IMG/VR virus record: IMGVR_UViG_2671181094_000008
Coordinates: 1-40,078 of that record
Length of the DNA stretch: 40,078 nucleotides
Direction: 5' to 3' (one strand)
From: a virus
Lineage: Duplodnaviria > Heunggongvirae > Uroviricota > Caudoviricetes
The translations under genes were made by a program, and so were the position numbers. A model generated the notes under the pieces. The model searched no databases, was not told the origin of the DNA, and saw nothing but the letters and a program-made list of their open reading frames with translations. Below are positions 1 through 40,078 of this stretch, piece after piece. Positions within the stretch are counted from its first letter, which is position 1. Every line of letters starts with the position of its first letter.

Positions 1-297
1 TTCGGTGAACGCACTATGGCGACGCTGGGGCGTCTTATGAGCCTGCTGTCACCCTTTGACGTGGTGATATGGATGACGGATGGCTGGCCGCTGTATGAAT
101 CCCGCCTGAAGGGAAAGCTGCACGTAATCAGCAAGCGATATACGCAGCGAATTGAGCGGCATAACCTGAATCTGAGGCAGCACCTGGCACGGCTGGGACG
201 GAAGTCGCTGTCGTTCTCAAAATCGGTGGAGCTGCATGACAAAGTCATCGGGCATTATCTGAACATAAAACACTATCAATAAGTTGGAGTCATTACC
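1..297 (+). mobile_element. IS1 right-end fragment, truncated by the window edge
   Basis: Encodes the InsB C-terminus ending ...HYLNIKHYQ and ends with the IS1 terminal inverted repeat AAGTTGGAGTCATTACC at 281..297. Whether the element is complete upstream cannot be seen. Confidence 0.85.
16..282 (+). CDS. insB: IS1 transposase InsB, C-terminal fragment (partial)
   Basis: The 88-aa translation matches my recollection of the IS1 InsB C-terminus; the ORF begins at the window edge region, so it is partial. Confidence 0.8.
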
Positions 298-315
298 GGG
301 CCATAGTTATTTCCA

Positions 316-346
316 TAAAAAAACCCGCACTAGGCGGGTTTTCTTA
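316..346. terminator. Bidirectional rho-independent terminator
   Basis: A-run, then 6-bp GC-rich stem ACCCGC/GCGGGT (323..339) with 5-nt loop, then TTTTCTT. It sits just 3' of the minus-strand acyltransferase gene. Confidence 0.6.
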
Positions 347-364
347 AACTGGTTAAAATATAGA

Positions 365-1423
365 TTAGGTTGTCACTTGCTTCGATTTTACGCTGAAAAA
401 ATTCTTTCTGAATCTTTCAGATGGATTTTCAACAATAAAATACATCGCTATACCAAATGCTATCACAAAACAAAATGATAGCATTGAAATCAACATTGAT
501 GAACTCTCTCTTGGTATAACCCAAAATACATAATTATATAGATAAATTGAAAAAGAACACTTACCAACAAATGAAAGCAATCTCACTACTATCGTAGGGT
601 TAACATTACCCTTGCCTCCAACAACAAACGACCACATAGAAATTGCCGCAAAAGTAGAAGCAACTATTTCATAAAGTTTAACATTGTTATTAAATCCATC
701 ACCCTTATAGAAAAGCATAACAACTAAAGCGACAATGGAAGATATCCTTATTGCTTTTAATTTACGAAAGCTTAAGCCACAGTCGGATGAGACAAACAAA
801 ACCCAACCCAAAACAAAAAGATAAAGGTAGGATATTATTGACCACGTCAACACCCTATCCACGGTTATAAGATTAATAACGATGGAAGATACAGCGCAAA
901 TCGCAAGCAATATAATTCTATTGCGATCTGTTTTGCAAATCAAAACAAAAATTGGCAACAACAAATAAAACTGCATTTCTACAGCTAACGACCAATAAAC
1001 ACCGCTAATGCTAAACATTGTACTTTCATTTAAGTTATGTATGAATGTCATGTGAGTTAAAATGTCATATATTCCAGTTGGCTTTTCTGCCACTCCATAA
1101 CATCTTATCAATACTATCCAAAACAAAATAGAAATGTAGTACGGAATCGCAATCCGTAGAAAACGCTTTGAGAAATAAAGAAAATAACTTGACTGTGAAA
1201 CACCATTTGAAAACATGTTTCTTGTTGACATTCCCATGCAGTACCCGGAAATAACGAAGAAAATCCCAACCCCTATCCATCCATTCCCAAATGGACCATA
1301 AAGGTCAAAATAGTTACCCAATGGCAGCCCACCAGAAGAAGACCAGAGGAAAATGTGGAACGATGTCACCAATAGAACAGCGACTCCTCTGAATGCATCT
1401 ATGATGTAGTTTCTTGTTTTCAT
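365..1423 (-). CDS. Acyltransferase family 3 membrane protein (OafA/Oac-like, candidate O-antigen acetyltransferase)
   Basis: 352-aa polytopic membrane protein with N-terminus MKTRNYIIDAFRGVAVLLV...FHIF typical of acyltransferase_3. Markedly AT-rich compared with the phage backbone, and placed beyond the tail genes as a moron. Confidence 0.75.
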   Translation of the reverse strand: MKTRNYIIDAFRGVAVLLVTSFHIFLWSSSGGLPLGNYFDLYGPFGNGWIGVGIFFVISGYCMGMSTRNMFSNGVSQSSYFLYFSKRFLRIAIPYYISILFWIVLIRCYGVAEKPTGIYDILTHMTFIHNLNESTMFSISGVYWSLAVEMQFYLLLPIFVLICKTDRNRIILLAICAVSSIVINLITVDRVLTWSIISYLYLFVLGWVLFVSSDCGLSFRKLKAIRISSIVALVVMLFYKGDGFNNNVKLYEIVASTFAAISMWSFVVGGKGNVNPTIVVRLLSFVGKCSFSIYLYNYVFWVIPRESSSMLISMLSFCFVIAFGIAMYFIVENPSERFRKNFFSVKSKQVTT

Positions 1424-1475
1424 ATGGAATTACCCAATTTTAGATCATTGGATTATACCACATAAGTAGAATTTA

Positions 1476-1988
1476 TCACCACCCAACAGCTACATAACTA
1501 AAATTATCCACGTTGCCTGATGATCCTGAGATCCATCCAAAAACATCAAACCCATTCAGGGTATGATTAGCTGACGACACATATCTATTCGTATCGGTAA
1601 TTTTTGACGGTATTACTGCAAGTACATTATTGGTAAAAGGTTTAGGGAAACTAACAGTACCAGACGATGCATTTATTACTGACTTTCCTGCTTGAATGGT
1701 AATCACCACATCGTTAAAAATATCTTTTACTGTAAAGCAAATCCCCAATGGGTTACTTTCCACCGTCACATTATTGCCAAGGAATCTTTTAATCGCTTTA
1801 AAAACTTGATTGTCATCCTCCGGGTTAAGCTCCATCCCTGAACCTTCCACCACGCCAATTAACTCGCGTTGGAAAGTGTTCAACATCTCGGCATTGATAA
1901 TAGTCGGTGAAATCCCATTAGCAACATTGCCATTAGTATATTCACCATTAGCATCAGCAGTATCTGTAGTGCTTCCAACTTTTCTCAT
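1476..1988 (-). CDS. Putative short tail-fibre / receptor-binding protein
   Basis: Lies directly downstream of the gp48-like gene where Mu-type tails place the fibre. The segment EMLNTFQRELIGVVEGSGMELNPEDDNQVFKAIKRF resembles a motif I recall in enterobacterial tail fibres. Only 170 aa and lower GC. Confidence 0.45.
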   Translation of the reverse strand: MRKVGSTTDTADANGEYTNGNVANGISPTIINAEMLNTFQRELIGVVEGSGMELNPEDDNQVFKAIKRFLGNNVTVESNPLGICFTVKDIFNDVVITIQAGKSVINASSGTVSFPKPFTNNVLAVIPSKITDTNRYVSSANHTLNGFDVFGWISGSSGNVDNFSYVAVGW

Positions 1989-2004
1989 GATTAACCTTTA
2001 AATG

Positions 2005-2688
2005 TTAGTTTCCTGAAATGTATCCAGAGGCGATATCAAAAATAGTTGCAAACTCAGGGGTAACTTCATACACCCCTTCGTCATTAAACCCAAAATAGAT
2101 ATAACCGAATTTTACAAGCGTATAGGATGGAGACAGCGCTGAAATGCGACACTCTAGTTGCCTGTTTCCCCATGAACGTAATGGGTCTCCGCAATAACTT
2201 ATCCCGACTCGGGAGTATGTTATATTCGTTTCCTCTCCTTCAACCATCCAGACAAATGGCCAGTCATCACCATTTAACCCATCACCACAAACTGATAATC
2301 CCGCTCGCGCCTGTCGGTATTCTTTAATTGAGATGGTATAACCCATTGCGGCAGCAATACTGATGAAATAGCTTTTTGACTGACCGCCGGTGCTTATTAA
2401 TTTTGAGACGATTGCATTTTGTCGCTTGGCGATTGTGTCGACCTCGCCAATGGAGCAATCATCAGGTAATCCGAGCGTATTTTCCCAGTCAGTAAGCATG
2501 ATGGTCGCTGTCTTCGGGAAAGCGCCACTAAGAAGAGCCTGAGCGTCATTATCACTACGTTGAAAACTCCTTGCCAGCGCTCGAAGCACTGCCGTCTGCA
2601 CTGCATTTTTATCTCGTGTCCAGGCTCTTCCTGACGGGATTAGTGCCTGTAGCGCTTTAAGGTAGTCGTCAGTTGAGAAGAGGCTCAT
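2005..2688 (-). CDS. Phage tail protein, Mu gp48-like (DUF2313 type)
   Basis: Position after the baseplate J gene and N-terminus MSLFSTDDYLKALQALIP...; start overlaps the upstream gene's stop. Confidence 0.55.
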   Translation of the reverse strand: MSLFSTDDYLKALQALIPSGRAWTRDKNAVQTAVLRALARSFQRSDNDAQALLSGAFPKTATIMLTDWENTLGLPDDCSIGEVDTIAKRQNAIVSKLISTGGQSKSYFISIAAAMGYTISIKEYRQARAGLSVCGDGLNGDDWPFVWMVEGEETNITYSRVGISYCGDPLRSWGNRQLECRISALSPSYTLVKFGYIYFGFNDEGVYEVTPEFATIFDIASGYISGN

Positions 2689-3833
2689 GTATAGTTCACC
2701 TCGCCACGAACGGCCATCTCCCCTATTCCCGGCTCAATATTTGCAGATGGGGAGACCAGAATAAAACCAGCCGTGCCTGAAACGTCCCCTATCGCACGGT
2801 TGAGGTCTGAAAGATAGATTTTTCCTGTTCCGAGAGGATCAGCAGATTCAAACAAAACACTGTCAATAGCGTCAGCTATAGCAGCAGTTGTCGTGCTACT
2901 CGCATCAGAGATACCGCTTATCTCAAAATCAATAACCAGCTCAGTAGGCGAACAGATGTAATTCAGGGAAGTCACAGGGGCAAGTGGGTACATATAATCG
3001 GCTACCCTTCCCTGATCGCCCGTGGCCTTTACTGCACCCCATTCTTCCAGTTGTGATACGCCATCCGTGCCAACCGGGAACCCATGGTTTGTCTTGTCGT
3101 TTCCATCACACATGATGTAAATCACAACGGTACCGGGACCCATTCCTCTACGGCGGACCCATGCACGTGTAACACCGGATACGGCCAGAGCCCATGTACG
3201 ATAATCCGTATCGCTCCCTCCTTGTGGTGGATTCTGGAACGCCAGCAGCCCCCGCTGTCGAAAATCTTCTTCATTTTCGATGTCGGCGCCGCCGGTAGCC
3301 GGTTCAATTAACGTAACCGAGCTGTCAATACCCGGCACGTTGGCATCCAGTGTCAGGAGCGTTCCGGCATCGGCATTTCCCCGGCTGCCACCGCCAGTGA
3401 TATCCTCTGAGATATCTGGTAGTCTGGCCGTCACCGCAACAGTAGCGCTGCCCGTGGAATCAATCATTACACTGGCGTCCGTGCTGTACTGGTAGCCATC
3501 CGCACGGTTAATTACAGAGCCCCTGGCTAAAACCCGCCCCGGTGTTCCGGTAATTTGCGCTGCCGGTGAGCGAGCCGCGGTCGCCGCTTTACGGTAGATC
3601 TGCTTCAACGCCATCCATCCGGCAAGCCATTCATCGGTTGATGTGAACGGCGTGCTCTGTCTGGCGATATAATCCAGATAGGCATAATGCAGGTGCGCCA
3701 TACCCGCGTCCATGTCGGCAAGCACTTTCAGATTACCGAATCGTAGCAGCGCGCCAACGTTCTCCAGCTCTGCCTGCATGAACTGGCGGTTCTCGTCACG
3801 GAGCTCACTCAGTGTTTTCCGTTTAAATGGCAT
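2685..3833 (-). CDS. Baseplate J-like protein (Mu gp47 / P2 gpJ family)
   Basis: 382 aa; gene order and size fit a Mu-like baseplate wedge protein. Confidence 0.7.
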   Translation of the reverse strand: MPFKRKTLSELRDENRQFMQAELENVGALLRFGNLKVLADMDAGMAHLHYAYLDYIARQSTPFTSTDEWLAGWMALKQIYRKAATAARSPAAQITGTPGRVLARGSVINRADGYQYSTDASVMIDSTGSATVAVTARLPDISEDITGGGSRGNADAGTLLTLDANVPGIDSSVTLIEPATGGADIENEEDFRQRGLLAFQNPPQGGSDTDYRTWALAVSGVTRAWVRRRGMGPGTVVIYIMCDGNDKTNHGFPVGTDGVSQLEEWGAVKATGDQGRVADYMYPLAPVTSLNYICSPTELVIDFEISGISDASSTTTAAIADAIDSVLFESADPLGTGKIYLSDLNRAIGDVSGTAGFILVSPSANIEPGIGEMAVRGEVNYT

Positions 3834-4272
3834 TATTCAGTTGCTCCCATAGCCAGAAGAATTTGAACTCCTGCCAGTCCCCTGCCGGCGGCAAATACCG
3901 GATGATCAGATTCAACCTGTCAGGGAAGACGATTTCCGATTGCGCCTGTATCTCTGCCACAATGCCATCCGATTTCATCCAGGCCAGCGCCTCTTCGGCA
4001 TAATCTTCCGCTCTCATCGCCACTTCGCGAGTCAGCTTTTCACGTCGCAGTAGCCACAGCCTTGAGCCAATATTCCGATCGTTGTCCAGATCACCCCACC
4101 AGCCGCGGCGGTCGGTTCCTTCATAATTGTCGTCAGCGCGCGCCAGCCCGTCGGTAAACAGGCTGATAATCACTGCCGTGTACATGTCATTTTCTGAGGT
4201 TAAGATGCCGTTTCCGGCCTGCCAGTCTGCGTGAAGGGCATCAACATTCCAGAAAGAGGAAATATCACTCAT
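3823..4272 (-). CDS. Phage GP46-like baseplate protein
   Basis: 149 aa, between the spike and J-like genes, overlapping its neighbours. Confidence 0.55.
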   Translation of the reverse strand: MSDISSFWNVDALHADWQAGNGILTSENDMYTAVIISLFTDGLARADDNYEGTDRRGWWGDLDNDRNIGSRLWLLRREKLTREVAMRAEDYAEEALAWMKSDGIVAEIQAQSEIVFPDRLNLIIRYLPPAGDWQEFKFFWLWEQLNNAI

Positions 4273-4850
4273 ACCTGACTCTCTGTTTTTTCGCTGGTTA
4301 TGGTGCTGTCACCGGACTGAACTTTTTTAACGTCATGGTCATGTTCATTGTGAGCATCACGCAGTTCTTTGAGCGTTTTATCGTTCGTCTCACAGTTATC
4401 GATGACGTCTCCGGTCACCAGAAGTCTGGGGGTAACCAGCTTTACCTGCTCCGTTGCCGTCGCAGTGATGTTTGCAGCATTGCTGATCTCTACATCCTTA
4501 CCTTTGGCATCAATGAAAATGCCCGACTCGGTCAGATGGATATTCAGCCCCCACTGGTTGTAGACTACCGTTTCCCCTGGTTTCAGCCCGGTATGTCGAT
4601 AGCCCTGATGGTTAGAGGCGATGACGACGGGGCTGGAACGATCACCTCCCAGAAATGCAATAACCACATCAGCACCTGCCGGTAGCCCCGATGAAAAGCC
4701 AAAATCAGAAAACCGCGGCGCGCTGGCCACTTCCAGCGGGGTCTGATACTGCACTTCCTGTACCACCCCGCTATCTTTCTGGCTGGTAATACGACCAATG
4801 CCCAGCATGCCCGCGATGCGGGTCGCCGCTTTTCTTAAATTTTGAATCAT
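4269..4850 (-). CDS. Baseplate assembly protein V / spike (Mu gp45-like)
   Basis: 193 aa, in the conserved position between hub and gp46. Confidence 0.6.
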   Translation of the reverse strand: MIQNLRKAATRIAGMLGIGRITSQKDSGVVQEVQYQTPLEVASAPRFSDFGFSSGLPAGADVVIAFLGGDRSSPVVIASNHQGYRHTGLKPGETVVYNQWGLNIHLTESGIFIDAKGKDVEISNAANITATATEQVKLVTPRLLVTGDVIDNCETNDKTLKELRDAHNEHDHDVKKVQSGDSTITSEKTESQV

Positions 4851-5932
4851 TGGTTTAATCCCGGGATTTGCTGATAGAAGGCACAGGGCTGGACGCTGAA
4901 GGCTTCCGGCGGTAGCAGGTACATTCTGGCGTGAGTGCCGTCGCTGTCTCTGATGTAGGTCACCTCAGCAATCAGCATTTCCGTATCCGGAAGTTGCATT
5001 GAGGGGATATTTACCGGGATCAGCGTGTTCGGCTCCCAGAGTTTTCCCGCTTTATCGCGCCAGGAATCAATCGTGACGCTCAATGGCTTTGAGCGGCCGT
5101 ATCGTCGGTTCATCTCCCAGTCGATGGCGCGCTGCGCCTGCTGGGATGCCATCAGCGTACTTTCAACGATAATGATCCGTTTCCGGTAGCGCATGCTTGC
5201 CGCCTCCGGATCACGCGCTGTCGCCAGCGTCACCGAGTCATAAGCTGTATCCGGTGAGAATCCTGCAATCGGAGAAATGCTCATCGATACGCCGACGTAA
5301 TCAGAAAAGCGGTCTGCCATCGAACGGCGGTAATAAGCCTGTTCGATATTTACCCCTTCAGCGATACCGCTGGACGCGCGCTTTGCGCCCACCCGGGTAA
5401 GAAATAAATTGCCGTCAGGCTGATCGTAATAGAGCAGAGCTGACCAGCGGGAGACCCGTTCAAGTATTTCCTGCGGCGACTCCCCCCAGTTGAGCGTGAA
5501 CTGGGGAACGCTGACTAAATCATCGATATCAGTAGAAACCGTAATGTCGTAATACGATGCAAGCCTGGATGCTATATCCAGCGCATTGCCGCCGTTGATA
5601 ACGTTGTTCGGCCATTCTGCCGAGCAATCGACAAGATCACAGCACTTATTGCGCCCCGTTGCCCTGACTTCATGGCGAGACCGGGAAAGTGATGGTGACC
5701 AGTCGTCTACATAGCCTGTTATAACCAGATCGCTGCCTAGTTTTACCTGGCAGGGCATCCCCTCCTTCACCAGCTGTTTCTGATCACTACCGGGAAAATA
5801 ATCCATCAGACCCAGATCAAAATCGGAGGGGAAACGCTCAATGCCGCGGGTCACCCGCACAGAATCCCACCCCTCAATAACTTTCCCGCCCACAGTCAGA
5901 GAGACGATATCCTGATCGTTATCCGTACTCAT
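4847..5932 (-). CDS. Baseplate hub protein (Mu P / P2 gpD late-control-D family)
   Basis: 361 aa, directly downstream of the DNA-circularisation gene. Confidence 0.6.
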   Translation of the reverse strand: MSTDNDQDIVSLTVGGKVIEGWDSVRVTRGIERFPSDFDLGLMDYFPGSDQKQLVKEGMPCQVKLGSDLVITGYVDDWSPSLSRSRHEVRATGRNKCCDLVDCSAEWPNNVINGGNALDIASRLASYYDITVSTDIDDLVSVPQFTLNWGESPQEILERVSRWSALLYYDQPDGNLFLTRVGAKRASSGIAEGVNIEQAYYRRSMADRFSDYVGVSMSISPIAGFSPDTAYDSVTLATARDPEAASMRYRKRIIIVESTLMASQQAQRAIDWEMNRRYGRSKPLSVTIDSWRDKAGKLWEPNTLIPVNIPSMQLPDTEMLIAEVTYIRDSDGTHARMYLLPPEAFSVQPCAFYQQIPGLNQ

Positions 5933-7329
5933 TGTCTCAACACCTTCATCGTCGTCGGCATAAACGCCGGATGCGGCACACTGGCTTCCTGTATCAGTTC
6001 ATTTGCCCGTAAGGCATCCTGATACAGACGGTTAGCCATAACCAGTGCAGGAATGGGCAGCGTGGTATTAACCTGCATCAGATCACTCAGCCCGGCTGAA
6101 ATCTGGGACATGGTGTCCAGGAAGGCGCTTCTCACTGTCATCAGCGCGCTATAGAGATCGTCATCCGCCCGGTCGCCCGCCAGAAGTAACGCTGCATCCA
6201 GCTGCGTGGCCACGCGTTGCGTGATTTCCTCGGTCTCATTACGACTGGTAGGGTTGTAATCGGCCGCCGCATTCGTCATCGCCCCGCTGCACAGCACAAT
6301 GATGAGCGTATTCATTGTGCCAGCCAGTTGCTGGCTACTTTCGGATCGCTGGTATTCGGTACTGGTTGATGCCGCCAGTTTTTCAAACGCAGCAATTTTA
6401 TCGCTCACGCTGCCGGCGCTGGTCAGAATGCGATTAATAACATCGGCAACGCCCTGAACAAATTCATCAGCAGATACCGATTCATTCAGTGCAGCGGTCG
6501 TATCAAGTACAGCCTGTCGGTCCATCACGGCCTGTGCGGAAACTAGTTCAGATAAAGCCTGATAGTCTTCTGTATCGTCAGCATCACGATTTCCGTTAAT
6601 ACCCGAAGAACTCCCGCCAACCGTCCCTTTGCTGTACCGACCGTACCGGTTGTTCCCGAAGGTGGAATTCAGCACGTTACTGACGTTCGTCACCTCACTG
6701 ATGGTGTTGTCCACCATATTGGTCCAGAACGTCACGGTTCCCTTTATGGTCTTAATCCCCTGGCTCACGCCGCGGATCTCACTTTTGATTCTCGCCAGGG
6801 TACTGGCAACCGCCGTGCTGACCAACTTCAGATAGTTGGTGCCGACGGTGTCACCCGCGGCGGTGCTGTCTGTAATGGCGAAGACCTTTAACCCCGACTC
6901 AATCACCATCAGGGTAAACTCAAACGAACGACCATTATCGGCGGAGCCGGAGAGTCTTAACCCGTTCTCAGGTATGGAAACGGTCATTTCCCCCAGCGTG
7001 GGGTGAATGAGCGTACCGCTCCCCTTAGCTTCACACGCATTAATCAACGCCTGTCGCTGGGAAATGACATCCCCGCCACCGTAGACCAGACTGTTCTGGA
7101 CGATAAAACCACGGATAATAAATCGCCGCGTCCCTCGCCCCATGTCCTCAATCCAGGCGGTATCACGGTATGGATATTCGTGGACGGCCTGCCGGCGACC
7201 ATGGCTGCCTTCCTCATTAACCACAGCAAAGGGCACGCCACGGAAGGAGCCTGGCCGTAATTGACCCAGCCAGTCCTCACTACCGCCTCCGCCCATCAGG
7301 GAAGTTATTGCATCCTGAATAATTGCCAT
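5929..7329 (-). CDS. DNA circularisation protein (Mu N / gp43-like)
   Basis: 466 aa with N-terminus MAIIQDAITSLMGGGG...GVPFAVVNEEGSHGRR typical of the family; sits between tape measure and hub. Confidence 0.65.
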   Translation of the reverse strand: MAIIQDAITSLMGGGGSEDWLGQLRPGSFRGVPFAVVNEEGSHGRRQAVHEYPYRDTAWIEDMGRGTRRFIIRGFIVQNSLVYGGGDVISQRQALINACEAKGSGTLIHPTLGEMTVSIPENGLRLSGSADNGRSFEFTLMVIESGLKVFAITDSTAAGDTVGTNYLKLVSTAVASTLARIKSEIRGVSQGIKTIKGTVTFWTNMVDNTISEVTNVSNVLNSTFGNNRYGRYSKGTVGGSSSGINGNRDADDTEDYQALSELVSAQAVMDRQAVLDTTAALNESVSADEFVQGVADVINRILTSAGSVSDKIAAFEKLAASTSTEYQRSESSQQLAGTMNTLIIVLCSGAMTNAAADYNPTSRNETEEITQRVATQLDAALLLAGDRADDDLYSALMTVRSAFLDTMSQISAGLSDLMQVNTTLPIPALVMANRLYQDALRANELIQEASVPHPAFMPTTMKVLRQ

Positions 7330-7342
7330 CGGGCCTCCGGAA

Positions 7343-7367
7343 TAAAAAAACCGCCAGGGCGGCGGTT
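7343..7367 (-). terminator. Intrinsic terminator-like hairpin inside the late tail operon
   Basis: On the minus strand the stem ACCGCC/GGCGGT is followed by TTTTTTTATT; located between the tape-measure stop and the next gene's start. Confidence 0.45.
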
Positions 7368-7375
7368 TAAACGGG

Positions 7376-9229
7376 TTAGTAATTCATGGCGGTTGTTATT
7401 CTGCCATTATCCTCAACGTTATAGGTTTTCTTCTCCCCCTTATCATTGACCAGGGTGATTTCCAGCTTCATTTTCTGATCGGCCATCGCCTCTTTGAGAG
7501 ACCGGGTCAGGTTTTCACTGGCTGCCTCTCTCCCGTTGCCGGAGGCTGTCAGGATAGAAGAGCTGTCAAACGTATCAGGCTGAGGCGCGAGGATATTCTG
7601 TCTCTGCTGGCTGAGTACACTACTATCACGAAGACCTGACCAACGCGGGTCACTGATGGCCGTTTGAATTGCAGCCTGTATCTCATCTTCAGAATATGGC
7701 TGCGCGCCATTCTCATGCTGAATCATGGCTGCCATGACAGATTTCAGTACTTCCGGGTTATGCAGATCCATCCGCTGCTGGGGCTGAAATCCCGTCGCGG
7801 CTGAGACTGAATTGATATAGGACTGAGTGTCATTTTCTGACCGCGGCGCATAGGTGTGGATCATGCTGTTCAGCGTGTTATTCCCACGATCGCCATATAA
7901 CATCAGCTGCCTGGCCATTGCCGCCAACCCGTCGTTGCTATTGTCATAAGTGACGAAACCACGATTCACCCCGGTCGCATTAGGCGCTATCCGGAGATTG
8001 CCCGGGTTATTATTTCTGAGGCCCAGCGCCTGGTTAGATGGCTGGCTGTAATTCACCTCCCCGCGTGGAGCTGCTGCACCTGCTGGCAGGATAACAGACA
8101 AATCATTACGGAGTTGTTCAGCTCTGTCACTGGCGCCATATTGCGCGTCGTAGCGTTTCCGGACGGCATCCGTCATAAAGCCGGCATCTACCGCCCCGCG
8201 CTCACGCCGGGAAAGGGTGTTATACAGCGCTTTATCACCCTGAATGCGGCGTAGCTTCCCGGCATCCTTGCTACTGATAAACCCCAGCGCATGCGACAGC
8301 CCGGTGAAATCGCCATTCGTGAACAAGTCGGTCACACCTTCGAGACCGTCTTTCACCGAACCATCGGAAAGCAATCCCTTAAACAGAGAGTTTTTCGAAC
8401 GTTTTTTCAGCCCATCCCATGCTGCGCCCAGCTCATTCATGGTGCCGTTAACCTCGGACAATTGCCGGTTAAGTTCCAGATCAACCGTCAGGCCAAGTTC
8501 ATCAGATTTAGCCAGCAATGCTTTCATCCGTACGCCTTCACGCATCAGCGCCAGCATTTCCGGCGTCAATCCGAGGGCATCGGAAACCGACTTCTGCTGG
8601 TCAGGACGCAGGCTCGGGAAAACGCGCGCTATCGACTCCAGCGTTCTCAGCGTATCAACGGAGCCGTCATTGTTTTTCTGGATCTGAACGCCAATCTGCG
8701 ACAATGCGCCAAGCACCTGGCTGTTGGCACCGCTGGCGGCCTCCTTCAGGCTTTTAGCCATCCCCTCGATGGAAGCGTTGGCACTGTCACCATCAGCCCC
8801 CAGTATCCGCATGGCGCCGGACAGTCTGGAAAAATCCTCCACCCGCATACCCGCATTTTTCGCGGCAACATCGAGGTTATAGGCTTCCCTTGAGGCCTCA
8901 TGGAAACCGTAGGCAATCTGTTTTAACCCGTATCCCGCCGCCCCGACCACGCCCAGCGACGCCAGCTTACCGGAGAGCTCACCGACCATCTTCAGCGGCG
9001 GCACCATATCCCCGATATACTGCACGTTATCACGGGCATTTTTGGACAGATTTTCGAAGCGGGAGATAAAGCCGTTCAGGCCATCGAGGGTCTCCTGTCC
9101 TCCTAACTGGAGTCCCTCTTTGGTTTTATCCAGCTTTGGCTCCAGATCACGGATAGCCTCATTGATACGCTCAATGGCTTCCGTCGCCTGATCGCTGGCC
9201 ACCAGCTCAAAGTCGAAAGAATTACTCAT
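7376..9229 (-). CDS. Tail tape measure protein
   Basis: 617-aa protein placed between the chaperone pair and the DNA-circularisation gene. Confidence 0.65.
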   Translation of the reverse strand: MSNSFDFELVASDQATEAIERINEAIRDLEPKLDKTKEGLQLGGQETLDGLNGFISRFENLSKNARDNVQYIGDMVPPLKMVGELSGKLASLGVVGAAGYGLKQIAYGFHEASREAYNLDVAAKNAGMRVEDFSRLSGAMRILGADGDSANASIEGMAKSLKEAASGANSQVLGALSQIGVQIQKNNDGSVDTLRTLESIARVFPSLRPDQQKSVSDALGLTPEMLALMREGVRMKALLAKSDELGLTVDLELNRQLSEVNGTMNELGAAWDGLKKRSKNSLFKGLLSDGSVKDGLEGVTDLFTNGDFTGLSHALGFISSKDAGKLRRIQGDKALYNTLSRRERGAVDAGFMTDAVRKRYDAQYGASDRAEQLRNDLSVILPAGAAAPRGEVNYSQPSNQALGLRNNNPGNLRIAPNATGVNRGFVTYDNSNDGLAAMARQLMLYGDRGNNTLNSMIHTYAPRSENDTQSYINSVSAATGFQPQQRMDLHNPEVLKSVMAAMIQHENGAQPYSEDEIQAAIQTAISDPRWSGLRDSSVLSQQRQNILAPQPDTFDSSSILTASGNGREAASENLTRSLKEAMADQKMKLEITLVNDKGEKKTYNVEDNGRITTAMNY

Positions 9230-9413
9230 CGGGTTTGGTATTCCTGAGTTTATTGATACGGGTGGCCTGCGATACCCACCACTTCAGACGGGCATAGGTC
9301 ATGCCCCACGCCCTGTCTTCTGTCCAGCGGAAATAAAATGTGACGTCAGCGGCCGTTTCCTGCCAGGCGGTCAGGGCTTCCAGGTCAAAAAACCGAGCAA
9401 AAACTCCTCGCAT
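9222..9413 (-). CDS. Tail assembly chaperone, -1 frameshift extension (gpE'/GT-like)
   Basis: Overlaps the 3' end of the upstream chaperone ORF in the -1 frame; slippery heptamer TTTTTTG (minus strand, plus coordinates 9386..9392) lies in the overlap. Confidence 0.55.
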   Translation of the reverse strand: MRGVFARFFDLEALTAWQETAADVTFYFRWTEDRAWGMTYARLKWWVSQATRINKLRNTKPDE

Positions 9414-9649
9414 TTTCGGAAGTCGATAAAATCCATCGGCTGAAGCACACTTTCCCGCGTATCCGTGACCAGCGAGATCAGCAGACGCATTGCCGCCAGA
9501 GAAGTGGACGATGTCTGCTTTTCGTAGAACTGCTCTGCCTGGCTGAGCGTCGGTGCCTTCAGCTCCAGTTGCTCATAGCGCGTTTTTTGCGCCTCATCGA
9601 CAAGAGGCTTGATGAGAGGAATGACTTTGGTGCGTTCAAGTTCTGCCAT
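9371..9649 (-). CDS. Tail assembly chaperone (gpE/G-like)
   Basis: 92-aa ORF between tube and tape measure genes, containing the slippery site near its 3' end. Confidence 0.6.
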   Translation of the reverse strand: MAELERTKVIPLIKPLVDEAQKTRYEQLELKAPTLSQAEQFYEKQTSSTSLAAMRLLISLVTDTRESVLQPMDFIDFRKCEEFLLGFLTWKP

Positions 9650-9650
9650 C

Positions 9651-10022
9651 TTAGTTCTCCGTTACGTCCCGACCTTCCCAGCGAACATCAAACACTGCGT
9701 CTTCGCTTTCCACCTCCTGAACGTTAACCGTCCAGAGTGCGCGACCGATAATAGTCTTTCCGTTCGCCAGCTCGGCGATCACGTTGACGTTCGTCTGACC
9801 GTTAAACCCCAGCACGTTAGTCCCGCCACTGTCACGCAGACGGGCTGAAATATACGGGGCAACCGGTTTTTCTTTATAACCATGTACTCCGTCCATGCCT
9901 GTCAGCGTGGTGCGATTGACAGTAGCTGACTGGTATTTAAACGAACCCTCCACCATCACAGTCACCCCATTGACGGTGACATAAGCGGTACCCGCCAGGC
10001 GGTTAGTGGTATCTCCTGCCAT
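9651..10022 (-). CDS. Contractile tail tube protein
   Basis: 123 aa, immediately downstream of the sheath gene. Confidence 0.7.
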   Translation of the reverse strand: MAGDTTNRLAGTAYVTVNGVTVMVEGSFKYQSATVNRTTLTGMDGVHGYKEKPVAPYISARLRDSGGTNVLGFNGQTNVNVIAELANGKTIIGRALWTVNVQEVESEDAVFDVRWEGRDVTEN

Positions 10023-10025
10023 GAT

Positions 10026-11537
10026 TTATGCTCCTGTTGACTCAGCCTGCAGGCGGAACTGATTAAGCAACGCGAAGATGCGCAACTGGTTCATAAGCGT
10101 TCCCGGCCACAGTACGTCAACGCGGTTCGGGTTCGTTTTGTTCTGCTCAACAATAATGTTTCTGGCAAAGGCCTCTTCGTCCTGCGCATAGCCGTTAAAG
10201 ACCAGCGTCTGGTATTCCGCAATCTGATCGGCCCTGATGATGTTAGGTGTCACAATCGCCGCCCCCGGCGCAAAACGCGTGCCGTCCGCGGCCAGCTTCA
10301 TGCGACCAAATTTACTGGTGACTGCAGTGCGGAGATATCGCGTGACAAACATCAGGCTGAACAGCGTTTCCACCTGCAGGTAACTGTCGTCTTCGTCGCC
10401 ATAGCTGTTTTTCTGGTAGGTGGTAATCAGGTTTTCAATCATCACCGTCCCGTCATCACCTACGGTGTAAGTGGAGATGCCGCTGTACAGCAGGTTGTTG
10501 CGCTCTGTCAGCTCAAAGCGATCCGCCAGATCCGGCGCCAGCACGCCATAAACAGGCAGACTTTGTAGCGGGCGTCCGGGGTCGTTACGCAGGCTGGGTG
10601 CGGCGGCCCCAGTCAGTGCCGCCGCCCAGATATAACGCGGTGACGGTGAGCGATACACGCCAAGCAGTGACTCATGCTGGTTATTACGGGTTTCCCCTTT
10701 GGTGCCAAGCTCAGCGTAAGTGCCGTTGGTGGTAGTGAAAGCGTGGCCATAAAGCTGTTTATCCCATGCCCAGCGGCCGGTTGCATCGTTCAGAAATTCT
10801 CTGATGGCATCCAGTGATGCGGTGTCATCATAAGGGTTGATGACAAAATCAAAGGTCTTATCCTGCAGGTTGCCCAGGGCATCAACAAAATCCGGCGCAC
10901 CGGCGCCGCCGGCCATGCCCGTGATGGTCAGCGTCAGTCCTGCGGGCGTCACCTCACCACCCTGAACACCGAGATAATTCAGCCTGATATCAATACCATT
11001 GCCCAGTAACCCGGCATTCTTGGCCGTCAGTGTCAAGGTATCTGTGGCATCGGCTTTTACAGCAGCGGTCACCGGCAGTTCCGTTTTACGGGTAATCGCC
11101 GCGACCAGCGCAGTGGCAATCTGAGCCGGAGTGTCAGTCGCCAGTACGGTCAGTTGTACGCGAACACCAGCAATATAAAGAGAGATAACGCCGGTTTCTG
11201 TCGCCTGTGTGGCAACCTTGATACTGCCTGTTGCCACTGCCATCGAATCCGCATCATCAGCCAGCGGAAGGATCCAGACCTCCGCAGCAGTATCGTTTTT
11301 TTGATACGCCGTCATCATGCCATGTAGCATTGAGCCTTTTCCGGTAAGCTCACCCACCGCATTGGGAGAAGAGACTTTTACCGGGATTTTTTCCTGTGCA
11401 GAGCCCGATGCCAGCATCTGACCAATCAGCAGCGTTCGCTGTGTAGCGGTCGCCGTGTTGGCCATGGAGTTATCAAACTCCACATAAAAAAGCGGCACAC
11501 GTAAATTGCCGGGAACTCGCGAAAATGGAACGGTCAT
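10026..11537 (-). CDS. Contractile tail sheath protein
   Basis: 503 aa, in the canonical sheath-tube-chaperone-tape measure order. Confidence 0.8.
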   Translation of the reverse strand: MTVPFSRVPGNLRVPLFYVEFDNSMANTATATQRTLLIGQMLASGSAQEKIPVKVSSPNAVGELTGKGSMLHGMMTAYQKNDTAAEVWILPLADDADSMAVATGSIKVATQATETGVISLYIAGVRVQLTVLATDTPAQIATALVAAITRKTELPVTAAVKADATDTLTLTAKNAGLLGNGIDIRLNYLGVQGGEVTPAGLTLTITGMAGGAGAPDFVDALGNLQDKTFDFVINPYDDTASLDAIREFLNDATGRWAWDKQLYGHAFTTTNGTYAELGTKGETRNNQHESLLGVYRSPSPRYIWAAALTGAAAPSLRNDPGRPLQSLPVYGVLAPDLADRFELTERNNLLYSGISTYTVGDDGTVMIENLITTYQKNSYGDEDDSYLQVETLFSLMFVTRYLRTAVTSKFGRMKLAADGTRFAPGAAIVTPNIIRADQIAEYQTLVFNGYAQDEEAFARNIIVEQNKTNPNRVDVLWPGTLMNQLRIFALLNQFRLQAESTGA

Positions 11538-11719
11538 TTAGTTACGCCCTCTTTTTTTACGGCGTTTTTAACGCCCTTTTCCGGTACCAGGCTGACGTCA
11601 CCATCCTTCAGGCGGCGGTGCCAGAACGTATTATCAGGTACCTCCGCGCCATCTTTGGGCAAAGGCTCCCCCCTGACAGGGCAGCGAACGCTGAGCCCGT
11701 CCTTCGGTTTTACAAACAT
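11534..11719 (-). CDS. Small phage protein (DUF2635-like) preceding the sheath gene
   Basis: 61-aa ORF whose stop overlaps the sheath start; a small gene is commonly found here in Mu-like tail clusters. Confidence 0.4.
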   Translation of the reverse strand: MFVKPKDGLSVRCPVRGEPLPKDGAEVPDNTFWHRRLKDGDVSLVPEKGVKNAVKKEGVTK

Positions 11720-11721
11720 GA

Positions 11722-12267
11722 TTACTCCTGAAGGTCTATTTTTACGCCCGGCTGCGGCGTACCGTCCGGCATGTTAATGGTGATGTCGATCCCCGCCAGC
11801 GGTACCGTATCGACCGGATAAAAGTCTTCCGGTCCCTGATAGTGCTCAATATCAATTTCGATAAGCAGCTGGCCCATATGCGCTTCGCCATCCGCATCAA
11901 CATCAATCGTCGAGCGAACCTCCGCATATTTCTGGATGTTCCGGGTCAACTCGTAGCTGTTAATCACCGCCCTTTCTACCTGTTCCCGGAGCTCCTCCAG
12001 TGCAACCTCCGCGCGCATGGCGCCATCATCAGTGGTTTCACTGTCATACTCCTGAACCCGGCCGGTAATACGAACGGTGGTCAGAGAGGTGAAGGCCGGG
12101 GTATTTCGCCCCTGCGCCTTTTTGTGATCAAATGGCGTCTGAACAAGCAATGCAGGGTACAAGTCCGGCGAAGTTGCCCAGTCACGCGGGGAATACACAC
12201 GATCGCTGGCGGCGGTTTTATCTTTCAGCGCGGCCACGACCATTTGTCGTATTGCGGAAGCATTCAT
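11722..12267 (-). CDS. Tail completion / virion morphogenesis protein
   Basis: 181 aa, between head-completion genes and the sheath; overlaps the upstream gene. Confidence 0.45.
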   Translation of the reverse strand: MNASAIRQMVVAALKDKTAASDRVYSPRDWATSPDLYPALLVQTPFDHKKAQGRNTPAFTSLTTVRITGRVQEYDSETTDDGAMRAEVALEELREQVERAVINSYELTRNIQKYAEVRSTIDVDADGEAHMGQLLIEIDIEHYQGPEDFYPVDTVPLAGIDITINMPDGTPQPGVKIDLQE

Positions 12268-12623
12268 CGGGTTTTCGCCACATTGAGAACGAGACGCGAG
12301 CCGCCATGGCTGTCCGGTTCGACGTTGGACACAACAAATAACTGATTGATGACCTGACCCCCGACCGTTTTAATAAACACACGGTCAGATACGGCAGGCT
12401 GCGGTTTACCCAATTGACGAAATTCAGCATCACGCACACCCAGCATCGGGCTGGAGGTGTTAATTTCTGATTCACCATCAAGATTTTCTGCAATCTGCGC
12501 ATAGCCACGGTCAAAAATACCGTTAATCGTAAAAGGAGTACCGTTGCGGGGACGGTACTCATGCTCATCGCCAAACACGCCATGGAGCGGACTCAGAAGA
12601 TGTAAATCCCAGTCCACGCCCAT
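12264..12623 (-). CDS. Head-tail connector / head completion protein
   Basis: 119 aa, positioned at the head-to-tail module junction. Confidence 0.4.
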   Translation of the reverse strand: MGVDWDLHLLSPLHGVFGDEHEYRPRNGTPFTINGIFDRGYAQIAENLDGESEINTSSPMLGVRDAEFRQLGKPQPAVSDRVFIKTVGGQVINQLFVVSNVEPDSHGGSRLVLNVAKTR

Positions 12624-12627
12624 CTGC

Positions 12628-13008
12628 TTACTCCGTTGTGATTTTCACACCACGCACAGCAGATAATGCACGCTGTCGCAGAGCATGGACATCGGCAATT
12701 ACACCTGCTGCCAGCAGACGCTCGGCATCCTTACCGGAGACCGGAATAAGGGAGTTTTCCCGATAGACCTCACCGTCATGGCGGATGCAATTCCCTTTCA
12801 GCACCACAAACTCAGGCTCCGGGGCATCTTCCTGGTCATCTTCTTCAGCGGTATCCTCATCATCTGATGGTTCGCCGTGTTTATCGTCATGCTGTTGGGT
12901 CTCATGAACGCTGCCACCAGCATTCAGGTCGTCGATATTCAGGGCGTCTTCGGTGGCGCCTTCCGCATTCAGATCATCGCCCAGTACAGTTTTGGTTGTT
13001 TTAGCCAT
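12628..13008 (-). CDS. Acidic head-associated protein of unknown function
   Basis: Start MAKTTKTV... chosen just after the capsid stop (the ORF track's longer start at 13038 would overlap the capsid gene); D/E-rich centre. Confidence 0.35.
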   Translation of the reverse strand: MAKTTKTVLGDDLNAEGATEDALNIDDLNAGGSVHETQQHDDKHGEPSDDEDTAEEDDQEDAPEPEFVVLKGNCIRHDGEVYRENSLIPVSGKDAERLLAAGVIADVHALRQRALSAVRGVKITTE

Positions 13009-13009
13009 A

Positions 13010-14059
13010 TCAGACCACCGTTGCACAAAGGGATGCATTTACCCGGCTCGGAATAACCAGCGGAGAGGATTGCATCAGGATAAGACGCTGGGCCGGATCT
13101 TCTTTCACCCAGGATTTTGGCGCATAGGCCAGGGGACCGTAGTTAAATGCCGGGTCCAGGATAACGCCAAAAGCGCGGGTACCCATCAGATCAGCGCCAG
13201 ACATAATAACAGCGCCGTCGGGGATCATCGGCTTCTCGACATTATCAAGTGGGTCAATAAACCAGTCGTTATATAACCAGAGGTCAAAGTTACCCCAGCG
13301 TCCTTTATAAATAGCGCCCTTCATCGCCTGTGGGCCAGCGTTAATCTGGTTACCAAACGGGCTCAGCGCCGGGAACGTGATGGCGTTATCTTTGATGGTG
13401 GTGTCCAGTCGGAAAGCACGCCATGACTTGCTTGTGAACACCAGATCCGTCGCGACGGAACCGGATTCTTTCAGGAAAAGCGTCTGCCAGATTTCAATAT
13501 CATCAGAGGGCTGGGTATTAGTGGCACCCGCGGCAACCGTCAGCGGCCACTTATCTGAACCACTCAGAGTGATAGTCAAATCCGGAGAGCGCCCGAAATC
13601 CACTACTTTGGTTTCATAGCCTTCCCCGGCAACCGTGACGGTACCGGACACCAGCGCGCTGGCCGCCATCCACTCAAGACGACGGTTGATCATGTCAATC
13701 TGATCGGTCATCTCAAACTGCAGGTTCAACATTTCGCGTTCTGCGGCGGTATATTCACCGCCAATACGCTCACCAATCTGGCGACGAATCGGTTTACGCA
13801 GATCCGGCGCGCGCTTATCTTTGATATAAGCTGGTTTGAACGTATTGGTCTGGTATTTACGGGACTCGACCAGCTTACCTTCCACCAGCGGGGAGACGAA
13901 TGGCGCCATACGACGCAGGCCGACATCCACGTCAATCGCCACTTCTTCAGTCTCATAAGTCACGACGTTCGGGAAGAAGCGATCAAGCAGCCAGTTCTGA
14001 CTGGTTTTCAGGTTAGGAACGACCTGTACCAGCACACTGGTATCATAAATATTTTCCAT
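13010..14059 (-). CDS. Major capsid protein (lambda gpE family)
   Basis: 349 aa with N-terminus MENIYDTSVLVQVVPNLKTSQNWLLDRFFP typical of the E family; follows a decoration gene. Confidence 0.85.
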   Translation of the reverse strand: MENIYDTSVLVQVVPNLKTSQNWLLDRFFPNVVTYETEEVAIDVDVGLRRMAPFVSPLVEGKLVESRKYQTNTFKPAYIKDKRAPDLRKPIRRQIGERIGGEYTAAEREMLNLQFEMTDQIDMINRRLEWMAASALVSGTVTVAGEGYETKVVDFGRSPDLTITLSGSDKWPLTVAAGATNTQPSDDIEIWQTLFLKESGSVATDLVFTSKSWRAFRLDTTIKDNAITFPALSPFGNQINAGPQAMKGAIYKGRWGNFDLWLYNDWFIDPLDNVEKPMIPDGAVIMSGADLMGTRAFGVILDPAFNYGPLAYAPKSWVKEDPAQRLILMQSSPLVIPSRVNASLCATVV

Positions 14060-14075
14060 ATTCAGTCTCTTGATA

Positions 14076-14096
14076 ATGCCAGCCGCACGCTGGCAT
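14076..14096 (-). other. Perfect 8-bp stem-loop between decoration and capsid genes
   Basis: ATGCCAGC-CGCAC-GCTGGCAT; no U-run follows on the transcribed strand, so more likely an mRNA structure than a terminator. Confidence 0.35.
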
Positions 14097-14157
14097 AAAT
14101 TTTAAATGGGTCAACGCCTGCCGGTTAAAGCATTCGCCAGGAGAAATGAGGGATAAA

Positions 14158-14565
14158 TCAGGAGGTGGTTAAAGGTGCCTGGGCGCTGTCTTTCAGGAAG
14201 ATGGCCAGCGGGCGTAGTGCTGTTTTCAGTTCCGACGCAGTCCAGGAAGTGTCAAAAATAATATGATTCTGGTTGAACTCCCCCATCAGATACAGGCCGC
14301 CGGACTGATCGCCATGAGTGGAAGCGTCAACATCATCAACCAGAATGGCCGCCGGCGTCTCGCTACCATCCGTTGCGGTTTTCACACTGACGGTGTATTT
14401 ACCACTGGCGGTGATCATGCCAAGCACAGTGCCACGCTTATACACACCGCCGGTGATAGTGCCGGTATCCGTGACCAGTTGCAGCGTACCGGCAATTAAC
14501 TGATCCGGCACAAACGCTGAACTCTTCATGCCAGGTGCAAAGGCATTCTGACCAAATTGATCCAT
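14158..14565 (-). CDS. Head decoration protein (lambda gpD family)
   Basis: 135 aa, N-terminus MDQFGQNAFAPG...; lies between scaffold and capsid genes. Confidence 0.8.
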   Translation of the reverse strand: MDQFGQNAFAPGMKSSAFVPDQLIAGTLQLVTDTGTITGGVYKRGTVLGMITASGKYTVSVKTATDGSETPAAILVDDVDASTHGDQSGGLYLMGEFNQNHIIFDTSWTASELKTALRPLAIFLKDSAQAPLTTS

Positions 14566-15152
14566 TATTTCTCTCCTTTAATGGAGTTGTAGAGGCCGGT
14601 CATCTGGTTTACCAGTGCCGATTTACCGCTCTCTTTCTTGCCACTATCCGGATTCAGACGGGCCTGATGGCTGGCCTGCATCCGCTGGTCAAGTGAACGC
14701 TTGCGGGTTGTGGCTGGCTGCGAAACTGGCGCGGTTGAAGCCAGAACATTGATGGCGGCAGCTGAGCTCATGCCGGTATTGAATGCCAGCGACGCGGCCA
14801 GTGAAGGATTCGCCGCAGCGTGCTTACTGCCGAAGATACGGGCACAACGTTTACGCTCGGCGGCGCGGGCATTTTTCACCGCTTTGCTTTCTTTGCGGTC
14901 ATCGTCGCCATCATCTTCGGAATCGTCATCGTCTTCCGCCGCATCCGGGTCGTCACCGTCATCTTCAGCGTCATCATCACGCTCGTCGTCTTCCGCGTCA
15001 TCTTCGCGTTCATCGTCCTCGGCATCATCTTCGCGCTCATCCTCTTCCGCGCGACGGCCTTTCGCTTTTTTGGCCTTTTTGTCTTCTTCCTCTTCGGAAG
15101 CAGTCGCGCCACGGCCAATAAGATGAGCAAAACTAAATGTTTTCTTCGCCAT
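14565..15152 (-). CDS. Putative head scaffolding protein with acidic tandem repeat
   Basis: Start MAKKTF chosen 2 nt after the protease stop; contains the periodic acidic repeat EDDEREDDAEDDEREDDAEDDERDDDAEDDGDD; in the lambda Nu3 position. Confidence 0.5.
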   Translation of the reverse strand: MAKKTFSFAHLIGRGATASEEEEDKKAKKAKGRRAEEDEREDDAEDDEREDDAEDDERDDDAEDDGDDPDAAEDDDDSEDDGDDDRKESKAVKNARAAERKRCARIFGSKHAAANPSLAASLAFNTGMSSAAAINVLASTAPVSQPATTRKRSLDQRMQASHQARLNPDSGKKESGKSALVNQMTGLYNSIKGEK

Positions 15153-15153
15153 T

Positions 15154-16020
15154 TCAGGCTCCTGTTTTTTCAAGTAAGTTTCTGAACGCAGCATCAGGAG
15201 GACACACCTCATCAGCCAGTCCAAGTTCCACACCATCAGCAGCCATAAAACAGGCAGCCTGAGTACTTTTGATAACCTTTGCGCTAATCCCCCGATTTCT
15301 GGCGACGGTATTCACAAACAATTCGCCCATGGTGTTGATGTCCTGCTGAATAGCCGCCAGCGCTTCATCTGACAGTTCTCTCAGCGGTGACCCCTCAGCC
15401 TTACGGGAACCGTAGGTGATGATGGTGACTTTGAGGCCGTCATCTTTTATCCGCTGGGTCCAGTCAAGGTGCATAGTGATCACACCAACTGAACCAACAC
15501 CACCGGTTCGGGGAACAGAAATCCGGTCCGCCGCACTGGCAATCGCATAGGCGGCGGAATAGGCGCTTTCCGTCAGAATGGCATGGATGGGCTTTTTCCC
15601 CCGGGCGCCATAAATGACATCGACCAGATCGAAACATCCGGCGACCTCGCCACCGGGCGAATCAATATCCAGGCAGATCCCCGTAATATCGGGGTCTTCC
15701 ATCGCAGTCAGGAAGGCCTGACGAATGCCGTCATAGCCTGTCATGCCACTGTATGGACGCAGGCTGCCCAGCTTCTGCACCAGGGTCCCACATATCGGGA
15801 TGACAGCGACGCCCAGCACATTGTCATAACCCGGGTCGCTACGGGATTCCCGCCCCCGGTTATCGTCGTATCCATACCAGTCATCATCCATGGCAAGAGA
15901 GGATTCGATTTTACTGATGCCAAACCGGTCCATAACGGATGCCATGATGACTTCAGCTTTACTTGGGTGCAGCGCCAGCGGTGTATTAAAAAGGCGCTGG
16001 GCCAGATGAGGTAGATTCAC
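15154..16020 (-). CDS. Head maturation protease (S49 / ClpP-like, lambda gpC family)
   Basis: 288 aa, between portal and scaffold genes. Confidence 0.75.
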   Translation of the reverse strand: MNLPHLAQRLFNTPLALHPSKAEVIMASVMDRFGISKIESSLAMDDDWYGYDDNRGRESRSDPGYDNVLGVAVIPICGTLVQKLGSLRPYSGMTGYDGIRQAFLTAMEDPDITGICLDIDSPGGEVAGCFDLVDVIYGARGKKPIHAILTESAYSAAYAIASAADRISVPRTGGVGSVGVITMHLDWTQRIKDDGLKVTIITYGSRKAEGSPLRELSDEALAAIQQDINTMGELFVNTVARNRGISAKVIKSTQAACFMAADGVELGLADEVCPPDAAFRNLLEKTGA

Positions 16021-17651
16021 TTTTCCTCCGGATCGGTAATTGTCTGGCTGGCGAACTGGTCCGCCTGCGCCCAGCTCGGTAATGGAAGTCCGCGCTTCAG
16101 GCAGGACTCAATTTCCCGCTGGCGCTGATCAAGTATCTCTTCCCAGTCCTCACCCACGTTTTCACCCACTTCAATTTCGAGAGTGGAAAGGCCCGCATCG
16201 AGGCCGAGGATGGCGCCTTTTTTCTCTGCCACCGGATCAACCCATCCTCGTCCCGGCCCCATCCAGCGCGCACGGGAATACGCTGCCCGGGCCTCAACAA
16301 AATCGGGGGCATTCGACGGAAGAGGCAAATCCTCGTTATCGTGGACCTCTTCAACAAAGGCTGTCAGCACAGGCTGCGCGGTACCCATAGCAAAATCATC
16401 GCGCCGGCGGGTGAGTGTTTTCCATGCCTCCAGCAAGGAGGAACGCGCAGAGCTGTAATTCACATCAGACCAGTCCTGTGTAACCTGCTGCGGAGATAAC
16501 CCCGTGCCGGAAGAGAAATTACGCAGAACTGCAGACTCGAAAACCTCAAAGTTGCTGTACGGACGGGCAGCATTGACCGTTGTTATTTTCTCGCCGGGGT
16601 ACAGGATTGGCATGCGGGCGCCATTCTGCAGCGTTAAACGACGATCATTATGAAATTCAGCCCGGCCGTCCTGATATGCCCCTAACCCTTCCTCGAAGTT
16701 TTCCCCCAGCGCGGACTGGATCATTTCGGGATCGTATGGAGACTCAATATACGCGGCGAAGATAGCATTCAGAATTGCCGCTTCCAGCTCGCTCTGGTCG
16801 TACTTCACCAGCATCTTCAGACGTTGCACCACTGGAGTCAGAATGCCATTACCCCGATGCTGAGCTCCACGCTCATGGTCAAAGTCGTGCACAACGTGCG
16901 GGCGCCCCCAGTCGGTTTCCCGCGGTATCCTCCGCCATGTCATCGTTTTGGCGCCACTCCACCAGTCACCGATATGTGCTTCACGTATGTGATATGCCAC
17001 AGGTGCGCCATCAGCATCTATTTCAACGCCGCCGCGAATATTGGGCATATCAAAATTCTGCTGTGGGTTGCTGAGTCTGTCGGGATCAACAACCTGCACC
17101 GTCGTGGCATAACGCCCCTTACCTGGTCCAAGGCGATCGGTGCGATACTGGAGCACCATCAGGGCGTCGCCATCTATCAGCTTGTGGCGAAAGGCCAGGC
17201 GTAACATTTGTGGAACGGTTAGCTTGCGCTCAACGTCACAATAACGGCCTGTGTCGTATGCCCAGGTTCTCCAGTGGGAAGCGAGTGCTTTTCCGTACTC
17301 TTCCGCCCATACTGCGTCAAAACTTTTATTACCTGTCATCATCCGTAATACACGATAGTCAGGCTTCATGATCGGACGGAAATTGGCGCCGACCGCATTA
17401 TCAAGCAGGCGAGTTATGGCACCATTGGCCCATCCATCATTTCGGACCAGATCGCGCGCACGGGAAACGATACGGTCACGGTAGATATTAATTTCATTAT
17501 CCGGTGACCATAGTGCGGGCTGCCAGTTCGCCAGTTGATCGCTGAAGGAATCCGCGGCGTCATATGGCACCCGGCTACCGCCCGTCAACATGCTGGGTTT
17601 TGGTGCCTGATAAGGTCTCCCGTCAGGACCAAGGATTTGCACTTTATTCAT
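16017..17651 (-). CDS. Portal protein (lambda gpB family)
   Basis: 544 aa, downstream of large terminase and gpW. Confidence 0.8.
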   Translation of the reverse strand: MNKVQILGPDGRPYQAPKPSMLTGGSRVPYDAADSFSDQLANWQPALWSPDNEINIYRDRIVSRARDLVRNDGWANGAITRLLDNAVGANFRPIMKPDYRVLRMMTGNKSFDAVWAEEYGKALASHWRTWAYDTGRYCDVERKLTVPQMLRLAFRHKLIDGDALMVLQYRTDRLGPGKGRYATTVQVVDPDRLSNPQQNFDMPNIRGGVEIDADGAPVAYHIREAHIGDWWSGAKTMTWRRIPRETDWGRPHVVHDFDHERGAQHRGNGILTPVVQRLKMLVKYDQSELEAAILNAIFAAYIESPYDPEMIQSALGENFEEGLGAYQDGRAEFHNDRRLTLQNGARMPILYPGEKITTVNAARPYSNFEVFESAVLRNFSSGTGLSPQQVTQDWSDVNYSSARSSLLEAWKTLTRRRDDFAMGTAQPVLTAFVEEVHDNEDLPLPSNAPDFVEARAAYSRARWMGPGRGWVDPVAEKKGAILGLDAGLSTLEIEVGENVGEDWEEILDQRQREIESCLKRGLPLPSWAQADQFASQTITDPEEK

Positions 17652-17878
17652 CAGAATCTGAACCTCACTGGCTTCCGTGGCCGGGCGACAATTCCCAGTT
17701 GCGCCTGCAGCAACTGAATCAGCGCCAGCAGGTCGGCAAGAGAGCTTTGCTGATAGGAGACAGAGCGCGTCCCATCACCCTGCGTATAGGAGAATGAGAC
17801 GCCACGGCTGCCTGTAGTCAGGTCGATATAAGCCTGCTGCGCTTTCTGCAGAGCGTCTCTGAGCTGCTCATCAGTCAT
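17651..17878 (-). CDS. Head-tail joining protein gpW-like
   Basis: Short protein between terminase and portal genes with lambda W-like character; start MTDEQLRDAL chosen over the longer ORF-track start. Confidence 0.7.
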   Translation of the reverse strand: MTDEQLRDALQKAQQAYIDLTTGSRGVSFSYTQGDGTRSVSYQQSSLADLLALIQLLQAQLGIVARPRKPVRFRF

Positions 17879-17922
17879 CCCACCAGCAAGTAAGCTCGTG
17901 TTTCGATTAAACATGGTTTTCC

Positions 17923-20055
17923 TTATTGCGGCAGGAGTTTAGAAATGTTCTTACGCTTAACGGGAGCCATAGCCTCATCCACGATGGCACCCGGTAATTC
18001 GTAATTGATTTTTTCTTCTGGCTCGGCTGGCGCCGGCAGGAACTTATCGGGATCGGCCTGAAGGTTAGCGGCCCGAACATTGAGTTTTAGTCCCATATGT
18101 TTCAGTCCGCACAGCGCGGCATAGCTGTATACGAGACAGTCGAGCGCTTCGTTCGCCCGGCCGGGAATGGGCTCCCAGACACTGAATCGCTGTCCGGCCA
18201 CCACTTTGTAAACCAGTCGCTCTGCCAGTAGCTGGTTGAAATATCCGAGGTCACGATCATCCGGGAAGTGCATATAACCCACACCTGCAGTACCTAAAGC
18301 CGGCGGTTCAAGATGCAGACGACCACGGACAACATCTTTCGCAGAGTTCACGCCAAGAATAATTGGCCTGAAGCTGGCTTTACTTTTCGACGTCGGTCGC
18401 TTGGTTGGCCAGACGGGGTTACGTTTACCGCCCTGCGCAGACTCCCCCTTGATAGCCCAGATGCGTCGCCCAAGGCGCTCTTTACAGAACTCATAAACCT
18501 TTTGCGTGTGGTGACCACCGGAATCCATACATGCAGCCAGAATATTCAGCCCTCGCCCGTCACCGCGTCGCCATATCTGTTTCAAATACGCATCAAGGCG
18601 CTTCCACGGTTCCTCTGTTTCCAGGTCACCATAAATGACGTCATGCGCAACTGACCACGATTCCTCGTCCCGTCCCCAGCCAGTGATCGTGATTTCGAAT
18701 CGGTCATCCTGGGTATCGACGCCGGCAGTTAACAATGCCACGCCATCAGGAACGACGGCCGGGAAGACTTCACGGCGCGCCAGCAGGACATCAACCGGGA
18801 GCTGTTTCCCGTGGTTAGGTCGGTGCGGCAACCCCATCTGGGTGTTCCACCAGGCCTGTTCCTTATCCGGATCCCCTTTCGCATCGAGGTATTTCTTTGC
18901 AATGTCCGACGGCTTATCTTTCTGCCAGGGACTAAACAGCTTTGACGCCTGGTATCCGGCGTGGTGATTATCCAGCGCCTCAGCCCCACAGTCCGGGCAA
19001 ATCGCCCGGTATACGGCATGCCGTTCCGACTCCGACCATCGCCAGACAGTATCAATACTTCCCTCATCGCCTTCATGCCATTTCTGGTCGTATTCCATTA
19101 ATGGTGAATGGCGGGAACCACAACATTCAAACGGTTTGGTCTGATGCCAGCGGATTGTCTGTAATGCCCGCAGACGCTCACCCTCTGACCAGCCAGCACC
19201 ACAACATTCACAATGGATCATGGCCGATTTGGTCAGGTGCTTATCACCTTCTTTTGGCCATTGAACATGTTTGAAGAAATCAAGGAACTGTCGGTGCCCG
19301 CAATGGGGGCAAACTACAGAGGCCCGCCGCTGATCTGAATCTTCGTAACTGTCAGCAATCCGGCTTTCATCTTCAACCGTCGGCGAACAGGCCCGCACAG
19401 AAAGCCAGTTAAGGCCAAATGTTGCGGTTCGTTCTTCCGCCAGGGCAATGGGATCACCTTCACGTGTAATCGGGTATTTATCCACCTCATCCGCCAACAG
19501 AACACGGATAGGTCGGCGCGCAAGGTTATCTGGACTACCGGCGCCGGCCAGCGCCAGAAATCCGCCAGTGAAAGCTTTATACAGAATGGTTTCTTTTGAA
19601 CTCTTCTGCTTTGAGTCACCTATGATGTTACGCAGAACTGGCGTTACCCTAACCAGCGGGCTGATGCGTTCTTTGGAAAACTGCTCGGCGGCCTCTTCCT
19701 TCGGCTGCAGGAGCAAAATCGGACATGGGTCGAGGTGCGCGAAATAACCAAACAGGTTTTCCAGCAGCGCGGTTTTCATTAACTGGGTACAGCACATCAC
19801 GGTGATAATGTGGACGCCCGATTCCGTCGCGGCCAGCATAGGACCGCGGGCAATTTCAACCGTTGATGTTTCCCAGTTCCCGGAGGTGCTGCCAGCTTCT
19901 TTCGCCAGCTTCCGGTAGTCATCGGCCCATTGAGGGACGCTGATACGTGGTGGTGGTGTCCATCCCTTACGGACACTCAGTTGAAGGCGTTCAATCTTCT
20001 GCTGGGTTAAATTCTGGTTCTCCGAGGACTGAGATATGTTTGTGGACATGTTCAA
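17923..20055 (-). CDS. Terminase large subunit (lambda gpA family)
   Basis: 710 aa, follows the small subunit and precedes gpW and portal. Confidence 0.9.
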   Translation of the reverse strand: MNMSTNISQSSENQNLTQQKIERLQLSVRKGWTPPPRISVPQWADDYRKLAKEAGSTSGNWETSTVEIARGPMLAATESGVHIITVMCCTQLMKTALLENLFGYFAHLDPCPILLLQPKEEAAEQFSKERISPLVRVTPVLRNIIGDSKQKSSKETILYKAFTGGFLALAGAGSPDNLARRPIRVLLADEVDKYPITREGDPIALAEERTATFGLNWLSVRACSPTVEDESRIADSYEDSDQRRASVVCPHCGHRQFLDFFKHVQWPKEGDKHLTKSAMIHCECCGAGWSEGERLRALQTIRWHQTKPFECCGSRHSPLMEYDQKWHEGDEGSIDTVWRWSESERHAVYRAICPDCGAEALDNHHAGYQASKLFSPWQKDKPSDIAKKYLDAKGDPDKEQAWWNTQMGLPHRPNHGKQLPVDVLLARREVFPAVVPDGVALLTAGVDTQDDRFEITITGWGRDEESWSVAHDVIYGDLETEEPWKRLDAYLKQIWRRGDGRGLNILAACMDSGGHHTQKVYEFCKERLGRRIWAIKGESAQGGKRNPVWPTKRPTSKSKASFRPIILGVNSAKDVVRGRLHLEPPALGTAGVGYMHFPDDRDLGYFNQLLAERLVYKVVAGQRFSVWEPIPGRANEALDCLVYSYAALCGLKHMGLKLNVRAANLQADPDKFLPAPAEPEEKINYELPGAIVDEAMAPVKRKNISKLLPQ

Positions 20056-20572
20056 TCAGCACCTCTGTCATCCTGTCCGCCGGCACGCCCAGATCAGCAG
20101 CCATTAATGGTGCCACTCTTGACGGCCAGTTAAGCCAGGCGTCACGCTGTTGGCGAAAGGCGTTGAAAAGAACCTCCTCGGCGGCAGCCATCTCAATGAG
20201 TTGGCCATCTTTTTGCTGAAACTCTAATTTTGTCAGTAACGCCAGGTAGTTTTCCTTTACCCGGCGCGCTTCATCCAGCGATAACTCAGCGCCGTTTTCA
20301 AGGAGGAAATCCCGCGCAAGCCCCTCCAGTGACGAGTCACTTTCTTCCGGCGGCTCCCGCGCAGGCAACAGCCGGTCAGCTTTCTTTTTTTCTGGCGCAG
20401 ACGTTTTCTGTTTATCGGGTCGGTTAACGCTTTTCCTGTACTTTTCGAGTTGTGCATTTGAAGCGACAACATCGATATCATCGCCGGACATGATCAGCCA
20501 TCCCCGGCTTTTCCACATCGTAACGGTCTTGCGGCTAACGCCATGTAACCGTGCAAAATCTGACTGGTTCAT
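19991..20572 (-). CDS. Terminase small subunit (Nu1-like)
   Basis: 193 aa with N-terminal HTH-like segment MNQSDFARLHGVSRKTVTMWKSRGWL; 3' end overlaps the large-subunit start. Confidence 0.75.
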   Translation of the reverse strand: MNQSDFARLHGVSRKTVTMWKSRGWLIMSGDDIDVVASNAQLEKYRKSVNRPDKQKTSAPEKKKADRLLPAREPPEESDSSLEGLARDFLLENGAELSLDEARRVKENYLALLTKLEFQQKDGQLIEMAAAEEVLFNAFRQQRDAWLNWPSRVAPLMAADLGVPADRMTEVLIEHVHKHISVLGEPEFNPAED

Positions 20573-20823
20573 TGTTACCTCACCGGCAGTCTGATCTGTT
20601 ACCTGACACTGTTACCCAACCAGAAGAGGTAACATCGAGGGTAACGGCCAATTGATGGGAATATTTTTGTAATCAAGAACAAAGCTCAATACGTAACAAA
20701 ACGTAACTGTTACCTGTTACCTAAATTTGAAAATTTGTAGCTAGGAAAACACTGCGGCGCGCAATGCCCGTGCCTTACAAAAGTCTCAGGAAGGACCCAA
20801 ACCCTATGGGGTAGGTATTCAGG
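20573..20823. promoter_or_regulatory. Putative cos / terminase-binding region
   Basis: Non-coding AT-rich gap directly upstream of the small terminase gene, with clustered GTTACC/GGTAAC motifs in both orientations. cosN itself is not identified. Confidence 0.4.
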
Positions 20824-21462
20824 TCATTTTGCCGTTCGAATCGCTTCCTCAATCGCCCTACTCAGCGCGCCGGGCATTAAGCCGGCTGCCATTGACCGTG
20901 AGCGGTTCATGTAGTCAAGCGTAGGCGTAACAGGTAGAGCATCACCAAACCTCACCAGCAGCTTAGGAGCACGCTGTTTCCGCTTTGGTCTGCGCGTACC
21001 ATTCGCTGAGCGCCGGGCTCGTTTCTTTTTCGCCTTCTTCGGTTTACGCCTCTGCCAGACAGCATCAACACCATTGACCTCACCTACGAACACATTCGGC
21101 TTCGCTTTCAACTGCGACAGCTTATTTCGCGGCATGTTGCCGTATTTGTTCAGTTTGATGTTCTTTGGATTGAGCAGCGCCTGGCTGTTCAGTTTATGTT
21201 CACCACCAAATTCAAAGGGTTCGAGATATTCAGCGGCGACATCGCGCACAAAGACTTTTGCGCGGAGGTTGTTCTTTCTGGCGCCAGCAGCGCCCACTGA
21301 GTTGACGGTGAACGGCGTCGGCGATTCCAGTTTTCGTCCCAGCGCCACTTTTTGCGCTGCGGCGATATCCCTTACTACCGATGTCATGGCTTGCGCCGTG
21401 GCGAAAGGGATTTGCTTCTGCAGCTGCTTTAGCTGCCGGGATAAATCCTTAAGCGTTGACAT
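20824..21462 (-). CDS. Hypothetical basic protein between lysis cassette and cos
   Basis: Start MSTLKD preceded by GGAGGA at 5-nt spacing; contains a K/R-rich tract RRKPKKAKKKRARR. Confidence 0.5.
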   Translation of the reverse strand: MSTLKDLSRQLKQLQKQIPFATAQAMTSVVRDIAAAQKVALGRKLESPTPFTVNSVGAAGARKNNLRAKVFVRDVAAEYLEPFEFGGEHKLNSQALLNPKNIKLNKYGNMPRNKLSQLKAKPNVFVGEVNGVDAVWQRRKPKKAKKKRARRSANGTRRPKRKQRAPKLLVRFGDALPVTPTLDYMNRSRSMAAGLMPGALSRAIEEAIRTAK

Positions 21463-21512
21463 GGTTTCCTCCAACATTATCGAGCCACCTCTGGAAGTGG
21501 CTCTGTAATGCC

Positions 21513-21980
21513 TTACTTCAGGCATTGCGTGGTGATGTATTCCTGCAGGGCTCTCAGGGCTGTTTGGTCGCTGAGGATTCCGGATCGGATACCGAGAACG
21601 TTTCGTCCAGCAACTGCAGAGAGTTCGACGGTGGCATCATCGCCCATGCTGGAGGCGCCGGTGGTTTGGGTTGAGGCTGACACTGGACATTTGCCTTTGA
21701 CGAGCACCCGACCACCATTATCAAGCTTGCGCTGCAGAGCATCATTTTCAGCTTTTGCATCGGCTAATTCCTTCGTGTATTTGGCATCGAGCGCTGCGAC
21801 GTCTCTCTGACGGGTCTGCATGTCAGCGATGGTGTCTTTCGCCAGGCTGAGCTGCTCAGTCACTTTATCGCGCTGCCTTTTGAACTCGGTGGCGTTGTCA
21901 TGGTAGTGGCTAGCCAACCATCCGAGACTGACTATCAGGCAGATCACAATGGCGCTGATAATGGTGGTTAATCGGCTCAT
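21513..21980 (-). CDS. Rz-like i-spanin
   Basis: N-terminal transmembrane segment then a periplasmic coiled coil; start MSRLTT chosen right after the endolysin stop; harbours an embedded ORF in another frame. Confidence 0.75.
21554..21760 (-). CDS. Rz1-like o-spanin, embedded within Rz
   Basis: Lipoprotein-like N-terminus with lipobox-like MVVGC followed by a proline-rich periplasmic region; entirely inside Rz in a different frame. Confidence 0.7.
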
Positions 21981-22480
21981 TTCTGCCCCCACAAACAAAC
22001 TTCACGCTCAATCTCGCGGCGAGTTACCAGGCCTTTCCACTGCTTGCCCTTGGCGTAAGTCCAGCGGCGCAGCTGGTCGCACGCACCTTTCTGGTCGCCC
22101 TGGTTGATTTTGCGCAGCAGCGTGGAGGTCTGGAAGTTTCCAGCGCCGACGTTATACGCGAATGAGTACAGAGCCCCGCGCATTGTTTCGGGGATCGGCT
22201 TCTGGATGTAAGGGTTAATCTGGCGGGCGACGGTGTTCAGGTCTTTACTGAGCAGCGCACGGCATTCAGCCTCGGTGTACTTCTTGCCGAGCATGATGTC
22301 TTTGCCAGTGTGGCCATAACAGACAGTCCATACGCCTACCACATCCTGATAGGGATCGTACCGCACACCTTCAAGACCATCATTACCAGTTGGCCCAGTG
22401 ATGAGCGCAGAAGCAATGGCTATGGCGCCACCGCCGACGGCAGCGATAACGCTATTCCTCAGTTTTGGTGTCATAGCCAT
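21977..22480 (-). CDS. SAR endolysin (lysozyme, phage 21 R-like)
   Basis: Gly/Ala-rich weakly hydrophobic N-terminus [18 protein letters not shown] followed by a lysozyme-like E...D...T segment ([16 protein letters not shown]); strongly resembles phage 21 R as I recall it. Confidence 0.8.
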
Positions 22481-22721
22481 TGAGCCGATCCTCGCGTTCT
22501 TTCCGCCGGTAGTACCAGTTCACCCCACAGGTGGTAATGGTGCAGGCGATACCGACAATAATTGCCCAGTCACTCAGGGTCATCCCCGCTATTTTGTCGG
22601 CCAAAATCCATACCTCTGCCTTAACTGCCCCGGCATACGCCTTTGCTGAGACACCGCAGCCCGTCAGTGCGGTCCCGGTGCCGTATGAAAGTCTGCTGTA
22701 AATGGTGCTCATTTTTGTCAT
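22452..22721 (-). CDS. Holin with dual-start motif (pinholin-like topology)
   Basis: Begins MTKM (two Met codons separated by a Lys); a weakly hydrophobic first TMD and strongly hydrophobic second TMD; directly upstream of the SAR endolysin. Confidence 0.65.
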
Positions 22722-22929
22722 AACCTCACCTCCGTTGATGACGGATGGCGCTGTGCGTAAAGGGGAAAAGAGGCCCAGACCCTGCGGGCTGATTTATCAA
22801 CAAAGCACGTCGGGGATGATTCCCGAGGGTCTGGGCATGCTCAATAAAAAAATCCCGCTCAAGGCGGGAAGAAATACCAAGGGTAAAAGCGACGGCGCGG
22901 TAGCCGTAATGGTCCCAAGGTAGAGGGAT

Positions 22930-23004
22930 TGGAGCATCTGGCGGGGATCGAACCCGCATTTTCTGGTTGGAAGCCAGATGTAATTACCAAACTACGACAG
23001 ATGC
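22930..23004 (-). tRNA. Phage-encoded tRNA, anticodon UCC by manual folding (tRNA-Gly-like)
   Basis: 75-nt cloverleaf: acceptor GCATCTG/CAGATGC, D-loop with GG, anticodon stem TCTGG/CCAGA, loop CTTCCAA, T-arm GCGGG-TTCGATC-CCCGC, discriminator T and encoded CCA. Confidence 0.7.
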
Positions 23005-23194
23005 AATCTGGTTCAGGGCTCTGCGCGGAAGGGTTTTGACGTGTCGTGCAGCACGTCTCTACCCAAGAGCCCTGACCGGATCGCAGGCATAAAAAAGCCC
23101 CGGCGGATTGCCGAGGCTAATTTTACAAACTGGTATATGACTATCATCTTCATGCCGCCACTTAAAGTTAAGGCAGCATATCAAAGTAGACTCA

Positions 23195-23223
23195 AATATG
23201 ACGTATTTAATTGACTTTTGCAA
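23195..23223 (-). promoter_or_regulatory. Candidate late promoter (pR'-like) at the 3' end of the Q gene
   Basis: On the minus strand TTGCAA, 17-nt spacer, CATATT; overlaps the Q stop region and points toward the tRNA and lysis genes. Confidence 0.3.
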
Positions 23224-23896
23224 GACCCTGCTGCGAAAAAGTCGCTTTTTGTTGTGATCGTGTTCTCACAGCACAGAGAAGAGAGTCGCTATCAAGCCGC
23301 TTAAAAATGGCGCACATAGCCCGCCAGTAATCAGCGTAGTTATGGCACCAGTTATCAGGCTTAACGCCACACAGGGCTGCAAGGTCCTGGTGCTGATATA
23401 CATACTTACCCGCCAGCTCTGCTTTCACGTCCTGTGCCGCCAGCCATATCAGTTTCTTCAGCCGCTCCATCGTCTTGCCGGCCACTTTCTTAGCGCCGAG
23501 TTGATCACGGAATTCTTCCCATGCCCACTGTGTTATCGCTACCTGATACTCAAAGCGGATATTGTCGCTGTAGTTCCACAGCAACCAGGATTTCTGGTGG
23601 TCTTCCAGCGACAGGAGGGCGCGGCGCCAGCTGGCTGTCGAGTATTCAACGGGCAGAACGAGAGCGATTGAGGAACCCTTAGCGCGGCACTGGCTGCCGC
23701 TCATCGGCGGTCCATCCGGGTTAACCATTTTTTGCTTCACCTCGCTATACACCTTCTTCCGGCCACGGCTGCGCGCCGTAGCGGTAAATTGCGCGTTCTC
23801 TGCAAAAGCTACCAGTTGCCCTTTCGTCGCACCACTCAGATCGGCGGTGGCCACTATCAGCTGCTGGCGAACAAATTCCAAGTATTGAGCTGTCAT
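23207..23896 (-). CDS. Antitermination protein Q-like
   Basis: 229 aa, located between the nin-like region and the tRNA/lysis cassette as in lambdoid phages. Confidence 0.65.
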   Translation of the reverse strand: MTAQYLEFVRQQLIVATADLSGATKGQLVAFAENAQFTATARSRGRKKVYSEVKQKMVNPDGPPMSGSQCRAKGSSIALVLPVEYSTASWRRALLSLEDHQKSWLLWNYSDNIRFEYQVAITQWAWEEFRDQLGAKKVAGKTMERLKKLIWLAAQDVKAELAGKYVYQHQDLAALCGVKPDNWCHNYADYWRAMCAIFKRLDSDSLLCAVRTRSQQKATFSQQGLAKVN

Positions 23897-24029
23897 GCTG
23901 CTTCTCCCAGGCGCTTATAGATACGGACGAAATTGCGTAATATTTTGTAGTCGACCAGCACGGTGCCGCGGCTACGCAGGAGGCGAAGCTTTTGCCAGCG
24001 GTCGCGGATGCGTTCGATAACGTCACGGC
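23892..24029 (-). CDS. Small basic protein, possibly NinH-like (absent from the ORF track)
   Basis: 45-aa [49 protein letters not shown]; its start abuts the RusA stop and its stop overlaps the Q start (ATGA). Confidence 0.35.
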
Positions 24030-24392
24030 TCATGCGGACTCCATTTCGGTAATGGTTAGCTCAAGCCGCCCACCTTTGACGACAGGCATTCTCTTCACGC
24101 TGTAGTAGTCAACCTGCTGGTCATCGAGCCAGAAACCCGATTTCGTCAGGGCGTCGAATGCTGCCTTTTGCAGATTGTCCAGGTCACGGCGCCGGCGATC
24201 CGGCATGTGACACTCAATACGGATTTTCAATGGCGTGGCCAGGCCGATATCAAGCATCGAGTCTTTGATGATTCTGGCGACGCTGTCGCGGTATGCCTGC
24301 CCTTCCGCGCTGATGTGTGTGCGTCCCCGGTTGTGCCGGTAGTAGCGGTTGTTGCTTGGCGGCCAGGGTAATGAAATGCGATATTGGTTCAT
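24030..24392 (-). CDS. rusA: Holliday junction resolvase RusA
   Basis: Near-identical to E. coli RusA as I recall it ([21 protein letters not shown]..., ...[29 protein letters not shown]...); start [12 protein letters not shown] overlaps the upstream stop. Confidence 0.9.
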
Positions 24393-24679
24393 GCTTTTAT
24401 CAACCCCTCTTTCATCCAGATAACCTGCGTTCTGGCCATTCCCTCCAGCGCGCACTCCTTCGCATACTCCGCATCTACCAGGCGCGTGCGGCGGTCTATT
24501 TCATCGTGACAGGATGAACAGGCGATAGCGGCGAGCAGATCAGGCGGCTTAATCCCCGTCCCGCACAATCCAGCAATGCGGATATGGGCCAATACCGTGG
24601 TTTCAGGGTTGCCGTTGCAGACGCCCGGGATGCGAACCTGGCATTCACGACCGCGAGCTGCTTTACGAAGATTGGCCAT
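24389..24679 (-). CDS. DUF1364-like putative zinc-binding phage protein
   Basis: Start [32 protein letters not shown]; cysteine-containing motifs. Confidence 0.45.
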
Positions 24680-24681
24680 GC

Positions 24682-24891
24682 TCACCCCCATATACGTTGA
24701 CGAAGTGATCGCGGAGTATGCTCCGGGCGAACACAAACCGGCAGCCGGGCGCTGACCGTCCAACTCAGATAATCCGCGTTAAGGCTTTTCTCTGTGACAA
24801 TGCCTCGCGCCTGATATCTGGACACTAACTGTTCGGCCTGCTCGGTTGTGCAGTCGGGATGCTGGAACCATGAGTATTTCATCGCCATCAC
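24682..24891 (-). CDS. Hypothetical protein
   Basis: 69-aa ORF tightly packed between neighbouring genes. Confidence 0.3.
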   Translation of the reverse strand: MMAMKYSWFQHPDCTTEQAEQLVSRYQARGIVTEKSLNADYLSWTVSARLPVCVRPEHTPRSLRQRIWG

Positions 24892-25484
24892 CCCGCAAAG
24901 CTCAGCAGCTGACTGGCGGCGTTTTCAGCCTCAGCCGGCGAGTGGAACTTGCGACGCAGAATGTAGTTCCAAAGCACATTCAGCACTGATTTGTAGACGC
25001 CGTTAAACTGGCTGTCGTCCATGCTGGCGAAGGAGATCGACTTTGCGACACGACGACGGCTACCGTCAGGCATCTGGTATTCGTCGTAAAAGCCAGCCTG
25101 AATGGTTGCCCACTCGCGGAAGGATTCGAAGTGTTTCAGCAGCGCTATATCGCGGGAACGAGAAATACCGACCGAAGAGAGATACATCTCCGCGGCGTTC
25201 TGGAGCGCAGCGCGCTGATCGAAGTCGGATGAAAGGAAGTCGATAAACCCGGATATGAGGTTGCGCTCCGCGGGCTCAATGAGACCACCGGAAGGCGTCC
25301 AATAGTGATACCCGAGAGTCAGAAGCTTGAAAAACTTCTTGTGGAATGCGTAATTTCTGGGCTTGCGGAACTCACCGCAAAGCAGCTGCCCTACCGGGAT
25401 AAGTTGCAGGTATTCGCTGGTTCCCGGCTCTGCGGGAATCAGTACGTTTTGATAACTCTTCTCAAATTGCAGTGTTTGCGCCAT
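24888..25484 (-). CDS. DUF1367-like phage protein
   Basis: 198 aa; common nin-region protein of lambdoid prophages as I recall. Confidence 0.5.
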   Translation of the reverse strand: MAQTLQFEKSYQNVLIPAEPGTSEYLQLIPVGQLLCGEFRKPRNYAFHKKFFKLLTLGYHYWTPSGGLIEPAERNLISGFIDFLSSDFDQRAALQNAAEMYLSSVGISRSRDIALLKHFESFREWATIQAGFYDEYQMPDGSRRRVAKSISFASMDDSQFNGVYKSVLNVLWNYILRRKFHSPAEAENAASQLLSFAG

Positions 25485-25574
25485 GTGTCCCCACTTGGCG
25501 CCGGGGTAAAGTTGTCAGTTGTCCAGACTGACCAAGTAATTATGGATGGCTGATGCTTATAAATCAATGGACAA

Positions 25575-25853
25575 CTAATGGGTAAATTCCTTGGGAACAG
25601 GAGATATACCAGATAGAGAAATTAAATCAGGCAACTCATTGCCATGTAAAGTTCGCCCAACACCAACCGCGTAGACTTTGCCATCTACTGGAATCAAATG
25701 AACATCATATGAACGATTGAATTGTGCGTTTGGCGGCCGATGACTACTGCCTACTGATGATTCAAAAATAGTCAACCTGCTTTTTAATTCTGTATCTTCA
25801 TGGATTTCTCCATCACGCCCGTATCCTACTAGCAAATATTGAATTTTATTCAT
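25575..25853 (-). CDS. Hypothetical protein, AT-rich moron
   Basis: Start MNKIQYLLVGYGRDGEIHED chosen just after the upstream stop; local GC clearly below the backbone. Confidence 0.4.
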   Translation of the reverse strand: MNKIQYLLVGYGRDGEIHEDTELKSRLTIFESSVGSSHRPPNAQFNRSYDVHLIPVDGKVYAVGVGRTLHGNELPDLISLSGISPVPKEFTH

Positions 25854-25872
25854 TTCACCCTCGATTAATCGG

Positions 25873-26130
25873 CTATTTCTTAGAGTTCTGCTCGGCCATT
25901 TCAATATAGCGCGGATCGGATGCCTTGGGGAGTTGGATGCTCTGCTCGCGGTAGTAGCGGACGCGCTCCATGAAATACTCACGTAGATGCTCAGGTTGTT
26001 CTCTGGCTACCACTTCGGCGACAACTGGCATGTTCAGGCGCTCTTTGTAGGCGACGCCGGACGCTGCCAGGTCGACGTTGACCTTGTCTCGCTCTTCCTG
26101 GCTTTTGGCTGCAATGTTGTATTTTGACAT
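25873..26130 (-). CDS. Hypothetical protein
   Basis: 85-aa ORF, start overlapping the upstream gene's stop. Confidence 0.4.
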
Positions 26131-26417
26131 TAATCTGCGGTCCTCCCACGCCAGCGCTTATTGCTATCAGGAATACGGGCTGTATCCACGGACTCCACAA
26201 CCCCTTCACCAAACCGAATTGCATTGGCTATATCCAGTGATTCTTTGGCGCTTTTTGCGGCAGAATTAAAACCCCTTCTACCTTTAGACTTGAACTTACT
26301 GATACGCAATTGAGCCGCCAAATGAGCTTTTGCCTCTGTTCGGTTAGTTGGCTTTATTTTTACCAGTTCAACATCTAATTGATACTGCTGTTTGGAAGAG
26401 AGTTTCTTCTTTTTCAT
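26130..26417 (-). CDS. Hypothetical basic protein
   Basis: 95-aa ORF with K-rich N-terminus. Confidence 0.4.
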
Positions 26418-26436
26418 TTGATGTCACTCTTGAGAG

Positions 26437-26462
26437 AGTTTTTGTCATCATAAACGAAAAGG
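26437..26462 (-). terminator. Rho-independent terminator
   Basis: GGCCC-TTTT-GGGCC hairpin followed by TTTTCGTTT on the minus strand. Confidence 0.55.
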
Positions 26463-26589
26463 CCCAAAAGGGCCTTGATTAAAGTCTATGTAAAGCGTTG
26501 TGTCCTACGCGAGCTTTATGCATCACCAACACCCCATAGCTCCCAAGCCGATGAATGCGATAGTGAGATAAATTTTCAGCGCTCTGCCA

Positions 26590-26958
26590 TCACTCAGCCT
26601 CCACCTTGATGCCAGCGGCGGCCAGCGCCGCGTTAACTTCTGCCTCGGGGTATGCGTATATTGCGCAGTGCGCCGCAGTGAACTCTCGGCGATGCAAAAC
26701 GCTAATAGGCTTCGGCAGCTTCACGGTGCGGGACTCCAATGACGACAAAAGCGCTTTAATTTCTCCTTGCTGAAATGCAATCGTCTCCTGCGCCTTCTCC
26801 AGCGCCTCTACCAGCGCGATGACATTGTTTGGGTTAGCCAGGGCGTAAAATTTCTCCGCCGCCGCACGGCCTTTCGAATACCGGGCGATAATGGCGAGCT
26901 CTTTGGCATCGATCGCTGCCGCTTTCAGGCTCTGCGCCAGTTCGGTGATATCAGTCAT
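26590..26958 (-). CDS. ead/Ea22-like protein
   Basis: N-terminus MTDITELAQSLKAAAIDAKELAI... resembles the ead/Ea22 family. Confidence 0.5.
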   Translation of the reverse strand: MTDITELAQSLKAAAIDAKELAIIARYSKGRAAAEKFYALANPNNVIALVEALEKAQETIAFQQGEIKALLSSLESRTVKLPKPISVLHRREFTAAHCAIYAYPEAEVNAALAAAGIKVEAE

Positions 26959-27214
26959 TGGCCTTTCCCTCGCTGCGGAACATCATGATTGTCAGGTCGC
27001 CTTTAGTGGCCAGGCGAACGGTAGAGCCAGGTTCCAGGCTGTTAAGCTCAAAGGCGTCATAAAACTCATTCACAGCTTTCTGGCGGCGAGATTCCTTACG
27101 ACGCTTGTCCCACTGCCTCAGAGCATTTTTGGTAATCCACTGGCCTGTTTTAACCATGATGTATGCCCATCCAAGAATGGCTAAACCGGTATTGAGATAA
27201 GTAGCGATGCTCAT
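26951..27214 (-). CDS. Hypothetical small membrane protein
   Basis: Start MSIATYLNTGLAILGWAYIMV with one predicted TM helix. Confidence 0.4.
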   Translation of the reverse strand: MSIATYLNTGLAILGWAYIMVKTGQWITKNALRQWDKRRKESRRQKAVNEFYDAFELNSLEPGSTVRLATKGDLTIMMFRSEGKAND

Positions 27215-27657
27215 TTCCCGGCCCCCTCGCGCAGCGAGTCTGCCAGCCACTGCAAATTCATGATCTGCACGCCGATATTGCTGAACTTTTTATCCAGGTG
27301 AGCGATGGCCTTCTCAACTCCGCGCGCCTCGGCTTCGGCCATGATGCGATCGGTGGCGGGGGTTTCGATATTGTTGAGAGCGTCAGTAAACCCGCCCCTT
27401 TCCATGCCAAGTTCGGCTTCATAGTCGGCATCAAATGCAGCGTTTTTGCAGAAATTCTTCAGCGCCACATTCTCCGCAGCCAGCTGAGCATTTTGGTCTG
27501 CCAGCATATTCCCGGTTTTTATGGCGGCATCCAGTGAAGCGCTGCAAATGCGGAACTCTTTCGCCAGCTTCAGGAACTTCTGTTCTCTGATCGACGGCTC
27601 GCCTGCGCTCTCAAGGGAGGCGATGAGCTCGTTTACTGCCTGTAATGTGATAGTCAT
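27211..27657 (-). CDS. Hypothetical protein
   Basis: Start MTITLQAVNELIASLES chosen after the upstream stop. Confidence 0.4.
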   Translation of the reverse strand: MTITLQAVNELIASLESAGEPSIREQKFLKLAKEFRICSASLDAAIKTGNMLADQNAQLAAENVALKNFCKNAAFDADYEAELGMERGGFTDALNNIETPATDRIMAEAEARGVEKAIAHLDKKFSNIGVQIMNLQWLADSLREGAGK

Positions 27658-27947
27658 GCTGATGTTCTCCCGTAAACAGCCAGTACCCGTTTCATCGCCG
27701 GGCTTTGCCGACACTCGTTGAAAATCTGATTGGTGCTCTTCCTGCCTGAAATTTCTTCTTCAGTGGCCAGCCGGTAGTAAACCGTCCGCCACACCCGAGC
27801 TTCCGCTACCAGTACCCCCTGCTTTGCCAGGATATTGGCAGCCTGGTTGATGCAGGTATGCGTCATCCCGGAAGCCGCGGCGACATCTGGAGAGCTGCAG
27901 GTTTTATGCGTTTTCAGGTAGTTCAGAATTGCGTCTTTTCCTGTCAT
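27654..27947 (-). CDS. Hypothetical protein, possible winged-helix DNA-binding
   Basis: 97 aa, overlaps both neighbours. Confidence 0.35.
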   Translation of the reverse strand: MTGKDAILNYLKTHKTCSSPDVAAASGMTHTCINQAANILAKQGVLVAEARVWRTVYYRLATEEEISGRKSTNQIFNECRQSPAMKRVLAVYGRTSA

Positions 27948-28795
27948 GACCGGTTCTCCCGATAGCTGTCCCAGGTAAACGAAATCGTGCAGCCGCCGCC
28001 GTCGTTCATGCGGTCGATGACGCGCTCGCCGATAAACTGCGTCAGCTCATCCTTCGGCAGGTTGCTGATCAGGATCGTCGGCTTCAGGCGCTCGTAGCGG
28101 GTGTTGATGATTTCAAACATGATCATCTTCTCGGCTTCGCTGCCAAACTGCACACCAACCTCATCGACAATCAGAAGGTCTGGCTTCGTGAAGTAGCGGA
28201 TCACCTCATCCTCAGTGCGCGTGGCTGTTTTTGACCAGGTCGATTTAAACTCCCGGGCAATCTTCAGCGCCGTCGTGAAAATGACTGAGCTTTGGTGGTG
28301 CTCAATCACATGACGGGCAATGGCCAGCGCAAGGTGGTTTTTACCGGTACCAGGCTTGCCACACATAACCAACCCACCGCCCTGCTGGAGGCGATCAGTC
28401 CATTTCGATGCGTAGGCCTGGCAGACCCGTAATGCTCGCTCAGAATCCTTCCCAACAGGCTTGTAGCTGTCCAGAGTGCACGTGGAGAATCGCTCTGGTA
28501 TGTCCAGCTGGCGAAGCAGCCTTTCTGCAGTTTGCTGGCGAACTCGCTTATCCCAGCGAACCTTTTCATCCTTCAGAAAATTCAGTTCGTCTTGCAGGCA
28601 GCCCGGGCAGCGTGTCGGCGGTGATGGCAGATTGATGATGCTGCTGGTCAGGATCCGCTTACGCTGCTCATACTCGCCATGCTTTTCGCAACAGACGCGC
28701 TCGATAACCACCTCGCAATTCGGGATGTCTTCCGGTGGCTTACTCAGCTGATCAAGCATCCGCTCAATGGCAGTGATTTTTTCTTCCAGTTCCAT
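27944..28795 (-). CDS. DnaC-like replicative helicase loader (IstB-like AAA+ ATPase)
   Basis: Walker A GKPGTGKNHLA and Walker B LLIVDEVG; directly downstream of the O-like initiator. Confidence 0.8.
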   Translation of the reverse strand: MELEEKITAIERMLDQLSKPPEDIPNCEVVIERVCCEKHGEYEQRKRILTSSIINLPSPPTRCPGCLQDELNFLKDEKVRWDKRVRQQTAERLLRQLDIPERFSTCTLDSYKPVGKDSERALRVCQAYASKWTDRLQQGGGLVMCGKPGTGKNHLALAIARHVIEHHQSSVIFTTALKIAREFKSTWSKTATRTEDEVIRYFTKPDLLIVDEVGVQFGSEAEKMIMFEIINTRYERLKPTILISNLPKDELTQFIGERVIDRMNDGGGCTISFTWDSYRENRS

Positions 28796-28797
28796 GA

Positions 28798-29652
28798 TCA
28801 GTCCCTCGCCCATGATGGGATTTCAGTCTGCCCGTAATCCTTCCCTGAGAAATTTTCGGCAACTCGCACCTGTTGACTTGGTTGAGGCTTGGCACCATTT
28901 GGCTCAAACAGGCCTTGCCAGCCATTGGCGATGCTGCGGTTGATAATTTCTTCGGGCGAGTAACCGTTCAGTCTGCAGCGGTCCAGCAGGTTGATAGCCT
29001 GGGTGACCGTCTGCTGAGACTTGATCGGCTTTTTCAGGTCGCGACGATATGCCACCCATGACGACCAGATTTCTGCAGAAAGCCAGTCAGGCAACTGAAC
29101 AGCTAACGCATCGAACGAAACCGCCCGGGGGGATTTAGGGGGGTTATTAATATTGTCTTTATTGTCTTTTGTATGTTTGTCTTTTGTGTTTACCTGATTC
29201 GGGTAATAGGCGTTACCTGATTCGGGTAAACTTTTCTTACCTGATTCGGGTAATGTTACCTTTTTCAGGTAAGGTTTTTTTTCTTTACCTTTTACGGGTA
29301 AAGATGACCATTCGCTGACCGTTTTATTAATCCCGATAACACGACCGGTTTGAGTTAATATCCCCCGCTTAACCAGGACGCTTTTTGCAGCTGAGCACTT
29401 ATGCGGGAGAATGCCGGTCAGCTCCGAGAGCTGCTCGTTACTGACCCAGTCAGATTTCTTGTTGAAGCCGTATGTTTTGCGCATGACAGCCATGAACACC
29501 AAAAGCTGATGCTGCGACAGACCCGCACGCATGACAGCTTCAAGGAGCTCATTGGCGATGCGCGTAAACCCATCGTCGAGATCTGCCACGCGCAGCTCCT
29601 GTAGTGCCACGACAGGCACAGGGAAATTGATTACCTCGGCAGTATTTGCCAT
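28798..29652 (-). CDS. Replication initiator, lambda O-like
   Basis: Position after cII, an internal iteron array with a K/D/N-rich linker in the reading frame, followed by the helicase-loader gene. Confidence 0.75.
   Translation of the reverse strand: MANTAEVINFPVPVVALQELRVADLDDGFTRIANELLEAVMRAGLSQHQLLVFMAVMRKTYGFNKKSDWVSNEQLSELTGILPHKCSAAKSVLVKRGILTQTGRVIGINKTVSEWSSLPVKGKEKKPYLKKVTLPESGKKSLPESGNAYYPNQVNTKDKHTKDNKDNINNPPKSPRAVSFDALAVQLPDWLSAEIWSSWVAYRRDLKKPIKSQQTVTQAINLLDRCRLNGYSPEEIINRSIANGWQGLFEPNGAKPQPSQQVRVAENFSGKDYGQTEIPSWARD
29144..29302. repeat. Replication origin: five iterons plus adjacent AT-rich tract inside the O-like gene
   Basis: Iterons TACCTGATTCGGGTAA at 29191..29206, 29214..29229, 29238..29253, with degenerate copies TACCTTTTTCAGGTAA (29257..29272) and TACCTTTTACGGGTAA (about 29287..29302); each is an internal palindrome TACC-N8-GGTA. 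AT-rich tract at 29144..29190. Confidence 0.75.
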
Positions 29653-29737
29653 AATTACTCCTGTGAATTGATCCAGTTAATTCGCGTAGAAAGCCGTTAG
29701 TGTTGCTGCACTGCGGCTTTCGCCTTTCTGTTCCCAC

Positions 29738-29959
29738 TCATGCTTCAAAATCACCTTTCTCTCCCGGCCTGTTAGAAATCAGGATGGCCAGCAGCAGCGA
29801 CATGTTCGGCAGCAGACTTTCCCGCCAGCGACTCACCGTCGACTTATTCACTCCGGCCACTTTGGCGATATTCGTGGTTCCCAGTTCAGCTATCTGGCTG
29901 TGTAACCAGCTTTCTATCCTGCGAGCCTCCACTTTGTTGCGTGTCGTTGAACTCTCCAT
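29738..29959 (-). CDS. CII-like transcriptional activator
   Basis: 73 aa, similar to lambda CII as I recall it (RIESWLHSQIAELGT...STVSRWRESLLP..MSLLLAIL); sits between cro and O. Confidence 0.65.
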   Translation of the reverse strand: MESSTTRNKVEARRIESWLHSQIAELGTTNIAKVAGVNKSTVSRWRESLLPNMSLLLAILISNRPGEKGDFEA

Positions 29960-29999
29960 TTGTGATACTTCCTCTGGTGTTGTTTGGAATGGCCGCTGG

Positions 30000-30227
30000 T
30001 TAGGCGGCCGGTGAATGCGCGCTCAGCAACTGAGCAAGGTCAGGCCTGATCTCTGCCGCCTTAATCTTGCCGTTGGTCGCAGACACGATTTTCATTACAT
30101 AGCGAGCGTCAATTCCGCCGCCATGCAGCCAGCGCCAAACTGTCGGCTGCGCTACGCCACACAGATCGGCCAATTTTTTCTGACTGCCAGCGATATCAAT
30201 TGCCTTCTGGATGGTTTTGTTCGTCAT
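30000..30227 (-). CDS. Cro-like HTH repressor
   Basis: Start MTNKTIQKAID preceded by AGGAA; first gene of the rightward operon, divergent from cI. Confidence 0.6.
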   Translation of the reverse strand: MTNKTIQKAIDIAGSQKKLADLCGVAQPTVWRWLHGGGIDARYVMKIVSATNGKIKAAEIRPDLAQLLSAHSPAA

Positions 30228-30259
30228 GTTCCAATTCCTATAAGTATTGGTGCAAAATG

Positions 30260-30288
30260 ATAATAGCAATGCGTATTGGTTTTAGCAA
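30260..30288 (-). promoter_or_regulatory. PR-like early promoter with embedded operator
   Basis: Minus strand TTGCTA, 17-nt spacer, TATTAT; operator palindrome CAATGCGTATTG (30267..30278) in the spacer. Confidence 0.55.
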
Positions 30289-30302
30289 TAGCAAAACGTG
30301 TT

Positions 30303-30330
30303 TTGACCAGTAATACGCAAGCGTATAAAT
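30303..30330 (+). promoter_or_regulatory. PRM-like promoter for cI with overlapping operator
   Basis: TTGACC, 15-16-nt spacer, TATAAA(T); near-palindrome ATACGCAAGCGTAT (30313..30326) in the spacer; transcript would be almost leaderless. Confidence 0.45.
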
Positions 30331-30338
30331 TTGAGATT

Positions 30339-31037
30339 ATGAAAAAAGAAACTCTTGCAGATCGTTTAAACGAGGCCATGGCTTCGGCTGGAATGTCACA
30401 AGGGGCGCTTGCGAAGGCCTCAGGTATTGCTCAGCCAACCATTTGGCGCCTGGTGAGTGGAAACGCCAGGGGTTCAACAAAAATTGTCGAGATAGCTAAT
30501 GCTTTGGGCGTCAGGTCTGAATGGTTATCAACCGGAAATGGACCGATGCGCGATGACGGCCAGCTCCCTCGCGCTGCCCAGGTTAAAAGCCAGGATACTG
30601 ATGCATTCAGGATTGATGTGCTGGACCTTATGGTTAGTGCCGGGCCGGGCATCGTGAACCAGGAGTTCGTCGAGATTCTCCGTTCTGTTGAGTATGAGCC
30701 AGCTGAAGCCCGGCACATGTTCGATGGGCGTAAGGCTGAGAACATCCGGATCATCAACGTCCGGGGCGACAGCATGTCTGGGACGATTGAGCCGGGTGAT
30801 CTGCTGTTCGTCGACATCAGCGTTAAGAGCTTCGACGGCGACGGGATATACGCCTTCCTGTACGACGACACTGCTCACGTCAAGCGCCTGCAGAAGATGA
30901 AGGATAAGCTGCTGGTTATCTCAGATAACAAGAGCTATGCCCCTTGGGAACCGATCGAGAAAGATGAGATGAATCGGGTGTTCGTGTTCGGCAAGGTGAT
31001 CGGCAGCATGCCGCAGACGTACAGGAAGCATGGGTAA
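30339..31037 (+). CDS. CI-like repressor (HTH plus S24 LexA-like autopeptidase domain)
   Basis: N-terminal HTH, C-terminal GDSMSG (Ser nucleophile) and VKRL (Lys); divergent from cro. Start MKKETLADRL chosen over the upstream ATG to leave room for the operators. Confidence 0.85.
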   Translation: MKKETLADRLNEAMASAGMSQGALAKASGIAQPTIWRLVSGNARGSTKIVEIANALGVRSEWLSTGNGPMRDDGQLPRAAQVKSQDTDAFRIDVLDLMVSAGPGIVNQEFVEILRSVEYEPAEARHMFDGRKAENIRIINVRGDSMSGTIEPGDLLFVDISVKSFDGDGIYAFLYDDTAHVKRLQKMKDKLLVISDNKSYAPWEPIEKDEMNRVFVFGKVIGSMPQTYRKHG

Positions 31038-31059
31038 AGCCTTAGCACACAGAGGAAGC

Positions 31060-31179
31060 ATGTCTGATCTGATTATCCCAATACTCATTACTTTGCTGAT
31101 TATCGGGCTGGTTGGGATCGTGCTCAGGCTAGATAAGATTTTCTTCAAGCGAAGGGATGAGCGGGATGACTTTGAATAA
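31060..31179 (+). CDS. Small hydrophobic membrane peptide (39 aa), absent from the ORF track
   Basis: MSDLIIPILITLLIIGLVGIVLRLDKIFFKRRDERDDFE: one TM helix and charged tail; GAGG 4 nt upstream of the ATG; 22 nt downstream of the cI stop. Confidence 0.4.
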   Translation: MSDLIIPILITLLIIGLVGIVLRLDKIFFKRRDERDDFE

Positions 31180-31304
31180 GCCAGACCGGTAGTTCGATGT
31201 GTTTTTGGTAATGCCGAAGACGTACAGGAAGCATGGATAGCCAGCCAGTGGCCTGACAAGGTGTTTGGGTGATGAGAAGATAGCAATAACTTAGAGGCTT
31301 AAAT

Positions 31305-32069
31305 GTGATCAGAATAGGAAGGTTACTACCTGGCGGCATTGCAATTGACGAAGGGCAACATCACCCGATAAAGGGCGTTGCTCTTTTGATAAAAGAAAAT
31401 AGCGAACCAGAAGAGATTGTTGTTTTTGCAAAAGAAATATCTTCTAGGAGCATTTCTATAGAAATAACCTGCGCAGCCTTGGGAAGAGCTCTATCCCTGC
31501 CTATACCCGAGCCAGTACTACTGTTTGACAGCTCAAACAAAGCATTTTTTGGTAGTGTTGATGCTACCTATCCGAGTTTCATGAAGTATGTTTCTAACTC
31601 TTCAGATCAGGCCGTTTCTGATGCTTTGGCATCATGGCCGTTATTGAAAAAAGCTAGCTATTTTGATGAGTGGATTGCGATGGATGACCGTCACAACGGA
31701 AATTTGCTTTTCAATGGTGATGGTTTCTTCCTGATAGACCATGAATCGGCAATTCCCCAAGGTCTTGCCCCTGACCTTTTCGGGATAGATTATTACTCCA
31801 ATCAATTGCTGCAGGTAGCAACTTACATACTCGATAGAAGTAATGATATAGCCGTTCAGATGATGGCAAATGAGGCGAGAGCTTGGACCATGTCTTGCAA
31901 GAGTAACACCCTAACGCTATTAGATGGAGAGATATCCGAAACAGTTCAAGGTAAAGAGAAAAATCAAATAATGTCTTTCCTTTCATCTAGAATTGAGTTA
32001 CTAGGAGACATTCTTTATGATCAAATCAAGCCCCAACAAACACAGATGATATACGATGCTAAATCTTGA
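31305..32069 (+). CDS. HipA / PI3-4-kinase-like fold protein
   Basis: GTG start with AGAGG 8 nt upstream; catalytic-loop-like DRHNGNLLF and downstream FFLIDHES; AT-rich; co-oriented downstream of cI. Confidence 0.5.
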   Translation: MIRIGRLLPGGIAIDEGQHHPIKGVALLIKENSEPEEIVVFAKEISSRSISIEITCAALGRALSLPIPEPVLLFDSSNKAFFGSVDATYPSFMKYVSNSSDQAVSDALASWPLLKKASYFDEWIAMDDRHNGNLLFNGDGFFLIDHESAIPQGLAPDLFGIDYYSNQLLQVATYILDRSNDIAVQMMANEARAWTMSCKSNTLTLLDGEISETVQGKEKNQIMSFLSSRIELLGDILYDQIKPQQTQMIYDAKS

Positions 32070-32937
32070 TCAGCTTCTTAAGTCAGCTCCTGCTATGCCT
32101 GCAACATCAGGGCGCTGGGCATCTGTTTATCTTGAACCAATGATCGGCTCAGGAGAGCGGCTCACGGTAGCAGTTGCCACGATAACATCATCTGGTGAAA
32201 TTTTAGTTAAGCCGGCAATCAGAAAAGAAGTTATAGAAGCTATGTATGGCTTCAAAGCACCAGCATTTATCAATGTGGTTGATCTGATTTTGTCGAGTTT
32301 GAAGTTGCATCTGGCTGCTAAGGGGGATTTCGTATCATGGCATCCTCCAGTTACAGGCGTCACTATAAGCGCCGTAAGGAATGCTGCGTCATCAAGCCCT
32401 GTTGGCATACTCCGCCAAGCGGTATCATTGTCATCGAGTTTGTCATCACTCCTTGAGGCTGAAGAAGATTCCGATGGGTTGCCAGCTAAGCAATCAAGAA
32501 CTAAAGACAGGTGGCCAATTCAAATCTTTGATGCGGTTATCAGCGCTGACGGACGCAGGGATATTTTTTTCAATAGAAGCTTCACCTTTAGTGATGGACA
32601 CAGACCGGCTAAAATTTTCTATCTAAGCGATCATGCAGCTATCAACACCGGAAAACTGTTACCCCACAACTTGAATGAGCAGGTTAAGGATGGAAAAGCA
32701 AAAATATCTGACTTATCAATGATAAAAAGGCAAGGCGATATTTTTCCAAGAGAAACTCATCAAATGATTATCTACAAACCGGAAGATGATAGCCCTGCAT
32801 ACAATGATAGGCACATAGCATCAATAAATAGTGCGTACCTTTCTTTACAGGACTTGGCTAACACCTACGATGTATCAATCACTTCTGTAAGCACTGCCGA
32901 GCATGCAGCAAGGTTAATATTGCAAACTGCAGCATAA
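32056..32937 (+). CDS. Hypothetical protein, translationally coupled partner of the kinase-like gene
   Basis: 293 aa; start overlaps the upstream gene by 14 nt; no motif I recognise; AT-rich. Confidence 0.5.
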   Translation: MLNLDQLLKSAPAMPATSGRWASVYLEPMIGSGERLTVAVATITSSGEILVKPAIRKEVIEAMYGFKAPAFINVVDLILSSLKLHLAAKGDFVSWHPPVTGVTISAVRNAASSSPVGILRQAVSLSSSLSSLLEAEEDSDGLPAKQSRTKDRWPIQIFDAVISADGRRDIFFNRSFTFSDGHRPAKIFYLSDHAAINTGKLLPHNLNEQVKDGKAKISDLSMIKRQGDIFPRETHQMIIYKPEDDSPAYNDRHIASINSAYLSLQDLANTYDVSITSVSTAEHAARLILQTAA

Positions 32938-32945
32938 CTTTTGAT

Positions 32946-32970
32946 CCGGCCACCGCGCCGGGTTTTTACT
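32946..32970 (+). terminator. Rho-independent terminator ending the cI-cassette operon
   Basis: CCGGC-loop-GCCGG hairpin followed by GTTTTTAC immediately after the cassette stop. Confidence 0.5.
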
Positions 32971-32973
32971 GCC

Positions 32974-33177
32974 CTACTCTTCCCTCAGCATCAGCACGTC
33001 CAGCGCCAACTCCACAGCCAGATCGACCTGGTCTTCCTGCCACAACACCTGAATCATCTCTATCAGCGCCTCTCTTGATGGCTCGCGCCTCTCAACCAGC
33101 AGCTGCATAACCGCTATCCCGATGACCTGCGCAATCTGCGGGTGCATCTCTGCGAAAAACTCATCCTCATTCGACAT
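32974..33177 (-). CDS. Small acidic hypothetical protein, convergent with the cI operon
   Basis: Start MSNEDEFFAEMHPQ chosen; gene begins at the edge of the OL-like operator region. Confidence 0.4.
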   Translation of the reverse strand: MSNEDEFFAEMHPQIAQVIGIAVMQLLVERREPSREALIEMIQVLWQEDQVDLAVELALDVLMLREE

Positions 33178-33289
33178 GGCGCTACCCTTTTTGGCGTTTT
33201 TTTGAGCATAACAGCACAATAGGAAAAAATAAATTCATTTAGCTATCAATGATTTAATAGCAATAGCTATCAAATAATAACAATACGTA

Positions 33290-33318
33290 TTGCTATGGTT
33301 AATACTCATTGCTATTAT
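33290..33318 (+). promoter_or_regulatory. pL-like early-left promoter with OL-type operators
   Basis: TTGCTA, 17-nt spacer, TATTAT (same architecture as PR); perfect palindrome CAATACGTATTG at 33281..33292 overlapping the -35, plus TAGCAATAGC-type repeats upstream. Confidence 0.55.
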
Positions 33319-33397
33319 CATCTCATCCAAACAACACCGGCAACGCCGGGGTGAAGTCAAAACGTCCCGTTAGCCGCGATAAGGCAAAGGTGAAGAG

Positions 33398-33505
33398 ATG
33401 ATCCGCGAAGAAGACAAGCCTGCATGGCGTAATTTTTGGTTAAAGGTCGTTCCGTTTTTGGTTGCTGTTCTCGCAGTTAGCTATCCGTGCTGGGGTGGCA
33501 AATGA
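33398..33505 (+). CDS. Small membrane peptide (35 aa), first gene after pL
   Basis: MIREEDKPAWRNFWLKVVPFLVAVLAVSYPCWGGK; AGGTGA 6 nt upstream; ATGA overlap with the next ORF; not in the ORF track. Confidence 0.35.
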   Translation: MIREEDKPAWRNFWLKVVPFLVAVLAVSYPCWGGK

Positions 33506-33612
33506 GCAAACAAGGCATTCGTTCACTGATTTACTGCCTGCTGATCTGCGGCGTTATCTGGTCGGCTGTTGTTATCAAAATTCTGCACGTTACGGGGGTG
33601 TTCAATGGCTAA
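33502..33612 (+). CDS. Small membrane peptide (36 aa)
   Basis: MSKQGIRSLIYCLLICGVIWSAVVIKILHVTGVFNG; overlaps both neighbours; not in the ORF track. Confidence 0.35.
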   Translation: MSKQGIRSLIYCLLICGVIWSAVVIKILHVTGVFNG

Positions 33613-33799
33613 CTCAATTCCTAACAGCGGACGCGCCGTGATGATGCGTAACGCTAAAACTGGCGCCACCTGGAAGGTTTCACGTGACTACCTGAAAGAA
33701 ACCTTCTGGTTCGAGCCACAGGGCAACCTGCGCCACATTCGCAAAGCATTTGAGGCACGCGACCTGCTGCCGAATCTGGTTCCAGCCGGGACGCATTAA
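33605..33799 (+). CDS. Hypothetical protein (64 aa)
   Basis: Start MANSIPNSGRAV with a G-rich Shine-Dalgarno upstream; third of three overlapping small genes. Confidence 0.4.
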   Translation: MANSIPNSGRAVMMRNAKTGATWKVSRDYLKETFWFEPQGNLRHIRKAFEARDLLPNLVPAGTH

Positions 33800-33886
33800 C
33801 CGCGCATATCAGCGCACGAATTTAACTGAGCTATCAGGCAGCCAATACGGTGCCGGGATTCTTACAACCAAATTTCAGGGGAAACC

Positions 33887-34858
33887 ATGAGCGAAATAAT
33901 GGATTTAGTCGTCATCGAGAAAAAGAACGCGATGGCGGTTTTCACCAATAACGACCAACTCGATCCGCTTATCGAAGCGATCGAAAAAGAGGCTCGCAGT
34001 CTGGTGCCGGACGTGACCACCAAAAAAGGCCGCGATGCTATCGCATCCATGGCTCACAAGGTCGCGCGCTCTAAAACCTACATCGACAACGCAGGTAAAG
34101 CCCTGGTCGCTGAGCTGAAGGCGCTGCCAAAGCAGATTGATGAAAGCCGCCGCGTTGTCCGTGAGCGTCTCGATGCACTGAAAGATGAAGTGCGTCGCCC
34201 GTTGACCGAATGGGAGGCGGAGCAGGAACGCATTAAGGCCGAAGAAACCATGAACGCCCTTCACGTCGAAGCACTGGCCATGAATGAAGAGTTCGATCGG
34301 CAGCTGGCAGCTCGGATTGAGTCTGACCACGAAATGGCCCTGCTGATGAATGACGCTTTCGACCGAGAGCAGGCGGATAAAGCAGCTGAGGCTGAGCGCC
34401 AGCGCATTGCCCATGAAGAAGAAATTAAGCGAATGGCAGCCGCCGCAGCAGCCCGAGAAGTTGAGCAGCGCGCACAGCGTGAACGTGAAGAAGCGGCGCA
34501 TCGCGAAGCTGTGTTGAAAGCACAAGCTGAGCAGGCAGAGCGAGATCGCATTGCAGCCGAGAAGAAAGCTGAGGCTGACAAGCAGGCCGCTATCGAAGCG
34601 GAGCGCCGCAAAGCTCAGGAGGAAGCCGATCGCATCCGCCGCGAGGCAGAGCAACGCGAACAGGCCCGCCTGGCTGAGGAGAAACGTAAAGCCGATGAGC
34701 AGGCTCGCCGCGAAGCCGACGTTAAGCACCGCAAGGCTGTAGGCACTGAAATCGTCAAAGCTCTTCTGGCCAATACCAGCCTTACTCGGGATCAGGCTAT
34801 CGAGGTGCTTACAGCGGTTAAAGACGGCTGCATTCCCCATACCGGTATCAGTTACTGA
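33887..34858 (+). CDS. Coiled-coil protein with E/R/A/Q-rich central domain
   Basis: 323 aa; AGGGGA Shine-Dalgarno; long charged heptad-like region AEQERIKAEE...REAEQREQARLAEEKRKADEQARREAD. Confidence 0.5.
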   Translation: MSEIMDLVVIEKKNAMAVFTNNDQLDPLIEAIEKEARSLVPDVTTKKGRDAIASMAHKVARSKTYIDNAGKALVAELKALPKQIDESRRVVRERLDALKDEVRRPLTEWEAEQERIKAEETMNALHVEALAMNEEFDRQLAARIESDHEMALLMNDAFDREQADKAAEAERQRIAHEEEIKRMAAAAAAREVEQRAQREREEAAHREAVLKAQAEQAERDRIAAEKKAEADKQAAIEAERRKAQEEADRIRREAEQREQARLAEEKRKADEQARREADVKHRKAVGTEIVKALLANTSLTRDQAIEVLTAVKDGCIPHTGISY

Positions 34859-34859
34859 G

Positions 34860-35150
34860 GTGCTTATGAACGCATACCGCGCATACGACGCTATCGAAGA
34901 AAGGAAATGGGCTGAACAGTCGCTAACCGAAGAGAAGCAAAAGTGGATTGACGATCGGGCGCAGGAAATTATCGACGCCCTGCCGAAAGAGCCGTCAGGT
35001 CTGTTCCGCTTCTCTGTGCCGATGGACAAAAGCCCATACGAAGGCCTCCGCAGCGATGCAGCTGGCGAGGCATATAACGATCTCATCTCGGCAGTAGCTT
35101 ACGCCCAGGCGGAATACGACTGGGATCACCGCACCGGCTGCCCGTTTTAA
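34860..35150 (+). CDS. Hypothetical protein
   Basis: 96-aa ORF starting 2 nt after the upstream stop. Confidence 0.4.
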   Translation: MLMNAYRAYDAIEERKWAEQSLTEEKQKWIDDRAQEIIDALPKEPSGLFRFSVPMDKSPYEGLRSDAAGEAYNDLISAVAYAQAEYDWDHRTGCPF

Positions 35151-35166
35151 CTTTGAGGGGAATTCT

Positions 35167-35913
35167 ATGAGCACAGCACTTTCTACAATGGCCGGGAAGC
35201 TTGCCTCCCGCCTCGGCATGGATGCCGGAACTGACCTGATGAACACTCTGAAAAATACAGCATTTAAGGGTGGGAATGTCACTGATGAGCAGTTCACGGC
35301 ACTGCTGATCGTCGCCAACCAGTACGGACTAAATCCGTGGACGAAGGAGATTTATGCATTCCCGGATAAAGGCGGAATTGTTCCAGTGGTCGGCGTTGAC
35401 GGCTGGGCTCGAATCATCAACGAACATCCTCAGTTTGATGGAATGGAGTTTGCCTACGACAAGGAAGAAGGCGCGTGTACCTGCAAGATATACCGGAAAG
35501 ACCGCACACACCCGACCATCGTTACTGAGTACATGGGAGAGTGCAAACGCAACACTCAGCCATGGCAGTCCCACCCTACCCGTATGCTTCGTCACAAGAC
35601 GCTGATCCAGTGTGCGCGTCTCGCATTTGGGTTTGCTGGCATCTTCGATCAGGACGAAGCCGAACGTGTCATTGAAGGGAGTGCGACAGAGGTTCATGTA
35701 GGGCATGAATCGGATGATCGCCGCCCGGAACTGATCGCAAAAGGCGAGTCTGCCGCACGCCTTGGAACTGTTAAGTATCAGGAATTCTGGGTGGCGTTAA
35801 GCGCAGAAGAGAAACAGGTTATCGGCGCGGTTGAGAAGCGTCGCATGTATGACATGAGCCTTGCAGTCGACAACGCAGAACCTGTCGATGCCGCAGCGCC
35901 GGAGGATAAATGA
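35167..35913 (+). CDS. RecT-family single-strand annealing recombinase
   Basis: Contains NQYGLNPW...EIYAF and other RecT-like segments; followed by the YqaJ-type exonuclease. Confidence 0.8.
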   Translation: MSTALSTMAGKLASRLGMDAGTDLMNTLKNTAFKGGNVTDEQFTALLIVANQYGLNPWTKEIYAFPDKGGIVPVVGVDGWARIINEHPQFDGMEFAYDKEEGACTCKIYRKDRTHPTIVTEYMGECKRNTQPWQSHPTRMLRHKTLIQCARLAFGFAGIFDQDEAERVIEGSATEVHVGHESDDRRPELIAKGESAARLGTVKYQEFWVALSAEEKQVIGAVEKRRMYDMSLAVDNAEPVDAAAPEDK

Positions 35914-36533
35914 TGGAACAACGCACCCCAGAATGGTTTGCCGCTCGCTGCGGAAAAGTCACAGCCAGCCGCCTTGCTGACGTCATGGCCAGAACCAAGT
36001 CTGGCTATGCCGCAAGCCGACAGAACTACATGGCCGAGCTGATTTGCCAGCGCCTCACCGGGAAGCTTGAAGAAGGTTTCTCCAACGCCGCAATGATGCG
36101 CGGAACAGAACTCGAGCCGGTAGCGCGCGAAATGTATGCGCTGAATGAGTTCGATGCCGAAATCACTGAAGTGGGGCTTATCGATCACCCATCTATACCA
36201 GGATTTGCAGCAAGCCCTGATGGGCTTGTTAATGGTGATGGGCTTATCGAAATTAAGTGCCCCAACACCTGGACTCATCTTGAGACCTTAAAAACTGGCG
36301 AGCCAAAACGCCAGTACCTGCTGCAGATGCACGCTCAGATGATGTGCACAGGGCGTAAATGGTGTGATTTCGTTAGTTTCGACGATCGTCTACCACCAGA
36401 CCTCGCCTATTTCAAAAAGCGCATTCACTTCGACGAAGCACTGGCAAATGAGATTGAGTCCGAAGTGAAAAAGTTCCTGGAAGAGCTGGAGAAAGAAATT
36501 TCCAGCATAAAAAACCACGACCATGCCGCATGA
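35910..36533 (+). CDS. YqaJ-like recombination exonuclease (lambda Exo-type fold)
   Basis: N-terminus MMEQRTPEWFAARCGKVTAS typical of YqaJ; start overlaps the RecT stop. Confidence 0.8.
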   Translation: MMEQRTPEWFAARCGKVTASRLADVMARTKSGYAASRQNYMAELICQRLTGKLEEGFSNAAMMRGTELEPVAREMYALNEFDAEITEVGLIDHPSIPGFAASPDGLVNGDGLIEIKCPNTWTHLETLKTGEPKRQYLLQMHAQMMCTGRKWCDFVSFDDRLPPDLAYFKKRIHFDEALANEIESEVKKFLEELEKEISSIKNHDHAA

Positions 36534-36561
36534 GAAAGGCAGACACGAAAAGAGGTGCGCA

Positions 36562-37089
36562 ATGACTGATTTCGGCGGGTCGAAAACTCCAAAAAATGAA
36601 CGTGACTACTGGCAAACACCGATTGAAATTTTCAACGCGCTCGACCGCGAGTTTGGCTTCTGGCTGGATGCTGCAGCCTCTGAGAGTAATGCGCTATGCG
36701 CTCACTACCTCACTGAGCTGGATGACTCGCTGAACAGTGAATGGACGTCATACGGGGCGATATGGTGTAACCCGCCCTATTCCGATATTGGGCCGTGGGT
36801 GGAAAAGGCAGCCGAGCAATCCCGGGCGCAGTCTCAGGCCGTAGTGATGTTGTTACCGGCTGACATTTCTACCGGCTGGTTTATTTCAGCCATGCAATCA
36901 GCTGATGAACTCAGACTCATAACCGGCGGCCGTGTTCAGTTTGTTCCGGCATCCGTTACAGGAAAGCGCCGGAGCAACCCCAAAGGCTCGCTTCTGTTTA
37001 TCTGGCGTCCGTACATCACCCCGCGACACATCATCACGACTGTATCGCTGGCTGAGTTAAAGCGGATCGGGAATCTGGAGGCTGCATGA
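36562..37089 (+). CDS. Phage-type DNA N6-adenine methyltransferase
   Basis: Catalytic WCNPPYS motif; start MTDFGGSKTPKNE chosen; no adjacent restriction endonuclease. Confidence 0.75.
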   Translation: MTDFGGSKTPKNERDYWQTPIEIFNALDREFGFWLDAAASESNALCAHYLTELDDSLNSEWTSYGAIWCNPPYSDIGPWVEKAAEQSRAQSQAVVMLLPADISTGWFISAMQSADELRLITGGRVQFVPASVTGKRRSNPKGSLLFIWRPYITPRHIITTVSLAELKRIGNLEAA

Positions 37090-37302
37090 CGCCAGAAGAA
37101 AAAGAAAACGCTCTCCGCGCCCAGGCTCGTCGCTGCGCAGAAGAGATAACCAAAGCGATGAGCGTAAAGCCTAAACCGAAGTGGAACGCTGTATGCCCCC
37201 CATCCTTCGCAAGCACTACGAGAAGGTAAAGCCGATGGGTGTCAGCCTGGTGAAATTTGTCAGTGTTATTGGCCACATGAATGGGCGGTATGGAGTGGAA
37301 TC

Positions 37303-37503
37303 ATGAGCAAGTATCCAAGAGTCGGCAGTGTTGCTGCCAAAAGCAAAAATACCTCTGCCAGATGCAAATGCGGTGCAGTTGCGAAGTTTAAAACCACGGT
37401 TGAAGTAAATGTTTTCCGTGGTGATGACGAAGTGGTCTGGACTTGTAACGAGCACAAAAAAGACTGCTCATTTTTAGTCGGCGGGCAAGGCGGTGCTGTA
37501 TGA
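37303..37503 (+). CDS. Hypothetical Cys-containing small protein
   Basis: 66-aa ORF with CKCG and C...C spacing. Confidence 0.35.
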   Translation: MSKYPRVGSVAAKSKNTSARCKCGAVAKFKTTVEVNVFRGDDEVVWTCNEHKKDCSFLVGGQGGAV

Positions 37504-37514
37504 AAGAACGCGGA

Positions 37515-38156
37515 ATGATTTTTAACGGGGAGATGGTGCGGGCCATTCTCGACGGACGGAAGACGCAGACGCGGCGCCCGGTAAAGTTTCCGGTTTTAGA
37601 TAAAAACCTTGGGTGCGAGCTGGCTGGCAATGAACTGGCTGGGGAGCTGTCGGCAGGCAACTATCTGAACAGCGCATTTGGTAAACCAGGCGATCGAGTT
37701 TGGGTGCGCGAGACGTGGGGAGTCGTCAGTCACGAACTTGATGAGGATGGTCGAATCCAACCATGGACGCCAAACCGACCTGCTACAGCCATTCACGAAA
37801 TGCCGTTTGGCAATGGCTATTACTCTGGCCACGCCATTTATGCAGCTGATGGTGATTTTACCTGGGGTGATGACGATGGTTATGAAGATGGCCGTTCGTG
37901 CTGGAGGCCATCCATTCATATGCCGAAAGCAGCCAGCCGCATTCTGCTGGAAATCACCGACGTGCGCGTTGAGCGCCTACGCAGCATGAGCCAGGACGAT
38001 GCACGCGCCGAGGGTGTTATTGCCGCATCTGGCCCTATGGAAGCCGGTTTAGCATTCCGCGAGCTGTGGGACTCAATCTACGGCGAGGAGAGCTGGAAAG
38101 CCAACCCCTGGGTTTGGGTTATCGAGTTCAAGCGAGTTGAAGGCGGTGCAGCATGA
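37515..38156 (+). CDS. Hypothetical protein (possibly ASCH/PUA-like)
   Basis: Start MIFNGEMVRAILDGRKTQTRRP; assignment by recollection only. Confidence 0.35.
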   Translation: MIFNGEMVRAILDGRKTQTRRPVKFPVLDKNLGCELAGNELAGELSAGNYLNSAFGKPGDRVWVRETWGVVSHELDEDGRIQPWTPNRPATAIHEMPFGNGYYSGHAIYAADGDFTWGDDDGYEDGRSCWRPSIHMPKAASRILLEITDVRVERLRSMSQDDARAEGVIAASGPMEAGLAFRELWDSIYGEESWKANPWVWVIEFKRVEGGAA

Positions 38157-38371
38157 GCGCAGAACTCATCGATCAGGCCAACGAGCTGGCAGAGCGCCGG
38201 CTGGAAATGACCATCCATAACATGCGCATCAACCATGCTGCAGTTTCAGCTACCCACTGCCGCGACTGCGGGGAAGAGATACCCGAGCGGCGCCGGGAAC
38301 TGGTGGCGGGATGCCAGCGCTGTGCTGATTGCCAAGAAGAGTTTGAAGAACGTGGTAAGCACCTGAGGTGA
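38153..38371 (+). CDS. TraR/DksA-family C4 zinc-finger protein
   Basis: CRDCGEEIPERRRELVAGCQRCADC (CxxC-N17-CxxC). Confidence 0.7.
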   Translation: MSAELIDQANELAERRLEMTIHNMRINHAAVSATHCRDCGEEIPERRRELVAGCQRCADCQEEFEERGKHLR

Positions 38372-38383
38372 TGTATGTGGGTA

Positions 38384-38509
38384 ATGATGAAGATTAAACG
38401 TACTGGGCAGGAGATGTATTTCCAGTGTTACGACAGCAGGGAAACGGCTGAAATGGCGATTAAGGTTATGAATTCCGTCGCCAGTAGCTGGGAATTCTAT
38501 ATCAGTTAA
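38384..38509 (+). CDS. Hypothetical small protein (41 aa)
   Basis: MMKIKRTGQEMYFQCYDSRETAEMAIKVMNSVASSWEFYIS; not in the ORF track. Confidence 0.3.
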   Translation: MMKIKRTGQEMYFQCYDSRETAEMAIKVMNSVASSWEFYIS

Positions 38510-38530
38510 AGAGTGCGGCAGAGGTGATGC

Positions 38531-38776
38531 ATGCAGACAATAATCCAGATCGAGCCAAACGAATGGGTTTCAGAGGACTTGCTGATGGCAGTCACAGGGA
38601 TGAAACGTGGAACCATTACACGGGCCCGCAAATCATCCTGGCTGCTTGGGCGTGAGTATAAGCACGTTTCCCCTGAAGGTGACCCAAAGCCAACCAGCGA
38701 ATGCATGTACAACCGCAAAGCGGTAGACGCATGGATTCAGGCGCAAAAGCAACCATTGGGTGATCGGGCGGTATGA
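38531..38776 (+). CDS. Excisionase-like protein
   Basis: 81-aa protein immediately upstream of the integrase. Confidence 0.55.
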   Translation: MQTIIQIEPNEWVSEDLLMAVTGMKRGTITRARKSSWLLGREYKHVSPEGDPKPTSECMYNRKAVDAWIQAQKQPLGDRAV

Positions 38777-38818
38777 AACAGGTAAACTTGCAACGCTCCT
38801 GGACGTCGGGAGGGATAA

Positions 38819-40078
38819 ATGAGTAAAGAATCATACCCAACGGGCGTTGAGAACCACGGAAAGTCACTCCGCATATGGTTCATTTTTAAAGGTAAGCGTG
38901 TCAGGGAAAACCTCGGTGTCCCTGACACCGCTAAAAACAGGAAGGTGGCCGGGGAGCTGAGAACGTCAGTTTGTTTCGCTATCCGCATGGGGACCTTTGA
39001 CTATGCGGCCCAATTTCCCAACTCGCCAAATCTGAAAACTTTCGGCATCGGGAAGAAAGATATCACCGTAAAAGATCTGTCTGAAAAATGGCTTGAGCTT
39101 AAACGGATGGAGATCTGCGCTAATGCCATAAACAGGTATGAATCGGTGGTGAGAAGCATGCTGCCGAGGGTTGGCGCGAATAAGCTGGTTTCGTCTGTGA
39201 CAAGAGAAGAGCTTCTCTATATCAGGAAGGATATGCTGGCGGGGGATAAAGGGTTGAGTGTGGTGACGGTAAACTACTACATGACCACGATCGCGGGTAT
39301 GTTTCAGTTCGCTGTTGATAATGGCTATGTGAGTGAAAACCCGTTTAACGGCATCAAGCCGCTAAAGAGGGCTAGGATAGAACCAGATCCGCTCACACGT
39401 GATGAATTCGTTCGCTTCATTGATGCCTGCAAGCATCAGCAAACGAAAAACCTGTGGTCAATTGCGGTATACACAGGATTACGTCACGGTGAGCTGGTAT
39501 CCCTCGCATGGGAAGACATAGATCTGAAAACTGGAACGATGACCATACGCCGGAATTATACGAAACTCGGTGATTTCACTCTACCAAAAACCGAAGCCGG
39601 TACCGACAGGGTCGTTCACCTGATCAAGCCAGCCATTGACGCTTTGAGGAACCAGGCGGAAATGACCAGGTTAGGCAGGCAGTATCAGGTTGAGGTACAA
39701 CTGCGGGAGTATGGCCGAACGGTCATTCACGACTGTACATTTGTGTTCAATCCTCAGTTGGTTAAAAAAAGTGGCAGCGTAGGTTACCTGTACAAAGCCG
39801 ATTCAGTTGGTGACTCATGGGATGCGGCGCTTAAACGGTCAGGTTTAAGGCACCGCAAGGCGTATCAGTCGAGACACACTTACGCCTGCTGGTCGCTGTC
39901 TGCCGGGGCCAACCCGAGTTTCATTGCCAGCCAGATGGGACACGCCAGCGCCCAGATGGTTTTCAATGTTTACGGCGCCTGGATGGCCGACAGCAGCAGC
40001 GATCAGATTGCTATGTTGAACCAGAAATTATCGGACTTTGCCCCATCCATGCCCCATGGCATGGCGATAGGAATATGA
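38819..40078 (+). CDS. Tyrosine site-specific integrase
   Basis: 419 aa with C-terminal catalytic-domain segments (...RHTYACWSLSAGANPSFIASQMGHASAQMVFNVYGAWM); the stop coincides with the window end, so attL is outside the window. Confidence 0.9.
   Translation: MSKESYPTGVENHGKSLRIWFIFKGKRVRENLGVPDTAKNRKVAGELRTSVCFAIRMGTFDYAAQFPNSPNLKTFGIGKKDITVKDLSEKWLELKRMEICANAINRYESVVRSMLPRVGANKLVSSVTREELLYIRKDMLAGDKGLSVVTVNYYMTTIAGMFQFAVDNGYVSENPFNGIKPLKRARIEPDPLTRDEFVRFIDACKHQQTKNLWSIAVYTGLRHGELVSLAWEDIDLKTGTMTIRRNYTKLGDFTLPKTEAGTDRVVHLIKPAIDALRNQAEMTRLGRQYQVEVQLREYGRTVIHDCTFVFNPQLVKKSGSVGYLYKADSVGDSWDAALKRSGLRHRKAYQSRHTYACWSLSAGANPSFIASQMGHASAQMVFNVYGAWMADSSSDQIAMLNQKLSDFAPSMPHGMAIGI

Follow-up and report, generated by a model that had tools for sequence, protein, structure and literature searches.

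The receptor-binding locus at the left end of the prophage analysed here (the window, positions 1 to 40,078 of IMG/VR record IMGVR_UViG_2671181094_000008) probably consists of a complete short tail fibre gene, an acyltransferase gene carried as a lysogenic-conversion moron, and a large tailspike gene that has been cut by IS1 and fused to a second receptor-binding cassette. Such a locus is an ordinary kind of prophage feature, and the unusual point is the arrangement made by IS1. The genome is that of a lambdoid prophage of E. coli whose tail is contractile and Mu-like; positions 1-1988 form the distal end of its late (tail) operon, and position 1 is the end of source contig CXYS01000033.1 (assembly GCA_001269125.1), inside IS1. 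Shigella, which IS1 might suggest as the source, was set aside, since the exact matches of proteins and flanks are to E. coli. A sequence-only reading of this region had reported an IS1 end, an AT-rich acyltransferase gene, a terminator and a short fibre gene, and all four were found in place. Rfam and repeat searches of the locus returned nothing relevant. The features discussed below are as follows.

1-297, + strand: right-hand 297 bp of IS1, with the insB C-terminus at 16-282 and the terminal inverted repeat at 281-297
298-316, - strand: remnant of the tailspike 5' end, ATGGAAATAACTATGGCCC, colinear with intact relatives up to exactly this base
317-342, - strand: intrinsic terminator of acylA, stem 324-328/334-338, loop ACTAG, U7 on the - strand
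365-1423, - strand: acylA, AT3-only membrane acyltransferase, 352 aa, GC 0.348 (PF01757, E 4.4e-25; PHROG O-acetyltransferase, E 6.5e-38)
1452-1479, - strand: sigma-70 promoter-like site for acylA, GTGATA-16 nt-TG-n-TATAAT, overlapping the fibre stop codon
1476-1988, - strand: complete short tail fibre, 170 aa, directly after the gp48-like gene (PF21882 and PHROG tail-fibre matches)
2005-2688, - strand: Mu gp48-like baseplate wedge protein (PF10076, E 2.5e-31)
23207-23896, - strand: Q antiterminator (PF06323, E 3.7e-79)

The short fibre in a three-part locus

The receptor-binding locus of this phage family has three parts: a short fibre, a "slot" and a large tailspike. The short fibre combines a conserved N-terminus of about 70 aa with an exchangeable lectin-like head; the slot is filled by an AT3 acyltransferase or a fibre chaperone, or is empty; and the tailspike joins an N-terminal anchor, conserved over about 130 aa, to an exchangeable enzymatic body, usually an SGNH/SASA acetyl-esterase, and is followed by a virion protein of 240-300 aa. 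Because a short fibre is a regular part of this locus, the 170-aa gene is a complete short fibre and not a stump. Its product has a conserved baseplate-attachment N-terminus (about residues 1-70) matching several PHROG tail-fibre families, two helices, and a gp53/R-pyocin-like lectin head at residues 74-169 (Gp53-like_C, PF21882, E 6.6e-07, 30.2 bits against a cut-off of 24.9). The AF2 model has a pLDDT of 80 overall and of 84-96 for the blocks covering residues 81-170; Foldseek searches with this model returned R1 and R2 pyocin fibres and AP22 gp53 (E 6e-6 to 5e-5), then H-type lectins, as well as a match to 4mtm. The R-type pyocin fibre foot and the head of Acinetobacter phage AP22 gp53 are trimeric sugar-binding heads whose fold matches that predicted for residues 74-169; in contrast to them, the fibre described here is nearly without a shaft (170 aa in total), and the sequence identity is 14-16%. 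A PDB sequence search with the fibre gave nothing useful, and a scan of species-representative genomes with the same protein gave a single N-terminal match (Raoultella), too little for a survey of the family.

The short fibre-like ORF after the gp48-like gene had been reported to lack a long fibre or a chaperone behind it, and neither a long fibre gene nor a Caudo_TAP chaperone gene was found in positions 1-2000 of the window. This lack, together with a length that is short next to the Mu S or P2 H fibres, would fit a stump of a longer fibre gene, which is very improbable given that the fibre has the same length in intact relatives, that all 120 homologues among the matches listed are shorter than 300 aa, and that the predicted head is a complete fold ending in the conserved C-terminal motif of the family. 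The suggestion that the fibre gene had been truncated or remodelled was thus not upheld: the alignment with related phages proposed as a check revealed the same short fibre without a chaperone in the intact relatives L004-L007, L032, L034 and MB51, and its homologue p23 (162 aa) is encoded by BZS1, an isolated phage that forms virions. Protein p23 is not among the 13 proteins found in BZS1 virions by mass spectrometry (PMC7556043). Members of the short-fibre family are 155-294 aa long and share the same N-terminus. An easy annotation error is thereby corrected, as a fibre of this size after gp48 is normal in a widespread group of Enterobacteriaceae prophages, in which the main host-range determinant is the tailspike further downstream, behind the conversion gene.

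A close known counterpart is Serratia phage vB_SspM_BZS1 (MT843275), which is likewise lambdoid and temperate, with the module at the end of a Mu-like tail operon, and has the same gene order: Mup48, a short gp53-like fibre, an AT3 acyltransferase, a large esterase protein and a virion protein of about 300 aa. Its fibre is 52% identical to the 170-aa fibre over residues 1-125. The BZS1 acyltransferase gene, in contrast to acylA, which is co-oriented and alone, lies on the opposite strand with an XRE/HTH gene and a small membrane gene. The esterase p27 and the protein p28 of BZS1 were detected in virions by mass spectrometry (PMC7556043). Four intact Klebsiella relatives (L004-L007) likewise encode this 170-aa fibre and this acyltransferase, with a tailspike gene behind them, at identities to the window of 99.2-99.4% for L004, L006 and L007 and about 82% for L005, and the intact relative MB51 has the same fibre-acyltransferase-tailspike order. 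Compared base by base with L008 and L004, the window shows 8 differences in 1-7300 and an indel near 7351.

The acyltransferase gene as a putative moron

The acylA product matches Pfam Acyl_transf_3 over residues 5-327 (88.9 bits against a cut-off of 31). The hallmarks of AT3 proteins are R/K-X10-H in TMH1, FFXISG, RXXR and an invariant Gly equivalent to OafA G202 (PMC7448272); in AcylA they are R12-X10-H23, FFVISG at 55-60, R87xxR90 (R87-F-L-R90) and G206, all invariant in an alignment with BTP1 GtrC and c341 gp15. A crude Kyte-Doolittle scan found at least 7 strongly hydrophobic 19-residue segments (the AT3-only architecture has ten transmembrane helices), and at 352 aa the protein is too short to hold an SGNH domain as well. 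Its nearest homologues from phages are O-antigen acetylases; identity to any characterised phage acetylase is only 24-28%. Sf6 Oac, SPC32H Oac, BTP1 GtrC and c341 gp15 share the AT3 domain with R/K-X10-H, FFXISG and RXXR; in BTP1 GtrC and c341 gp15, both of 640 aa, an SGNH domain is fused to AT3, whereas AcylA, like Oac, consists of AT3 alone. The genes for these phage O-antigen acetyltransferases are AT-rich and adjoin a tailspike or fibre gene at the prophage end, as acylA does, but they lie next to the integrase gene and acylA sits between two virion genes.

The GC content of acylA compares with 0.519 for the whole window, 0.54 for gp47 and 0.565 for an intact tailspike homologue. Its promoter-like site, a consensus match only, has 10/12 consensus positions and an extended -10 and is the best such site in 1-2800; it is identical in L004 and L005 and partly conserved in MB51 (TGtTATCAT). 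The terminator, CCCGC-ACTAG-GCGGG at 324-338 flanked by A7 and T4CTT, had been called bidirectional: it is strong on the - strand, at the end of acylA, where the RNA folds with -19.9 kcal/mol (z = -3.07) ahead of the U7, and possible but weaker on the + strand. A consensus terminator scanner run over the region did not list it, probably because the stem is extended by A-U pairs at the expense of the U-run. MB51 keeps the stem with a changed loop, and the tailspike ATG overlaps the U-run of the terminator in intact relatives. In this cassette type acylA is co-oriented with the late operon and would hence also be transcribed late, a point against the moron model.

The morons of lambdoid phages are said, after Juhala and colleagues in 2000, to be promoter-gene-terminator units inserted between late genes. 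Likewise, acylA has a deviant GC content, a promoter-like site and a terminator, and is inserted between two genes that are adjacent in L022, where the fibre is directly followed by the tailspike; in L027 and L028 the slot holds a Caudo_TAP chaperone. The presence of a Q antiterminator in the same phage is a further likeness. These features, together with the full set of AT3 motifs and the O-antigen acetylases as nearest phage homologues, suggest that the acyltransferase gene was rightly taken for a moron; it is no terminal add-on, however, but lies between two receptor-binding genes. We propose that acylA is most likely expressed in the lysogen from its own promoter and that its product O-acetylates a surface polysaccharide, either O-antigen or capsule; the lysogen would thereby acquire a different serotype and no longer adsorb related phages (lysogenic conversion or superinfection exclusion). 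During lytic growth, by analogy with lambdoid biology, RNA polymerase modified by Q would run past the acylA terminator and go on to transcribe the tailspike gene. Acetyltransferases are carried by 5-30% of Klebsiella prophages per K-locus (PMC13123978).

The interrupted tailspike gene and the IS1 junctions

The element lost here is a separate large tailspike gene after the acyltransferase gene. Positions 298-316 are the reverse complement of its first 19 nt; the true start is likely the second ATG, leaving only 7 nt (298-304), and IS1 lies 7 nt into the ORF (19 nt from the upstream ATG). Past the remnant, intact relatives continue into a 916/920-aa ORF (L004, L006 and L007) or a 742-aa ORF (L032 and L034). 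The closest intact relative is L032 (99.89%), with a 742-aa SASA-like tailspike whose SASA match is only "faint". Assignment of the cut gene to the 920-aa Klebsiella type specifically was rejected, the 742-aa type being equally possible, as the remaining 19 nt are common to both. In relatives the large receptor-binding protein is a tailspike of 640-1370 aa encoded just after the acyltransferase; most are SGNH/SASA acetyl-esterases, and the N-terminal anchor is common to bodies with CotH, SGNH, SASA, BNR and other domains.

The 920-aa homologue and a tail spike of Klebsiella phage KpS8 share 54% identity. The homologue is SGNH-like, with GDS, GQNN and DxxH blocks in which D635-S636, G695/N697/N698 and D875/H878 are invariant in 24 homologues, and it has a predicted esterase fold that matches CE2 and GDSL esterases in Foldseek. 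No Pfam family matched this protein, not even when the C-terminal third was searched at E <= 1, and its esterase assignment therefore rests on the conserved blocks and the predicted fold; PDB sequence searches with the tailspike and with its profile gave nothing useful. Known esterase tailspikes include G7C gp63.1, the Vi-phage acetyl esterases and the SGNH fibres of Klebsiella prophages, the last being active esterases (PMC13123978). SGNH/SASA domains likewise stand behind the conserved N-terminal anchor in the intact homologues and in the tailspike beyond IS1; unlike these known systems, the window keeps just 7-19 nt of its gene, and the esterase activity of the homologues is predicted from sequence and fold.

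Over positions 1-297 the match to IS1 is perfect (297/297 nt; copies in phage P1, RCS47 and others). The stretch codes for the last 88 aa of InsB (PF03400, E 5.7e-48) and ends in the terminal repeat ...aagttggagtcattacc. The far side of IS1 is known from L008 and L033, two E. coli assemblies that share the left junction of the window, which itself stops inside IS1. As to whether IS1 is complete and flanked by a duplication, the element proved complete (768 bp) in both assemblies and the target-site duplication proved absent: the flanks in L008 are ctatggccc and gtcgccttg, the same as in L033, where a simple insertion would leave 8-9 bp duplicated. Unlike flanks without a duplication point to a rearrangement after, or instead of, simple insertion. 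The right flank comprises the 3'-terminal 60 nt of another short-fibre gene; it encodes RLEGNAAPLNNFMWLSIGA and the stop, the C-terminus of a 165-aa fibre with the native context gp48-fibre-[AT3, 87 aa, 57 aa]-tailspike. An exact-match IMG/VR search with the sequence right of IS1 returned no match; a protein-based search identified L014 as its uninterrupted context. We propose that in L008 and L033 the left point was joined to the end of this second fibre gene either by a deletion that IS1 mediated or by recombination of two IS1 copies with each other. The presumed IS-associated remodelling of the receptor-binding region is thus borne out in that IS1 stands at the remodelled junction and cuts the tailspike ORF, while the short fibre is untouched.

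Since the window begins at a contig end within IS1, and short-read drafts break in repeats, the junction might be taken for an assembly artefact. We give this almost no credence: the left junction, ATGGCCC/GGTAATGAC, is identical in at least six independent assemblies on two baseplate backgrounds, and contigs of 4.7 Mb and 236 kb cross the complete IS1 to identical right junctions, both junctions of L008 and L033 being the same. A literature search for IS1 in fibre genes yielded only unrelated papers on P1 and Sf6.

The second cassette and exchange of receptor-binding genes

Beyond IS1 the resolved assemblies encode a second, unrelated acyltransferase, a small opposite-strand HTH gene, an SASA esterase tailspike and a 266-aa protein. 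In L008 the SASA tailspike (663/672 aa; PF03629, E 1.4e-12 for the 672-aa protein) is intact and carries the same anchor at its N-terminus, and its 266-aa partner is intact too. L033 has just the start of the tailspike in the locus, a frameshifted second acyltransferase and no late region, and is clearly a decayed prophage. The BZS1-type trio thus occurs here only beyond IS1, whereas BZS1 itself has one cassette and no IS1. The circulating cassette has a recombination breakpoint at about 2500, within the gp48-like gene: L039 and L033 differ from the window by at most 1 mismatch in 1-2500 and diverge by about 4% beyond.

The state of L033 fits a reading in which IS1 simply knocked out the only functional tailspike, leaving a defective remnant in which the DNA past IS1 is irrelevant debris. 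IS1 removed all but 7-19 nt of the tailspike ORF and, as a polar element, lies between the late operon and everything downstream. We nevertheless regard this reading as unlikely. The resolved assemblies lack the target duplication, the far side of IS1 in L008 supplies an intact anchored tailspike with its partner, and the tail, head, lysis, Q, CI and integrase ORFs of the window are all open; moreover, the cassette with IS1 stands on two diverged baseplate backgrounds and so has survived at least one recombination. We infer that a tailspike gene cut by IS1 and fused to a second cassette may still be compatible with virion formation, and the chimeric allele may also persist in dead prophages.

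In another reading, acylA, rather than being mainly a conversion gene, is functionally tied to the adjoining virion proteins. Its product might hide the sugar to which the lectin head of the short fibre binds; or acyltransferase and esterase tailspike might act as a write/erase pair, with acetylation of the dying cell's surface keeping progeny from being trapped. In six comparisons the fibre head and the acyltransferase were co-inherited (fibre at least 98.8%, acyltransferase 98-100%) with unrelated tailspike bodies, and the same tailspike body (99.8%) was found with a different fibre/acyltransferase pair (69% and 58%). The orientation of acylA and the prevalence of acetyl-esterases among the partner tailspikes fit such a tie, and the authors of the BZS1 study have speculated on an acetylase/deacetylase pair (PMC7556043). 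Yet plain adjacency predicts the same co-inheritance, because the fibre N-terminus and the tailspike N-terminal anchor are the only conserved recombination substrates. In addition, other relatives have the acyltransferase gene in the reverse orientation or behind the tailspike gene, or have a chaperone gene in its place, and one partner tailspike is a CotH-domain protein and not an esterase. A functional tie is accordingly rather improbable, and conversion remains our preferred role for acylA. A bolder scheme, to which we assign a still lower probability, has the lectin head and the acyltransferase as matched "reader" and "writer" of one acetylated sugar epitope moving as a unit, with the esterase tailspike as an independently exchangeable "eraser"; the IS1 fusion would then have stacked two writers in a still-transmissible phage and widened the set of related phages excluded.

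The junction is a concrete case, sampled repeatedly, in which an insertion sequence has joined two receptor-binding cassettes. The fused product carries two unrelated genes with a predicted surface-acetylating function and a swapped tailspike, and host range and the surface chemistry of the lysogen may both have shifted in one step. Klebsiella and E. coli prophages share these fibre, acyltransferase and tail genes at 99.2-100% identity, which bears on phage traffic across genera and on the prediction of serotype and K-type from genomes.

Gene content and the end of the source contig

The window encodes a Q antiterminator, a CI-type repressor, lysozyme, Rz, a lambda gpA-type terminase and a tyrosine integrase, as well as a Mu-like set of sheath, tube and baseplate proteins; this gene content marks the phage as lambdoid and temperate, with a contractile tail. 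A tRNA-Gly gene (anticodon TCC; 22930-23004, minus strand) separates the Q antiterminator from the lysis genes (Rfam 60.6 bits; ARAGORN). Contig CXYS01000033.1 of the E. coli draft assembly GCA_001269125.1 matches the window at 100% identity and ends at window position 1; the source assembly thus stops inside IS1, whose far side was read in other assemblies. The features that the sequence-only reading described at 1-1988, namely an IS1 end, an AT-rich acyltransferase and a 170-aa fibre after gp48, were all recovered.

Features at the left end of the window
1-297: right-hand end of IS1, matching copies in P1, RCS47 and other records at 100% identity
within 1-297: C-terminal 88 codons of insB (PF03400, E 5.7e-48)
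297: end of the IS1 terminal repeat
365-1423, minus strand: 352-aa Acyl_transf_3 acyltransferase (PF01757, E 4.4e-25; GC 0.348)
1476-1988, minus strand: 170-aa short tail fibre, tail-fibre N-terminus and Gp53-like_C head (PF21882; GC 0.394)
2005-2688: Mu-like gp48; the short fibre comes after gp48, gp47, gp46, gp45, gp44 and gp43

For comparison, the GC content is 0.54 in gp47 and 0.519 in the whole window.

The short fibre and the large tailspike

The proposal that the short fibre is truncated or remodelled is contradicted by its relatives. The same 170-aa gene without a following chaperone is found in intact Klebsiella prophages (L004-L007), L032, L034 and E. coli MB51, and the isolated Serratia phage vB_SspM_BZS1 (BZS1) has a 162-aa homologue at the equivalent position. 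Among 5.8 billion proteins searched, 125 relatives came up; the 120 listed are all shorter than 300 aa (complete ones 155-294 aa), sharing the first ~70 residues and varying in the small head (PF21882, Gly_rich_2 PF21722, collar PF07484 or PF21939). In some relatives further removed, whose fibre has 177 aa, the next slot holds a Caudo_TAP chaperone, so its absence here is a property of the fibre subtype and not a loss. The 170-aa short fibre is therefore complete and normal for its relatives. Its AlphaFold model (mean pLDDT 80; 84-96 in blocks covering residues 81-170) is disordered at the N-terminus and then forms two helices and a compact beta head. The receptor-binding ends of R1/R2 pyocin fibres and AP22 gp53 are its top structural matches (E 6e-6 to 5e-5), and H-type lectins come next.

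A 177-aa gp53-like fibre (301 collection blocks) with a Caudo_TAP chaperone behind it lies at ~4400-7000 in each of three Klebsiella elements (L019, L020, L021) with a D5/primase gene and without baseplate genes, which look like P4-type satellites carrying their own fibre. In the metagenomic locus L014, a 2-nt insertion near the 3' end of a 165-aa fibre gene (5275-5306) shifts the frame and cuts the product to 155 aa.

Every intact relative compared encodes a 640-1370-aa protein after the acyltransferase, with the first ~130 residues conserved and the remainder exchangeable. Phage records with this N-terminal domain number 89, of which 78 are Klebsiella, and database proteins 1855; the domain is joined to CotH, SGNH (PF13472), SASA (PF03629), BNR_4, GH28-like and other bodies. 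The 920-aa tailspike of L004 shows 54% identity over 92% of its length to a tail spike of Klebsiella phage KpS8. It has no Pfam match; SGNH blocks GDS (D635, S636), GQNN (G695, N697, N698) and DxxH (D875, H878) are invariant in 24 homologues, and its model (pLDDT 75) resembles a CE2 carbohydrate esterase, YxiM and GDSL lipases. Acetyl-esterase activity has been demonstrated for SGNH fibres of Klebsiella prophages (PMC13123978). Mass spectrometry of BZS1 virions detected the esterase p27, counterpart of the tailspike, and p28, the protein encoded next; p23, homologue of the short fibre, did not appear in the set detected (PMC7556043).

The 920-aa protein (L004 11108-13870) also gave a Foldseek match to chains J and K of the Sf11 phage tail, both of them short at 55-59 residues (PDB 9occ; 36-38% identity). 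The MB51 tailspike body behind the anchor (L001 2511-4442, minus strand) is a CotH kinase-family domain (PF08757, E 1.7e-19), which is also found in many Klebsiella prophages and is unexpected for a receptor-binding protein.

The IS1 junction and the chimeric locus

The sequence-only reading held up in part: its fibre truncation fell, and its IS1-associated remodelling of the receptor-binding region stood. The window is colinear with intact relatives up to exactly base 298, and 298-316, read as reverse complement, is ATGGAAATAACTATGGCCC, with which the tailspike ORF begins; since most gene calls use the second ATG, just 7 nt of that ORF are left. The closest intact relative, L032 (99.89% over 298-6488), runs on into a 742-aa SASA-like tailspike and the Klebsiella relatives (99.2-99.4%) into the 920-aa one. 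The cut tailspike may be of either type, the remnant being common to both.

IS1 is read through in two E. coli assemblies, L008 (4.7-Mb contig, next to yecD-aspS) and L033, with both junctions identical. The element is complete (768 bp), and its flanks, ctatggccc and gtcgccttg, show that the target-site duplication looked for there is absent. To its right, RLEGNAAPLNNFMWLSIGA followed by a stop codon forms the C-terminal end of a short fibre of 165 aa. Where this fibre gene is undisturbed (L014, L017, L018), the order is gp48, fibre, three opposite-strand genes (353-aa acyltransferase, 87-aa HTH protein, 57-aa protein) and tailspike. Past the remnant, L008 carries the cassette that goes with this fibre: a second acyltransferase, only 24% identical to that of the window, the 87-aa gene, an intact 663/672-aa SASA tailspike (PF03629, E 1.4e-12) and a 266-aa protein. 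The locus is thus chimeric, with IS1 linking two receptor-binding cassettes. Either an IS1-mediated deletion, such as one spanning a tandem double lysogen, or recombination between IS1 copies of two related phages could have produced it.

Opposite-strand acyltransferases are always accompanied by the conserved 87-90-aa HTH protein (L008 13041-13304, L012 7660-8143, L017 3384-3857; -), possibly a regulator dedicated to the conversion gene, and often by a 57-aa membrane protein. This block, including the tailspike start, shows 75% DNA identity between E. coli and BZS1.

The left junction, ATGGCCC joined to GGTAATGAC, is identical in six assemblies, comprising three isolates and three gut-metagenome contigs that end in or at IS1. 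L033 and another related locus, L039, differ from the window by no more than one mismatch in 1-2500 and by ~4% from ~2500 on. The IS1-bearing cassette therefore occurs on two or more baseplate backgrounds, and the breakpoint falls within gp48. The L033 prophage is decayed, with a Phage_rep_O N-terminus fused to gp44 domains (563-1621; the whole late region deleted) and the second acyltransferase broken by a frameshift into ORFs of 169 and 146 aa (7043-8097), so that persistence of the allele is no proof of phage viability. Across 298-11422, the tail, fibre and acyltransferase genes share 99.2-99.4% identity with those of Klebsiella pneumoniae prophages L004/L006/L007, the best of 5,426 complete E. 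coli genomes reaches only ~90%, and the acyltransferase protein is annotated MULTISPECIES Enterobacteriaceae; these findings suggest recent cross-genus exchange between E. coli and Klebsiella prophages. An indel at ~7330-7376, in the short spacer from gp43 to the tape-measure gene, throws naive positional comparison of the window with L008/L004 out of register.

The acyltransferase and its linkage to the fibre

The acyltransferase is AT3-only, like Oac, and its nearest phage homologues are O-antigen acetylases (24-28% identity). It has all the motifs common to characterised AT3 carbohydrate acetyltransferases, R/K-X10-H, FFXISG, RXXR and an invariant glycine (PMC7448272), as R12-X10-H23, FFVISG (55-60), R87xxR90 and G206, invariant in alignment with BTP1 GtrC and c341 gp15. 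The gene has the best sigma-70-like site of the region, GTGATA-16-TG-n-TATAAT (1479-1452; 10/12 consensus match), which is unchanged in L004 and L005 and retained in part in MB51. The terminator is strong (-19.9 kcal/mol, z = -3.07, U7), and MB51 conserves its stem with a different loop. The terminator U-run and the start codon of the tailspike gene overlap in intact relatives, so that tailspike expression would need read-through, which the phage's own Q antiterminator would supply by analogy with lambdoid biology.

In six comparisons the same fibre (≥98.8%) and the same acyltransferase (98-100%) accompany unrelated tailspike bodies, and one tailspike body (99.8%) is paired with a different fibre and acyltransferase (69% and 58%). 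Fibre head and acyltransferase thus form one exchange unit and the tailspike body another. Adjacency between two conserved recombination substrates is enough to explain the linkage; a functional pairing is possible but less likely. The layout has been described for BZS1, whose authors speculated on an acetylase/deacetylase pair (PMC7556043). In Salmonella phage c341, a classical example of O-antigen deacetylation, an O-antigen acetylase gene likewise adjoins the tailspike gene. A 2026 report covers the prevalence of SGNH esterase fibres and acetyltransferases in Klebsiella prophages (PMC13123978). New here are this member, the placement of a co-oriented acyltransferase between fibre and tailspike, the co-inheritance of fibre and acyltransferase, and the IS1-made double cassette.

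Follow-up and report, generated by a model that had tools for sequence, protein, structure and literature searches.

[quoted passage not shown]

The window analysed here is a stretch of 40,078 nucleotides from a Caudoviricetes virus (IMG/VR record IMGVR_UViG_2671181094_000008). Its tail genes follow the order sheath, tube, chaperone, tape measure, Mu-N-like and Mu-P-like. The chaperone sits between the tail tube and tape measure genes, and all three lie on the minus strand. The locus has the following features:

9651..10022, minus strand: tail tube gene, directly upstream of the chaperone (Pfam PF10618 Tail_tube, E 3.5e-35)
9371..9649, minus strand: tail assembly chaperone ORF (gpE-like), 92 aa, zero frame, taken from the ORF list
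9411..9413, minus strand: ATG opening a 63-aa ORF in the -1 frame; fortuitous, the start is not conserved
9404..9409, minus strand: Shine-Dalgarno-like GAGGAG, 11 nt 5' of the heptamer; putative 5' frameshift stimulator
9386..9392, minus strand: slippery heptamer T_TTT_TTG, codons ggT TTT TTG (Gly86 Phe87 Leu88), read directly
9222..9386, minus strand: -1-frame extension (gpE'-like), 54 codons (9386..9225) and stop TAA (9224..9222), read directly
9222..9229, minus strand: ATGAGTAA, in which the tape-measure start (9229..9227) overlaps the extension stop (9224..9222) by 8 nt
7376..9229, minus strand: tape measure gene, directly downstream (PHROG 2276 'tail length tape measure protein', E 4e-140)

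The 92-aa ORF, which ends in a TGA read from the sequence at 9373..9371, matches Pfam PF10109 (Phage_TAC_7, 'E, or 41 or 14') with an E-value of 4.8e-7 and 30.2 bits, above the curated gathering threshold of 25 bits. The match covers residues 11-88 of the chaperone and profile positions 3-78 of 79. The ORF also matches PHROG 166 'tail protein' (E 1.5e-25), and NCBI gives its relatives the name 'phage tail assembly protein'. The tape measure gene has an additional weak Pfam match to PF10145, and its product is the presumed client of the chaperone.

A sequence-only reading of this DNA had proposed a slippery T_TTT_TTG within the 92-aa ORF, and both the letters and the phase bear this out: relative to the ORF the heptamer is a true X_XXY_YYZ site. 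The same reading placed the heptamer eleven codons before the stop. The actual distance is four sense codons (ACC TGG AAG CCC, then TGA). Eleven codons back from the end of the ORF, stop included, lies a second, non-canonical G_TTT_TTG (9404..9398), which is 12 nt upstream of the heptamer. Heptamers of the in-frame XXXYYYZ form abound, the count in the 61 long ORFs of the window (approximately 12,800 codons) being 44, and the rarity of such a heptamer was rejected as an argument for this reason. The chaperone heptamer is the only in-frame T6G in those 61 ORFs. It is placed in the last five codons of the chaperone, and the -1 extension behind it ends exactly at the start of the next gene.

A -1 shift at the heptamer runs into the overlapping 63-aa ORF (9413..9222), as had been claimed. 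From G9386 the -1 frame translates as DLEALTAWQ... and continues for 54 codons to the TAA. The fusion CDS is complement(join(9222..9386, 9386..9649)) and encodes 88 + 54 = 142 aa, in good agreement with the earlier estimate of roughly 140 aa. The junction FFDLE given for it was the plain conceptual translation of the -1 ORF and needs amending. Simultaneous slippage of two tRNAs should give GFL-DLE, and ...GFL-DLEALT... is the most likely junction, with CEEFLLGFLDLEALTAWQETAADVTFYFR as the predicted tryptic junction peptide of the fusion. The extension matches PHROG 10636 (E 2e-19).

Relatives of the chaperone were collected from 129 loci, representing 88 unique chaperone ORFs with 45-100% amino acid identity. 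They come from Escherichia, Klebsiella, Salmonella, Citrobacter, Edwardsiella, Kluyvera, Brenneria, Yersinia, Xenorhabdus and Serratia, together with one assembly labelled Martelella. The divergent clades were reached by querying with divergent members, and an alignment-based rescan of viral contigs gave the same top 80 loci. The loci share kinship, so that counts over the 129 are not independent events. Of 5,426 complete E. coli genomes, 51 carry relatives of the chaperone, and a single closely related Klebsiella protein cluster (97% identical) is found on approximately 700 contigs. A tblastn search of the fusion against 50,697 phage records matched only phiNP and BZS1. In close relatives, GenBank and PGAP annotations give the 92-aa product only and leave a 141-nt stretch before the tape measure empty. 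No correctly joined fusion was found among 5.8 billion database proteins. A 134-aa 'natural fusion' (P0001) was considered as an in-frame variant and rejected; its DNA carries T7 and a second homopolymer indel, which points to a misassembly or a mutant.

Conservation of the slippery site was one of the points on which the earlier reading had staked itself, and an in-frame T_TTT_TTR is kept in all 88 unique homologous ORFs (T_TTT_TTG in 80, T_TTT_TTA in 8). Chance is no explanation for this invariance. The Phe codon of the heptamer is TTT in 88/88, compared with 53% TTT elsewhere in the same ORFs. The silent heptamer positions T0 and T3 are invariant, and the neighbouring third positions have entropies of 0.9-1.5. 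The codon before TTT may be AGT, GGT, TCT, CAT or GCT, always ending in T. The position of the zero-frame stop varies among the relatives and lies 4, 10, 11, 12 or 14 codons past the heptamer. The extension is 48-55 aa long across the relatives and keeps the motif AADVT.Y..W...AW....L.WW..QA.RI, and most relatives carry the identical ATGAGTAA overlap with the tape measure gene. Within the extension the substitution periodicity switches to the third positions of the -1 frame (entropy 0.79, versus 0.17 and 0.35 at the other two). The extension is under purifying selection in the -1 frame and is evolving as a protein.

The best described counterpart is the FETUD tail operon of phage P2, in which gpE and gpE+E' are related by a -1 frameshift at TTTTTTG (PMC3091744). 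The GenBank record of P2 annotates the site as a -1 frameshift and names both products 'essential tail protein'. The comparison with P2 E/E' suggested by the sequence-only reading was run and supports it. By blastp the window fusion matches P2 E+E' with an E-value of 5e-4, and a profile of 13 conceptual fusions aligns with P2 E+E' in hhalign with a probability of 93% (E 3.4e-7) over 117 columns that span the junction, GFL on GFL. Searches of Pfam and NCBIfam (E up to 10) with the 54-aa extension and with the fusion gave no match to an E' family, and the homology to P2 E' is therefore drawn from the pairwise and profile comparisons. A PDB sequence search with the fusion profile returned PSRP-3 (E 0.008), a match at chance level only, which was discarded.

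The resemblance to P2 extends over the whole arrangement. [quoted passage not shown] In both, the extension runs 8 nt into the tape measure gene, its stop and the tape-measure ATG lying together in ATGAGTAA; in the P2 record E+E' ends at 19857 and T starts at 19850. The E' motif ADV..F.W...L..W is common to P2 and this extension, 3' RNA structure is absent from both, and both phages have contractile tails. The two differ in that sequence identity is only approximately 24-26% and that the tail genes here are Mu-like (DNA-circulation N-like, gpP-like, and DUF2635, which is Mu gp38-like). The zero-frame stop follows the site after four codons here and after six in P2. The Shine-Dalgarno-like (SD-like) element is 11-13 nt upstream of the site here, whereas the AAGGTGG of P2 is only 5-7 nt upstream, and P2 has no SD-like motif at the matching spacing.

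The invariant core of the SD-like element is RAGG (9409..9406), located 13 nt 5' of the heptamer. At -17..-15, 61 of 64 unique ORFs have the codon GAG and the other 3 have AAG, and none has GAA or AAA; elsewhere in the same ORFs GAG makes up 49% of the Glu codons and AAG 39% of the Lys codons. The codon after GAG/AAG always has G as its first base, though it encodes E, V, D, A or G. Across 90 unique loci the mean anti-SD duplex energy is -7.3 kcal/mol (-5.6 to -9.7), against a background of -0.9 +/- 1.7, and in the window it is -8.4 kcal/mol. The spacing at which an SD stimulates -1 shifts is 9-14 nt (PMC5009743), and bulk surveys have recorded conserved SDs ahead of some frameshift motifs of prophages (PMC4066793). 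We found no report of an internal SD stimulator for tail assembly chaperones in the literature searched. From its sequence and spacing, RAGG at 11-13 nt upstream is a plausible stimulator of the dnaX type. Part of the conservation of the motif is at the protein level because the motif lies within conserved Cys-Glu codons. We give about even chances to the stronger proposal that, in this P2-E-like chaperone clade, a weak U_UUU_UUR is tuned by an internal RAGG element conserved purely as nucleotides.

There is no conserved 3' RNA structure at the frameshift site. Folding of segments downstream of and around the site gave z scores of +1.0 (86 nt), +0.9 (46 nt) and -1.0 (209 nt). The alifold consensus of 45 unique ungapped homologues had an energy of -3.8 kcal/mol, which was equalled or beaten by 28 of 200 column shuffles.

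The known systems other than P2 are informative mainly by their differences. The chaperone here resembles lambda gpG/gpGT in being placed between the major tail (tube) and tape measure genes, and in the predicted pairing of an abundant short chaperone with a rare C-terminally extended form, for which the short to long ratio in lambda is fixed at approximately 30:1 (PMC5009743). Lambda differs in its heptamer (G_GGA_AAG) and its non-contractile tail; the two are alike in mechanism and gene order, with no claim to family membership or sequence similarity. By neighbourhood the locus resembles Mu, with sheath L, tube M, tape measure, N and P all having Mu-like counterparts here, and the PF10109 description also names a protein '41'. 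However, Mu gp41/Mu_56 uses a verified -2 shift into the +1 frame and has a short product of 144 aa. Past the site in the window the +1 frame (CCT GGA AGC CCT GAC CGC CTG GCA GGA AAC GGC CGC TGA) runs for 12 codons before it closes, and it is the -1 frame that holds the conserved extension; a Mu-type -2 shift is not what is seen. Despite the Mu-like tail neighbours, P2 is the true analogue because Mu itself uses the -2 shift. The bacterial dnaX gene shares an internal SD-like sequence at a -1-stimulating distance (9-14 nt; 11-13 nt here) that is conserved at the nucleotide level. The dnaX heptamer is A_AAA_AAG and is followed by a hairpin, while here T_TTT_TTG stands without one, and the shift that shortens the dnaX product would lengthen the product here. 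A dnaX-like role for the SD-like element is suggested by sequence resemblance.

Two explanations that dispense with frameshifting can be set against these data. The heptamer and the -1 frame could be unused, which would make the 141 nt from the chaperone stop to the tape measure start a non-coding spacer. The abundance of in-frame XXXYYYZ motifs in the window and the habit of annotators to leave this stretch empty would fit such a chance overlap, but we regard it as extremely improbable, since the -1 frame shows protein-like periodicity, the peptide motif is kept down to 45% identity, the silent sites of the heptamer are invariant and the extension is homologous to P2 E'. The 63-aa ORF could also be a small gene in its own right, with translation beginning at its own ATG. 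An ATG is indeed present at 9413 in the -1 frame of the window, and phrog_10636 is a PHROGs family built from separately called fragments. Yet a -1-frame ATG upstream of the heptamer is absent in 50 of 64 unique relatives, and in 36 of the 64 there is no ATG, GTG or TTG at all. A stop closes the -1 frame 15 nt before the heptamer in 30/64, and a TAG directly 5' of the heptamer does so in a further 5/64, so that the frame opens at most 15 nt before the heptamer in 35/64; in the five loci with the abutting TAG the shift is confined to a 22-nt window. No SD precedes the ATG at 9413. The conserved peptide starts at the heptamer, and the alignment to P2 E+E' is unbroken across the junction. An independent gene is accordingly very hard to sustain, although slightly less so than chance overlap.

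Other routes into the -1 frame deserve somewhat more weight and are still unlikely. RNA polymerase could add a U on the T6 run by transcriptional slippage, or tRNA-Phe alone could slip in the P site with the A site empty, and either route would give the junction ...GFF-DLE... in place of ...GFL-DLE.... The site is a homopolymer run, and an assembly with T7 for T6 (P0001, L185) encodes an in-frame fusion. Homology fixes the phase, and the computations run therefore do not separate the conservation of a ribosomal heptamer from that of a T run. On the other hand, bacterial transcriptional realignment is efficient mainly on runs of more than six bases, and the run here has only six. Base 7 is G or A only, which keeps a Leu UUR codon and tRNAs able to re-pair on UUU. 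An RNA polymerase mechanism leaves unaccounted for the anti-SD-complementary element at a -1-stimulating spacing, and for the homologous P2 site both the annotation and the literature give a translational frameshift.

We therefore consider it highly probable that this chaperone gene undergoes a -1 frameshift of the P2 E/E+E' type, yielding a 142-aa fusion. The earlier suggestion that this is the conserved frameshift of phage tail chaperones is supported by the PF10109 match, synteny, silent-site conservation, -1-frame evolution, the lack of a start codon for the extension in most relatives and the P2 alignment. Most ribosomes would make the 92-aa chaperone and end at the TGA. A minority would slip with tRNA-Phe (UUU) in the P site and tRNA-Leu (UUG) in the A site of U_UUU_UUG, both tRNAs moving one base back to pair with UUU_UUU. 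Decoding would resume at GAC in the -1 frame and proceed for 54 more codons to the TAA that overlaps the tape-measure start, giving a 142-aa product in which the chaperone N-terminus is joined to an E'-like C-terminal domain. The GAGGAG/RAGG element probably pairs with 16S rRNA while the ribosome translates and thereby makes the shift more frequent, as happens in E. coli dnaX; 3' RNA structure would play no part. The -1 motifs that proved efficient when measured in E. coli do not include U_UUU_UUG (PMC4066793), and the rate of shifting may accordingly be low. Analogy with lambda G/GT and P2 E/E+E' suggests that the short form would coat the tape measure protein, and the rare long form would bridge the chaperone-tape measure complex to the tail tube subunit via its extra domain. 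On the same analogy a fixed ratio of short to long form would be what matters, and neither form is expected in the finished virion.

The P2 E/E+E'-type frameshift is already known. The present locus is an unannotated, ordinary further case, and the current understanding of tail assembly is unchanged. Its main value lies in annotation: the family is widespread in enterobacterial prophages, and an essential-looking, predicted 142-aa tail protein is missing from proteomes because PGAP and GenBank give the 92-aa product only. The occurrence of a P2-type -1 signal inside a Mu-like tail module illustrates module-level mosaicism in the recoding of one function. Should RAGG prove active, it would stimulate through rRNA-mRNA pairing in the manner of dnaX and set the short to long chaperone ratio of a phage tail gene without 3' structure. 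The SD-like element offers a clean, easily testable case of ratio tuning without RNA structure.

The tail assembly chaperone gene lies in a tail module that is encoded wholly on the minus strand and is arranged as follows.

11537..10026, minus strand: tail sheath, 503 aa (PF04984 and PF17482; phrog_165)
10022..9651, minus strand: tail tube, 123 aa (PF10618, E 3.5e-35)
9649..9371, minus strand: 92-aa chaperone ORF (PF10109), stop TGA at 9373..9371
9413..9222, minus strand: 63-aa ORF in the -1 frame, overlapping the chaperone ORF
9229..7376, minus strand: tape measure protein, 617 aa (phrog_2276, E 4e-140), ATG at 9229..9227

The 92-aa ORF matches PF10109 at 30.2 bits (cut-off 25), a family described in Pfam as 'Phage tail assembly chaperone proteins, E, or 41 or 14'. 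Beyond the tape measure gene follow Mu N-like (DNA_circ_N) and then Mu P-like baseplate genes. A 61-aa ORF (11534..11719, minus strand) shares 4 nt with the beginning of the sheath gene and is the positional counterpart of DUF2635 (the Mu gp38-like 'sheath terminator') in phiNP, BZS1 and E. coli L37. In the tape measure protein (7376..9229, minus strand), residues about 390-540 match phrog_873 (E 3e-42) and phrog_7182 (E 2e-14); these carry the annotation endolysin or tail injection transglycosylase and suggest an embedded peptidoglycan-degrading domain. The window is a mosaic. Its tail and head region (1..21000) resembles phiNP-/BZS1-like phages only, at about 76% identity, and its lysis and antitermination region (about 21500..25000) is 87-93% identical to many lambdoid Klebsiella phages, so the host is probably Klebsiella or a close relative.

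The chaperone ORF ends ...TGC GAG GAG TTT TTG CTC GGT TTT TTG ACC TGG AAG CCC TGA. The T_TTT_TTG heptamer reported by the sequence-only reading is present at 9392..9386, and its slippery X_XXY_YYZ phase in the 92-aa ORF can be read directly. It had been placed eleven codons before the stop; the TGA in fact follows after only four sense codons, and eleven codons back from the ORF end (stop included) lies another motif, the non-canonical G_TTT_TTG (9404..9398). The -1 frame read from G9386 (GAC CTG GAA ...) stays open for 54 codons to a TAA at 9224..9222, which overlaps the tape measure ATG inside the octamer ATGAGTAA. A -1 shift here would therefore run into the 63-aa ORF as claimed, and the predicted fusion of roughly 140 aa agrees with the conceptual 88 + 54 = 142 aa. 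Under two-tRNA slippage Leu88 would be decoded ahead of the slip, so that ...EEFLLGFL would be joined to DLEALTAWQ...; the FFDLE junction given earlier is true of the bare -1 ORF, and GFL-DLE would be expected in the fusion.

By itself the heptamer is no more than chance, because 44 in-frame XXXYYYZ motifs occur in the window's 61 long ORFs (about 12,800 codons). The combination is exceptional: the sole in-frame T6G of the window falls within the last five codons of the chaperone gene, and the -1 extension that follows ends exactly at the start of the next gene. Homologues were gathered from 129 loci: 19 come from species-representative genomes, 80 from IMG/VR and 29 from two divergent clades, with the window as the last. 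Together they yield 88 unique chaperone ORFs, the most distant at about 45% amino-acid identity. The genomes that carry a name belong to Escherichia, Klebsiella, Salmonella, Citrobacter, Kluyvera, Edwardsiella, Brenneria, Yersinia, Xenorhabdus, a Serratia phage and one assembly labelled Martelella. The slippery site proved to be conserved in phase in 88/88 unique ORFs, as T_TTT_TTG in 80 and T_TTT_TTA in 8. The codon before TTT may be AGT, GGT, TCT, CAT or GCT (Ser, Gly, His, Ala), always with T as its third base; in the rest of these ORFs T occupies only 22% of third positions. The Phe codon is TTT in all 88, against 53% of Phe codons elsewhere. The 0-frame stop varies in position, 4, 10, 11, 12 or 14 codons 3' of the heptamer. 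Invariant silent sites together with a wandering stop point to selection on the heptamer nucleotides themselves. Three IMG/VR contigs (L036, L037, L038) have two tandem canonical heptamers, GAT TTT TTG CTC GGT TTT TTG, both leading into one -1 frame, the extra copy about 12 nt 5' of the main one. Its window equivalent (9398..9404) is only the non-canonical G_TTT_TTG, sharing the last base of an SD-like GAGGAG.

In 55 unique ungapped sequences, entropy in the chaperone body peaks at zero-frame third positions (1.05 vs 0.31 and 0.19), and past the zero-frame stop it peaks at -1-frame third positions (0.79 vs 0.17 and 0.35). This pattern argues for an extension that is protein in the -1 frame. 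In all loci except two its length is 48-55 aa, and it has the conserved motif AADVT.Y..W...AW....L.WW..QA.RI. Both exceptions keep the T6G: in Xenorhabdus vietnamensis (L018) a premature TAG follows 5 codons of extension, and in X. hominickii (L015) the extension diverges halfway, with a contig end nearby. They look like decaying or truncated copies and may be decaying prophages or tailocin-like remnants. X. vietnamensis has at least three copies of the tail module.

The direct counterpart of the locus is E/E+E' of phage P2. The P2 GenBank record lists gpE (91 aa) and gpE+E' (142 aa, '-1 frameshift', shift site annotated), and gene T begins 8 nt ahead of the E+E' end. In P2 a shift at TTTTTTG gives the 91 and 142 aa proteins, P2-like Burkholderia phages conserve this site, and no hairpin lies downstream (PMC3091744). 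P2 DNA reads GTC GGT TTT TTG TCG... and ...ACG AATGAGTAA. The comparison with P2 E/E' that had been proposed thus finds similar sizes, the same Gly-Phe-Leu codons (GGT TTT TTG), the same ATGAGTAA overlap with the next gene and an alignment across the junction. The window fusion matches P2 E+E' through the junction by blastp (E 5e-4), and a profile of 13 fusions aligns to it by hhalign (probability 93%, E 3.4e-7, 117 columns; family residues 5-131 vs 2-135), with GFL on GFL and the E' ADV..F.W motif matched.

No 3' structure was found in folds of 46, 86 and 209 nt compared with shuffles (z = +0.9, +1.0, -1.0), and the consensus fold of 45 unique homologues (-3.8 kcal/mol) was equalled or bettered by 28/200 column shuffles. 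In this the window agrees with the P2 report. On the 5' side they differ, as P2 has no SD at 11-13 nt spacing whereas the window family has an SD-like GAGGAG (9409..9404, minus strand) 11 nt 5' of the heptamer. The RAGG core of this element (-17..-14) does not vary. The Glu/Lys codon of RAGG is GAG in 61 and AAG in 3 of 64 unique ORFs, with no GAA or AAA; in the remainder of these ORFs Glu is written GAG in 49% of cases and Lys AAG in 39%. The next codon stands for Glu, Val, Asp, Ala or Gly, yet its first base is always G. Pairing with the 3' end of 16S rRNA is predicted at -8.4 kcal/mol for the window and averages -7.3 (weakest -5.6; background -0.9 +/- 1.7) over 90 unique loci, in 51 of which the element is the strongest internal anti-SD match; these loci are phylogenetically related. 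An internal SD stimulates -1 shifts at 9-14 nt, as in dnaX (PMC5009743), and the spacing here is inside that range. U_UUU_UUG does not count among the motifs that give efficient -1 shifts in E. coli (PMC4066793), so a stimulator would be useful. We infer that the element is a putative 5' frameshift stimulator, and part of the RAGG conservation may be due to conserved Cys-Glu residues. Conserved upstream SDs were already reported for some prophage frameshift clusters in bulk surveys (PMC4066793). Even if functional, it would therefore be no new principle; only its nucleotide-level conservation is mildly new.

Independent translation of the 63-aa ORF from its own start is contradicted by the relatives. 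Among 64 unique relatives, the ATG at 9413 that opens this ORF is missing in 50, and 36 have no ATG, GTG or TTG from the upstream -1-frame stop to the heptamer. For 30 of them, the opening of the -1 frame is just 15 nt 5' of the heptamer, and in five a TAG abuts it (CTT AGT TTT TTG), confining any frame change to 22 nt from T0 to the 0-frame stop. With starts mostly absent and the frame closed so near, independent translation is not viable, and the alignment to P2 E+E' is continuous over the junction. That heptamer and extension are an unused spacer is likewise contradicted, by heptamer conservation, -1-frame codon periodicity and P2 E' homology. The junction would be GFF-DLE if RNA polymerase slipped on T6 or if the slip were confined to the P site. 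Either route is disfavoured because the T6 run is short, base 7 is restricted to G or A, the SD-like element is present and P2 provides a precedent for ribosomal -1 frameshifting.

For the genes flanking the chaperone locus, the closest counterparts are the tail genes of phage Mu. Mu has a verified -2 shift and a short product of 144 aa; in the window the +1 frame closes 12 codons after the site, so the Mu mode is not applicable and was ruled out.

Only the short chaperone is annotated in phiNP (Citrobacter phage), BZS1 (Serratia phage) and E. coli L37 (PGAP), with about 120-140 nt left empty ahead of the tape measure gene; tblastn with the fusion matches phiNP and BZS1 each in two pieces, that is, two frames. 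In L37 (NZ_CP034589.1) the locus tags skip RS13970, between EKM58_RS13965 and EKM58_RS13975, which coincides with the unannotated 141-nt stretch encoding the extension, as if a feature had been dropped. Of 5,426 complete E. coli genomes, 51 have a close relative of the region. In a set of 5.8 billion clustered proteins, the relatives are entries of 92-104 aa named 'phage tail assembly protein', and a single match, P0001 (Raoultella, 134 aa), is a near-full-length fusion. Its DNA (L185:1758-1766, Raoultella ornithinolytica GCA_901420735.1) has T7 for T6, which makes chaperone and extension one ORF, and a second homopolymer difference (tggtgggggcgc) truncates the C-terminus. P0001 is probably a sequencing (long-read homopolymer) error, though it could be a natural in-frame mutant; it shows that one added T joins the two frames.

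Apart from one counting error the original observation holds, and its interpretation as the conserved chaperone frameshift of long-tailed phages was right on conservation, -1-frame coding and P2 homology. On comparative grounds, the locus is best described as a programmed -1 frameshift of the P2 E/E+E' type, in the chaperone of a prophage with a Mu-like tail, unannotated yet ordinary in kind. Its functional paradigm would be lambda G/GT, which it resembles in mechanism and gene order only: there, the product ratio is about 30:1, G binds the tape measure and the T domain binds the tube subunit (PMC5009743).

Follow-up and report, generated by a model that had tools for sequence, protein, structure and literature searches.

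A phage-borne tRNA-Gly(UCC) gene in the late-operon leader of a Klebsiella-type lambdoid prophage

Introduction

The closest described counterparts of the gene reported here are tRNA genes that lambdoid phages carry ahead of their late genes. [quoted passage not shown] They share the strand of Q, pR' and a terminator, which precede them, and of the first late genes, which follow. Stx phages have tRNAs in the same slot upstream of stx2AB, where they appear to be driven by a separate promoter between tR' and stx2AB (PMC7547250). Phage-encoded Gly(UCC) tRNAs that have diverged from the host's are also found in T5 and in T4-like Klebsiella phages, although there they belong to large tRNA arrays, whereas the gene described below is a single late-leader gene. 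The T5 array includes Gly(UCC) among tRNAs for all five targets of the P2 OLD nuclease.

Several defence enzymes act on these isoacceptors. According to a July 2026 preprint, P2 OLD depletes five tRNAs, Gly(UCC) among them, by cutting after nucleotides 27-29, and sensitive phages are rescued by OLD-resistant Thr(UGU) tRNAs of phage origin, for example the one from lambdoid HK446 (bioRxiv 10.64898/2026.07.10.737580). Examples of phage tRNAs that serve in defence escape are thus tRNA-Thr of T4 or HK446 for OLD and tRNA-Lys of T5 for PARIS. The targets of PARIS AriB are Lys(UUU), Thr(UGU) and Asn(GUU) (PMC12409363), and the toxSAS FaRel2 selects tRNA-Gly and tRNA-Thr via G1-C72, C2-G71, G4-C69 and Pu5-Py68 (PMC11559606).

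Here we analyze a tRNA gene in a 40,078-nt stretch of Caudoviricetes DNA (IMG/VR record IMGVR_UViG_2671181094_000008, positions 1 to 40,078; hereafter the window). As a feature it matters little, being a prophage tRNA of the classical kind and already annotated. It does offer a test case for whether the single tRNAs of temperate phages serve codon demand or replace host tRNAs destroyed by defence: the slot is defined and holds a single gene; phages occur in nature that have no Gly tRNA or have other tRNAs there; P2 OLD has lately been reported to target the isoacceptor; and the gene departs from host glyT at the anticodon and acceptor stems.

Results

Identification and Fold of the tRNA Gene

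Analysis of the whole window with ARAGORN returned a single tRNA, a tRNA-Gly with anticodon tcc at 22930..23004 on the minus strand. The original prediction, which gave no strand, had placed a complete 75-nt cloverleaf with a hand-folded UCC anticodon at these boundaries, and the predictor accepted the fold, boundaries and anticodon unchanged. Rfam model RF00005 matched 22933-23004(-) over its full length (model positions 1-71 of 71) with a score of 60.6 bits (gathering threshold 29; E 7.5e-11). The minimum free energy fold of the 75-nt RNA was likewise the cloverleaf (-26.4 kcal/mol, z = -3.8), and only 1 of 200 shuffled sequences folded as well as the real one.

Read 5' to 3' on the minus strand, the 5' part of the tRNA is GCAUCUG UC GUAG UUUGGUAA UUAC A UCUGG CUUCCAA CCAGA and the remainder is AAAU GCGGG UUCGAUC CCCGC CAGAUGC U CCA, giving stems of 7, 4, 5 and 5 pairs and a 4-nt variable loop. 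Conserved bases of tertiary interactions can be read from the sequence (U8, G18 G19, U33 and the T loop UUCGAUC, which fits UUCRANY), as can the anticodon U34 C35 C36, the discriminator U73 and the CCA, which is encoded in the gene as had been proposed.

Layout of the Locus and Transcription Signals

All features of the region lie on the minus strand, in the order Q, terminator, tRNA-Gly, two terminator-like hairpins, holin, endolysin and Rz:

23207..23896, minus strand: late-gene antiterminator Q (Pfam PF06323 Phage_antiter_Q, E 3.7e-79, 217 of 220 profile positions; called antiterminator in relatives)
23119..23206, minus strand: intergenic stretch after Q, presumed from its conservation to hold the late promoter (pR') and the Q-loading site
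23090..23118, minus strand: intrinsic terminator upstream of the tRNA, equivalent to tR' (9-bp stem AGCCTCGGC/GCCGGGGCT with 7 G:C pairs, then TTTTTTAT)
23005..23089, minus strand: conserved leader ahead of the tRNA (imperfect long hairpin GGTCAGGGCTCT...AGAGCCCTGAACC, end ...ACCAGATT)
22930..23004, minus strand: tRNA-Gly, anticodon UCC, 75 nt including the encoded CCA (ARAGORN, Rfam, minimum-energy cloverleaf, family covariation)
22846..22869, minus strand: terminator-like hairpin directly 3' of the tRNA (TCCCGCCTTGAGCGGGA then TTTTTTTATT)
22762..22834, minus strand: second, long-range hairpin (GCCCAGACCCT...AGGGTCTGGGC then CTCTTTTCCCC; read from the sequence), adjoining the holin ribosome-binding site
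22452..22721, minus strand: holin, first late gene (Pfam PF16080 Phage_holin_2_3, E 1.4e-13)
21977..22480, minus strand: endolysin (Pfam PF00959 Phage_lysozyme, E 1.3e-46)
21513..21998, minus strand: Rz-type spanin (Pfam PF03245 Phage_lysis, E 6.8e-29)

The proposed position between Q and the lysis genes is therefore correct, with Q upstream and holin, lysozyme and Rz downstream. The phage-borne nature of the gene is evident both from these flanking prophage genes and from relatives that carry the tRNA in the same place; there the holin is annotated as HP1-family holin or holin. Structures have been solved for the Q proteins of lambda and of phage 21. A PDB sequence search with the window Q gave no match at E <= 1, and by its sequence this Q is probably neither lambda-type nor phage 21-type.

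Approximately 70 nt directly after the Q stop codon are conserved wherever the same Q occurs, even with a different terminator, as in ST899-OXA48phi17.1. The late promoter itself could not be placed with confidence. The sole consensus promoter-like match, ATGATA-16-TAAAAT at 23147-23120, is poorly conserved and would begin transcription within the terminator stem. A -10 element was also looked for by eye in the conserved block next to Q, with no convincing candidate. Unlike the Stx phages, the window gave no separate tRNA promoter in the consensus scan. A terminator is annotated at the equivalent position in Mulock and HK639.

The leader at 23005..23089 was nearly unchanged in 27 loci (21 distinct sequences), where it invariably comes before the cassette, whatever the tRNAs in it and whatever the Q gene upstream. 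Across the 21 distinct sequences there was no compensatory change in its hairpin, and a few variants break pairs. The idea that it is a known RNA or a degenerate tRNA found no support: the Rfam search at E <= 10 returned noise only, and neither ARAGORN nor Rfam called a second tRNA. On the other side of the tRNA, the hairpin at 22846..22869 is kept in relatives with or without the Gly tRNA, and the second hairpin, whose inner part scored as terminator-like at 22789-22773, is conserved among the aligned relatives.

The tRNA as an Exchangeable Cassette

An identical tRNA (100% over 75 nt) was found in nine E. coli genomes, where it is annotated as tRNA-Gly in RefSeq. The genomic context was fetched for one of these strains, ST540 (CF61_RS07620), and shows the gene flanked by an antiterminator Q gene on one side and an HP1-family holin on the other. 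Klebsiella phage vB_Kpn_RAH1 has a 97% identical copy, annotated as tRNA-Gly, between Q and holin, and the same arrangement is annotated in ECONIH4. The tRNA-Gly gene is thus already known from E. coli RefSeq and vB_Kpn_RAH1 annotation and is an ordinary feature, although most other phage records with this tRNA sequence leave it unannotated. The neighbouring antiterminator differs between carriers, being a PF06323 Q in the window, a short "antiterminator Q family" protein in ST540 and a DUF1133 antiterminator in ECONIH4 and ST147-VIM1phi7.2.

Other members of the group carry other tRNAs at this place. The slot holds Asn-Phe-Thr-Arg tRNAs in Mulock and ST101-KPC2phi6.1, Asn-Gly-Thr in BHUENT6 and Met-Arg-Gly in KpnBHU6, and some IMG/VR arrays join the Mulock cassette to the present Gly tRNA, while many close relatives have no Gly tRNA. 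The Asn and Thr tRNAs of HK446 differ in isoacceptor from the Gly(UCC) of the window and are 91% and 92% identical, respectively, to those of the Klebsiella cassette (Mulock). The OLD-resistant Thr tRNA of HK446 is not of the same lineage as the Thr tRNA found beside Gly in Enterobacter phages (71% identity); its match is the Thr lineage of Mulock and ST101, at 92%. That lambdoid phages carry tRNAs in the late leader, as the original prediction had stated, is borne out by RAH1, ST540, Mulock, HK446 and others. The Stx-phage tRNAs go by the names ileZ, argN and argO, for which a literature search gave no result; their isoacceptors also differ from that of the window.

Homology between the window and its relatives breaks exactly at the tRNA ends, 23004 and 22930. 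In these comparisons the tRNA-Gly behaves as a small exchangeable unit within the leader of the late operon in a Klebsiella-type lambdoid prophage. Such precise breaks, together with the free variation in cassette content, are also what would be seen if the gene were a passenger, that is, a functional or decaying tRNA held without cost or selected benefit at a recombination-prone junction of a mosaic genome. The lack of the Gly tRNA in many relatives points the same way, as does HK639, in which the same slot holds a broken chimera of this tRNA and host glyT, showing that tRNA genes do recombine and that phages can do without this one.

Distribution of the Family and Selection on the Cloverleaf

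The tRNA-Gly family was found in 83 IMG/VR contigs. A search of species-representative genomes gave only one match, in Citrobacter sp. OP27, because the element is accessory. The lineage is common to lambdoid prophages of Klebsiella, Enterobacter, Citrobacter and E. coli, which carry at least three different antiterminator genes, and to lytic N4-like Klebsiella phages, which have it inside tRNA arrays beside Pro(UGG).

Covariation was tested on 25 distinct family variants from other phages, using 500 shuffles and slid controls. Pairing was retained in 99.4% of stem cells, compared with 39-47% in the slid controls. Compensatory double changes were present at four pairs (31:39, 48:64, 50:62 and 51:61 in sequential numbering; 13 such cells), and none of the 500 shuffles reached the observed pairing or covariation score. 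Variation was concentrated at unpaired positions 19, 26, 38 and 45, while the identity elements U73, C35 and C36 and the anticodon loop were invariant; G1:C72 was present in 25 of 25 variants, C2:G71 in 23 and A3:U70 in 24. These data show that the cloverleaf of the family is under selection and confirm the window gene as a genuine phage-borne tRNA-Gly(UCC). Judged from its sequence, the gene probably works. The pairing and its compensatory changes, the concentration of variation at unpaired positions, the constant anticodon loop and identity elements and the retention of one lineage in phages as unrelated as lambdoid and lytic N4-like types all argue against a passenger, which we consider improbable.

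A link with integration was also weighed. Under it, the gene would either serve as, or be left over from, an att site, or would stand in for a host tRNA gene broken by the inserted prophage. Prophages often insert in tRNA genes and carry a duplicated 3' part, and the idea was raised for HK446 in the OLD preprint (bioRxiv 10.64898/2026.07.10.737580). Against it, the gene is complete, sits centrally within the late regulatory region and is separated by approximately 16 kb from the window end with the integrase, and lytic N4-like phages carry the same tRNA. Moreover, the same prophage tail module was found beside three host neighbourhoods (citrate synthase with fimbrial genes; smpB, recN and grpE; acrAB), none of which is glyT. 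Position and variety of host flanks were grounds for rejecting an integration-site or compensation role, which we rate as highly improbable.

Comparison with Host glyT and Glycine Identity Elements

Chromosomal glyT (tRNA-Gly2, UCC) of E. coli K-12 was used as the host reference, as an enterobacterial stand-in. Identity to the window tRNA was only 69%. The two share the anticodon loop CUUCCAA, the T stem, a 4-nt variable loop, U73, G1:C72, C2:G71 and the encoded CCA, and their D stems are nearly equal, the first three pairs being the same and 13:22 being G:U in the window and U:U in glyT. In contrast, acceptor pairs 3-7 are all different (GCAUCUG in the window, GCGGGCA in glyT), anticodon-stem pairs 29:41 and 31:39 are flipped, and further differences are found at position 26, in the D loop, in the variable loop and at one T-loop base. 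Host tRNAs copied almost exactly are found instead in another class of E. coli prophages, where Thr is 100% identical to thrU and Gly 96% identical to glyT. With respect to other phages, a tRNA of T4-like Klebsiella phages matches positions 21-75 of the window tRNA at 80%, and T5 Gly(UCC) belongs to another lineage, with G3:C70 and G4:C69 kept and a different anticodon stem. A possible convergence with the T5 tRNA in the anticodon stem was discarded, since both differ from the host at 29:41 but with different bases.

The window tRNA keeps the glycine identity elements U73, G1:C72, C2:G71, C35 and C36, and has A3:U70 and U4:A69 in place of G3:C70 and G4:C69. The latter two pairs are contacted by GlyRS and are highly conserved in bacterial tRNA-Gly, and the importance of discriminator U73 has also been described (PMC9908026). 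For E. coli GlyRS, mutation costs 11-43-fold at the first pair, 5-10-fold at the second, 105-1500-fold at C35 and 21-41-fold at C36, but just 1-4-fold at the third pair (PMC9908026). The strongest glycine identity elements are thus retained.

The substitutions at 3:70 and 4:69 raise the question of whether the molecule is a glycine tRNA in practice, or instead a pseudogene or a mischarged or uncharged tRNA, the more so as G3:U70, which is the identity pair for alanine, is found in one relative (KpnBHU6, whose record is marked UNVERIFIED). Given the low cost at the third pair, however, these departures weaken the description "typical bacterial tRNA-Gly" and not charging by GlyRS, and the conservation of U73, G1:C72, C2:G71 (23 of 25 variants), C35 and C36 is the pattern expected under selection for charging. 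A phage Gly(UCC) is also on record as functional in vivo, since an anticodon change turns the T5 tRNA into an effective suppressor; that tRNA keeps G3:C70 and G4:C69, and so is uninformative on tolerance of the acceptor-stem departures in the window. Failure to act as a glycine tRNA is accordingly regarded as very improbable.

Codon Usage of the Late Genes

Codon use was compared between 24 late genes and 13 host-flank genes, the latter a small host sample of 3930 codons. GGA occurred at 11.8 per 1000 codons in late genes and 6.6 per 1000 in the host flank (ratio 1.76, p 0.01), and GGG at 16.4 and 12.2 per 1000, respectively. The original prediction had suggested that the tRNA supplements a host-rare codon. 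In support of this, GGA is the rarest Gly codon of the host-flank sample and is enriched in late genes; however, its enrichment comes only 13th among 61 codons and falls short of that seen for other A-ending codons, with GCA, TCA, ACA, CGA and CCA enriched 1.9-3.6-fold. Because these rise more, the GGA enrichment looks like mainly a by-product of the lower G+C of the phage and not a special demand. Codon support for a supply role is modest.

The four most enriched codons were AGG, AGA, ACA and ATA, and the window phage has no tRNAs for these, its most over-used codons. They would be read by the Arg(UCU), Thr(UGU) and possibly CAU tRNAs that relatives carry in the same slot. Asn(GUU) and Phe(GAA), which are also slot members, read codons that are not enriched.

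A connection with programmed frameshifting was examined as well. The G/GT slip site of lambda is G_GGA_AAG, which is read by tRNA-Gly(UCC). In the window, GGGAAAG is present at 9456-9450(-) in the tail-assembly-chaperone gene but out of register, and the link was rejected; the in-register slippery site of this gene is T_TTT_TTG at 9392-9386, with no Gly involved.

Discussion

We infer that the tRNA is co-transcribed with the late genes under Q control, processed and charged, with benefit through decoding supply. To this explanation, a working tRNA-Gly(UCC) cassette with Q-dependent late expression that adds to GGA/GGG decoding capacity, we assign an even chance of being correct. The late promoter just 3' of Q would fire, with the 23118-23090 terminator normally halting transcription. 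Once induction has led to Q synthesis, RNA polymerase modified by Q would pass this terminator, the tRNA and the two further terminator-like hairpins, and readthrough would continue into the holin, endolysin, Rz, terminase and morphogenesis genes. The tRNA would be released from the long transcript by host RNase P at its 5' end and by host trimming enzymes at its 3' end, where the CCA is already encoded. Host GlyRS would then charge it via U73, G1:C72, C2:G71, C35 and C36, and the charged tRNA would read GGA and GGG, topping up the pool of a host isoacceptor that has a single gene (glyT). Demand would come from intense translation of the late genes, a set of which contains about 180 GGA/GGG codons. 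Strict dependence on Q is not certain, because the Stx-phage tRNAs appear to have their own promoter (PMC7547250).

The same molecule, expressed in the same manner, could instead benefit the phage through immune escape, sustaining the reading of GGA and GGG during infection even if the glyT product has been cleaved or chemically blocked. It is plausible that such a tRNA would go unrecognised by host or prophage-borne tRNA-targeting enzymes. We regard this benefit as a serious possibility, at somewhat below an even chance. The isoacceptor matches, Gly(UCC) being an OLD target (bioRxiv 10.64898/2026.07.10.737580) and tRNA-Gly a preferred FaRel2 substrate (PMC11559606), and the Asn, Thr and Gly tRNAs of the slot are all known tRNase targets, since the OLD and PARIS AriB target lists include them. 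The HK446 tRNAs, between Q/pR' and holin in the same slot, are close kin of the Klebsiella Asn and Thr, and the Gly lineage itself recurs in the tRNA arrays of lytic N4-like Klebsiella phages. Furthermore, the departures of the window tRNA from glyT fall at 26, 29:41, 31:39 and 3-7 with the strongest GlyRS elements kept, and include changes to FaRel2 determinants (U4-A69, C5-G68).

Several points weigh on the other side. Phage tRNAs generally diverge from those of the host, no matter which role they play, and such divergence would give the same picture. FaRel2 is a Firmicute protein, and neither Arg(UCU) nor Phe(GAA), which also occur in the slot, is known as a target of OLD or PARIS. The evidence on OLD comes from a preprint, in which one tRNA failed to rescue lambda from OLD and whose authors suggest that the single tRNA of HK446 may be an adaptation to temperate life and not anti-OLD (bioRxiv 10.64898/2026.07.10.737580).

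A broader and rather unlikely extension, offered tentatively, is that the diverged Gly(UCC) lineage is a defence-escape isoacceptor and the Q-to-lysis slot a general counter-defence tRNA locus, not a codon-usage aid. If true, the lineage keeps just the acceptor and anticodon elements that GlyRS needs most and alters positions of the anticodon and acceptor stems that immune effectors read, the effectors concerned being OLD-family TOPRIM tRNases and toxSAS or GNAT toxins.

The tRNA-Gly Gene and Its Fold

ARAGORN called a single tRNA in the 40-kb window, a tRNA-Gly with anticodon tcc at 22930..23004 on the minus strand; the coordinates are exactly those of the original prediction, which had named no strand. 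The Rfam tRNA model matched end to end at 22933-23004(-) (60.6 bits, gathering score 29, E 7.5e-11), and no other Rfam match reached threshold anywhere in the window. The cloverleaf was both the minimum-energy and the centroid fold of the 75-nt RNA (-26.4 kcal/mol, z -3.8); of 200 shuffled sequences, one reached this stability. On the minus strand the tRNA reads GCAUCUG-UC-GUAG-UUUGGUAA-UUAC-A-UCUGG-CUUCCAA-CCAGA-AAAU-GCGGG-UUCGAUC-CCCGC-CAGAUGC-U-CCA, in which U8, G18 G19, U33, the anticodon UCC, a 4-nt variable loop, discriminator U and encoded CCA can all be recognized. Since each feature can be read directly, the complete cloverleaf with encoded CCA, also borne out by ARAGORN, Rfam and the minimum-energy fold, and the hand-folded anticodon UCC, on which ARAGORN agreed, were both correct. 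The observation is thus confirmed and its earlier interpretation supported. Genes of this kind, prophage late-leader tRNAs, are known and have been annotated before, and novelty is low.

Two ORFs of 73 and 77 codons, at 22702-22923 (+) and 22726-22959 (-), span the non-coding leader and overlap the tRNA. Similar short hypothetical proteins are annotated there in several GenBank relatives, for example ORF31 of RAH1, and those in the window are probably spurious calls.

Genomic Context and Late Leader

The window is a lambdoid mosaic prophage whose closest relatives are Klebsiella phages. The proposed location between Q and the lysis genes held, with Q upstream, holin downstream and all neighbouring genes on the minus strand.

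Features surrounding tRNA-Gly
24030-24455, minus: RusA, upstream of the tRNA
23207-23896, minus: antiterminator Q (PF06323, E 3.7e-79), upstream of the tRNA
Between Q and the tRNA, minus: 88-nt stretch after Q, kept together with this Q gene
Stem 23118-23096 plus U run, minus: strong intrinsic terminator, between Q and the tRNA
23005-23089, minus: conserved 85-nt leader, from the upstream terminator to the first tRNA of the cassette
22869-22853 plus T7, minus: second terminator-like hairpin, after the tRNA
Immediately ahead of the holin start, minus: third, long-range hairpin, after the tRNA
22452-22721, minus: holin, downstream of the tRNA
21977-22480, minus: lysozyme, downstream of the tRNA
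21513-21998, minus: Rz, downstream of the tRNA
17923-20055, minus: large terminase, beyond Rz, with a myovirus-type tail module next

The 85-nt leader was near-invariant in 27 loci, always placed after the upstream terminator and ahead of the cassette's first tRNA; the Q gene and the cassette content differed among these loci. It can form a long imperfect hairpin, and it gave neither an Rfam match nor covariation. Its 3' end, ...GAACCAGATT, looks like the CCA-plus-spacer junctions that separate tRNAs in arrays.

The left-end acyltransferase and adjoining tail module were found in bacterial chromosomes of ~5.3 Mb, in at least three different host neighbourhoods. The position of tRNA-Gly and the variety of host flanks excluded an attachment-site or compensation role for it.

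A Variable tRNA Cassette

The two ends of the tRNA, 23004 and 22930, are exactly where the megablast homology of several relatives starts or stops, respectively; therefore the tRNA genes are module boundaries in the leader. Alignment of the late leaders (A2) gave a constant frame of terminator, conserved leader ending ...CCAGATT, cassette, downstream block with terminators and holin, within which the tRNA content varies.

tRNA cassettes between Q and the lysis genes
Window prophage: Gly alone
Mulock and ST101-KPC2phi6.1: Asn-Phe-Thr-Arg
Kp4882-1: Thr-Arg
KpnBHU6: Met-Arg-Gly
Enterobacter phage BHUENT6: Asn-Gly-Thr

Gly stood alone in 38 of 80 IMG/VR contexts and otherwise accompanied Asn(GUU), Thr(UGU), Arg(UCU), Met(CAU) or Phe(GAA). 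The lineage adjoins at least three antiterminator genes, namely PF06323 Q, a short "antiterminator Q family" protein and DUF1133.

The 75-nt sequence is present unchanged in 9 complete E. coli genomes, where RefSeq annotates tRNA-Gly, and in E. coli ST540 the gene is flanked by an antiterminator Q gene and an HP1-family holin. Copies 94-99% identical are carried by temperate phages of Klebsiella and Enterobacter; in Klebsiella phage vB_Kpn_RAH1 the tRNA-Gly is annotated with Q on one side and holin on the other. The 5'-half pattern matched 83 IMG/VR contigs and one species-representative genome, a Citrobacter, a single match being expected because tRNA-Gly is an accessory phage gene. N4-like lytic Klebsiella phages hold copies 88-91% identical (Rfam tRNA 59-62 bits), which carry compensatory changes and are absent from GenBank annotation. 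ARAGORN missed them solely due to U at position 9, and changing this U to C restored the call.

tRNA-Gly(UCC) at the end of tRNA arrays in lytic Schitoviridae
L010:441-515: phage VLCpiP4b
L011:1501-1575: phage BaqKoxi
L012:1501-1575: phage VLCpiP4a

A match to Rfam's permuted-tmRNA model in VLCpiP4a (L012:1518-1739; 47.8 bits, gathering score 47) starts inside the tRNA-Gly and is probably false, its barely passing score owed to the tRNA-like part. In the copy of Klebsiella phage KpnBHU6 (L015:1501-1575, an UNVERIFIED record), a glycine anticodon is combined with G3:U70, the pair by which alanyl-tRNA synthetase identifies its tRNA. None of the IMG/VR copies has this pair, which could reflect either a sequencing error or a variant that is mischarged. 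In the late leader of Escherichia phage HK639 (L004:2838-3043), Rfam called the sRNA family STnc100 (52.6 bits, gathering score 47) between tRNAs and lysis genes, and it gave no STnc100 match in the window.

Selection on the Fold

Among 25 distinct full-length tRNA-Gly variants (alignment A3), variation fell mostly outside the stems (position 19 in the D loop, positions 26 and 38, and position 45 in the variable loop), while 99.4% of stem cells paired. Compensatory double changes were seen at four pairs, of which three belong to the T stem and one to the anticodon stem. In 500 shuffles neither the pairing nor the covariation score was ever as high, and slid controls paired at 39-47%. This conservation of the stems speaks against carriage as a neutral passenger, which is unlikely, even with loss of the gene clearly tolerated, many relatives being without it and HK639 having a broken chimera.

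The HK639 chimera (L004:2501-2575), also between Q and the lysis genes, is a pseudo-tRNA with phage-type tRNA-Gly at positions 1-31 (5' half) and a sequence identical to K-12 glyT from anticodon loop to CCA. Pairing is impossible in both its acceptor stem and its anticodon stem, and the sequence went uncalled by ARAGORN and by Rfam. It looks like the scar of recombination between phage and host (or host-derived) tRNA-Gly at the common CTTCCAA loop.

Comparison with Host glyT

The tRNA-Gly is 69% identical to E. coli K-12 glyT, a reference standing for enterobacteria rather than Klebsiella glyT. The two share the anticodon loop, T stem and first three D-stem pairs, whereas they differ at D-stem pair 13:22 (G:U in the prophage, U:U in glyT), acceptor pairs 3-7, position 26, anticodon-stem pairs 29:41 and 31:39, the D loop, the variable loop and one T-loop base. 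For E. coli GlyRS, mutations cost 11-43-fold at the first pair, 5-10-fold at the second, 105-1500-fold at C35 and 21-41-fold at C36, with U73 also a determinant; G3:C70 and G4:C69 are contacted, and third-pair mutations cost only 1-4-fold (PMC9908026). The tRNA-Gly has A3:U70 and U4:A69 in place of these contacted pairs and retains the strongest determinants (first and second pairs, C35, C36, U73). Since these are retained and the third-pair cost is small, its sequence makes charging by GlyRS likely, perhaps with a modest penalty.

In a different E. coli prophage class the same position holds a Thr 100% identical to thrU and a Gly 96% identical to glyT. In strain 127, Thr(UGU) and Gly(UCC) lie side by side (L007:2915-3068) between a DUF1133 antiterminator-like gene and essD. 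The glyT-like copy occurs in 36 of 5426 E. coli genomes, with context seen in strain 127 only, where the pair seems to have been taken recently from the host thrU-tyrU-glyT-thrT operon, unlike the diverged lineage of the window.

Proposed Expression and Codon Supply

Lambdoid late regulation is well established. By analogy, and because of the order promoter region, terminator, tRNA, terminators and lysis genes, tRNA-Gly would most simply be part of a Q-antiterminated late transcript, from which host RNase P and 3' trimming enzymes would free it to decode GGA/GGG. A consensus scan and inspection of alignment A2 placed no late promoter with confidence. Alternatively, an independent promoter is possible, as in Stx phages, where the tRNAs appear to be transcribed from a separate promoter located between tR' and stx2AB (PMC7547250); the consensus scan gave no match for a promoter belonging to tRNA-Gly itself.

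Codon use was compared between 24 late genes (6460 codons) and 13 prophage-flank host genes (3930 codons), a small host sample. GGA was more frequent in late genes (11.8 vs 6.6 per 1000; ratio 1.76, p 0.01, rank 13 of 61), and the GGG difference was not significant (16.4 vs 12.2 per 1000; ratio 1.34). GCA, TCA, ACA, CGA and CCA were more enriched than GGA, so the GGA excess looks like a general lower-G+C effect. The top four codons, AGG, AGA, ACA and ATA, would be read by tRNAs that relatives carry at this position, Arg(UCU), Thr(UGU) and possibly a CAU tRNA; Asn and Phe codons were not enriched in the late genes relative to the 13 host genes. GGA and GGG together make up 182 late-gene codons, densest in baseplate and tail genes. 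The earlier suggestion that the tRNA supplements a codon is compatible with these data, which support it weakly, and we give plain supply about an even chance.

A frameshift link of tRNA-Gly was checked and rejected. Frameshifting by -1 in the tail-assembly chaperone is usual in long-tailed phages, and the chaperone gene of the window (Phage_TAC_7, 9371-9649 (-)) contains a slippery site, T_TTT_TTG at 9392-9386, that is in register and at which a -1 shift joins the gene to an overlapping ORF ending at 9222.

Possible Escape from tRNA-Targeting Defence

Escape from host defence is a more tentative reason for carrying the gene, and is not mutually exclusive with supply. The P2 OLD protein is reported to be a tRNase that depletes five tRNAs, Gly(UCC) among them, and Thr(UGU) tRNAs of T4, T5-like phages and lambdoid HK446 reportedly resist it and rescue OLD-sensitive phages (July 2026 preprint, bioRxiv 10.64898/2026.07.10.737580). 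HK446 Asn(GUU) and Thr(UGU) occupy the same position, between Q/pR' and holin, and share 91% and 92% identity, respectively, with their counterparts in the Klebsiella cassette; however, the preprint authors doubt that HK446's single tRNA is primarily anti-OLD (bioRxiv 10.64898/2026.07.10.737580). PARIS AriB targets Lys(UUU), Thr(UGU) and Asn(GUU) (PMC12409363), and the toxSAS FaRel2 picks tRNA-Gly and tRNA-Thr via G1-C72, C2-G71, G4-C69 and Pu5-Py68 (PMC11559606). The tRNA-Gly retains the first two of these pairs, needed by GlyRS, and has the other two altered. On the OLD, PARIS and FaRel2 target data, three of the six isoacceptors found at this position are known tRNase targets, and tRNA-Gly, which might resist such enzymes, departs from the host copy where they act. 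To the original prediction the analysis adds strand, exact cassette boundaries, family spread over unrelated phage types, departure from glyT at 3:70, 4:69 and the anticodon stem, the finding that the codon argument is weakly specific, and a testable link to tRNA-targeting defence systems.

Other Genes in the Window

Two genes at 31305-32937 (+), of 46-47% G+C, lie directly 3' of the cI-like repressor (30276-31037) in the lambda rexAB position. The first had a sub-threshold HipA_2 kinase match (Pfam, 25.5 bits, cut-off 27) and a weak, sub-threshold match to the PADLOC candidate PDC-M66A, and the second (293 aa) had no match; the pair may be a prophage-borne defence or toxin module. Between baseplate and tail-fibre genes, an Acyl_transf_3 family acyltransferase (365-1423 (-)) sits in an island of 38% G+C, the rest of the window being 46-56%. 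It is likely a lysogenic-conversion gene modifying a surface polysaccharide, and in the assembly collection 277 blocks index exactly this protein.

Follow-up and report, generated by a model that had tools for sequence, protein, structure and literature searches.

A theta replication origin of a lambdoid prophage, built like ori-lambda, very probably (about nine chances in ten) lies inside the linker-coding part of an O-like initiator gene in the DNA analysed here, a stretch of 40,078 nucleotides referred to below as the window. The anatomy of this element, the homology and geometry that it shares with proven origins and its conservation at the DNA level can be read directly from the sequences compared. 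Judged on these, it is an ordinary lambdoid ori with a distinct class of iterons, paired with a DnaC-type helicase loader and plainly homologous to ori-lambda and to the ori of P22. Its mechanism is expected to follow the lambda model, from initiator binding and DNA unwinding to loader recruitment and origin firing.

The initiator gene, its operon and the origin

The locus is where a lambdoid (Klebsiella-type) prophage has its immunity and replication genes. The gene order is cI / cro - cII - O - DnaC-like loader - ren, and the same cro-cII-O-loader-ren operon occurs in lambda (PMC3349717). The genes of the region are the following.

cI gene, plus strand: S24-peptidase repressor, divergent from the cro-like gene
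30000-30227, minus strand: cro-like gene, upstream of O in the same operon
29738-29959, minus strand: cII-like gene, upstream of O in the same operon
28798-29652, minus strand: O-like replication initiator gene, 284 aa, with Phage_rep_O and PHROG matches
27944-28813, minus strand: DnaC/IstB-like AAA+ helicase-loader gene, overlapping the O stop codon
27654-27947: Ren-like gene, downstream of the loader gene

As expected of a lambdoid ori, a helicase-recruiting partner is encoded immediately downstream of the initiator, in the early operon after cro and cII; the class of the partner differs from lambda P. The DnaC-like loader, whose start is placed 18 nt further in by one RefSeq record, is presumed to be the partner recruited by the C-terminus of O. 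The early region (~22.7-40 kb) is closest to the Klebsiella phages 6 LV-2017, GZ7 and RCIP0034/0098, and a prophage of E. coli W21 carries a gene 99.8% identical to O. In the W21 prophage (locus L001, 2295-2558), a nin-region homologue of 'DNA polymerase III subunit theta' is annotated, with the near-identical replicon alongside. Similarity to the early region of GZ7 ends at a tRNA-Gly gene (anticodon TCC; 22930-23004, minus strand), which is presumably phage-borne and near the Q/late-gene junction.

Residues 21-115 of the initiator match the Pfam domain Phage_rep_O (E 4e-36). The whole protein matches the PHROG family 'replication initiation O-like' (E 6e-90), with a separate C-terminal match over residues 156-283, and a PDB sequence search with the initiator gave no match at E <= 0.1. 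The origin occupies nucleotides 352-509 of the gene (codons 118-170), in the Lys/Asn/Pro-rich linker between the N- and C-terminal domains, which is where a lambdoid ori is located. The sequence-only reading had placed the origin wholly inside the initiator reading frame, and the minus-strand Phage_rep_O frame at 28798-29652 agrees with it.

The array spans 29190-29301 and consists of five iterons, listed here in plus-strand coordinates, with centres counted from the AT-block anchor described in the next section.

29285-29301: iteron 1 (distal), coding strand TTACCCGTAAAAGGTAA; centre -104; extra to the four of lambda
29256-29272: iteron 2, coding strand TTACCTGAAAAAGGTAA; centre -75; positional match to lambda ITN1 (-76.5)
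29237-29253: iteron 3, coding strand TTACCCGAATCAGGTAA; centre -56; positional match to lambda ITN2 (-56.5)
29213-29229: iteron 4, TTACCCGAATCAGGTAA; centre -32; positional match to lambda ITN3 (-32.5)
29190-29206: iteron 5, TTACCCGAATCAGGTAA; centre -9; abuts the AT-rich tract; positional match to lambda ITN4 (-9.5)

Each unit is a 17-bp palindrome with the consensus TTACC(C/T)GAATC(A/G)GGTAA. A scan of the whole 40-kb window with TTACC-N7-GGTAA returned these five matches, against 0.01 expected, and 0 elsewhere; a relaxed scan allowing up to 3 mismatches to TTACCTGATTCGGGTAA found nothing beyond them in the same 40 kb. The five palindromic repeats first noticed from the sequence alone are therefore real, and so are the three perfect copies, iterons 3-5, all of which read TTACCTGATTCGGGTAA. 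Two details of that description did not hold. The spacer is N7 and not N8, the literal pattern TACC-N8-GGTAA having 0 matches in the window, and the repeats are not evenly spaced, with start-to-start distances of 23, 24, 19 and 29 bp (mean phasing ~24 bp). A lambdoid ori contains four or more inverted-repeat iterons, ~15-19 bp long and about two helical turns apart, and the five found here fit this.

Two further elements adjoin the array.

29144-29189, minus strand: AT-rich tract, presumed DNA-unwinding element, 46 bp, coding strand ACACAAAAGACAAACATACAAAAGACAATAAAGACAATATTAATAA
29121-29143, minus strand: C-run block, coding strand CCCCCCTAAATCCCCCCGGGCGG, directly after the AT tract

Since the O gene lies on the minus strand, the order along transcription is iterons and then AT tract, as in lambda. 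In lambdoid origins, the last iteron is followed at once, along O transcription, by an AT-rich tract that melts easily. The coding strand of the tract has the composition A30 T6 G3 C7 and is strongly strand-asymmetric; its G+C content is 24% (27.5% in a windowed count), with 10 of 46 bases by direct count. By nearest-neighbour stability, no other 46-bp stretch of the replication module is weaker (rank 1 of 1970 positions, 27944-29959): it scores -50.3 kcal/mol, ~3 sd below the window mean of -64.9 (sd 4.6). Stretches that are less stable and more AT-rich occur in the window at 397-1142 and 33220-33318, and these look like low-G+C accessory or intergenic DNA. The sequence-only reading had also reported repeats in the AT-rich tract beside the iterons, and TTGTCTTT indeed occurs there three times, twice as TTGTCTTTT and once as TTGTCTTTA.

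The C-run block is conserved, in varying form, among non-lambda relatives including those of P22 type, and is missing from lambda and from phage Lambda_4C10. The block may be a Pro-rich codon run of the linker, a boundary of the ori, or both. In two relatives (L004 and L005), changes of C-run length in CCCCCCTAAATCCCCCC break the O frame and leave truncated ORFs of 182 and 187 aa. In another (L072), the A run between iterons 1 and 2 is one base shorter, which breaks the frame and leaves an ORF of 128 aa. These breaks may be sequencing errors or real frameshifts.

An oop-like antisense RNA is likely encoded on the plus strand of the cII-O interval (29627-29742). The candidate comprises a sigma-70-like promoter, TTGATT-17-CATAAT with a TG, at 29627-29655, then 81 nt that fold into two hairpins (-29.2 kcal/mol, z = -5.2), and a T-rich tail that runs into the 3' end of cII. 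Its 5' region resembles the conserved pO/oop block of lambda, and it has no Rfam match. An Rfam search at gathering thresholds found only a tRNA; hence no curated RNA family lies at or near the ori.

Homology with characterised origins

In lambda, the functional origin consists of iterons plus an AT-rich tract lying centrally in O, as it also does in Stx phages (PMC7466680; PMC3349717). The ori of lambda occupies bases 39034-39160 (PMC3349717), inside gene O and right after the N-terminal domain, and the window has the same placement. The array starts at gene nucleotide 352 in the window and at 349 in lambda O, in both cases 3-4 codons past the SEW motif that ends the N-terminal domain. The lambda record annotates four O-binding iterons (39034-39118), the last of which abuts a ACACAAAAGACA...ACAAAAGA block that opens the AT-rich region. 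The same block follows the iterons in the window, in the P22-type phage BTP1 and in Providencia phage PSTNGR2lys, and the first ~28 nt of the AT tract of the window are homologous to the start of the lambda AT-rich region. Measured from the first base of this block, the iteron centres are as follows.

Window: -104, -75, -56, -32, -9
Phage Lambda_4C10: -104, -75, -56, -32, -9
Lambda (annotated iterons): -76.5, -56.5, -32.5, -9.5
BTP1 (P22-type): -76.5, -56, -32, -9

The four block-proximal iterons of the window lie within 1.5 bp of the annotated centres of lambda, and are thus positional homologues of lambda ITN1-4. Even an irregularity is common to both, the -75 site being 5 bp off the regular 24-bp lattice to which the -104 site returns. 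The claim of a lambda ori arrangement is in this way upheld as sequence homology, by the placement after the SEW motif, the shared AT block and the iteron centres within 1.5 bp.

The differences from lambda are also clear. The lambda iteron, ATCCCTCAAAACGAGGGA, is an 18-bp palindrome (TCCCTC...GAGGGA), whereas the window has the 17-bp TTACC-N7-GGTAA, and there are four iterons in lambda against five in the window. The N-terminal domains of the two initiators are 47% identical. The C-terminus of lambda O is of another kind and its partner is P instead of a DnaC-like AAA+ loader, and a different sequence stands to the right of the AT tract where the window has its C-run block.

Among classical initiators, the closest is that of the P22/BTP1 type (Lederbergvirus, with the ori in gene 18), at 59% N-terminal identity. 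The TTACC/GGTAA arms, the AT block, the iteron centres and a similar C-run block are all shared with the window. The P22-type origin has four iterons, however, and these are 15 bp long (TTACC-N5-GGTAA), with half-sites 2 bp closer than in the window. In P22 the layout is likewise a functional origin, with four repeats of ~20 bp peculiar to gene 18, and the initiator is partnered by a DnaB-type helicase (gp12) where the window has a DnaC-like loader (PMC8022706). With its 17-bp (N7) iterons and DnaC-like partner, the window ori is related to the P22 class and is not a member of it.

The Stx phages 933W and P27 carry six iterons, with extra distal ones beyond a core of four, like the distal site of the window (PMC7466680); the extra distal iterons are bound weakly (PMC7466680). 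Copy number in these phages is polymorphic within one replicon type, and it ranges from 4 to 7 among the relatives of the window. Unlike the window, the Stx phages have iteron sequences of lambda type with O and P. A similar layout is found in phi80 (NC_021190), where four palindromic binding sites for gp15 are annotated in the middle of the O-like gene 15; its iteron is TTCCCGAAAACGGGAA, its N-terminal identity to the window is 39.5% and the ACACAAAAGACA anchor is absent. Five repeats may also be present in the ori of phage 82. A full-text search for the iteron string of the window found no paper in the library searched.

Possible activity, conservation and alternative readings

Several related replicons bear on the activity of this origin. 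O/ori replicons 98-99% identical to that of the window occur in phages isolated as particles (Klebsiella GZ7, RCIP0034/0098 and 6 LV-2017). A circular K. pneumoniae 'plasmid' record of 42,055 bp (NZ_CP146029.1, L099) is a whole phage genome with a window-type replicon. Together, the isolated phages and the circular record with a near-identical replicon are circumstantial support for origin activity. A linear K. pneumoniae 'plasmid' record of 4,627 bp (NZ_CP080357.1, L098) contains only cI-cro-cII-O-loader-ren, and may reflect origin-centred over-replication or an assembly artefact.

These replicons weigh against the best-surviving alternative, by which the repeats are true initiator-binding sites in a silent relic (the prophage being defective or using another origin) and the array serves only as a titration or incompatibility element. 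When cloned together with oop, lambda iterons do inhibit replication of incoming phages that share their replicon type (PMC3349717), and the window covers less than the whole prophage. However, O and the loader gene are both intact, O having the length (284 aa) met most often in relatives; no second iteron cluster was found in the 40 kb by pattern and mismatch scans, and near-identical replicons are those of particle-isolated phages and of the circular 42-kb record. A silent relic is accordingly unlikely, and a probably functional origin is the preferred reading.

Conservation of the array was followed in 80 IMG/VR loci with an N-terminal domain at least 90% identical to that of the window. 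The array is kept in all 80. Among the 64 distinct sequences of this set, the share of columns that vary and, after it, the mean minor-allele frequency were as follows for each site class.

Iteron arms: 14%, 0.005
Iteron centres: 43%, 0.026
Inter-iteron spacers: 74%, 0.068
N-terminal domain, codon position 3: 48%, 0.041
N-terminal domain, codon positions 1+2: about 20%, 0.016

Within the first 560 nt of the initiator gene, no site class is under tighter constraint in these 64 sequences than the iteron arms. The arms vary less than codon positions 1+2 of the N-terminal domain, and variability peaks in the spacers. This pattern counts against the proposal that the repeats are a by-product of a low-complexity, LPESGK-like peptide linker and have no function as DNA. 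The region does encode a Lys/Asn/Pro-rich linker between two domain matches, and two iteron copies translate to LPESG. The coding-strand starts of the five copies, at gene nucleotides 352, 381, 400, 424 and 447, nevertheless fall in two frame phases (0, 2, 0, 0, 2), giving the unrelated peptides LPVKGK, YLKKVT, LPESGK, LPESGN and YPNQVN. The nucleotide repeat is kept while the frame changes, which indicates selection as DNA and not as a peptide repeat. The positions of the copies, within 1.5 bp of the proven O-binding sites of lambda, also argue against a peptide origin, and this proposal is rejected as highly improbable on the frame phases and the conservation by site class.

Hardly more credible are RNA or DNA hairpins acting as pause, termination or translational-attenuation signals within O in place of protein-binding sites, for while every unit is an inverted repeat, the arms are short (5 bp, 7-8 bp at best) and the stems A/T-rich, and the conserved 23-24-bp phasing and the match to protein-binding sites of lambda would be unexpected of such signals. 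A terminator scan of the neighbouring stretch 29550-30400, which lies outside the iteron array, found none and so does not favour hairpin signals. The reading as initiator-binding sites of an origin is retained.

Within the class, the number of iterons varies from 4 to 7. Expansion proceeds by duplication of 24-bp or 48-bp (29+19) units (e.g., L065, L089 and L092), a few relatives reaching seven sites through 24-bp duplications, while the four proximal positions stay fixed. In some relatives, the AT tract contains a 15-bp duplication. Most close relatives have a distal iteron with a single-base deviation (GGTAC), which makes the role of this site uncertain.

The class extends well beyond these relatives. 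In a pattern scan of one genome per species, the last iteron plus the anchor was found in ten species, belonging to Pseudocitrobacter, Kluyvera, Enterobacter (two), Xenorhabdus (two), Arsenophonus, Providencia, Sodalis and Klebsiella. These loci have 4-7 iterons of the window consensus, mostly in the -9/-32/-56/-75 geometry, with N-terminal identities to the window as low as 54%. In the Sodalis locus, the iterons are present and the O reading frame is disrupted. A 201-bp ori segment has matches in 2276 of 5426 complete E. coli genomes (~86% identity, at least 80% coverage), and in the records listed, these fall within genes annotated as replication protein. Both the E. coli counts and the ten-species spread make this a very common class of origin.

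Modular exchange, proposed working and significance

Iterons differ between the lambda, phi80 and P22-type initiators, and in the window class a given N-terminal domain comes with a given iteron type. Escherichia phage Lambda_4C10 has the same iteron class, with five sites at identical spacing (29, 19, 24, 23). Over the N-terminal and ori part, Lambda_4C10 and 4A7 are 81.6% identical to the window at the DNA level. The homology of Lambda_4C10 to the window stops inside the AT tract, and from there onward the phage has a lambda-like O C-terminus and lambda P. It thus keeps both the N-terminal domain and the iteron type despite a C-terminus and a P of lambda type, and such covariation of the Phage_rep_O N-terminal domain with the iterons is another property of lambdoid origins. 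In the phages PhiR47_2, Perceval (Bievrevirus) and Turner, N-terminal identity to the window is 84-85%. In the classical picture of lambda, the N-terminal half of O and the iterons set origin specificity, and the C-terminal half handles the helicase loader. The module joint of Lambda_4C10 fits this division, and the iterons may reasonably be taken to define the replicon specificity of the prophage.

The loader is DnaC-like in 61 of the 80 close relatives and P-like in 19-20, and the P-like proteins share 35-36% identity with lambda P. Phage GZ7, which was included in this search, belongs to the DnaC-like set. The initiator itself changes with the loader type over its last ~30 residues (window 28798-28900). 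A tail ending in ...NGAKPQPSQQVRVAENFSGKDYGQTEIPSWARD goes with the DnaC-like loader and one ending in ...DGQARRSRDAGQEGLHWNSPDAWRDFL with the P-like loader, while the C-terminal core is shared. A switch of the whole C-terminal domain of O with the loader was considered and rejected, as the rest of this domain is at least 83% identical between the two sets. It is tentatively proposed, at somewhat less than even odds, that the N7 iterons and their N-terminal domain form a separate, undescribed specificity class of lambdoid phages across the Enterobacterales, served by DnaC- or P-type loaders through exchange of the last ~30 residues. In the same proposal, the AT block shared by lambda, the P22 type and the window class, and absent from phi80, would act as a recombination joint.

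By analogy with lambda, dimers of the initiator N-terminal domain would bind the 17-bp palindromic iterons. The sites at -9, -32, -56 and -75 would form the core nucleoprotein complex (O-some), with the fifth site at -104 as an accessory. Wrapping of the array is expected to destabilise the adjoining A-rich tract of low stability, and once the DNA is open, the C-terminal part of the initiator would recruit to it the DnaC-like loader together with the DnaB helicase of the host. Transcription of the early, rightward type, from the promoter on the cro side, would cross O and the ori. Lambda P is known for its chaperone-dependent release. As the partner here is a DnaC-like ATPase and not lambda P, the steps after unwinding need not copy those of lambda.

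Built to the plan of ori-lambda, this origin brings no new principle. Its identification locates where replication of the prophage would start and points to the likely replicon type, which helps in annotating the prophage, in foreseeing incompatibility or interference in replication where lambdoid prophages share a host, and in designing vectors of the lambda-dv kind for Klebsiella. Its comparative value is modest and twofold: the iterons keep their geometry relative to the AT block to about 1 bp even where the initiators recognise different sequences, and a single origin module occurs with more than one kind of helicase-loading module.

Follow-up and report, generated by a model that had tools for sequence, protein, structure and literature searches.

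Three probable 16-bp operators in the putative right operator of a lambdoid immunity switch from a Klebsiella prophage

Our analysis of the window (the whole stretch of viral DNA, 40,078 nucleotides long) indicates that positions 30228-30338 of this Klebsiella prophage are probably the right operator (OR) of an immunity switch of the lambdoid kind, with three 16-bp operators at which we infer repressor binding. The best-supported form of the operator is AATASS-N4-SSTATT, whose 14-bp core, ATAS-N6-STAT, resembles the 434 operator, and we adopt this 16-bp form because an alignment of 35 relatives, an unbiased enumeration of seeds and two related immunity types, those of ASU11 and SH2026Stx1, all point to it. 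As a lambdoid switch the region is ordinary, though its operators are of a type previously uncharacterised; nothing specific came from a literature search for the operator sequences or for operators of Klebsiella or ST104 phages, and one for binding, transcription-start or expression data found none for the phage or its homoimmune relatives. An earlier note on this DNA had proposed divergent PR and PRM promoters of an immunity switch, with an operator motif recurring at OL over PL, and in this general form the proposal holds.

The gene setting is that of a lambdoid switch. Divergent cro and cI genes flank a 111-bp intergenic region, and the order along the window is cII, cro, the intergenic region, cI, plus-strand cargo genes, a small minus-strand ORF and PL at about 33290. 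The repressor gene cI (30339-31037, plus strand) encodes a 232-residue protein that matches Pfam Peptidase_S24 (2.4e-18), HTH_3 (7.9e-6) and Phage_CI_repr (1.9e-4); it thus has an HTH at its N terminus and, at its C terminus, a LexA-like S24 autopeptidase, in which SAG/PG, GDSM and VKRL motifs can be read directly from the sequence. The cro gene (30227..30000, minus strand) encodes a 75-residue protein with a YdaS-type HTH (Pfam YdaS_toxin, 4.7e-17; phrog_35, transcriptional repressor, 4.4e-26), and cII (29959..29738, minus strand) matches Pfam Phage_CII at 9.5e-13. The Pfam label "toxin" is misleading for Cro here, since experiments have established members of the YdaS family as Cro analogues, with footprints on comparable intergenic regions (PMC8630535). 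The Klebsiella phages vB_Kpn_RAH1 and 6 LV-2017 share 98% identity with 29700-31100, and their annotations read cI (C2 in 6 LV-2017), cro, cII or putative transcriptional regulator. Across the cII start codon, at 29937-29969 on the plus strand, TTGC-N6-TTGA is followed at -10 distance by GATACT, an arrangement that resembles a CII-activated PRE from which transcription would run back across cro and into cI. An Rfam scan of 27000-36000 gave no relevant match.

PR lies on the minus strand, with a -35 element TTGCTA at 30288..30283, a 17-bp spacer and a -10 element TATTAT at 30265..30260, and PL lies on the plus strand with the same elements and spacer (-35 at 33290-33295, -10 at 33313-33318); each has a TG extended -10, which at PR reads TGcTATTAT. 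This shared architecture had been described in the earlier note and was confirmed for both promoters at the positions it gave, an independent promoter scan agreeing. When up to one mismatch is allowed, TTGCTA-N17-TATTAT occurs in the 40 kb at PR and PL only, both times exactly, against 0.11 expected. A PRM-like promoter was found by consensus scan on the plus strand, with TTGACC at 30303-30308, a 17-bp spacer and TAAATT at 30326-30331. Among 35 distinct relatives the PR -10 and both PRM hexamers are invariant, and the TTGC of the PR -35 is conserved. In the same relatives the stretch between the PRM -10 and the cI ATG is always 7 bp long, although its sequence varies, and it has no SD; because the -10 ends this close to the ATG and the stretch lacks an SD, PRM transcription is predicted to start at the ATG or 1 nt before it, giving a leaderless cI mRNA.

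The three 16-mers lie in one register, with centres 25 and 25 bp apart, all on the plus strand as read here. OR1 (AATAGCAATGCGTATT, 30262-30277) occupies the PR spacer and 4 bp of the PR -10. OR2 (AATAGCAAAACGTGTT, 30287-30302) has three mismatches to OR1, shares 2 bp with the PR -35 and lies directly against the PRM -35. OR3 (AATACGCAAGCGTATA, 30312-30327) covers the PRM spacer and the start of the PRM -10, and it contains the near-palindrome ATACGCAAGCGTAT (30313-30326) that had already been noticed in the PRM spacer; this near-palindrome, which extends over the first base of the -10, has the correct dyad and turns out to be the 14-bp core of the site. Five of the 16 positions of OR3 are mismatched to OR1, which makes it the weakest OR site on sequence alone, and about 25 other places in the window match OR1 as well as this.

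The limits of these sites come from comparison with relatives. We collected 82 related loci, with CI proteins 82-99% identical, and aligned the cro-cI intergenic sequences, of which 35 are distinct; in a scan of viral contigs, 508 relatives were confirmed. In the alignment, conservation falls into three blocks: 30260-30277, with the PR -10 and a site; 30285-30309, with the TTGC of the PR -35, a site and the PRM -35 TTGACCA; and 30312-30331, with a site and the PRM -10. The linkers between them, 30278-84 and 30310-11, vary freely. Where a block edge is free of other elements it coincides with an edge of a 16-mer, at 30277|30278 and 30311|30312 and, at OL, at 33300|33301, whereas the left edge of OR1 and the limits of OR2 cannot be set by conservation alone, as they are confounded with promoter hexamers. 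The alignment shows, at the level of sequence, three 16-mers that overlap the PR and PRM hexamers and have sharp conservation edges, as expected of operator copies. Within OR1 only positions 10 and 11 vary among the 35 distinct sequences, and the operators as a set are weakly symmetric inside their outer four bases (AATAGC against AATACG). TAGCAAT direct repeats were considered as the unit and set aside, T30283 and A30284 being variable in relatives.

A different definition of the operator had been offered in the earlier note, namely that the operators are 12-bp palindromes of the form CAATRCGTATTG, with dyads at 30272/73 and 33286/87, accompanied by a separate 14-bp near-palindrome in the PRM spacer. 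We consider this improbable. Both 12-mers are present, CAATGCGTATTG at 30267-30278 and CAATACGTATTG at 33281-33292, exact matches to CAATRCGTATTG are confined to these two places in OR and OL, and a degenerate copy, TAATACTCATTG (33300-33311), lies in the PL spacer; CAATACGTATTG is a perfect palindrome, whereas CAATGCGTATTG is self-complementary at just 10 of 12 positions. Each overlaps a promoter, as had been said, but not in the same way, since CAATGCGTATTG lies in the PR spacer and CAATACGTATTG over the PL -35, the PL element at the PR-equivalent position being TAATACTCATTG. The OR1 12-mer is 3 bp off the dyad of the 16-mer, and its last base, G30278, is G in 23 relatives and A in 12, while the HTH of the compared representatives is identical but for one I/V position. 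The base with which the PL-spacer copy begins, T33300, varies too, being T in 30 relatives and C in 8. When up to two mismatches are allowed, the pattern shows no enrichment (12 matches, 5.85 expected), and it leaves the conserved block 30285-30302 and the site OL3 unexplained. Half-site centres only 5-6 bp apart would also misfit an HTH dimer of the 434 kind, to judge from the match of CI to 434 repressor, and ASU11, with the same recognition helix, lacks the palindrome and keeps the 16-mer frame. The set of sites was incomplete as well: OR2, OL1 in the PL spacer and OL3 had been missed, and OR1 had been paired with what is by position OL2.

The 16-bp form is favoured further by non-circular motif tests. 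When every 8- to 20-mer from OR and OL was searched against the rest of the window, enrichment peaked for the 14- to 17-mers of the 16-mer frame (p ~2e-19, with 7-8 matches inside and 0-1 outside) and dropped to ~1e-12 once the seeds were extended across G30278; 12-mer seeds in the frame of the palindromes scored below these 14- to 17-mers, which again speaks against the 12-bp palindromes. AATASSNNNNSSTATT, with up to one mismatch, has eight matches against 0.77 expected, seven of them in OR or OL. Used as a probe on both strands of the 40 kb, OR1 finds, with up to three mismatches, OL1, OL2 (in two registers) and OR2 only. Furthermore, a PWM trained on the three OR sites alone picked out, in 70 of 83 sequences (the 82 related loci and the window), OR and one further cluster downstream of cI, which is OL and whose distance from cI varies with the cargo.

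The motif of OR thus recurs at the distant OL, over PL, at 33256-33316, where 38 distinct OL regions were aligned together with the L048 group (probably ST104-like). OL1 (AATAGCAATGAGTATT, 33301-33316, minus strand), with one mismatch to OR1, takes up the PL spacer together with 4 bp of the PL -10, just as OR1 is placed over PR, and its edge is sharp among relatives, 33297-33300 varying and A at 33301 being invariant. OL2 (AATAACAATACGTATT, 33276-33291, plus strand), with two mismatches to OR1, follows at a step of 25 bp from OL1 and shares 2 bp with the PL -35, like OR2 at PR; it contains most of CAATACGTATTG and is conserved in relatives. A second, overlapping 16-mer, CATAGCAATACGTATT (33297..33282, minus strand), likewise has two mismatches to OR1, so that OL2 fits two registers 6 bp apart, and CAATACGTATTG is the middle of a 20-bp palindrome that contains OL2 in both. 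We favour the plus-strand register, by the 25-bp rule and by the layout of the ASU11 OL. OL3 (AATAGCAATAGCTATC, 33256-33271, plus strand) has four mismatches to OR1; in relatives its outer AAT...TAT is kept and its centre varies freely, and it is probably a weak site. The 20-bp palindrome ATAGCAATAC|GTATTGCTAT was also tried as the operator unit and rejected: it fits OL2 alone, and at OR1 its outer right half (30278-82) is unconserved.

The double register of OL2 could be read in another way, which we think is a long shot. OL2 would then be a composite 20-bp palindrome (ATAACAATAC|GTATTGCTAT, 33277-33296) made of two 14-bp operators offset by 6 bp, on roughly opposite helix faces, and, together with OL3, it would make OL bidirectional, controlling both PL and a divergent promoter for a conserved 67-aa gene towards the end of the cI operon. 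A promoter scan of the window lists a candidate for the latter, PL', on the minus strand and overlapping OL2 (TTAACC at 33302..33297, a 17-bp spacer and TATTAT at 33279..33274). As a promoter for the small ORF it is improbable, because in most relatives its -10 degrades to TATTAA, ATATTG and similar sequences, and because relatives with the same OL flank also occur without the ORF. The 67-aa ORF itself (32974-33177, minus strand; phrog_3946, function unassigned) points away from OL and is found about 100 bp from it in 42 of the 83 sequences (82 related loci and the window), next to cargo that varies.

Upstream of OL3, at 33226-33256, every group, even where the small ORF is missing, has kept a block AAAATAAATTCATTTAGCTATCAATGATTTA. 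Within it, TATCAATGATTTA matches the IHF consensus WATCAANNNNTTR some 70-100 bp upstream of the PL start. At lambda PL an IHF site lies in a similar position. Alternatively, the block could contain a weak fourth operator (GATAGCTAAATGAATT, minus strand). Another candidate site lies at 30233-30248 (plus strand) in the PR leader, where a core ATTC-N6-GTAT overlaps the cro SD; in the 35 relatives its outer ATTCC and GTAT are (nearly) invariant and its centre variable, its PWM score is only 9.9, and in ASU11 a similar ATTG-N6-CTAT precedes OR1. That this is an extra weak operator is speculative.

It may also be asked whether the likeness of PR and PL reflects no more than shared promoter elements (the -35 TTGCTA and an extended -10 TGCTATTAT) or the duplication of a promoter cassette, with the repressor binding elsewhere or otherwise. 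We give this very little credence. The longest stretch common to the two, CATTGCTATTATCAT (15 bp), is indeed centred on the -10, and the enriched word ATTGCTAT, which the sites share, contains TTGCTA and TGCTAT and is in part explained by the promoter elements themselves. OR2, OR3 and OL3, on the other hand, carry the motif away from any TATTAT -10, OR3 sits in a different promoter, PRM, and related immunity types have 14-bp palindromes of their own in the same register. Furthermore, the heteroimmune Klebsiella phage 2 LV-2017 replaces the motif together with the cI N-terminal domain and cro, and keeps PL from the -10 onward. This phage matches the window in cII (98%), in the CI C-terminal domain (92%) and in the PL transcript (82%), and loses homology at 30009-30656, which spans cro, OR and the cI N-terminal domain, and at 33021-33313, which spans OL; homology resumes at 33314, inside the PL -10, and no copy of the 16-mer motif was found in the replaced segments. 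To judge from this alignment, the comparison is one of classical imm-module exchange, in which operators, the repressor DNA-binding domain and cro have changed together.

Two related immunity types argue for the same 16-bp operators as the alignment does. In E. coli phage ASU11, whose CI N-terminal domain is 67% identical and carries the same helix AQPTIWR, the OR sites AATAGCAACACCTATT, AATAGACACACTTATA and AATAGCGGAGGCTATA follow the frame AATAGC-N4-CCTATT, with ATAG-N6-CTAT sites at 25-bp steps in both OR and OL. Its OL has two sites 25 bp apart over a PL of the form TTGCCA-17-TATTAT, with an OL2-type placement as here; the operator centres are unrelated to those of the window, and there is no 12-mer palindrome. 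In SH2026Stx1, with the helix QPAIQK, OR has three perfect 14-bp ATAAC-N4-GTTAT sites at steps of 25 and 24 bp, the last of them 26 bp from the cI ATG, exactly as OR3 is in the window, and OL has two more sites 25 bp apart. A further palindrome, CAAAACGTGTTTTG (30292-30305), was considered for OR2 and rejected: it is possible within the group of this window, but ASU11 and SH2026Stx1 lack such a palindrome and put OR2 25 bp from OR1, in the 16-mer register.

The proteins are consistent with operators of this kind. Among solved structures, 434 repressor is the best match to the N-terminal domain of CI (E 1.6e-5, with 61 residues aligned gap-free). The operators of 434 repressor are 14 bp long, each half having four conserved outer bases while the centre is uncontacted, and a Gln of its recognition helix reads A1. 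The recognition helix is common to CI (AQPTIWR) and Cro (AQPTVWR) here, and from this the two proteins should read the same sites. By analogy with lambda and 434, CI dimers on OR1/OR2 and OL1/OL2 would block PR and PL in the lysogen. OR2 abuts the weak PRM -35 and is centred at about -44, from where bound CI may activate PRM as in lambda; excess CI at OR3, over the PRM spacer and -10, would shut PRM off and so provide autorepression. RecA-stimulated self-cleavage of CI would lift repression, RecA-dependent induction being implied by the SAG/PG, GDSM and VKRL motifs of the S24 domain, and Cro would then bind the same sites and turn PRM off. What the sequence shows directly are the genes, the promoter-like elements, the enrichment of the motif, its conservation limits and its replacement along with cro and the cI N-terminal domain in a heteroimmune relative; binding itself, the order of occupancy, cooperativity, PRM activation and looping between OR and OL are all inferred here from the known switches.

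Many features of the layout are shared with lambda. In both, cI and cro are divergent and lie about 110 bp apart, with three tandem operators over back-to-back PR and PRM, OR2 beside the PRM -35, a leaderless cI mRNA (predicted here), a further set of operators over PL at a distance of about 3 kb, a CI with an S24 autocleavage domain, and a cII gene that here has the PRE-like TTGC-N6-TTGA at its start. About 85 bp separate the predicted PR and PRM starts, where lambda has 82, and the operators are spaced by 25 and 25 bp against 24 and 23. The differences lie in the operator, which is the 16-bp AATASS-N4-SSTATT and not of the 17-bp TATCACCGCCAGTGGTA type, in Cro, which has a YdaS-type HTH and not the lambda Cro fold, in the CI N-terminal domain, which is 434-like, and downstream of PL, where no N-like antiterminator is recognisable (33319-33900, plus strand), unlike in lambda.

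The comparison with 434 concerns recognition. The N-terminal domains align without gaps, each phage has a recognition helix common to its CI and Cro, in the operators of both the outer four bases of each half are conserved around a 6-bp centre that varies, and the Gln is retained in the helix here, with an operator core that starts with A. The helix is otherwise different, QPTIWR against QQSIEQ, and an extra conserved flanking A/T extends the operator to a 16-mer. Where imm434 pairs ACAA-N6-TTGT with the helix QQSIEQ, the window has ATAS-N6-STAT with AQPTIWR, and from the half-sites, ATAS against ACAA, immunity specificity therefore differs. By this analogy, the switch would work like that of 434 and is not a member of the imm434 group.

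By identity of the CI N-terminal domain (84%), the closest named immunity type would be ST104, represented by the Salmonella P22-like ST104, ST160 and the prophage Para1; a survey that uses repressor identity of at least 92% as a rule of thumb for immunity type lists ST104 as a distinct predicted specificity and reports no operator for it (PMC2629481). The L048 group, likely ST104-like and drawn from IMG/VR, has the same HTH but for one I/V position and the same OR blocks, and its OR1 is identical to OL1 of the window, while its full-length CI (~83% identical) and Cro (~77%) both fall under the 92% rule of thumb (PMC2629481). Cross-immunity with ST104-type phages is plausible, because the L048 HTH differs at that one I/V position only and the operators are conserved. 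Finally, the PaaR2/YdaS/YdaT switch of CP-933P in E. coli O157:H7 shares with the window a YdaS-type Cro analogue, a leaderless repressor gene, several evenly spaced repeats in an intergenic region of about 100 bp and matching sites at PL; it differs in its repressor PaaR2, which reportedly shows no sequence similarity to lambda CI, and in having 18-bp palindromes, consensus GTTTAGTAA, in four repeats against three here (PMC8630535).

Conceptually, the region adds nothing to the lambda paradigm. What it offers is an operator map and a consensus, AATAGCAAWRCGTATT, for a widespread immunity type whose closest annotated relatives are phages of Klebsiella, Salmonella and E. coli. These could be used for predicting homo-immunity among clinical Klebsiella prophages, as a guide in the design of virulent or inducible derivatives, and as an orthogonal repressor/operator pair.

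Several features around the switch are worth recording. Overlapping the cI stop codon, a 49-aa ORF (31030-31179, plus strand) encodes a single hydrophobic helix and is probably co-transcribed with cI; its DNA lies inside a segment that is 92% identical in the heteroimmune phage 2 LV-2017. Between cI and OL, in the position of rexAB, lies a two-gene cargo (31305-32937, plus strand) that varies among relatives of the same immunity, one gene encoding a HipA_2-like kinase (Pfam 9.6e-6, just under cutoff; PADLOC candidate PDC-M66A, 2e-6) and the other a phrog_21150 protein of 293 aa. This cargo may be a prophage-encoded defence or exclusion module. The first ORFs downstream of PL (33319-33900) encode two very small hydrophobic peptides, and the PL leader contains a GC-rich hairpin, CCGGCAACGCCGG, at 33337-33349.

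Follow-up and report, generated by a model that had tools for sequence, protein, structure and literature searches.

The direct repeat that brackets a small peptide gene downstream of the cI repressor gene is most probably a scar left by recombination where the immunity module meets the accessory-gene slot of a lambdoid (Klebsiella-type) prophage, in which short patches derived from repressor gene ends serve as homology arms. The scar is layered but of an ordinary kind, with close published precedents, and involves no new mechanism. A repeat search of the window (the whole stretch of 40,078 nucleotides that was analyzed; Table 1) gives two copies of 29 nt that are identical at 27 of 29 positions, lie 203 nt apart from start to start and are separated by 174 nt. 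The copies differ at position 7 (C/A) and at position 27 (G/A), and the uninterrupted identity between the copies is only 19 nt. These sites are the sole matches to the degenerate repeat pattern in 40 kb (0.00 expected in 100 shuffles). The initial annotation described a repeat of 31-34 bp with two mismatches; the repeat and its mismatches are real, but the greater length requires a 2-nt gap (GGGTAAAGCC versus GGATA--GCC). The peptide ORF that it placed between the copies was confirmed, at 39 aa, and is the sole ORF in the inserted segment.

Table 1. Features of the repeat region and its surroundings, in window coordinates (an asterisk denotes a stop codon)
Feature	Position	Strand	Description
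cro-like gene	30000-30227	minus	
cI repressor gene	30339-31037	+	232 aa from the ATG at 30339; HTH and S24 peptidase domain
Repeat copy 1	31008-31036	+	Coding 3' end of cI: MPQTYRKHG and first bases of the stop codon
AGGAAGCATG	31053-31062	+	Shine-Dalgarno sequence and start codon of pep1
pep1 (MSDLIIPILITLLIIGLVGIVLRLDKIFFKRRDERDDFE)	31060-31179	+	39-aa predicted single-pass membrane-peptide gene
Segment X	31180-31210	+	31 non-coding nt; always linked to copy 2
Repeat copy 2 with stop codon	31211-31240	+	Non-coding cI 3' end remnant; left edge of cassette slot
Lambda/P22-type cI 3' end remnant, IASQWPDKVFG*	31237-31272	+	Third frame; last 11 codons
Two-gene accessory cassette, rexAB position	31305-32937	+	254 aa (31305-32069) and 293 aa (32056-32937)
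Conserved right flank	32946-33611		Includes 67-aa ORF and PL-like promoter region
67-aa ORF, phrog_3946	32974-33177	minus	E = 4e-39

The window contains a lambdoid immunity region in inverted orientation, with the replication genes on the minus strand. The cI product matches Peptidase_S24 (PF00717; E = 2.4e-18) and HTH_3 in Pfam and the phrog_4 repressor in PHROG (E = 6e-68), and its S24 domain stops about 12 residues short of the C terminus, leaving the tail GSMPQTYRKHG* beyond the domain. An unbiased set of 80 loci, picked by cI protein motifs outside the tail, yields 46 unique 3' ends from genes that are 81-99% identical; the tail is invariant in all 46, whereas its third-codon positions vary as in the remainder of cI. 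This combination of an invariant protein and normally varying third positions argues that copy 1 is selected at the protein level, like any ordinary coding sequence. With regard to the surrounding region, the protein in the cro position matches Pfam YdaS_toxin (E = 5e-17) better than P22_Cro, and a PRM-like promoter (TTGACC-17-TAAATT) was found within 30303-30341, its end lying 8 nt before the cI start codon. As in lambda, the cI transcript may have little or no leader.

Copy 2 retains the frame MPKTYRKHG* with its own TAG, the initial annotation having asked whether any cI-terminal frame survives there, but there is a stop codon six codons upstream, and copy 2 is therefore part of no gene. 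A longer stretch of cI frame upstream of it (FDVFLV) did not hold up, the local alignment being insignificant (p = 0.40). Homology between the window and its relatives, which were sought in phage and E. coli genome collections, breaks at 31037, at 31211, and at 31240-31247. The last of these is where homology to relatives with other cassettes stops, and 31211 is where it begins in the E. coli JNQH498 prophage (L001), which has an unrelated cI allele (…KLRLV*, TGA), a single non-coding copy of the repeat and then the cassette of the window, without the peptide gene; the two are 99.45% identical over 1826 bp downstream and share only 41 bp upstream. Klebsiella phage ST101-KPC2phi6.1 (L003) has the same cI, peptide gene and copy 2 followed by RexA/RexB, and other cassettes are found in E. 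coli W21 (L004) and EC20 (L002). In nine listed pairs of filled and empty sites, the single copy of the empty form aligns by blastn to each of the two copies in the filled form, the alignments overlapping by 29 nt, and in four of these (L015/L069, L033/L054, L031/L017 and L019/L023) the cI C-terminal domain and the cassette are both shared. The proposal that accessory DNA entered at a recombination junction downstream of cI, with a single copy marking the empty site, is thus supported by these relatives, and insertion and deletion both fit. No locus with two copies and an empty interval was encountered among the loci compared.

The variable accessory slot occupies approximately 31241-32945. 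The 254-aa product of the cassette has a weak match to the HipA_2 kinase family (E = 1e-5, below the Pfam cutoff) and to the PADLOC candidate PDC-M66A, and the 293-aa product is phrog_21150; as judged from these matches, the two genes are plausibly a prophage defense pair. RexA/RexB fills this slot in L003, L002 and L004 have other gene pairs there, and homology to L002, L003 and L004 restarts at 32946-32971. The 67-aa phrog_3946 ORF in the right flank is convergent with the cI operon, lies between the slot and the PL-like promoter, and is present in all four relatives inspected.

A remnant of a second type of repressor gene follows copy 2 directly. The sequence at 31237-31272 is identical to the end of lambda cI at 28 of 36 positions and to that of Salmonella phage S107 cI at 32 of 35 (p about 2e-4 in each case), and its blastn matches fall within annotated cI genes. 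Lambda/P22-type repressors terminate in …GKV[IV]ASQWP[ED]E[TV]FG* (C terminus GKVIASQWPEETFG, homologous to the remnant), a pattern that is present in the window as a remnant outside cI; unlike in lambda, the tail has been pushed out of frame by the 35 nt encoding GSMPQTYRKHG*. Deleting these 35 nt restores …FGKVIASQWPD(E/K)VFG followed by two stop codons, and joining window position 31001 to 31240 reads …FGKVIASQWPDKVFG with the same two stops. The remnant stands immediately after the cI stop codon in about 37 of 81 loci with window-type cI, including the 83%-identical E. coli type. In phage S107 the tail is part of the coding sequence, and this phage shows homology to L043, L089 and L186 from the exact junction of core and lambda-type tail through about 1045 bp of cassette; the tail and cassette therefore move as one unit between phages with different repressors. 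A hairpin or hammerhead-like pattern (CUGAUGAG) with apparent covariation 3' of copy 2 was rejected as a structural element, the pattern being that of the lambda-type tail codons W-P-D-E; Rfam gave no match to it and its folds were insignificant. Tandem lambda-type tail remnants were observed after the cI stop in L188, L182, L197 and other E. coli-type loci (…GATGAGATATTCGGGTGA TGATGGACCGAAGGGATGTTTGGGTGA…). Lambda itself (L130, J02459) has the sequence TCGGCAAGGTGTTC immediately after the cI TGA, at about 37213-37226, which is identical at 13 of 14 positions to the window-type cI codons F-G-K-V-I (p about 0.001); L265 and L271 have this post-stop sequence as well, behind an unrelated cI allele. 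By this resemblance, the reference phage may itself retain a trace of a displaced repressor gene.

The gene between the copies, pep1, is conserved: its 28 unique alleles are all intact and have a dN/dS of 0.07 at a dS of 0.63. The hydrophobic core of the predicted peptide is of transmembrane grade (Kyte-Doolittle mean 3.14, residues 4-22). A 49-aa form starting from an ATG within copy 1 was discarded in favor of the 39-aa form because the extension is not conserved in the L006 context, and readthrough of the pep1 stop codon into segment X, copy 2 and the lambda-type tail, with which it is in frame in the window, was discarded in view of a 1-nt indel in X that breaks the frame in L006-type loci. 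A protein search with the 49-aa form as query gave 48 clusters, all "hypothetical" and confined to Klebsiella and E. coli prophages, and no family was found in Pfam, PHROGs, PADLOC or NCBIfam. The gene is confined to this locus, where five different sequences follow it, diverging immediately past the stop codon; in the lysogen, the maintenance promoter presumably drives pep1 along with cI. As a small hydrophobic peptide of 39 aa, its product resembles the toxins of type I toxin-antitoxin systems; the search for an antisense gene gave no minus-strand promoter in the segment, no Rfam family and no protein family.

In three of the five contexts, the first 33 or so nucleotides after pep1 resemble the lambda-type tail (window X, p about 0.005; L063, p ≤ 1e-4; L060, p about 0.005). 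Segment X is probably a decayed lambda-type cI tail, as judged from its positional global alignment with the lambda-tail consensus, which gave the p value of about 0.005, and from the sequence at the same position in L063, which is clearly lambda tail; local alignment shows no similarity of X to the part of cI upstream of copy 1. Because the sequences that follow pep1, including X, resemble this tail, the window can be read as two units, each consisting of a cI end and a lambda-type tail, of which the first has been split by pep1. The variability of X is low, with 5 segregating sites in 31 positions versus 19 in 39 synonymous sites of pep1 (p = 0.005) and a π of 0.021 versus 0.114, so that its conservation equals that of the non-synonymous positions of pep1. 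This could indicate a function and counts against a pure-scar interpretation, but a neutral reading exists, in which X would have a single, younger origin and recombination would import old diversity into pep1 from the other contexts in which this gene occurs. A weak hairpin spans the junction of X with copy 2; the C-to-A change specific to copy 2 strengthens it, but its z is only -1.56.

A scan of viral and genome collections gave 129 loci containing the 18-nt core of the repeat, of which 26 have two copies, 25 of them at a spacing of 203 nt and one at 166 nt. It should be noted that this set was selected on the 18-mer itself, and the core was for that reason abandoned as a candidate for a site conserved at the nucleotide level: its apparent exact conservation came from the selection, and loci chosen by motif vary normally at third positions. 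At least eight unrelated contexts, of which several are non-coding, lie upstream of the core, and over 12 different cassettes lie downstream; phages with dissimilar flanking modules thus have one short sequence in common at the module border. The initial annotation held that a widespread element unrelated to insertion would contradict an insertion scar. The sequence is indeed widespread, as the normal tail of this cI family and, in the form of short remnants, behind at least three other repressor types, but it is always located at recombination junctions.

The repressor genes upstream of the core provide a record of these exchanges. In the loci with alternative cI genes that were used here, those ending …ETK[LM][RK]L[VI]*, the stop codon is followed by a core remnant, by the lambda post-stop sequence, by a lambda-tail remnant, or by nothing recognizable. 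The remnants in L231 and L232 share variants of the synonymous type, as well as cassettes, with the coding copies in L148 and L143. A 131-aa non-S24 repressor (…YMGRRIKGDGE*) precedes remnants in some loci and is itself reduced to a remnant in others. Core remnants have left ends that vary by context, over about 22-41 nt by inspection, which indicates independent joins. Several of the junctions share a GGTGATCG / TGATCGGCA motif in which the TGA is the stop codon of the upstream gene. Five spacing classes (154, 166, 203, 270 and 557 nt) each bracket one to three genes for small hydrophobic peptides. In L119 and L065, pep1 and pep2 are stacked, which is the product expected of unequal crossing-over in the repeat, and in L070 and L022, where the core copies are 557 nt apart, the interval contains a lambda-tail remnant, a 23-aa hydrophobic ORF, the end of the 131-aa repressor, a pep2-like gene and pep1.

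Copy 2 is the terminal 29 nt of a cI gene belonging to this family and would have been carried on the left edge of the cassette together with an older lambda-type tail remnant. In the simplest history that would account for this arrangement, two related prophages were joined once, by a non-homologous or microhomology event: a phage with the order cI-pep1-X would have been linked, immediately 3' of X, to a phage with the order cI-(lambda-tail remnant)-cassette, at a position 29 nt short of the end of its cI gene; such a join would be viable because the resident cI stays intact. A tandem duplication of a unit comprising the cI end and lambda-type tail, with pep1 within the first unit, would be an equivalent alternative. 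The cI-end patches could afterwards act as homology arms for RecA or for phage Red/RecT-type enzymes, and recombination between them would allow the peptide module to be lost or gained, small-peptide genes to be stacked and the large cassette to be swapped across repressor types. Anatomy and empty sites, the identity of the remnants and the coding-type evolution of copy 1 are directly shown, whereas we infer this order of events, and likewise that the patches rather than longer flanks were the recombination source of the observed combinations. The minimum perfect identity is reported to be 23-27 bp for Redβ and 31-34 bp for RecA (PMC3945230). Bet and Gam are encoded by relatives, and the observed breakpoints, as well as L231 and L232, are consistent with crossovers inside a patch, although the 19 nt of perfect identity shared by the copies in the window lie below these minima for efficient exchange and make this particular pair a poor substrate.

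One property of the remnants fits this history less well. The recognizable ones of window-type cI ends are all about 22-41 nt long, with none longer, at eight or more apparently independent junctions; random joins would leave longer ones too, which counts against the scar interpretation. Selective retention of the patches derived from repressor ends (the 29-nt core and lambda-type tail, perhaps also X), either as portable homology arms or as a 3'-UTR or leader element, is suggested by this uniform shortness, by the unusual conservation of X and by the persistence of remnants across Klebsiella, E. coli, Salmonella and lambda; on balance it is unlikely. If it were true, there would be a recombinase-independent cassette array downstream of the repressor, through which lambdoid prophages of different immunity would draw on a common pool of small membrane peptides and defense cassettes. 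A related proposal, that the repeat is a functional RNA or translation signal retained before the cassette, with AGGAAGCATG acting as ribosome binding site and start codon (translational coupling, protection from Rho polarity) or the repeat as a processing site, is distinctly improbable. This 10-mer is present exactly within both copies (31023-31032 and 31226-31235) and occurs three times in 230 nt, once as the true start of pep1, a recurrence with a p of about 0.002 in local alignment against shuffles; conservation among the non-coding copies is good, each of them keeping, by inspection, no fewer than the final 22 or so nucleotides, and X together with copy 2 is less variable than neighboring synonymous sites. 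However, the coding copies in E. coli-type cI genes have lost both elements of this signal, ATG and Shine-Dalgarno sequence (AGGAAGCACGGT, CGAAAACACGGT), while the architecture is unaltered, which disposes of AGGAAGCATG as a universally needed start signal; the mini-ORF from the ATG is not conserved (MDSQPVA*, MGSR*, MGS*…), many alternative-cI loci have no remnant at all, the repeat region has no Rfam match and no significant fold, and the exact conservation that seemed to favor a signal is an effect of choosing loci by the 18-mer.

Two explanations invoke a dedicated mobile system. In one, the 29-nt sequence would be the site of a site-specific, integron-like system and peptide cassettes with a 3' copy would insert at the copy in the cI end. 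The cassettes are stackable, each ending in the core (L016, L043, L067 and L119), and the junction right after …GCATGGNTAR is constant for many of them, but this constant right junction is the stop codon of cI, the left ends of the remnants are not constant, and the coding copy drifts at synonymous positions like any codon. Moreover, pep1 and pep2 are also present without a 3' copy, no recombinase is annotated beside the slot in the four relatives inspected, and the site has neither an inverted repeat nor a significant hairpin (z from -1.2 to -1.6), which makes such a system very improbable. In the other, pep1 and its flanks would form a mobile element of the IS or MITE kind, or similar, whose target-site duplication would be the repeat. 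Such an element would fit a discrete 174-nt insert between direct repeats with known empty sites, but a duplication of 29 nt far exceeds known ones, the repeat search of the window gave no inverted repeat at the ends of the segment, no transposase was found, pep1 is restricted to a single locus with downstream sequences that diverge after its stop codon, and the same repeat brackets different peptide genes; we consider this explanation extremely improbable. The recombination scar, with its patches as homology arms, remains the preferred interpretation.

Duplicated gene ends of this type have been described in mycobacteriophages. In LRRHood, a 1.35-kb insertion lies between 29-bp direct repeats (Pope et al. 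2011, PMC3029335); as in the window, one of the repeats lies at the very 3' end of a gene and relatives have a single copy, and the insert contains accessory, immunity-related genes. The authors likewise left open whether the insert was gained by recombination in the repeat or lost between the copies (PMC3029335). The two cases differ in that the window has an insert of 174 nt with a single gene of 39 aa, that its duplicated gene end comes from the prophage repressor itself, and that its repeat recurs across many phages and contexts, the LRRHood repeat being confined to one subcluster. In genes 67 and 68 of Island3, the C-terminal 18 residues of one gene (about 50 bp) are repeated at the end of an inserted neighbor that is absent from Brujita (PMC3029335). 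There, too, a duplicated gene 3' end brackets an extra small gene, and the authors credit general recombination at a short shared sequence (PMC3029335), but the second copy in Island3 is the coding end of the inserted gene, whereas copy 2 of the window is non-coding because pep1 stops 31 nt before it. The features of scars of the LRRHood and Island3 type, namely flanking repeats, one of which is a native gene end, and collinear relatives with a single copy, are all found here, and the signatures of transposition (terminal inverted repeats, a transposase and a short target duplication) are absent from the segment, as this type of scar requires.

Genes of lambda and its relatives offer further comparisons. 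As in the cI-rexA-rexB operon of lambda, a repressor gene is followed by accessory or exclusion genes transcribed with it, but the cassette of the window is a HipA_2-like pair and not Rex. Morons, in the sense of Hendrix and Juhala, are small extra genes between two conserved genes that are present in some relatives only. Like a moron, pep1 is variably present between conserved genes and is likely to be expressed in the prophage; unlike one, it lies inside the repressor operon and appears to lack its own promoter and terminator, a consensus scan of 31037-31305 having given no promoter-like or terminator-like site. Short boundary or linker sequences between the modules of lambdoid phages were reportedly proposed by Susskind and Botstein in 1978 and by Clark et al. 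in 2001. The patches described here resemble such linkers in being common to otherwise different phages and in standing exactly at module borders; they differ from dedicated linkers in being remnants of displaced repressor genes, the creation of which still takes non-homologous joins. The linker hypothesis is summarized in PMC3029335, and relaxed homologous recombination by Redβ and Rad52-like recombinases was described by De Paepe et al. 2014 (PMC3945230), both notions being established for lambdoid phages; the patch length of 29-41 nt is within the range that Redβ can use (23-27 bp of perfect identity; PMC3945230).

The locus provides a well-replicated example of how lambdoid prophages swap accessory and defense genes behind the repressor. 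Cassettes retain the last few dozen bases of the repressor gene to which they were last attached and these remnants pile up in layers, among which three repressor families are recognizable; phage lambda itself may carry a short trace of this kind. The remnants also flag places in which small membrane peptides expressed by the prophage, which are usually missed by annotation pipelines, may be sought. Two hydrophobic ORFs located between cI and a terminal core remnant, MKESSRFALIVIALLLCVLFVVQAIVLLVK (30 aa; L043 and L113, the 270-nt class) and MREYLIVGVVTLLSVVAIVLMVA (23 aa; L022 and L070, the 557-nt class), had no family match in NCBIfam and further family searches. A second bracketed ORF of 32 aa, MKIGIVFPVVVFIVAVAFMAWFVFGGYVTPGE, which is located at about 1755-1853 in L016 and is also present in L008, L025, L040, L043, L067 and L119, is a member of the YoaK family of small membrane proteins (NCBIfam NF033821, E = 2e-16, above the cutoff) and thus a phage-borne homolog of an E. 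coli small protein.

Follow-up and report, generated by a model that had tools for sequence, protein, structure and literature searches.

A conserved 39-codon gene behind the cI repressor of Klebsiella-type lambdoid prophages, predicted to encode a single-pass membrane peptide

Directly behind the cI-type repressor gene of the virus studied here lies an open reading frame (ORF) of 39 codons. On balance, we take its product to be an autonomous single-pass inner-membrane 'moron' protein of 39 amino acids (aa), which would be co-transcribed with cI and carried as a unit of about 200 bp; its specific phenotype is left aside in this reading. In what follows, the window is the whole stretch of viral DNA that was analysed (40,078 nucleotides, IMGVR_UViG_2671181094_000008:1-40078). 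The features to which the text refers are these:

30339..31037, + strand: cI-type repressor gene (HTH and S24/LexA-like C-terminal domain), upstream gene of the peptide operon
31008..31037, + strand: direct repeat copy 1, the last 30 nt of cI (atgccgcagacgtacaggaagcatgggtaa); left module boundary, exactly where the ORF-minus alleles join in the alignments
31051..31056, + strand: Shine-Dalgarno sequence AGAGGA, whose GAGG core ends 4 nt upstream of the ATG
31060..31179, + strand: 39-aa peptide gene, product predicted N-out/C-in with one transmembrane (TM) helix at about residues 4-24
31180..31210, + strand: 3' spacer of the module, 31 nt (gccagaccggtagttcgatgtgtttttggta); mean pairwise difference 0.013 among 44 variants
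31211..31240, + strand: direct repeat copy 2 (atgccgaagacgtacaggaagcatggatag); right module boundary, 27/30 identical to the cI 3' end
31241..31277, + strand: linker (ccagccagtggcctgacaaggtgtttgggtgatgaga), found directly after the cI stop in ORF-minus phages, ahead of variable cargo
31305-32937, + strand: downstream cassette, a weakly HipA_2-like kinase and a phrog_21150 protein

Results

The ORF and its signals

The preliminary description of this DNA reported a short ORF with a Shine-Dalgarno-like GAGG behind cI. It was found as described, from the ATG at 31060 to the TAA at 31179 on the + strand, with the GAGG 4 nt from the ATG; the product read from the sequence is MSDLIIPILITLLIIGLVGIVLRLDKIFFKRRDERDDFE. 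A gap of 22 nt separates it from the cI stop codon (TAA, 31035-31037). The upstream gene matches PHROG 4, 'transcriptional repressor' (E=9.6e-69), its homologues carry cI/LexA family annotation, and in relatives the open frame spans 232-256 codons. Its start is probably the ATG at 30339, the ORF listing opening the frame at a TTG (30276).

An alternative in-frame ATG at 31030, overlapping the cI stop, would yield a 49-aa form. Since this ATG is missing in 16 of the 85 loci compared below, we do not regard the 49-aa isoform as the conserved product. The 39-codon ORF keeps its GAGGAAG motif and its ATG in all 85, and the 39-aa product is therefore the conserved one.

A Shine-Dalgarno-like motif followed by ATG, (C)AG(A)GGAAGCATG, occurs three times in the region: at the cI end (31021-31033), at the peptide start (31050-31062) and in repeat copy 2 (31224-31236), where it opens a mini-ORF of 7 codons, MDSQPVA. 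The three copies may be translational coupling signals, or simply a product of the repeat.

Selection acts on the plus-strand reading frame

Within 9 kb, 119 ORFs of at least 25 aa were counted, so that an ORF of 39 codons is not significant by itself, and the question had to be decided by comparison with relatives. DNA searches detected the peptide segment in Klebsiella phages and in about a dozen E. coli prophages. In IMG/VR, a pattern search gave 129 stretches in which a relative of the peptide is encoded. From these, 80 loci were taken, and the comparative set comprised 85 (the window, L001-L004 and L005-L084).

Every locus of the set carries the ORF intact, and 33 distinct DNA variants of it are represented. 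Variable sites are concentrated at the third codon position (9, 4 and 23 at positions 1, 2 and 3, respectively; chi-square p=3e-4). The Nei-Gojobori pN/pS ratio is 0.11 in the peptide frame; shifting the frame gives 1.24 and 2.64. Among distinct single-base variants, 28 are synonymous and 15 nonsynonymous, where 84 and 267, respectively, were possible (binomial p=1.2e-8). Conservation of the ORF in related prophages, a point raised in the preliminary description, is thus evident.

Breaks in similarity between loci point the same way. In phage ST974-OXA48phi18.2 (L002), similarity starts exactly at the Shine-Dalgarno motif of the peptide gene, and in 29 of the 85 loci a mosaic junction falls at the peptide stop codon or within about a dozen bases after it. 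Mosaic boundaries respect the plus-strand peptide gene. On this comparative evidence, the 39-codon ORF is almost certainly a real coding gene.

Part of the conservation must be credited to recent spread or recombination, because the non-coding flanks are less diverse than the synonymous sites: mean pairwise difference is 0.022 in the upstream spacer (31038-31059) and 0.013 in the downstream one (31180-31210), for a pS of 0.20 in the ORF. The low diversity of the spacers could result from extra constraint, or from homogenisation by recombination.

A minus-strand ORF crosses the same region (30921-31286, 121 aa), and it might be proposed that this is the real gene and the plus-strand ORF its shadow. 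The antisense frame shares wobble positions with the peptide ORF, is open across it in 85/85 loci, and has a pN/pS of 0.20, a value to be expected from the wobble-aligned relationship of the two frames; in one GenBank record (L002), a minus-strand CDS is annotated at this position. However, the antisense ORF overlaps 117 nt of cI coding sequence, its stops and its extent differ from locus to locus (0-7 stops across the 369-nt span), and where the mosaic junction falls at the plus-strand stop codon, other sequence takes the place of its 5' part. These three observations led us to discard the 121-aa ORF. Its start codon is moreover a TTG, the lower pN/pS is that of the plus strand, and the junctions respect the plus-strand gene, so that the shadow explanation is hardly credible.

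A 203-bp module bounded by copies of the cI 3' end

Relative to alleles lacking the ORF, the window carries an insertion of 203 bp, whose two limits are marked by the cI 3' end, present as a direct repeat of 30 nt. Repeat copy 2 corresponds to a remnant cI end with the TAG stop that is found in the ORF-minus alleles. It is present in 56 of the 85 ORF-plus loci; the other 29 are those with the junction at or just after the stop codon. No significant RNA structure was detected in the 3' spacer (31180..31210).

In the prophages of E. coli OW1E2 and DY612, whose cI has a different C-terminal domain, a remnant of the window-type cI end precedes the peptide gene. This implies that a block composed of cI end, Shine-Dalgarno sequence, ORF, spacer and cI end moves as a whole. 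Judging from the alignments, the peptide gene and its Shine-Dalgarno sequence travel as a presence/absence unit of about 200 bp, bounded either by the repeats or by mosaic junctions at the stop codon. The 30-nt repeats would be substrates for its gain and loss by homologous recombination. An origin of the 173-nt insert by tandem duplication of the 3' region of cI, followed by divergence, was considered too and rejected, as similarity was no better than with shuffled sequences (score 20 versus 18.2±2.2).

The peptide gene and the cargo assort independently

Upstream of the peptide gene, five different types of cI DNA-binding domain were found. Downstream, there are about 30 cargo architectures, and none in 10 loci. 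The cargo includes RexA/RexB (E=1.7e-109 for RexA), a KilA-N/BstA-like protein, three distinct HipA_2-like and DUF3037-like pairs (PDC-M66A/B), DUF6932 (PDC-M63A), ParA-like AAA_31 ATPases, an AAA_21/HEC-04 ATPase, DUF6414, and HigBA-like and PIN proteins, these last two recognised by eye only. On the far side, between the cargo slot and the PL region, lies an 81-aa gene (32974-33219, - strand; phrog_3946, E=4e-39, unknown function). This gene, transcribed against the direction of cI and PL, is the conserved flank that closes the hotspot on the right; loci of the L005 type carry a truncated copy.

In the window the slot is filled by the two-gene cassette. Its kinase-like protein matches Pfam PF20613 below the cut-off (E=9.6e-6) and, weakly, the PADLOC family PDC-M66A (E=2e-6), whereas the peptide matches no PADLOC family; the phrog_21150 protein has no Pfam match. 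RefSeq labels the second gene of the analogous pair in E. coli OW1E2 as DUF3037, and two other, clearer HipA_2 and DUF3037 pairs (PDC-M66A/B) fill the same slot in relatives. The cassette is a candidate defence system.

The peptide gene had been put forward as a possible third component of this cassette, to which it is adjacent and co-oriented in the window, and which resembles the PADLOC candidate system PDC-M66. The distribution of the two contradicts this proposal. Thirty-four ORF-minus IMG/VR loci show the cI end (…YRKHG-TAG), then linker and cargo, without the peptide gene. Three of the loci without it (L102, L111 and L116) carry the window cassette, both proteins being 100% identical to those of the window. 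E. coli ECCRA-119 and JNQH497 (L085, L086) likewise pass from the cI end directly to linker and cargo; they carry the same two-gene cassette behind cI, as matched by gene lengths, and in ECCRA-119 also by a near-identical 5' DNA flank. At least eight cargo types were found both with and without the peptide, at 97-100% identity. Because cargo types occur in both states, and the peptide occurs with about 30 cargo sets or none, peptide and cargo assort independently, and obligate co-occurrence of the peptide with the two cassette genes is not observed. We regard the peptide gene as very probably independent of the HipA-like/DUF3037 cassette, and a role as its third component as extremely improbable.

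The predicted product is a single membrane helix with a charged tail

AlphaFold, run with the family alignment, returned a single helix over residues 5-38 (mean pLDDT 81; block means of 88 for residues 1-10 and 96 for residues 11-20). The highest Kyte-Doolittle score of a 17-mer is 3.06, and the C-terminal tail is basic and acidic (DKIFFKRRDERDDFE). The single-TM architecture with a charged C-terminal tail, first noticed from the sequence alone, is in line with these predictions. The helix is nearly invariant and tail positions 31-36 vary, with the DDF(E/D) end kept; invariant residues include P7, T11, G16, G19, K26, F28, F29, K30 and F38.

According to the positive-inside rule, the positively charged flank of a TM helix lies on the cytoplasmic side. 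All basic residues of the peptide are C-terminal to the hydrophobic stretch, and the topology should thus be N-out/C-in, with about three residues in the periplasm. With 39 aa, one predicted helix and a pN/pS of 0.11, the peptide resembles bacterial small membrane proteins, which have 50 aa or fewer and a single TM helix and are under selection as proteins.

The ORF most simply belongs to the cI transcript

A scan of both strands, region 30900-31400 included, detected neither a sigma-70-like promoter nor an intrinsic terminator in the interval from cI to the ORF or in that from the ORF to the cassette. The peptide gene is thus most simply placed on the cI (PRM/PRE) transcript, which agrees with its earlier assignment to the lysogenic cI transcription unit. 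RNA structure in the peptide region was not better than in shuffled sequences (z=-1.18). In eight loci with the L005-type junction, among the ten devoid of cargo, folding revealed an 8-bp GC hairpin followed by a U-run directly after the ORF; the consensus terminator scan did not flag it.

Genes downstream of cI are strongly expressed in lysogens (PMC8585504). The same position holds rexAB in λ and bstA in BTP1, and the interval from cI to N is known as a hotspot of mosaicism (PMC8585504). Co-transcription with cI would lead to continuous production of the peptide in the lysogen. Taking the structural model and this setting together, we consider it likely that the peptide is a membrane protein expressed in the lysogen.

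A narrow family, widespread in Klebsiella

The exact peptide was found on at least 1000 public contigs under the label 'hypothetical protein', in Klebsiella pneumoniae, the Klebsiella/Raoultella group and some E. coli, and disruptions of the gene are rare. A protein homologue search, for which the 49-aa extended frame served as query, returned close variants in K. variicola, K. aerogenes and E. coli. The ORF had been described as unannotated. This holds for the RefSeq/PGAP records examined, which omit it, but not for the GenBank phage record MK448231, where it is annotated as a hypothetical protein (QBP28361.1), nor for the contigs that list it under the same label.

A profile search of 1.84 billion cluster representatives gave 9 clusters only, all of the same narrow family, and hence no distant relative whose function could be carried over. 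In PHROGs, the sole match was phrog_5266, of unknown function (E=0.023). No family was matched in Pfam, PADLOC or NCBIfam, the last searched with both the 39-aa and the 49-aa forms; a PDB sequence search gave one noise match (E=4.3), and an Rfam search of the peptide region gave no match at E<=1. A pattern scan of genome contigs matched 12 stretches, none of which was confirmed by tblastn. Searching the literature on the BstA locus, on Klebsiella prophage hotspots, on small membrane proteins and superinfection exclusion, and for the peptide string itself, we found no description of the peptide, nor its sequence in any paper of the library searched.

Against phages, tblastn with the peptide gave no match, though 9 Klebsiella phage records contain the ORF according to the DNA search. 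The tblastn result must therefore be an artefact, probably of low-complexity masking. For plasmids, tblastn gave no match either, a weak negative because the same search missed the known copies in phage records. In one protein (P0052), the first 20 residues of the peptide are fused to the C-terminal part of the phrog_3946 protein; a rearranged variant hence exists somewhere.

Other tiny TM ORFs in the immunity region

Several other short ORFs encoding hydrophobic peptides were encountered in this region. In the slot behind cI, L010 and L080 encode a 32-aa YoaK-family protein (NF033821, E=3.6e-14, above the curated cut-off) at about +195 nt from the peptide ATG; in L110, a YoaK-family protein starts 12 nt past the cI stop, so that the slot is filled in this way with and without the 39-aa gene. 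In nine loci (L022, L028, L029, L062, L079, L081, L090, L100 and L112), a hydrophobic ORF of 23 aa (MREYLIVGVVTLLSVVAIVLMVA) takes its GAGG and ATG from the linker; that ATG is also there in the window (31273-31284), where it opens three codons only, ATG AGA AGA TAG. In L032, L034 and L094, additional tiny TM ORFs form an array of three (25, 33 and about 27 aa), two of which (25 and 28 aa) are present in L099. With a YoaK-family protein and several other tiny TM ORFs in the slot, prophages of this lineage seem to place a small TM peptide behind cI repeatedly.

Just behind the putative PL promoter, ORFs of the same tiny TM type were found at 33398-33505 (+ strand, MIREEDKPAWRNFWLKVVPFLVAVLAVSYPCWGGK, 35 aa) and 33502-33612 (+ strand, MSKQGIRSLIYCLLICGVIWSAVVIKILHVTGVFNG, 36 aa). 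Among the 85 loci, 75 have the first intact and 69 the second, in several allelic forms; neither has an NCBIfam match, and pN/pS of the second is 0.52.

Discussion

What the peptide may do

The peptide gene stays on the cI side of the hypervariable defence hotspot that extends from cI to PL, whatever cargo follows. As predicted, the protein would expose a three-residue N-terminus to the periplasm and its basic/acidic tail to the cytoplasm, and the near-invariant helix (P7, T11, G16, G19) may bind a conserved partner in the inner membrane, in the manner of other small membrane proteins of bacteria. The likeliest benefit would be to block or dampen superinfecting phages at a membrane step; we rank such interference first because the gene sits at the edge of a defence hotspot. 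An exclusion-type function is possible, and we propose it tentatively. Strong purifying selection fits a conserved host target, and is not specific to phage exclusion. With only three residues predicted outside the membrane, the peptide cannot act in the periplasm in the manner of Sp, Imm or Sie2009.

A rather doubtful but still serious alternative is a small membrane protein of lysogenic conversion, tuning a host transporter, a sensor or the envelope, with no role in exclusion. Size, single TM helix and conserved helix face do resemble those of chromosomal small membrane proteins, a YoaK-family member fills the same slot in relatives, and a pN/pS of 0.11 is easier to reconcile with a conserved host target than with a phage arms race. 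Against such a modulator speak the position of the gene at the edge of a locus otherwise full of anti-phage cargo, and its restriction to prophages, as suggested by the plasmid search and the 9 clusters among 1.84 billion representatives. Greater difficulties face the idea of a membrane-active toxin (type I-like, abortive-infection or holin-like) that, on reaching a higher level, for instance upon induction or infection, would depolarise the membrane. In architecture only, the hydrophobic helix with its charged tail recalls the Hok, Ldr, TisB and Fst peptides, and the conserved Gly residues could support oligomerisation. Yet the gene lies 22 nt behind cI, in a constitutive lysogenic operon and with a strong, unstructured Shine-Dalgarno sequence; no antisense promoter-like site, Rfam antitoxin RNA or significant mRNA structure (z=-1.18) was found, and 29 loci are replaced from the stop codon on, so that no conserved 3' antisense gene exists there. 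The frequency of the peptide, on at least 1000 contigs with rare disruptions, also speaks against a toxin, a role which we hold to be unlikely.

It is more improbable still that the peptide itself is irrelevant, and that the ORF is a cis-acting or hitch-hiking element, such as a ribosome-loading or anti-polarity leader for the expression of any cargo behind cI, or an arm for recombination in cargo exchange. Its location immediately 5' of an exchangeable cargo slot, the flanking repeats, which are obvious recombination substrates, and the very conserved non-coding flanks would all suit this explanation. Selection at the amino-acid level (pN/pS 0.11; 28 versus 15 variants, p=1e-8) is nevertheless unexpected for a leader whose sequence does not matter. 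Moreover, ten loci have the ORF without any cargo to serve, eight of them (L005-type) with the terminator-like hairpin behind it, and 34 loci have cargo in place without the ORF. Our preferred reading remains that of an autonomous membrane protein. A wider idea, to which we would give only a small chance, is that the repertoire of 23-39 aa TM peptides found after cI, in the same slot and after PL is an unrecognised class of prophage 'micro-protein' effectors, active in the inner membrane, that exclude or sense phages. Its most widespread member would then be the 39-aa peptide, possibly a generic membrane partner that enhances diverse cargo without being required by it.

Implications

Under the label of a hypothetical protein, the peptide was already present in public databases. 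Klebsiella pneumoniae is a priority pathogen and a target of phage therapy. The contigs with the exact peptide, at least 1000, are mostly from this species, and the operon that holds the gene is probably, among those of the prophage, the one most highly transcribed in the lysogen. If the peptide does exclude phages or alter the physiology of the envelope, a very common determinant of phage susceptibility would so far have been ignored. Together with the cI-end repeats, the gene also marks the left edge of a defence hotspot (RexAB, BstA-like, HipA_2/DUF3037, PDC-M63, HEC-04, ParA-like), a landmark usable to mine new cargo. The hypothesis of a three-gene system is removed by the independent assortment described above.

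Comparison with known systems

With λ rexAB and BTP1 bstA, the peptide gene shares its genomic position in the cI operon and presumably the same promoter, and RexAB and BstA-like genes lie directly behind it in relatives. No homology links the peptide to RexA, RexB or BstA, and it is present whichever of them follows, and also alone: rexAB and bstA are exchangeable cargo, whereas the peptide gene is a conserved flank of the hotspot.

Type I toxins (Hok, Ldr, TisB, Ibs, ShoB, Fst) have in common with the peptide a short hydrophobic helix and a charged terminus. The peptide differs in having no detected antisense RNA or promoter, repressive mRNA structure or Rfam match, and in being placed for constitutive co-expression with cI.

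The superinfection-exclusion proteins P22 SieA, T4 Imm and Sp, Sie2009 and HK97 gp15 are closer in setting. Like them, the peptide is prophage-encoded, predicted in the inner membrane and expected to be expressed in the lysogen; like lactococcal Sie2009, it is encoded next to the repressor. It is much smaller than these proteins and essentially devoid of a periplasmic domain, and no homology to known Sie proteins was detected in PHROGs, Pfam, PADLOC or NCBIfam.

The last comparison is with small membrane proteins of at most 50 aa (YoaK, AcrZ, MgtS, MgrB), of which YoaK is an accepted member in E. coli (PMC10470546). The peptide differs from these in matching no curated small-protein family and in its prophage-restricted, extremely narrow distribution. 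It shares with them a length of about 30-50 aa, one TM helix and short termini, and, as often happens to such proteins in annotation pipelines, it is left out of RefSeq/PGAP records. Among known kinds, the peptide is most like a small membrane protein of this class.
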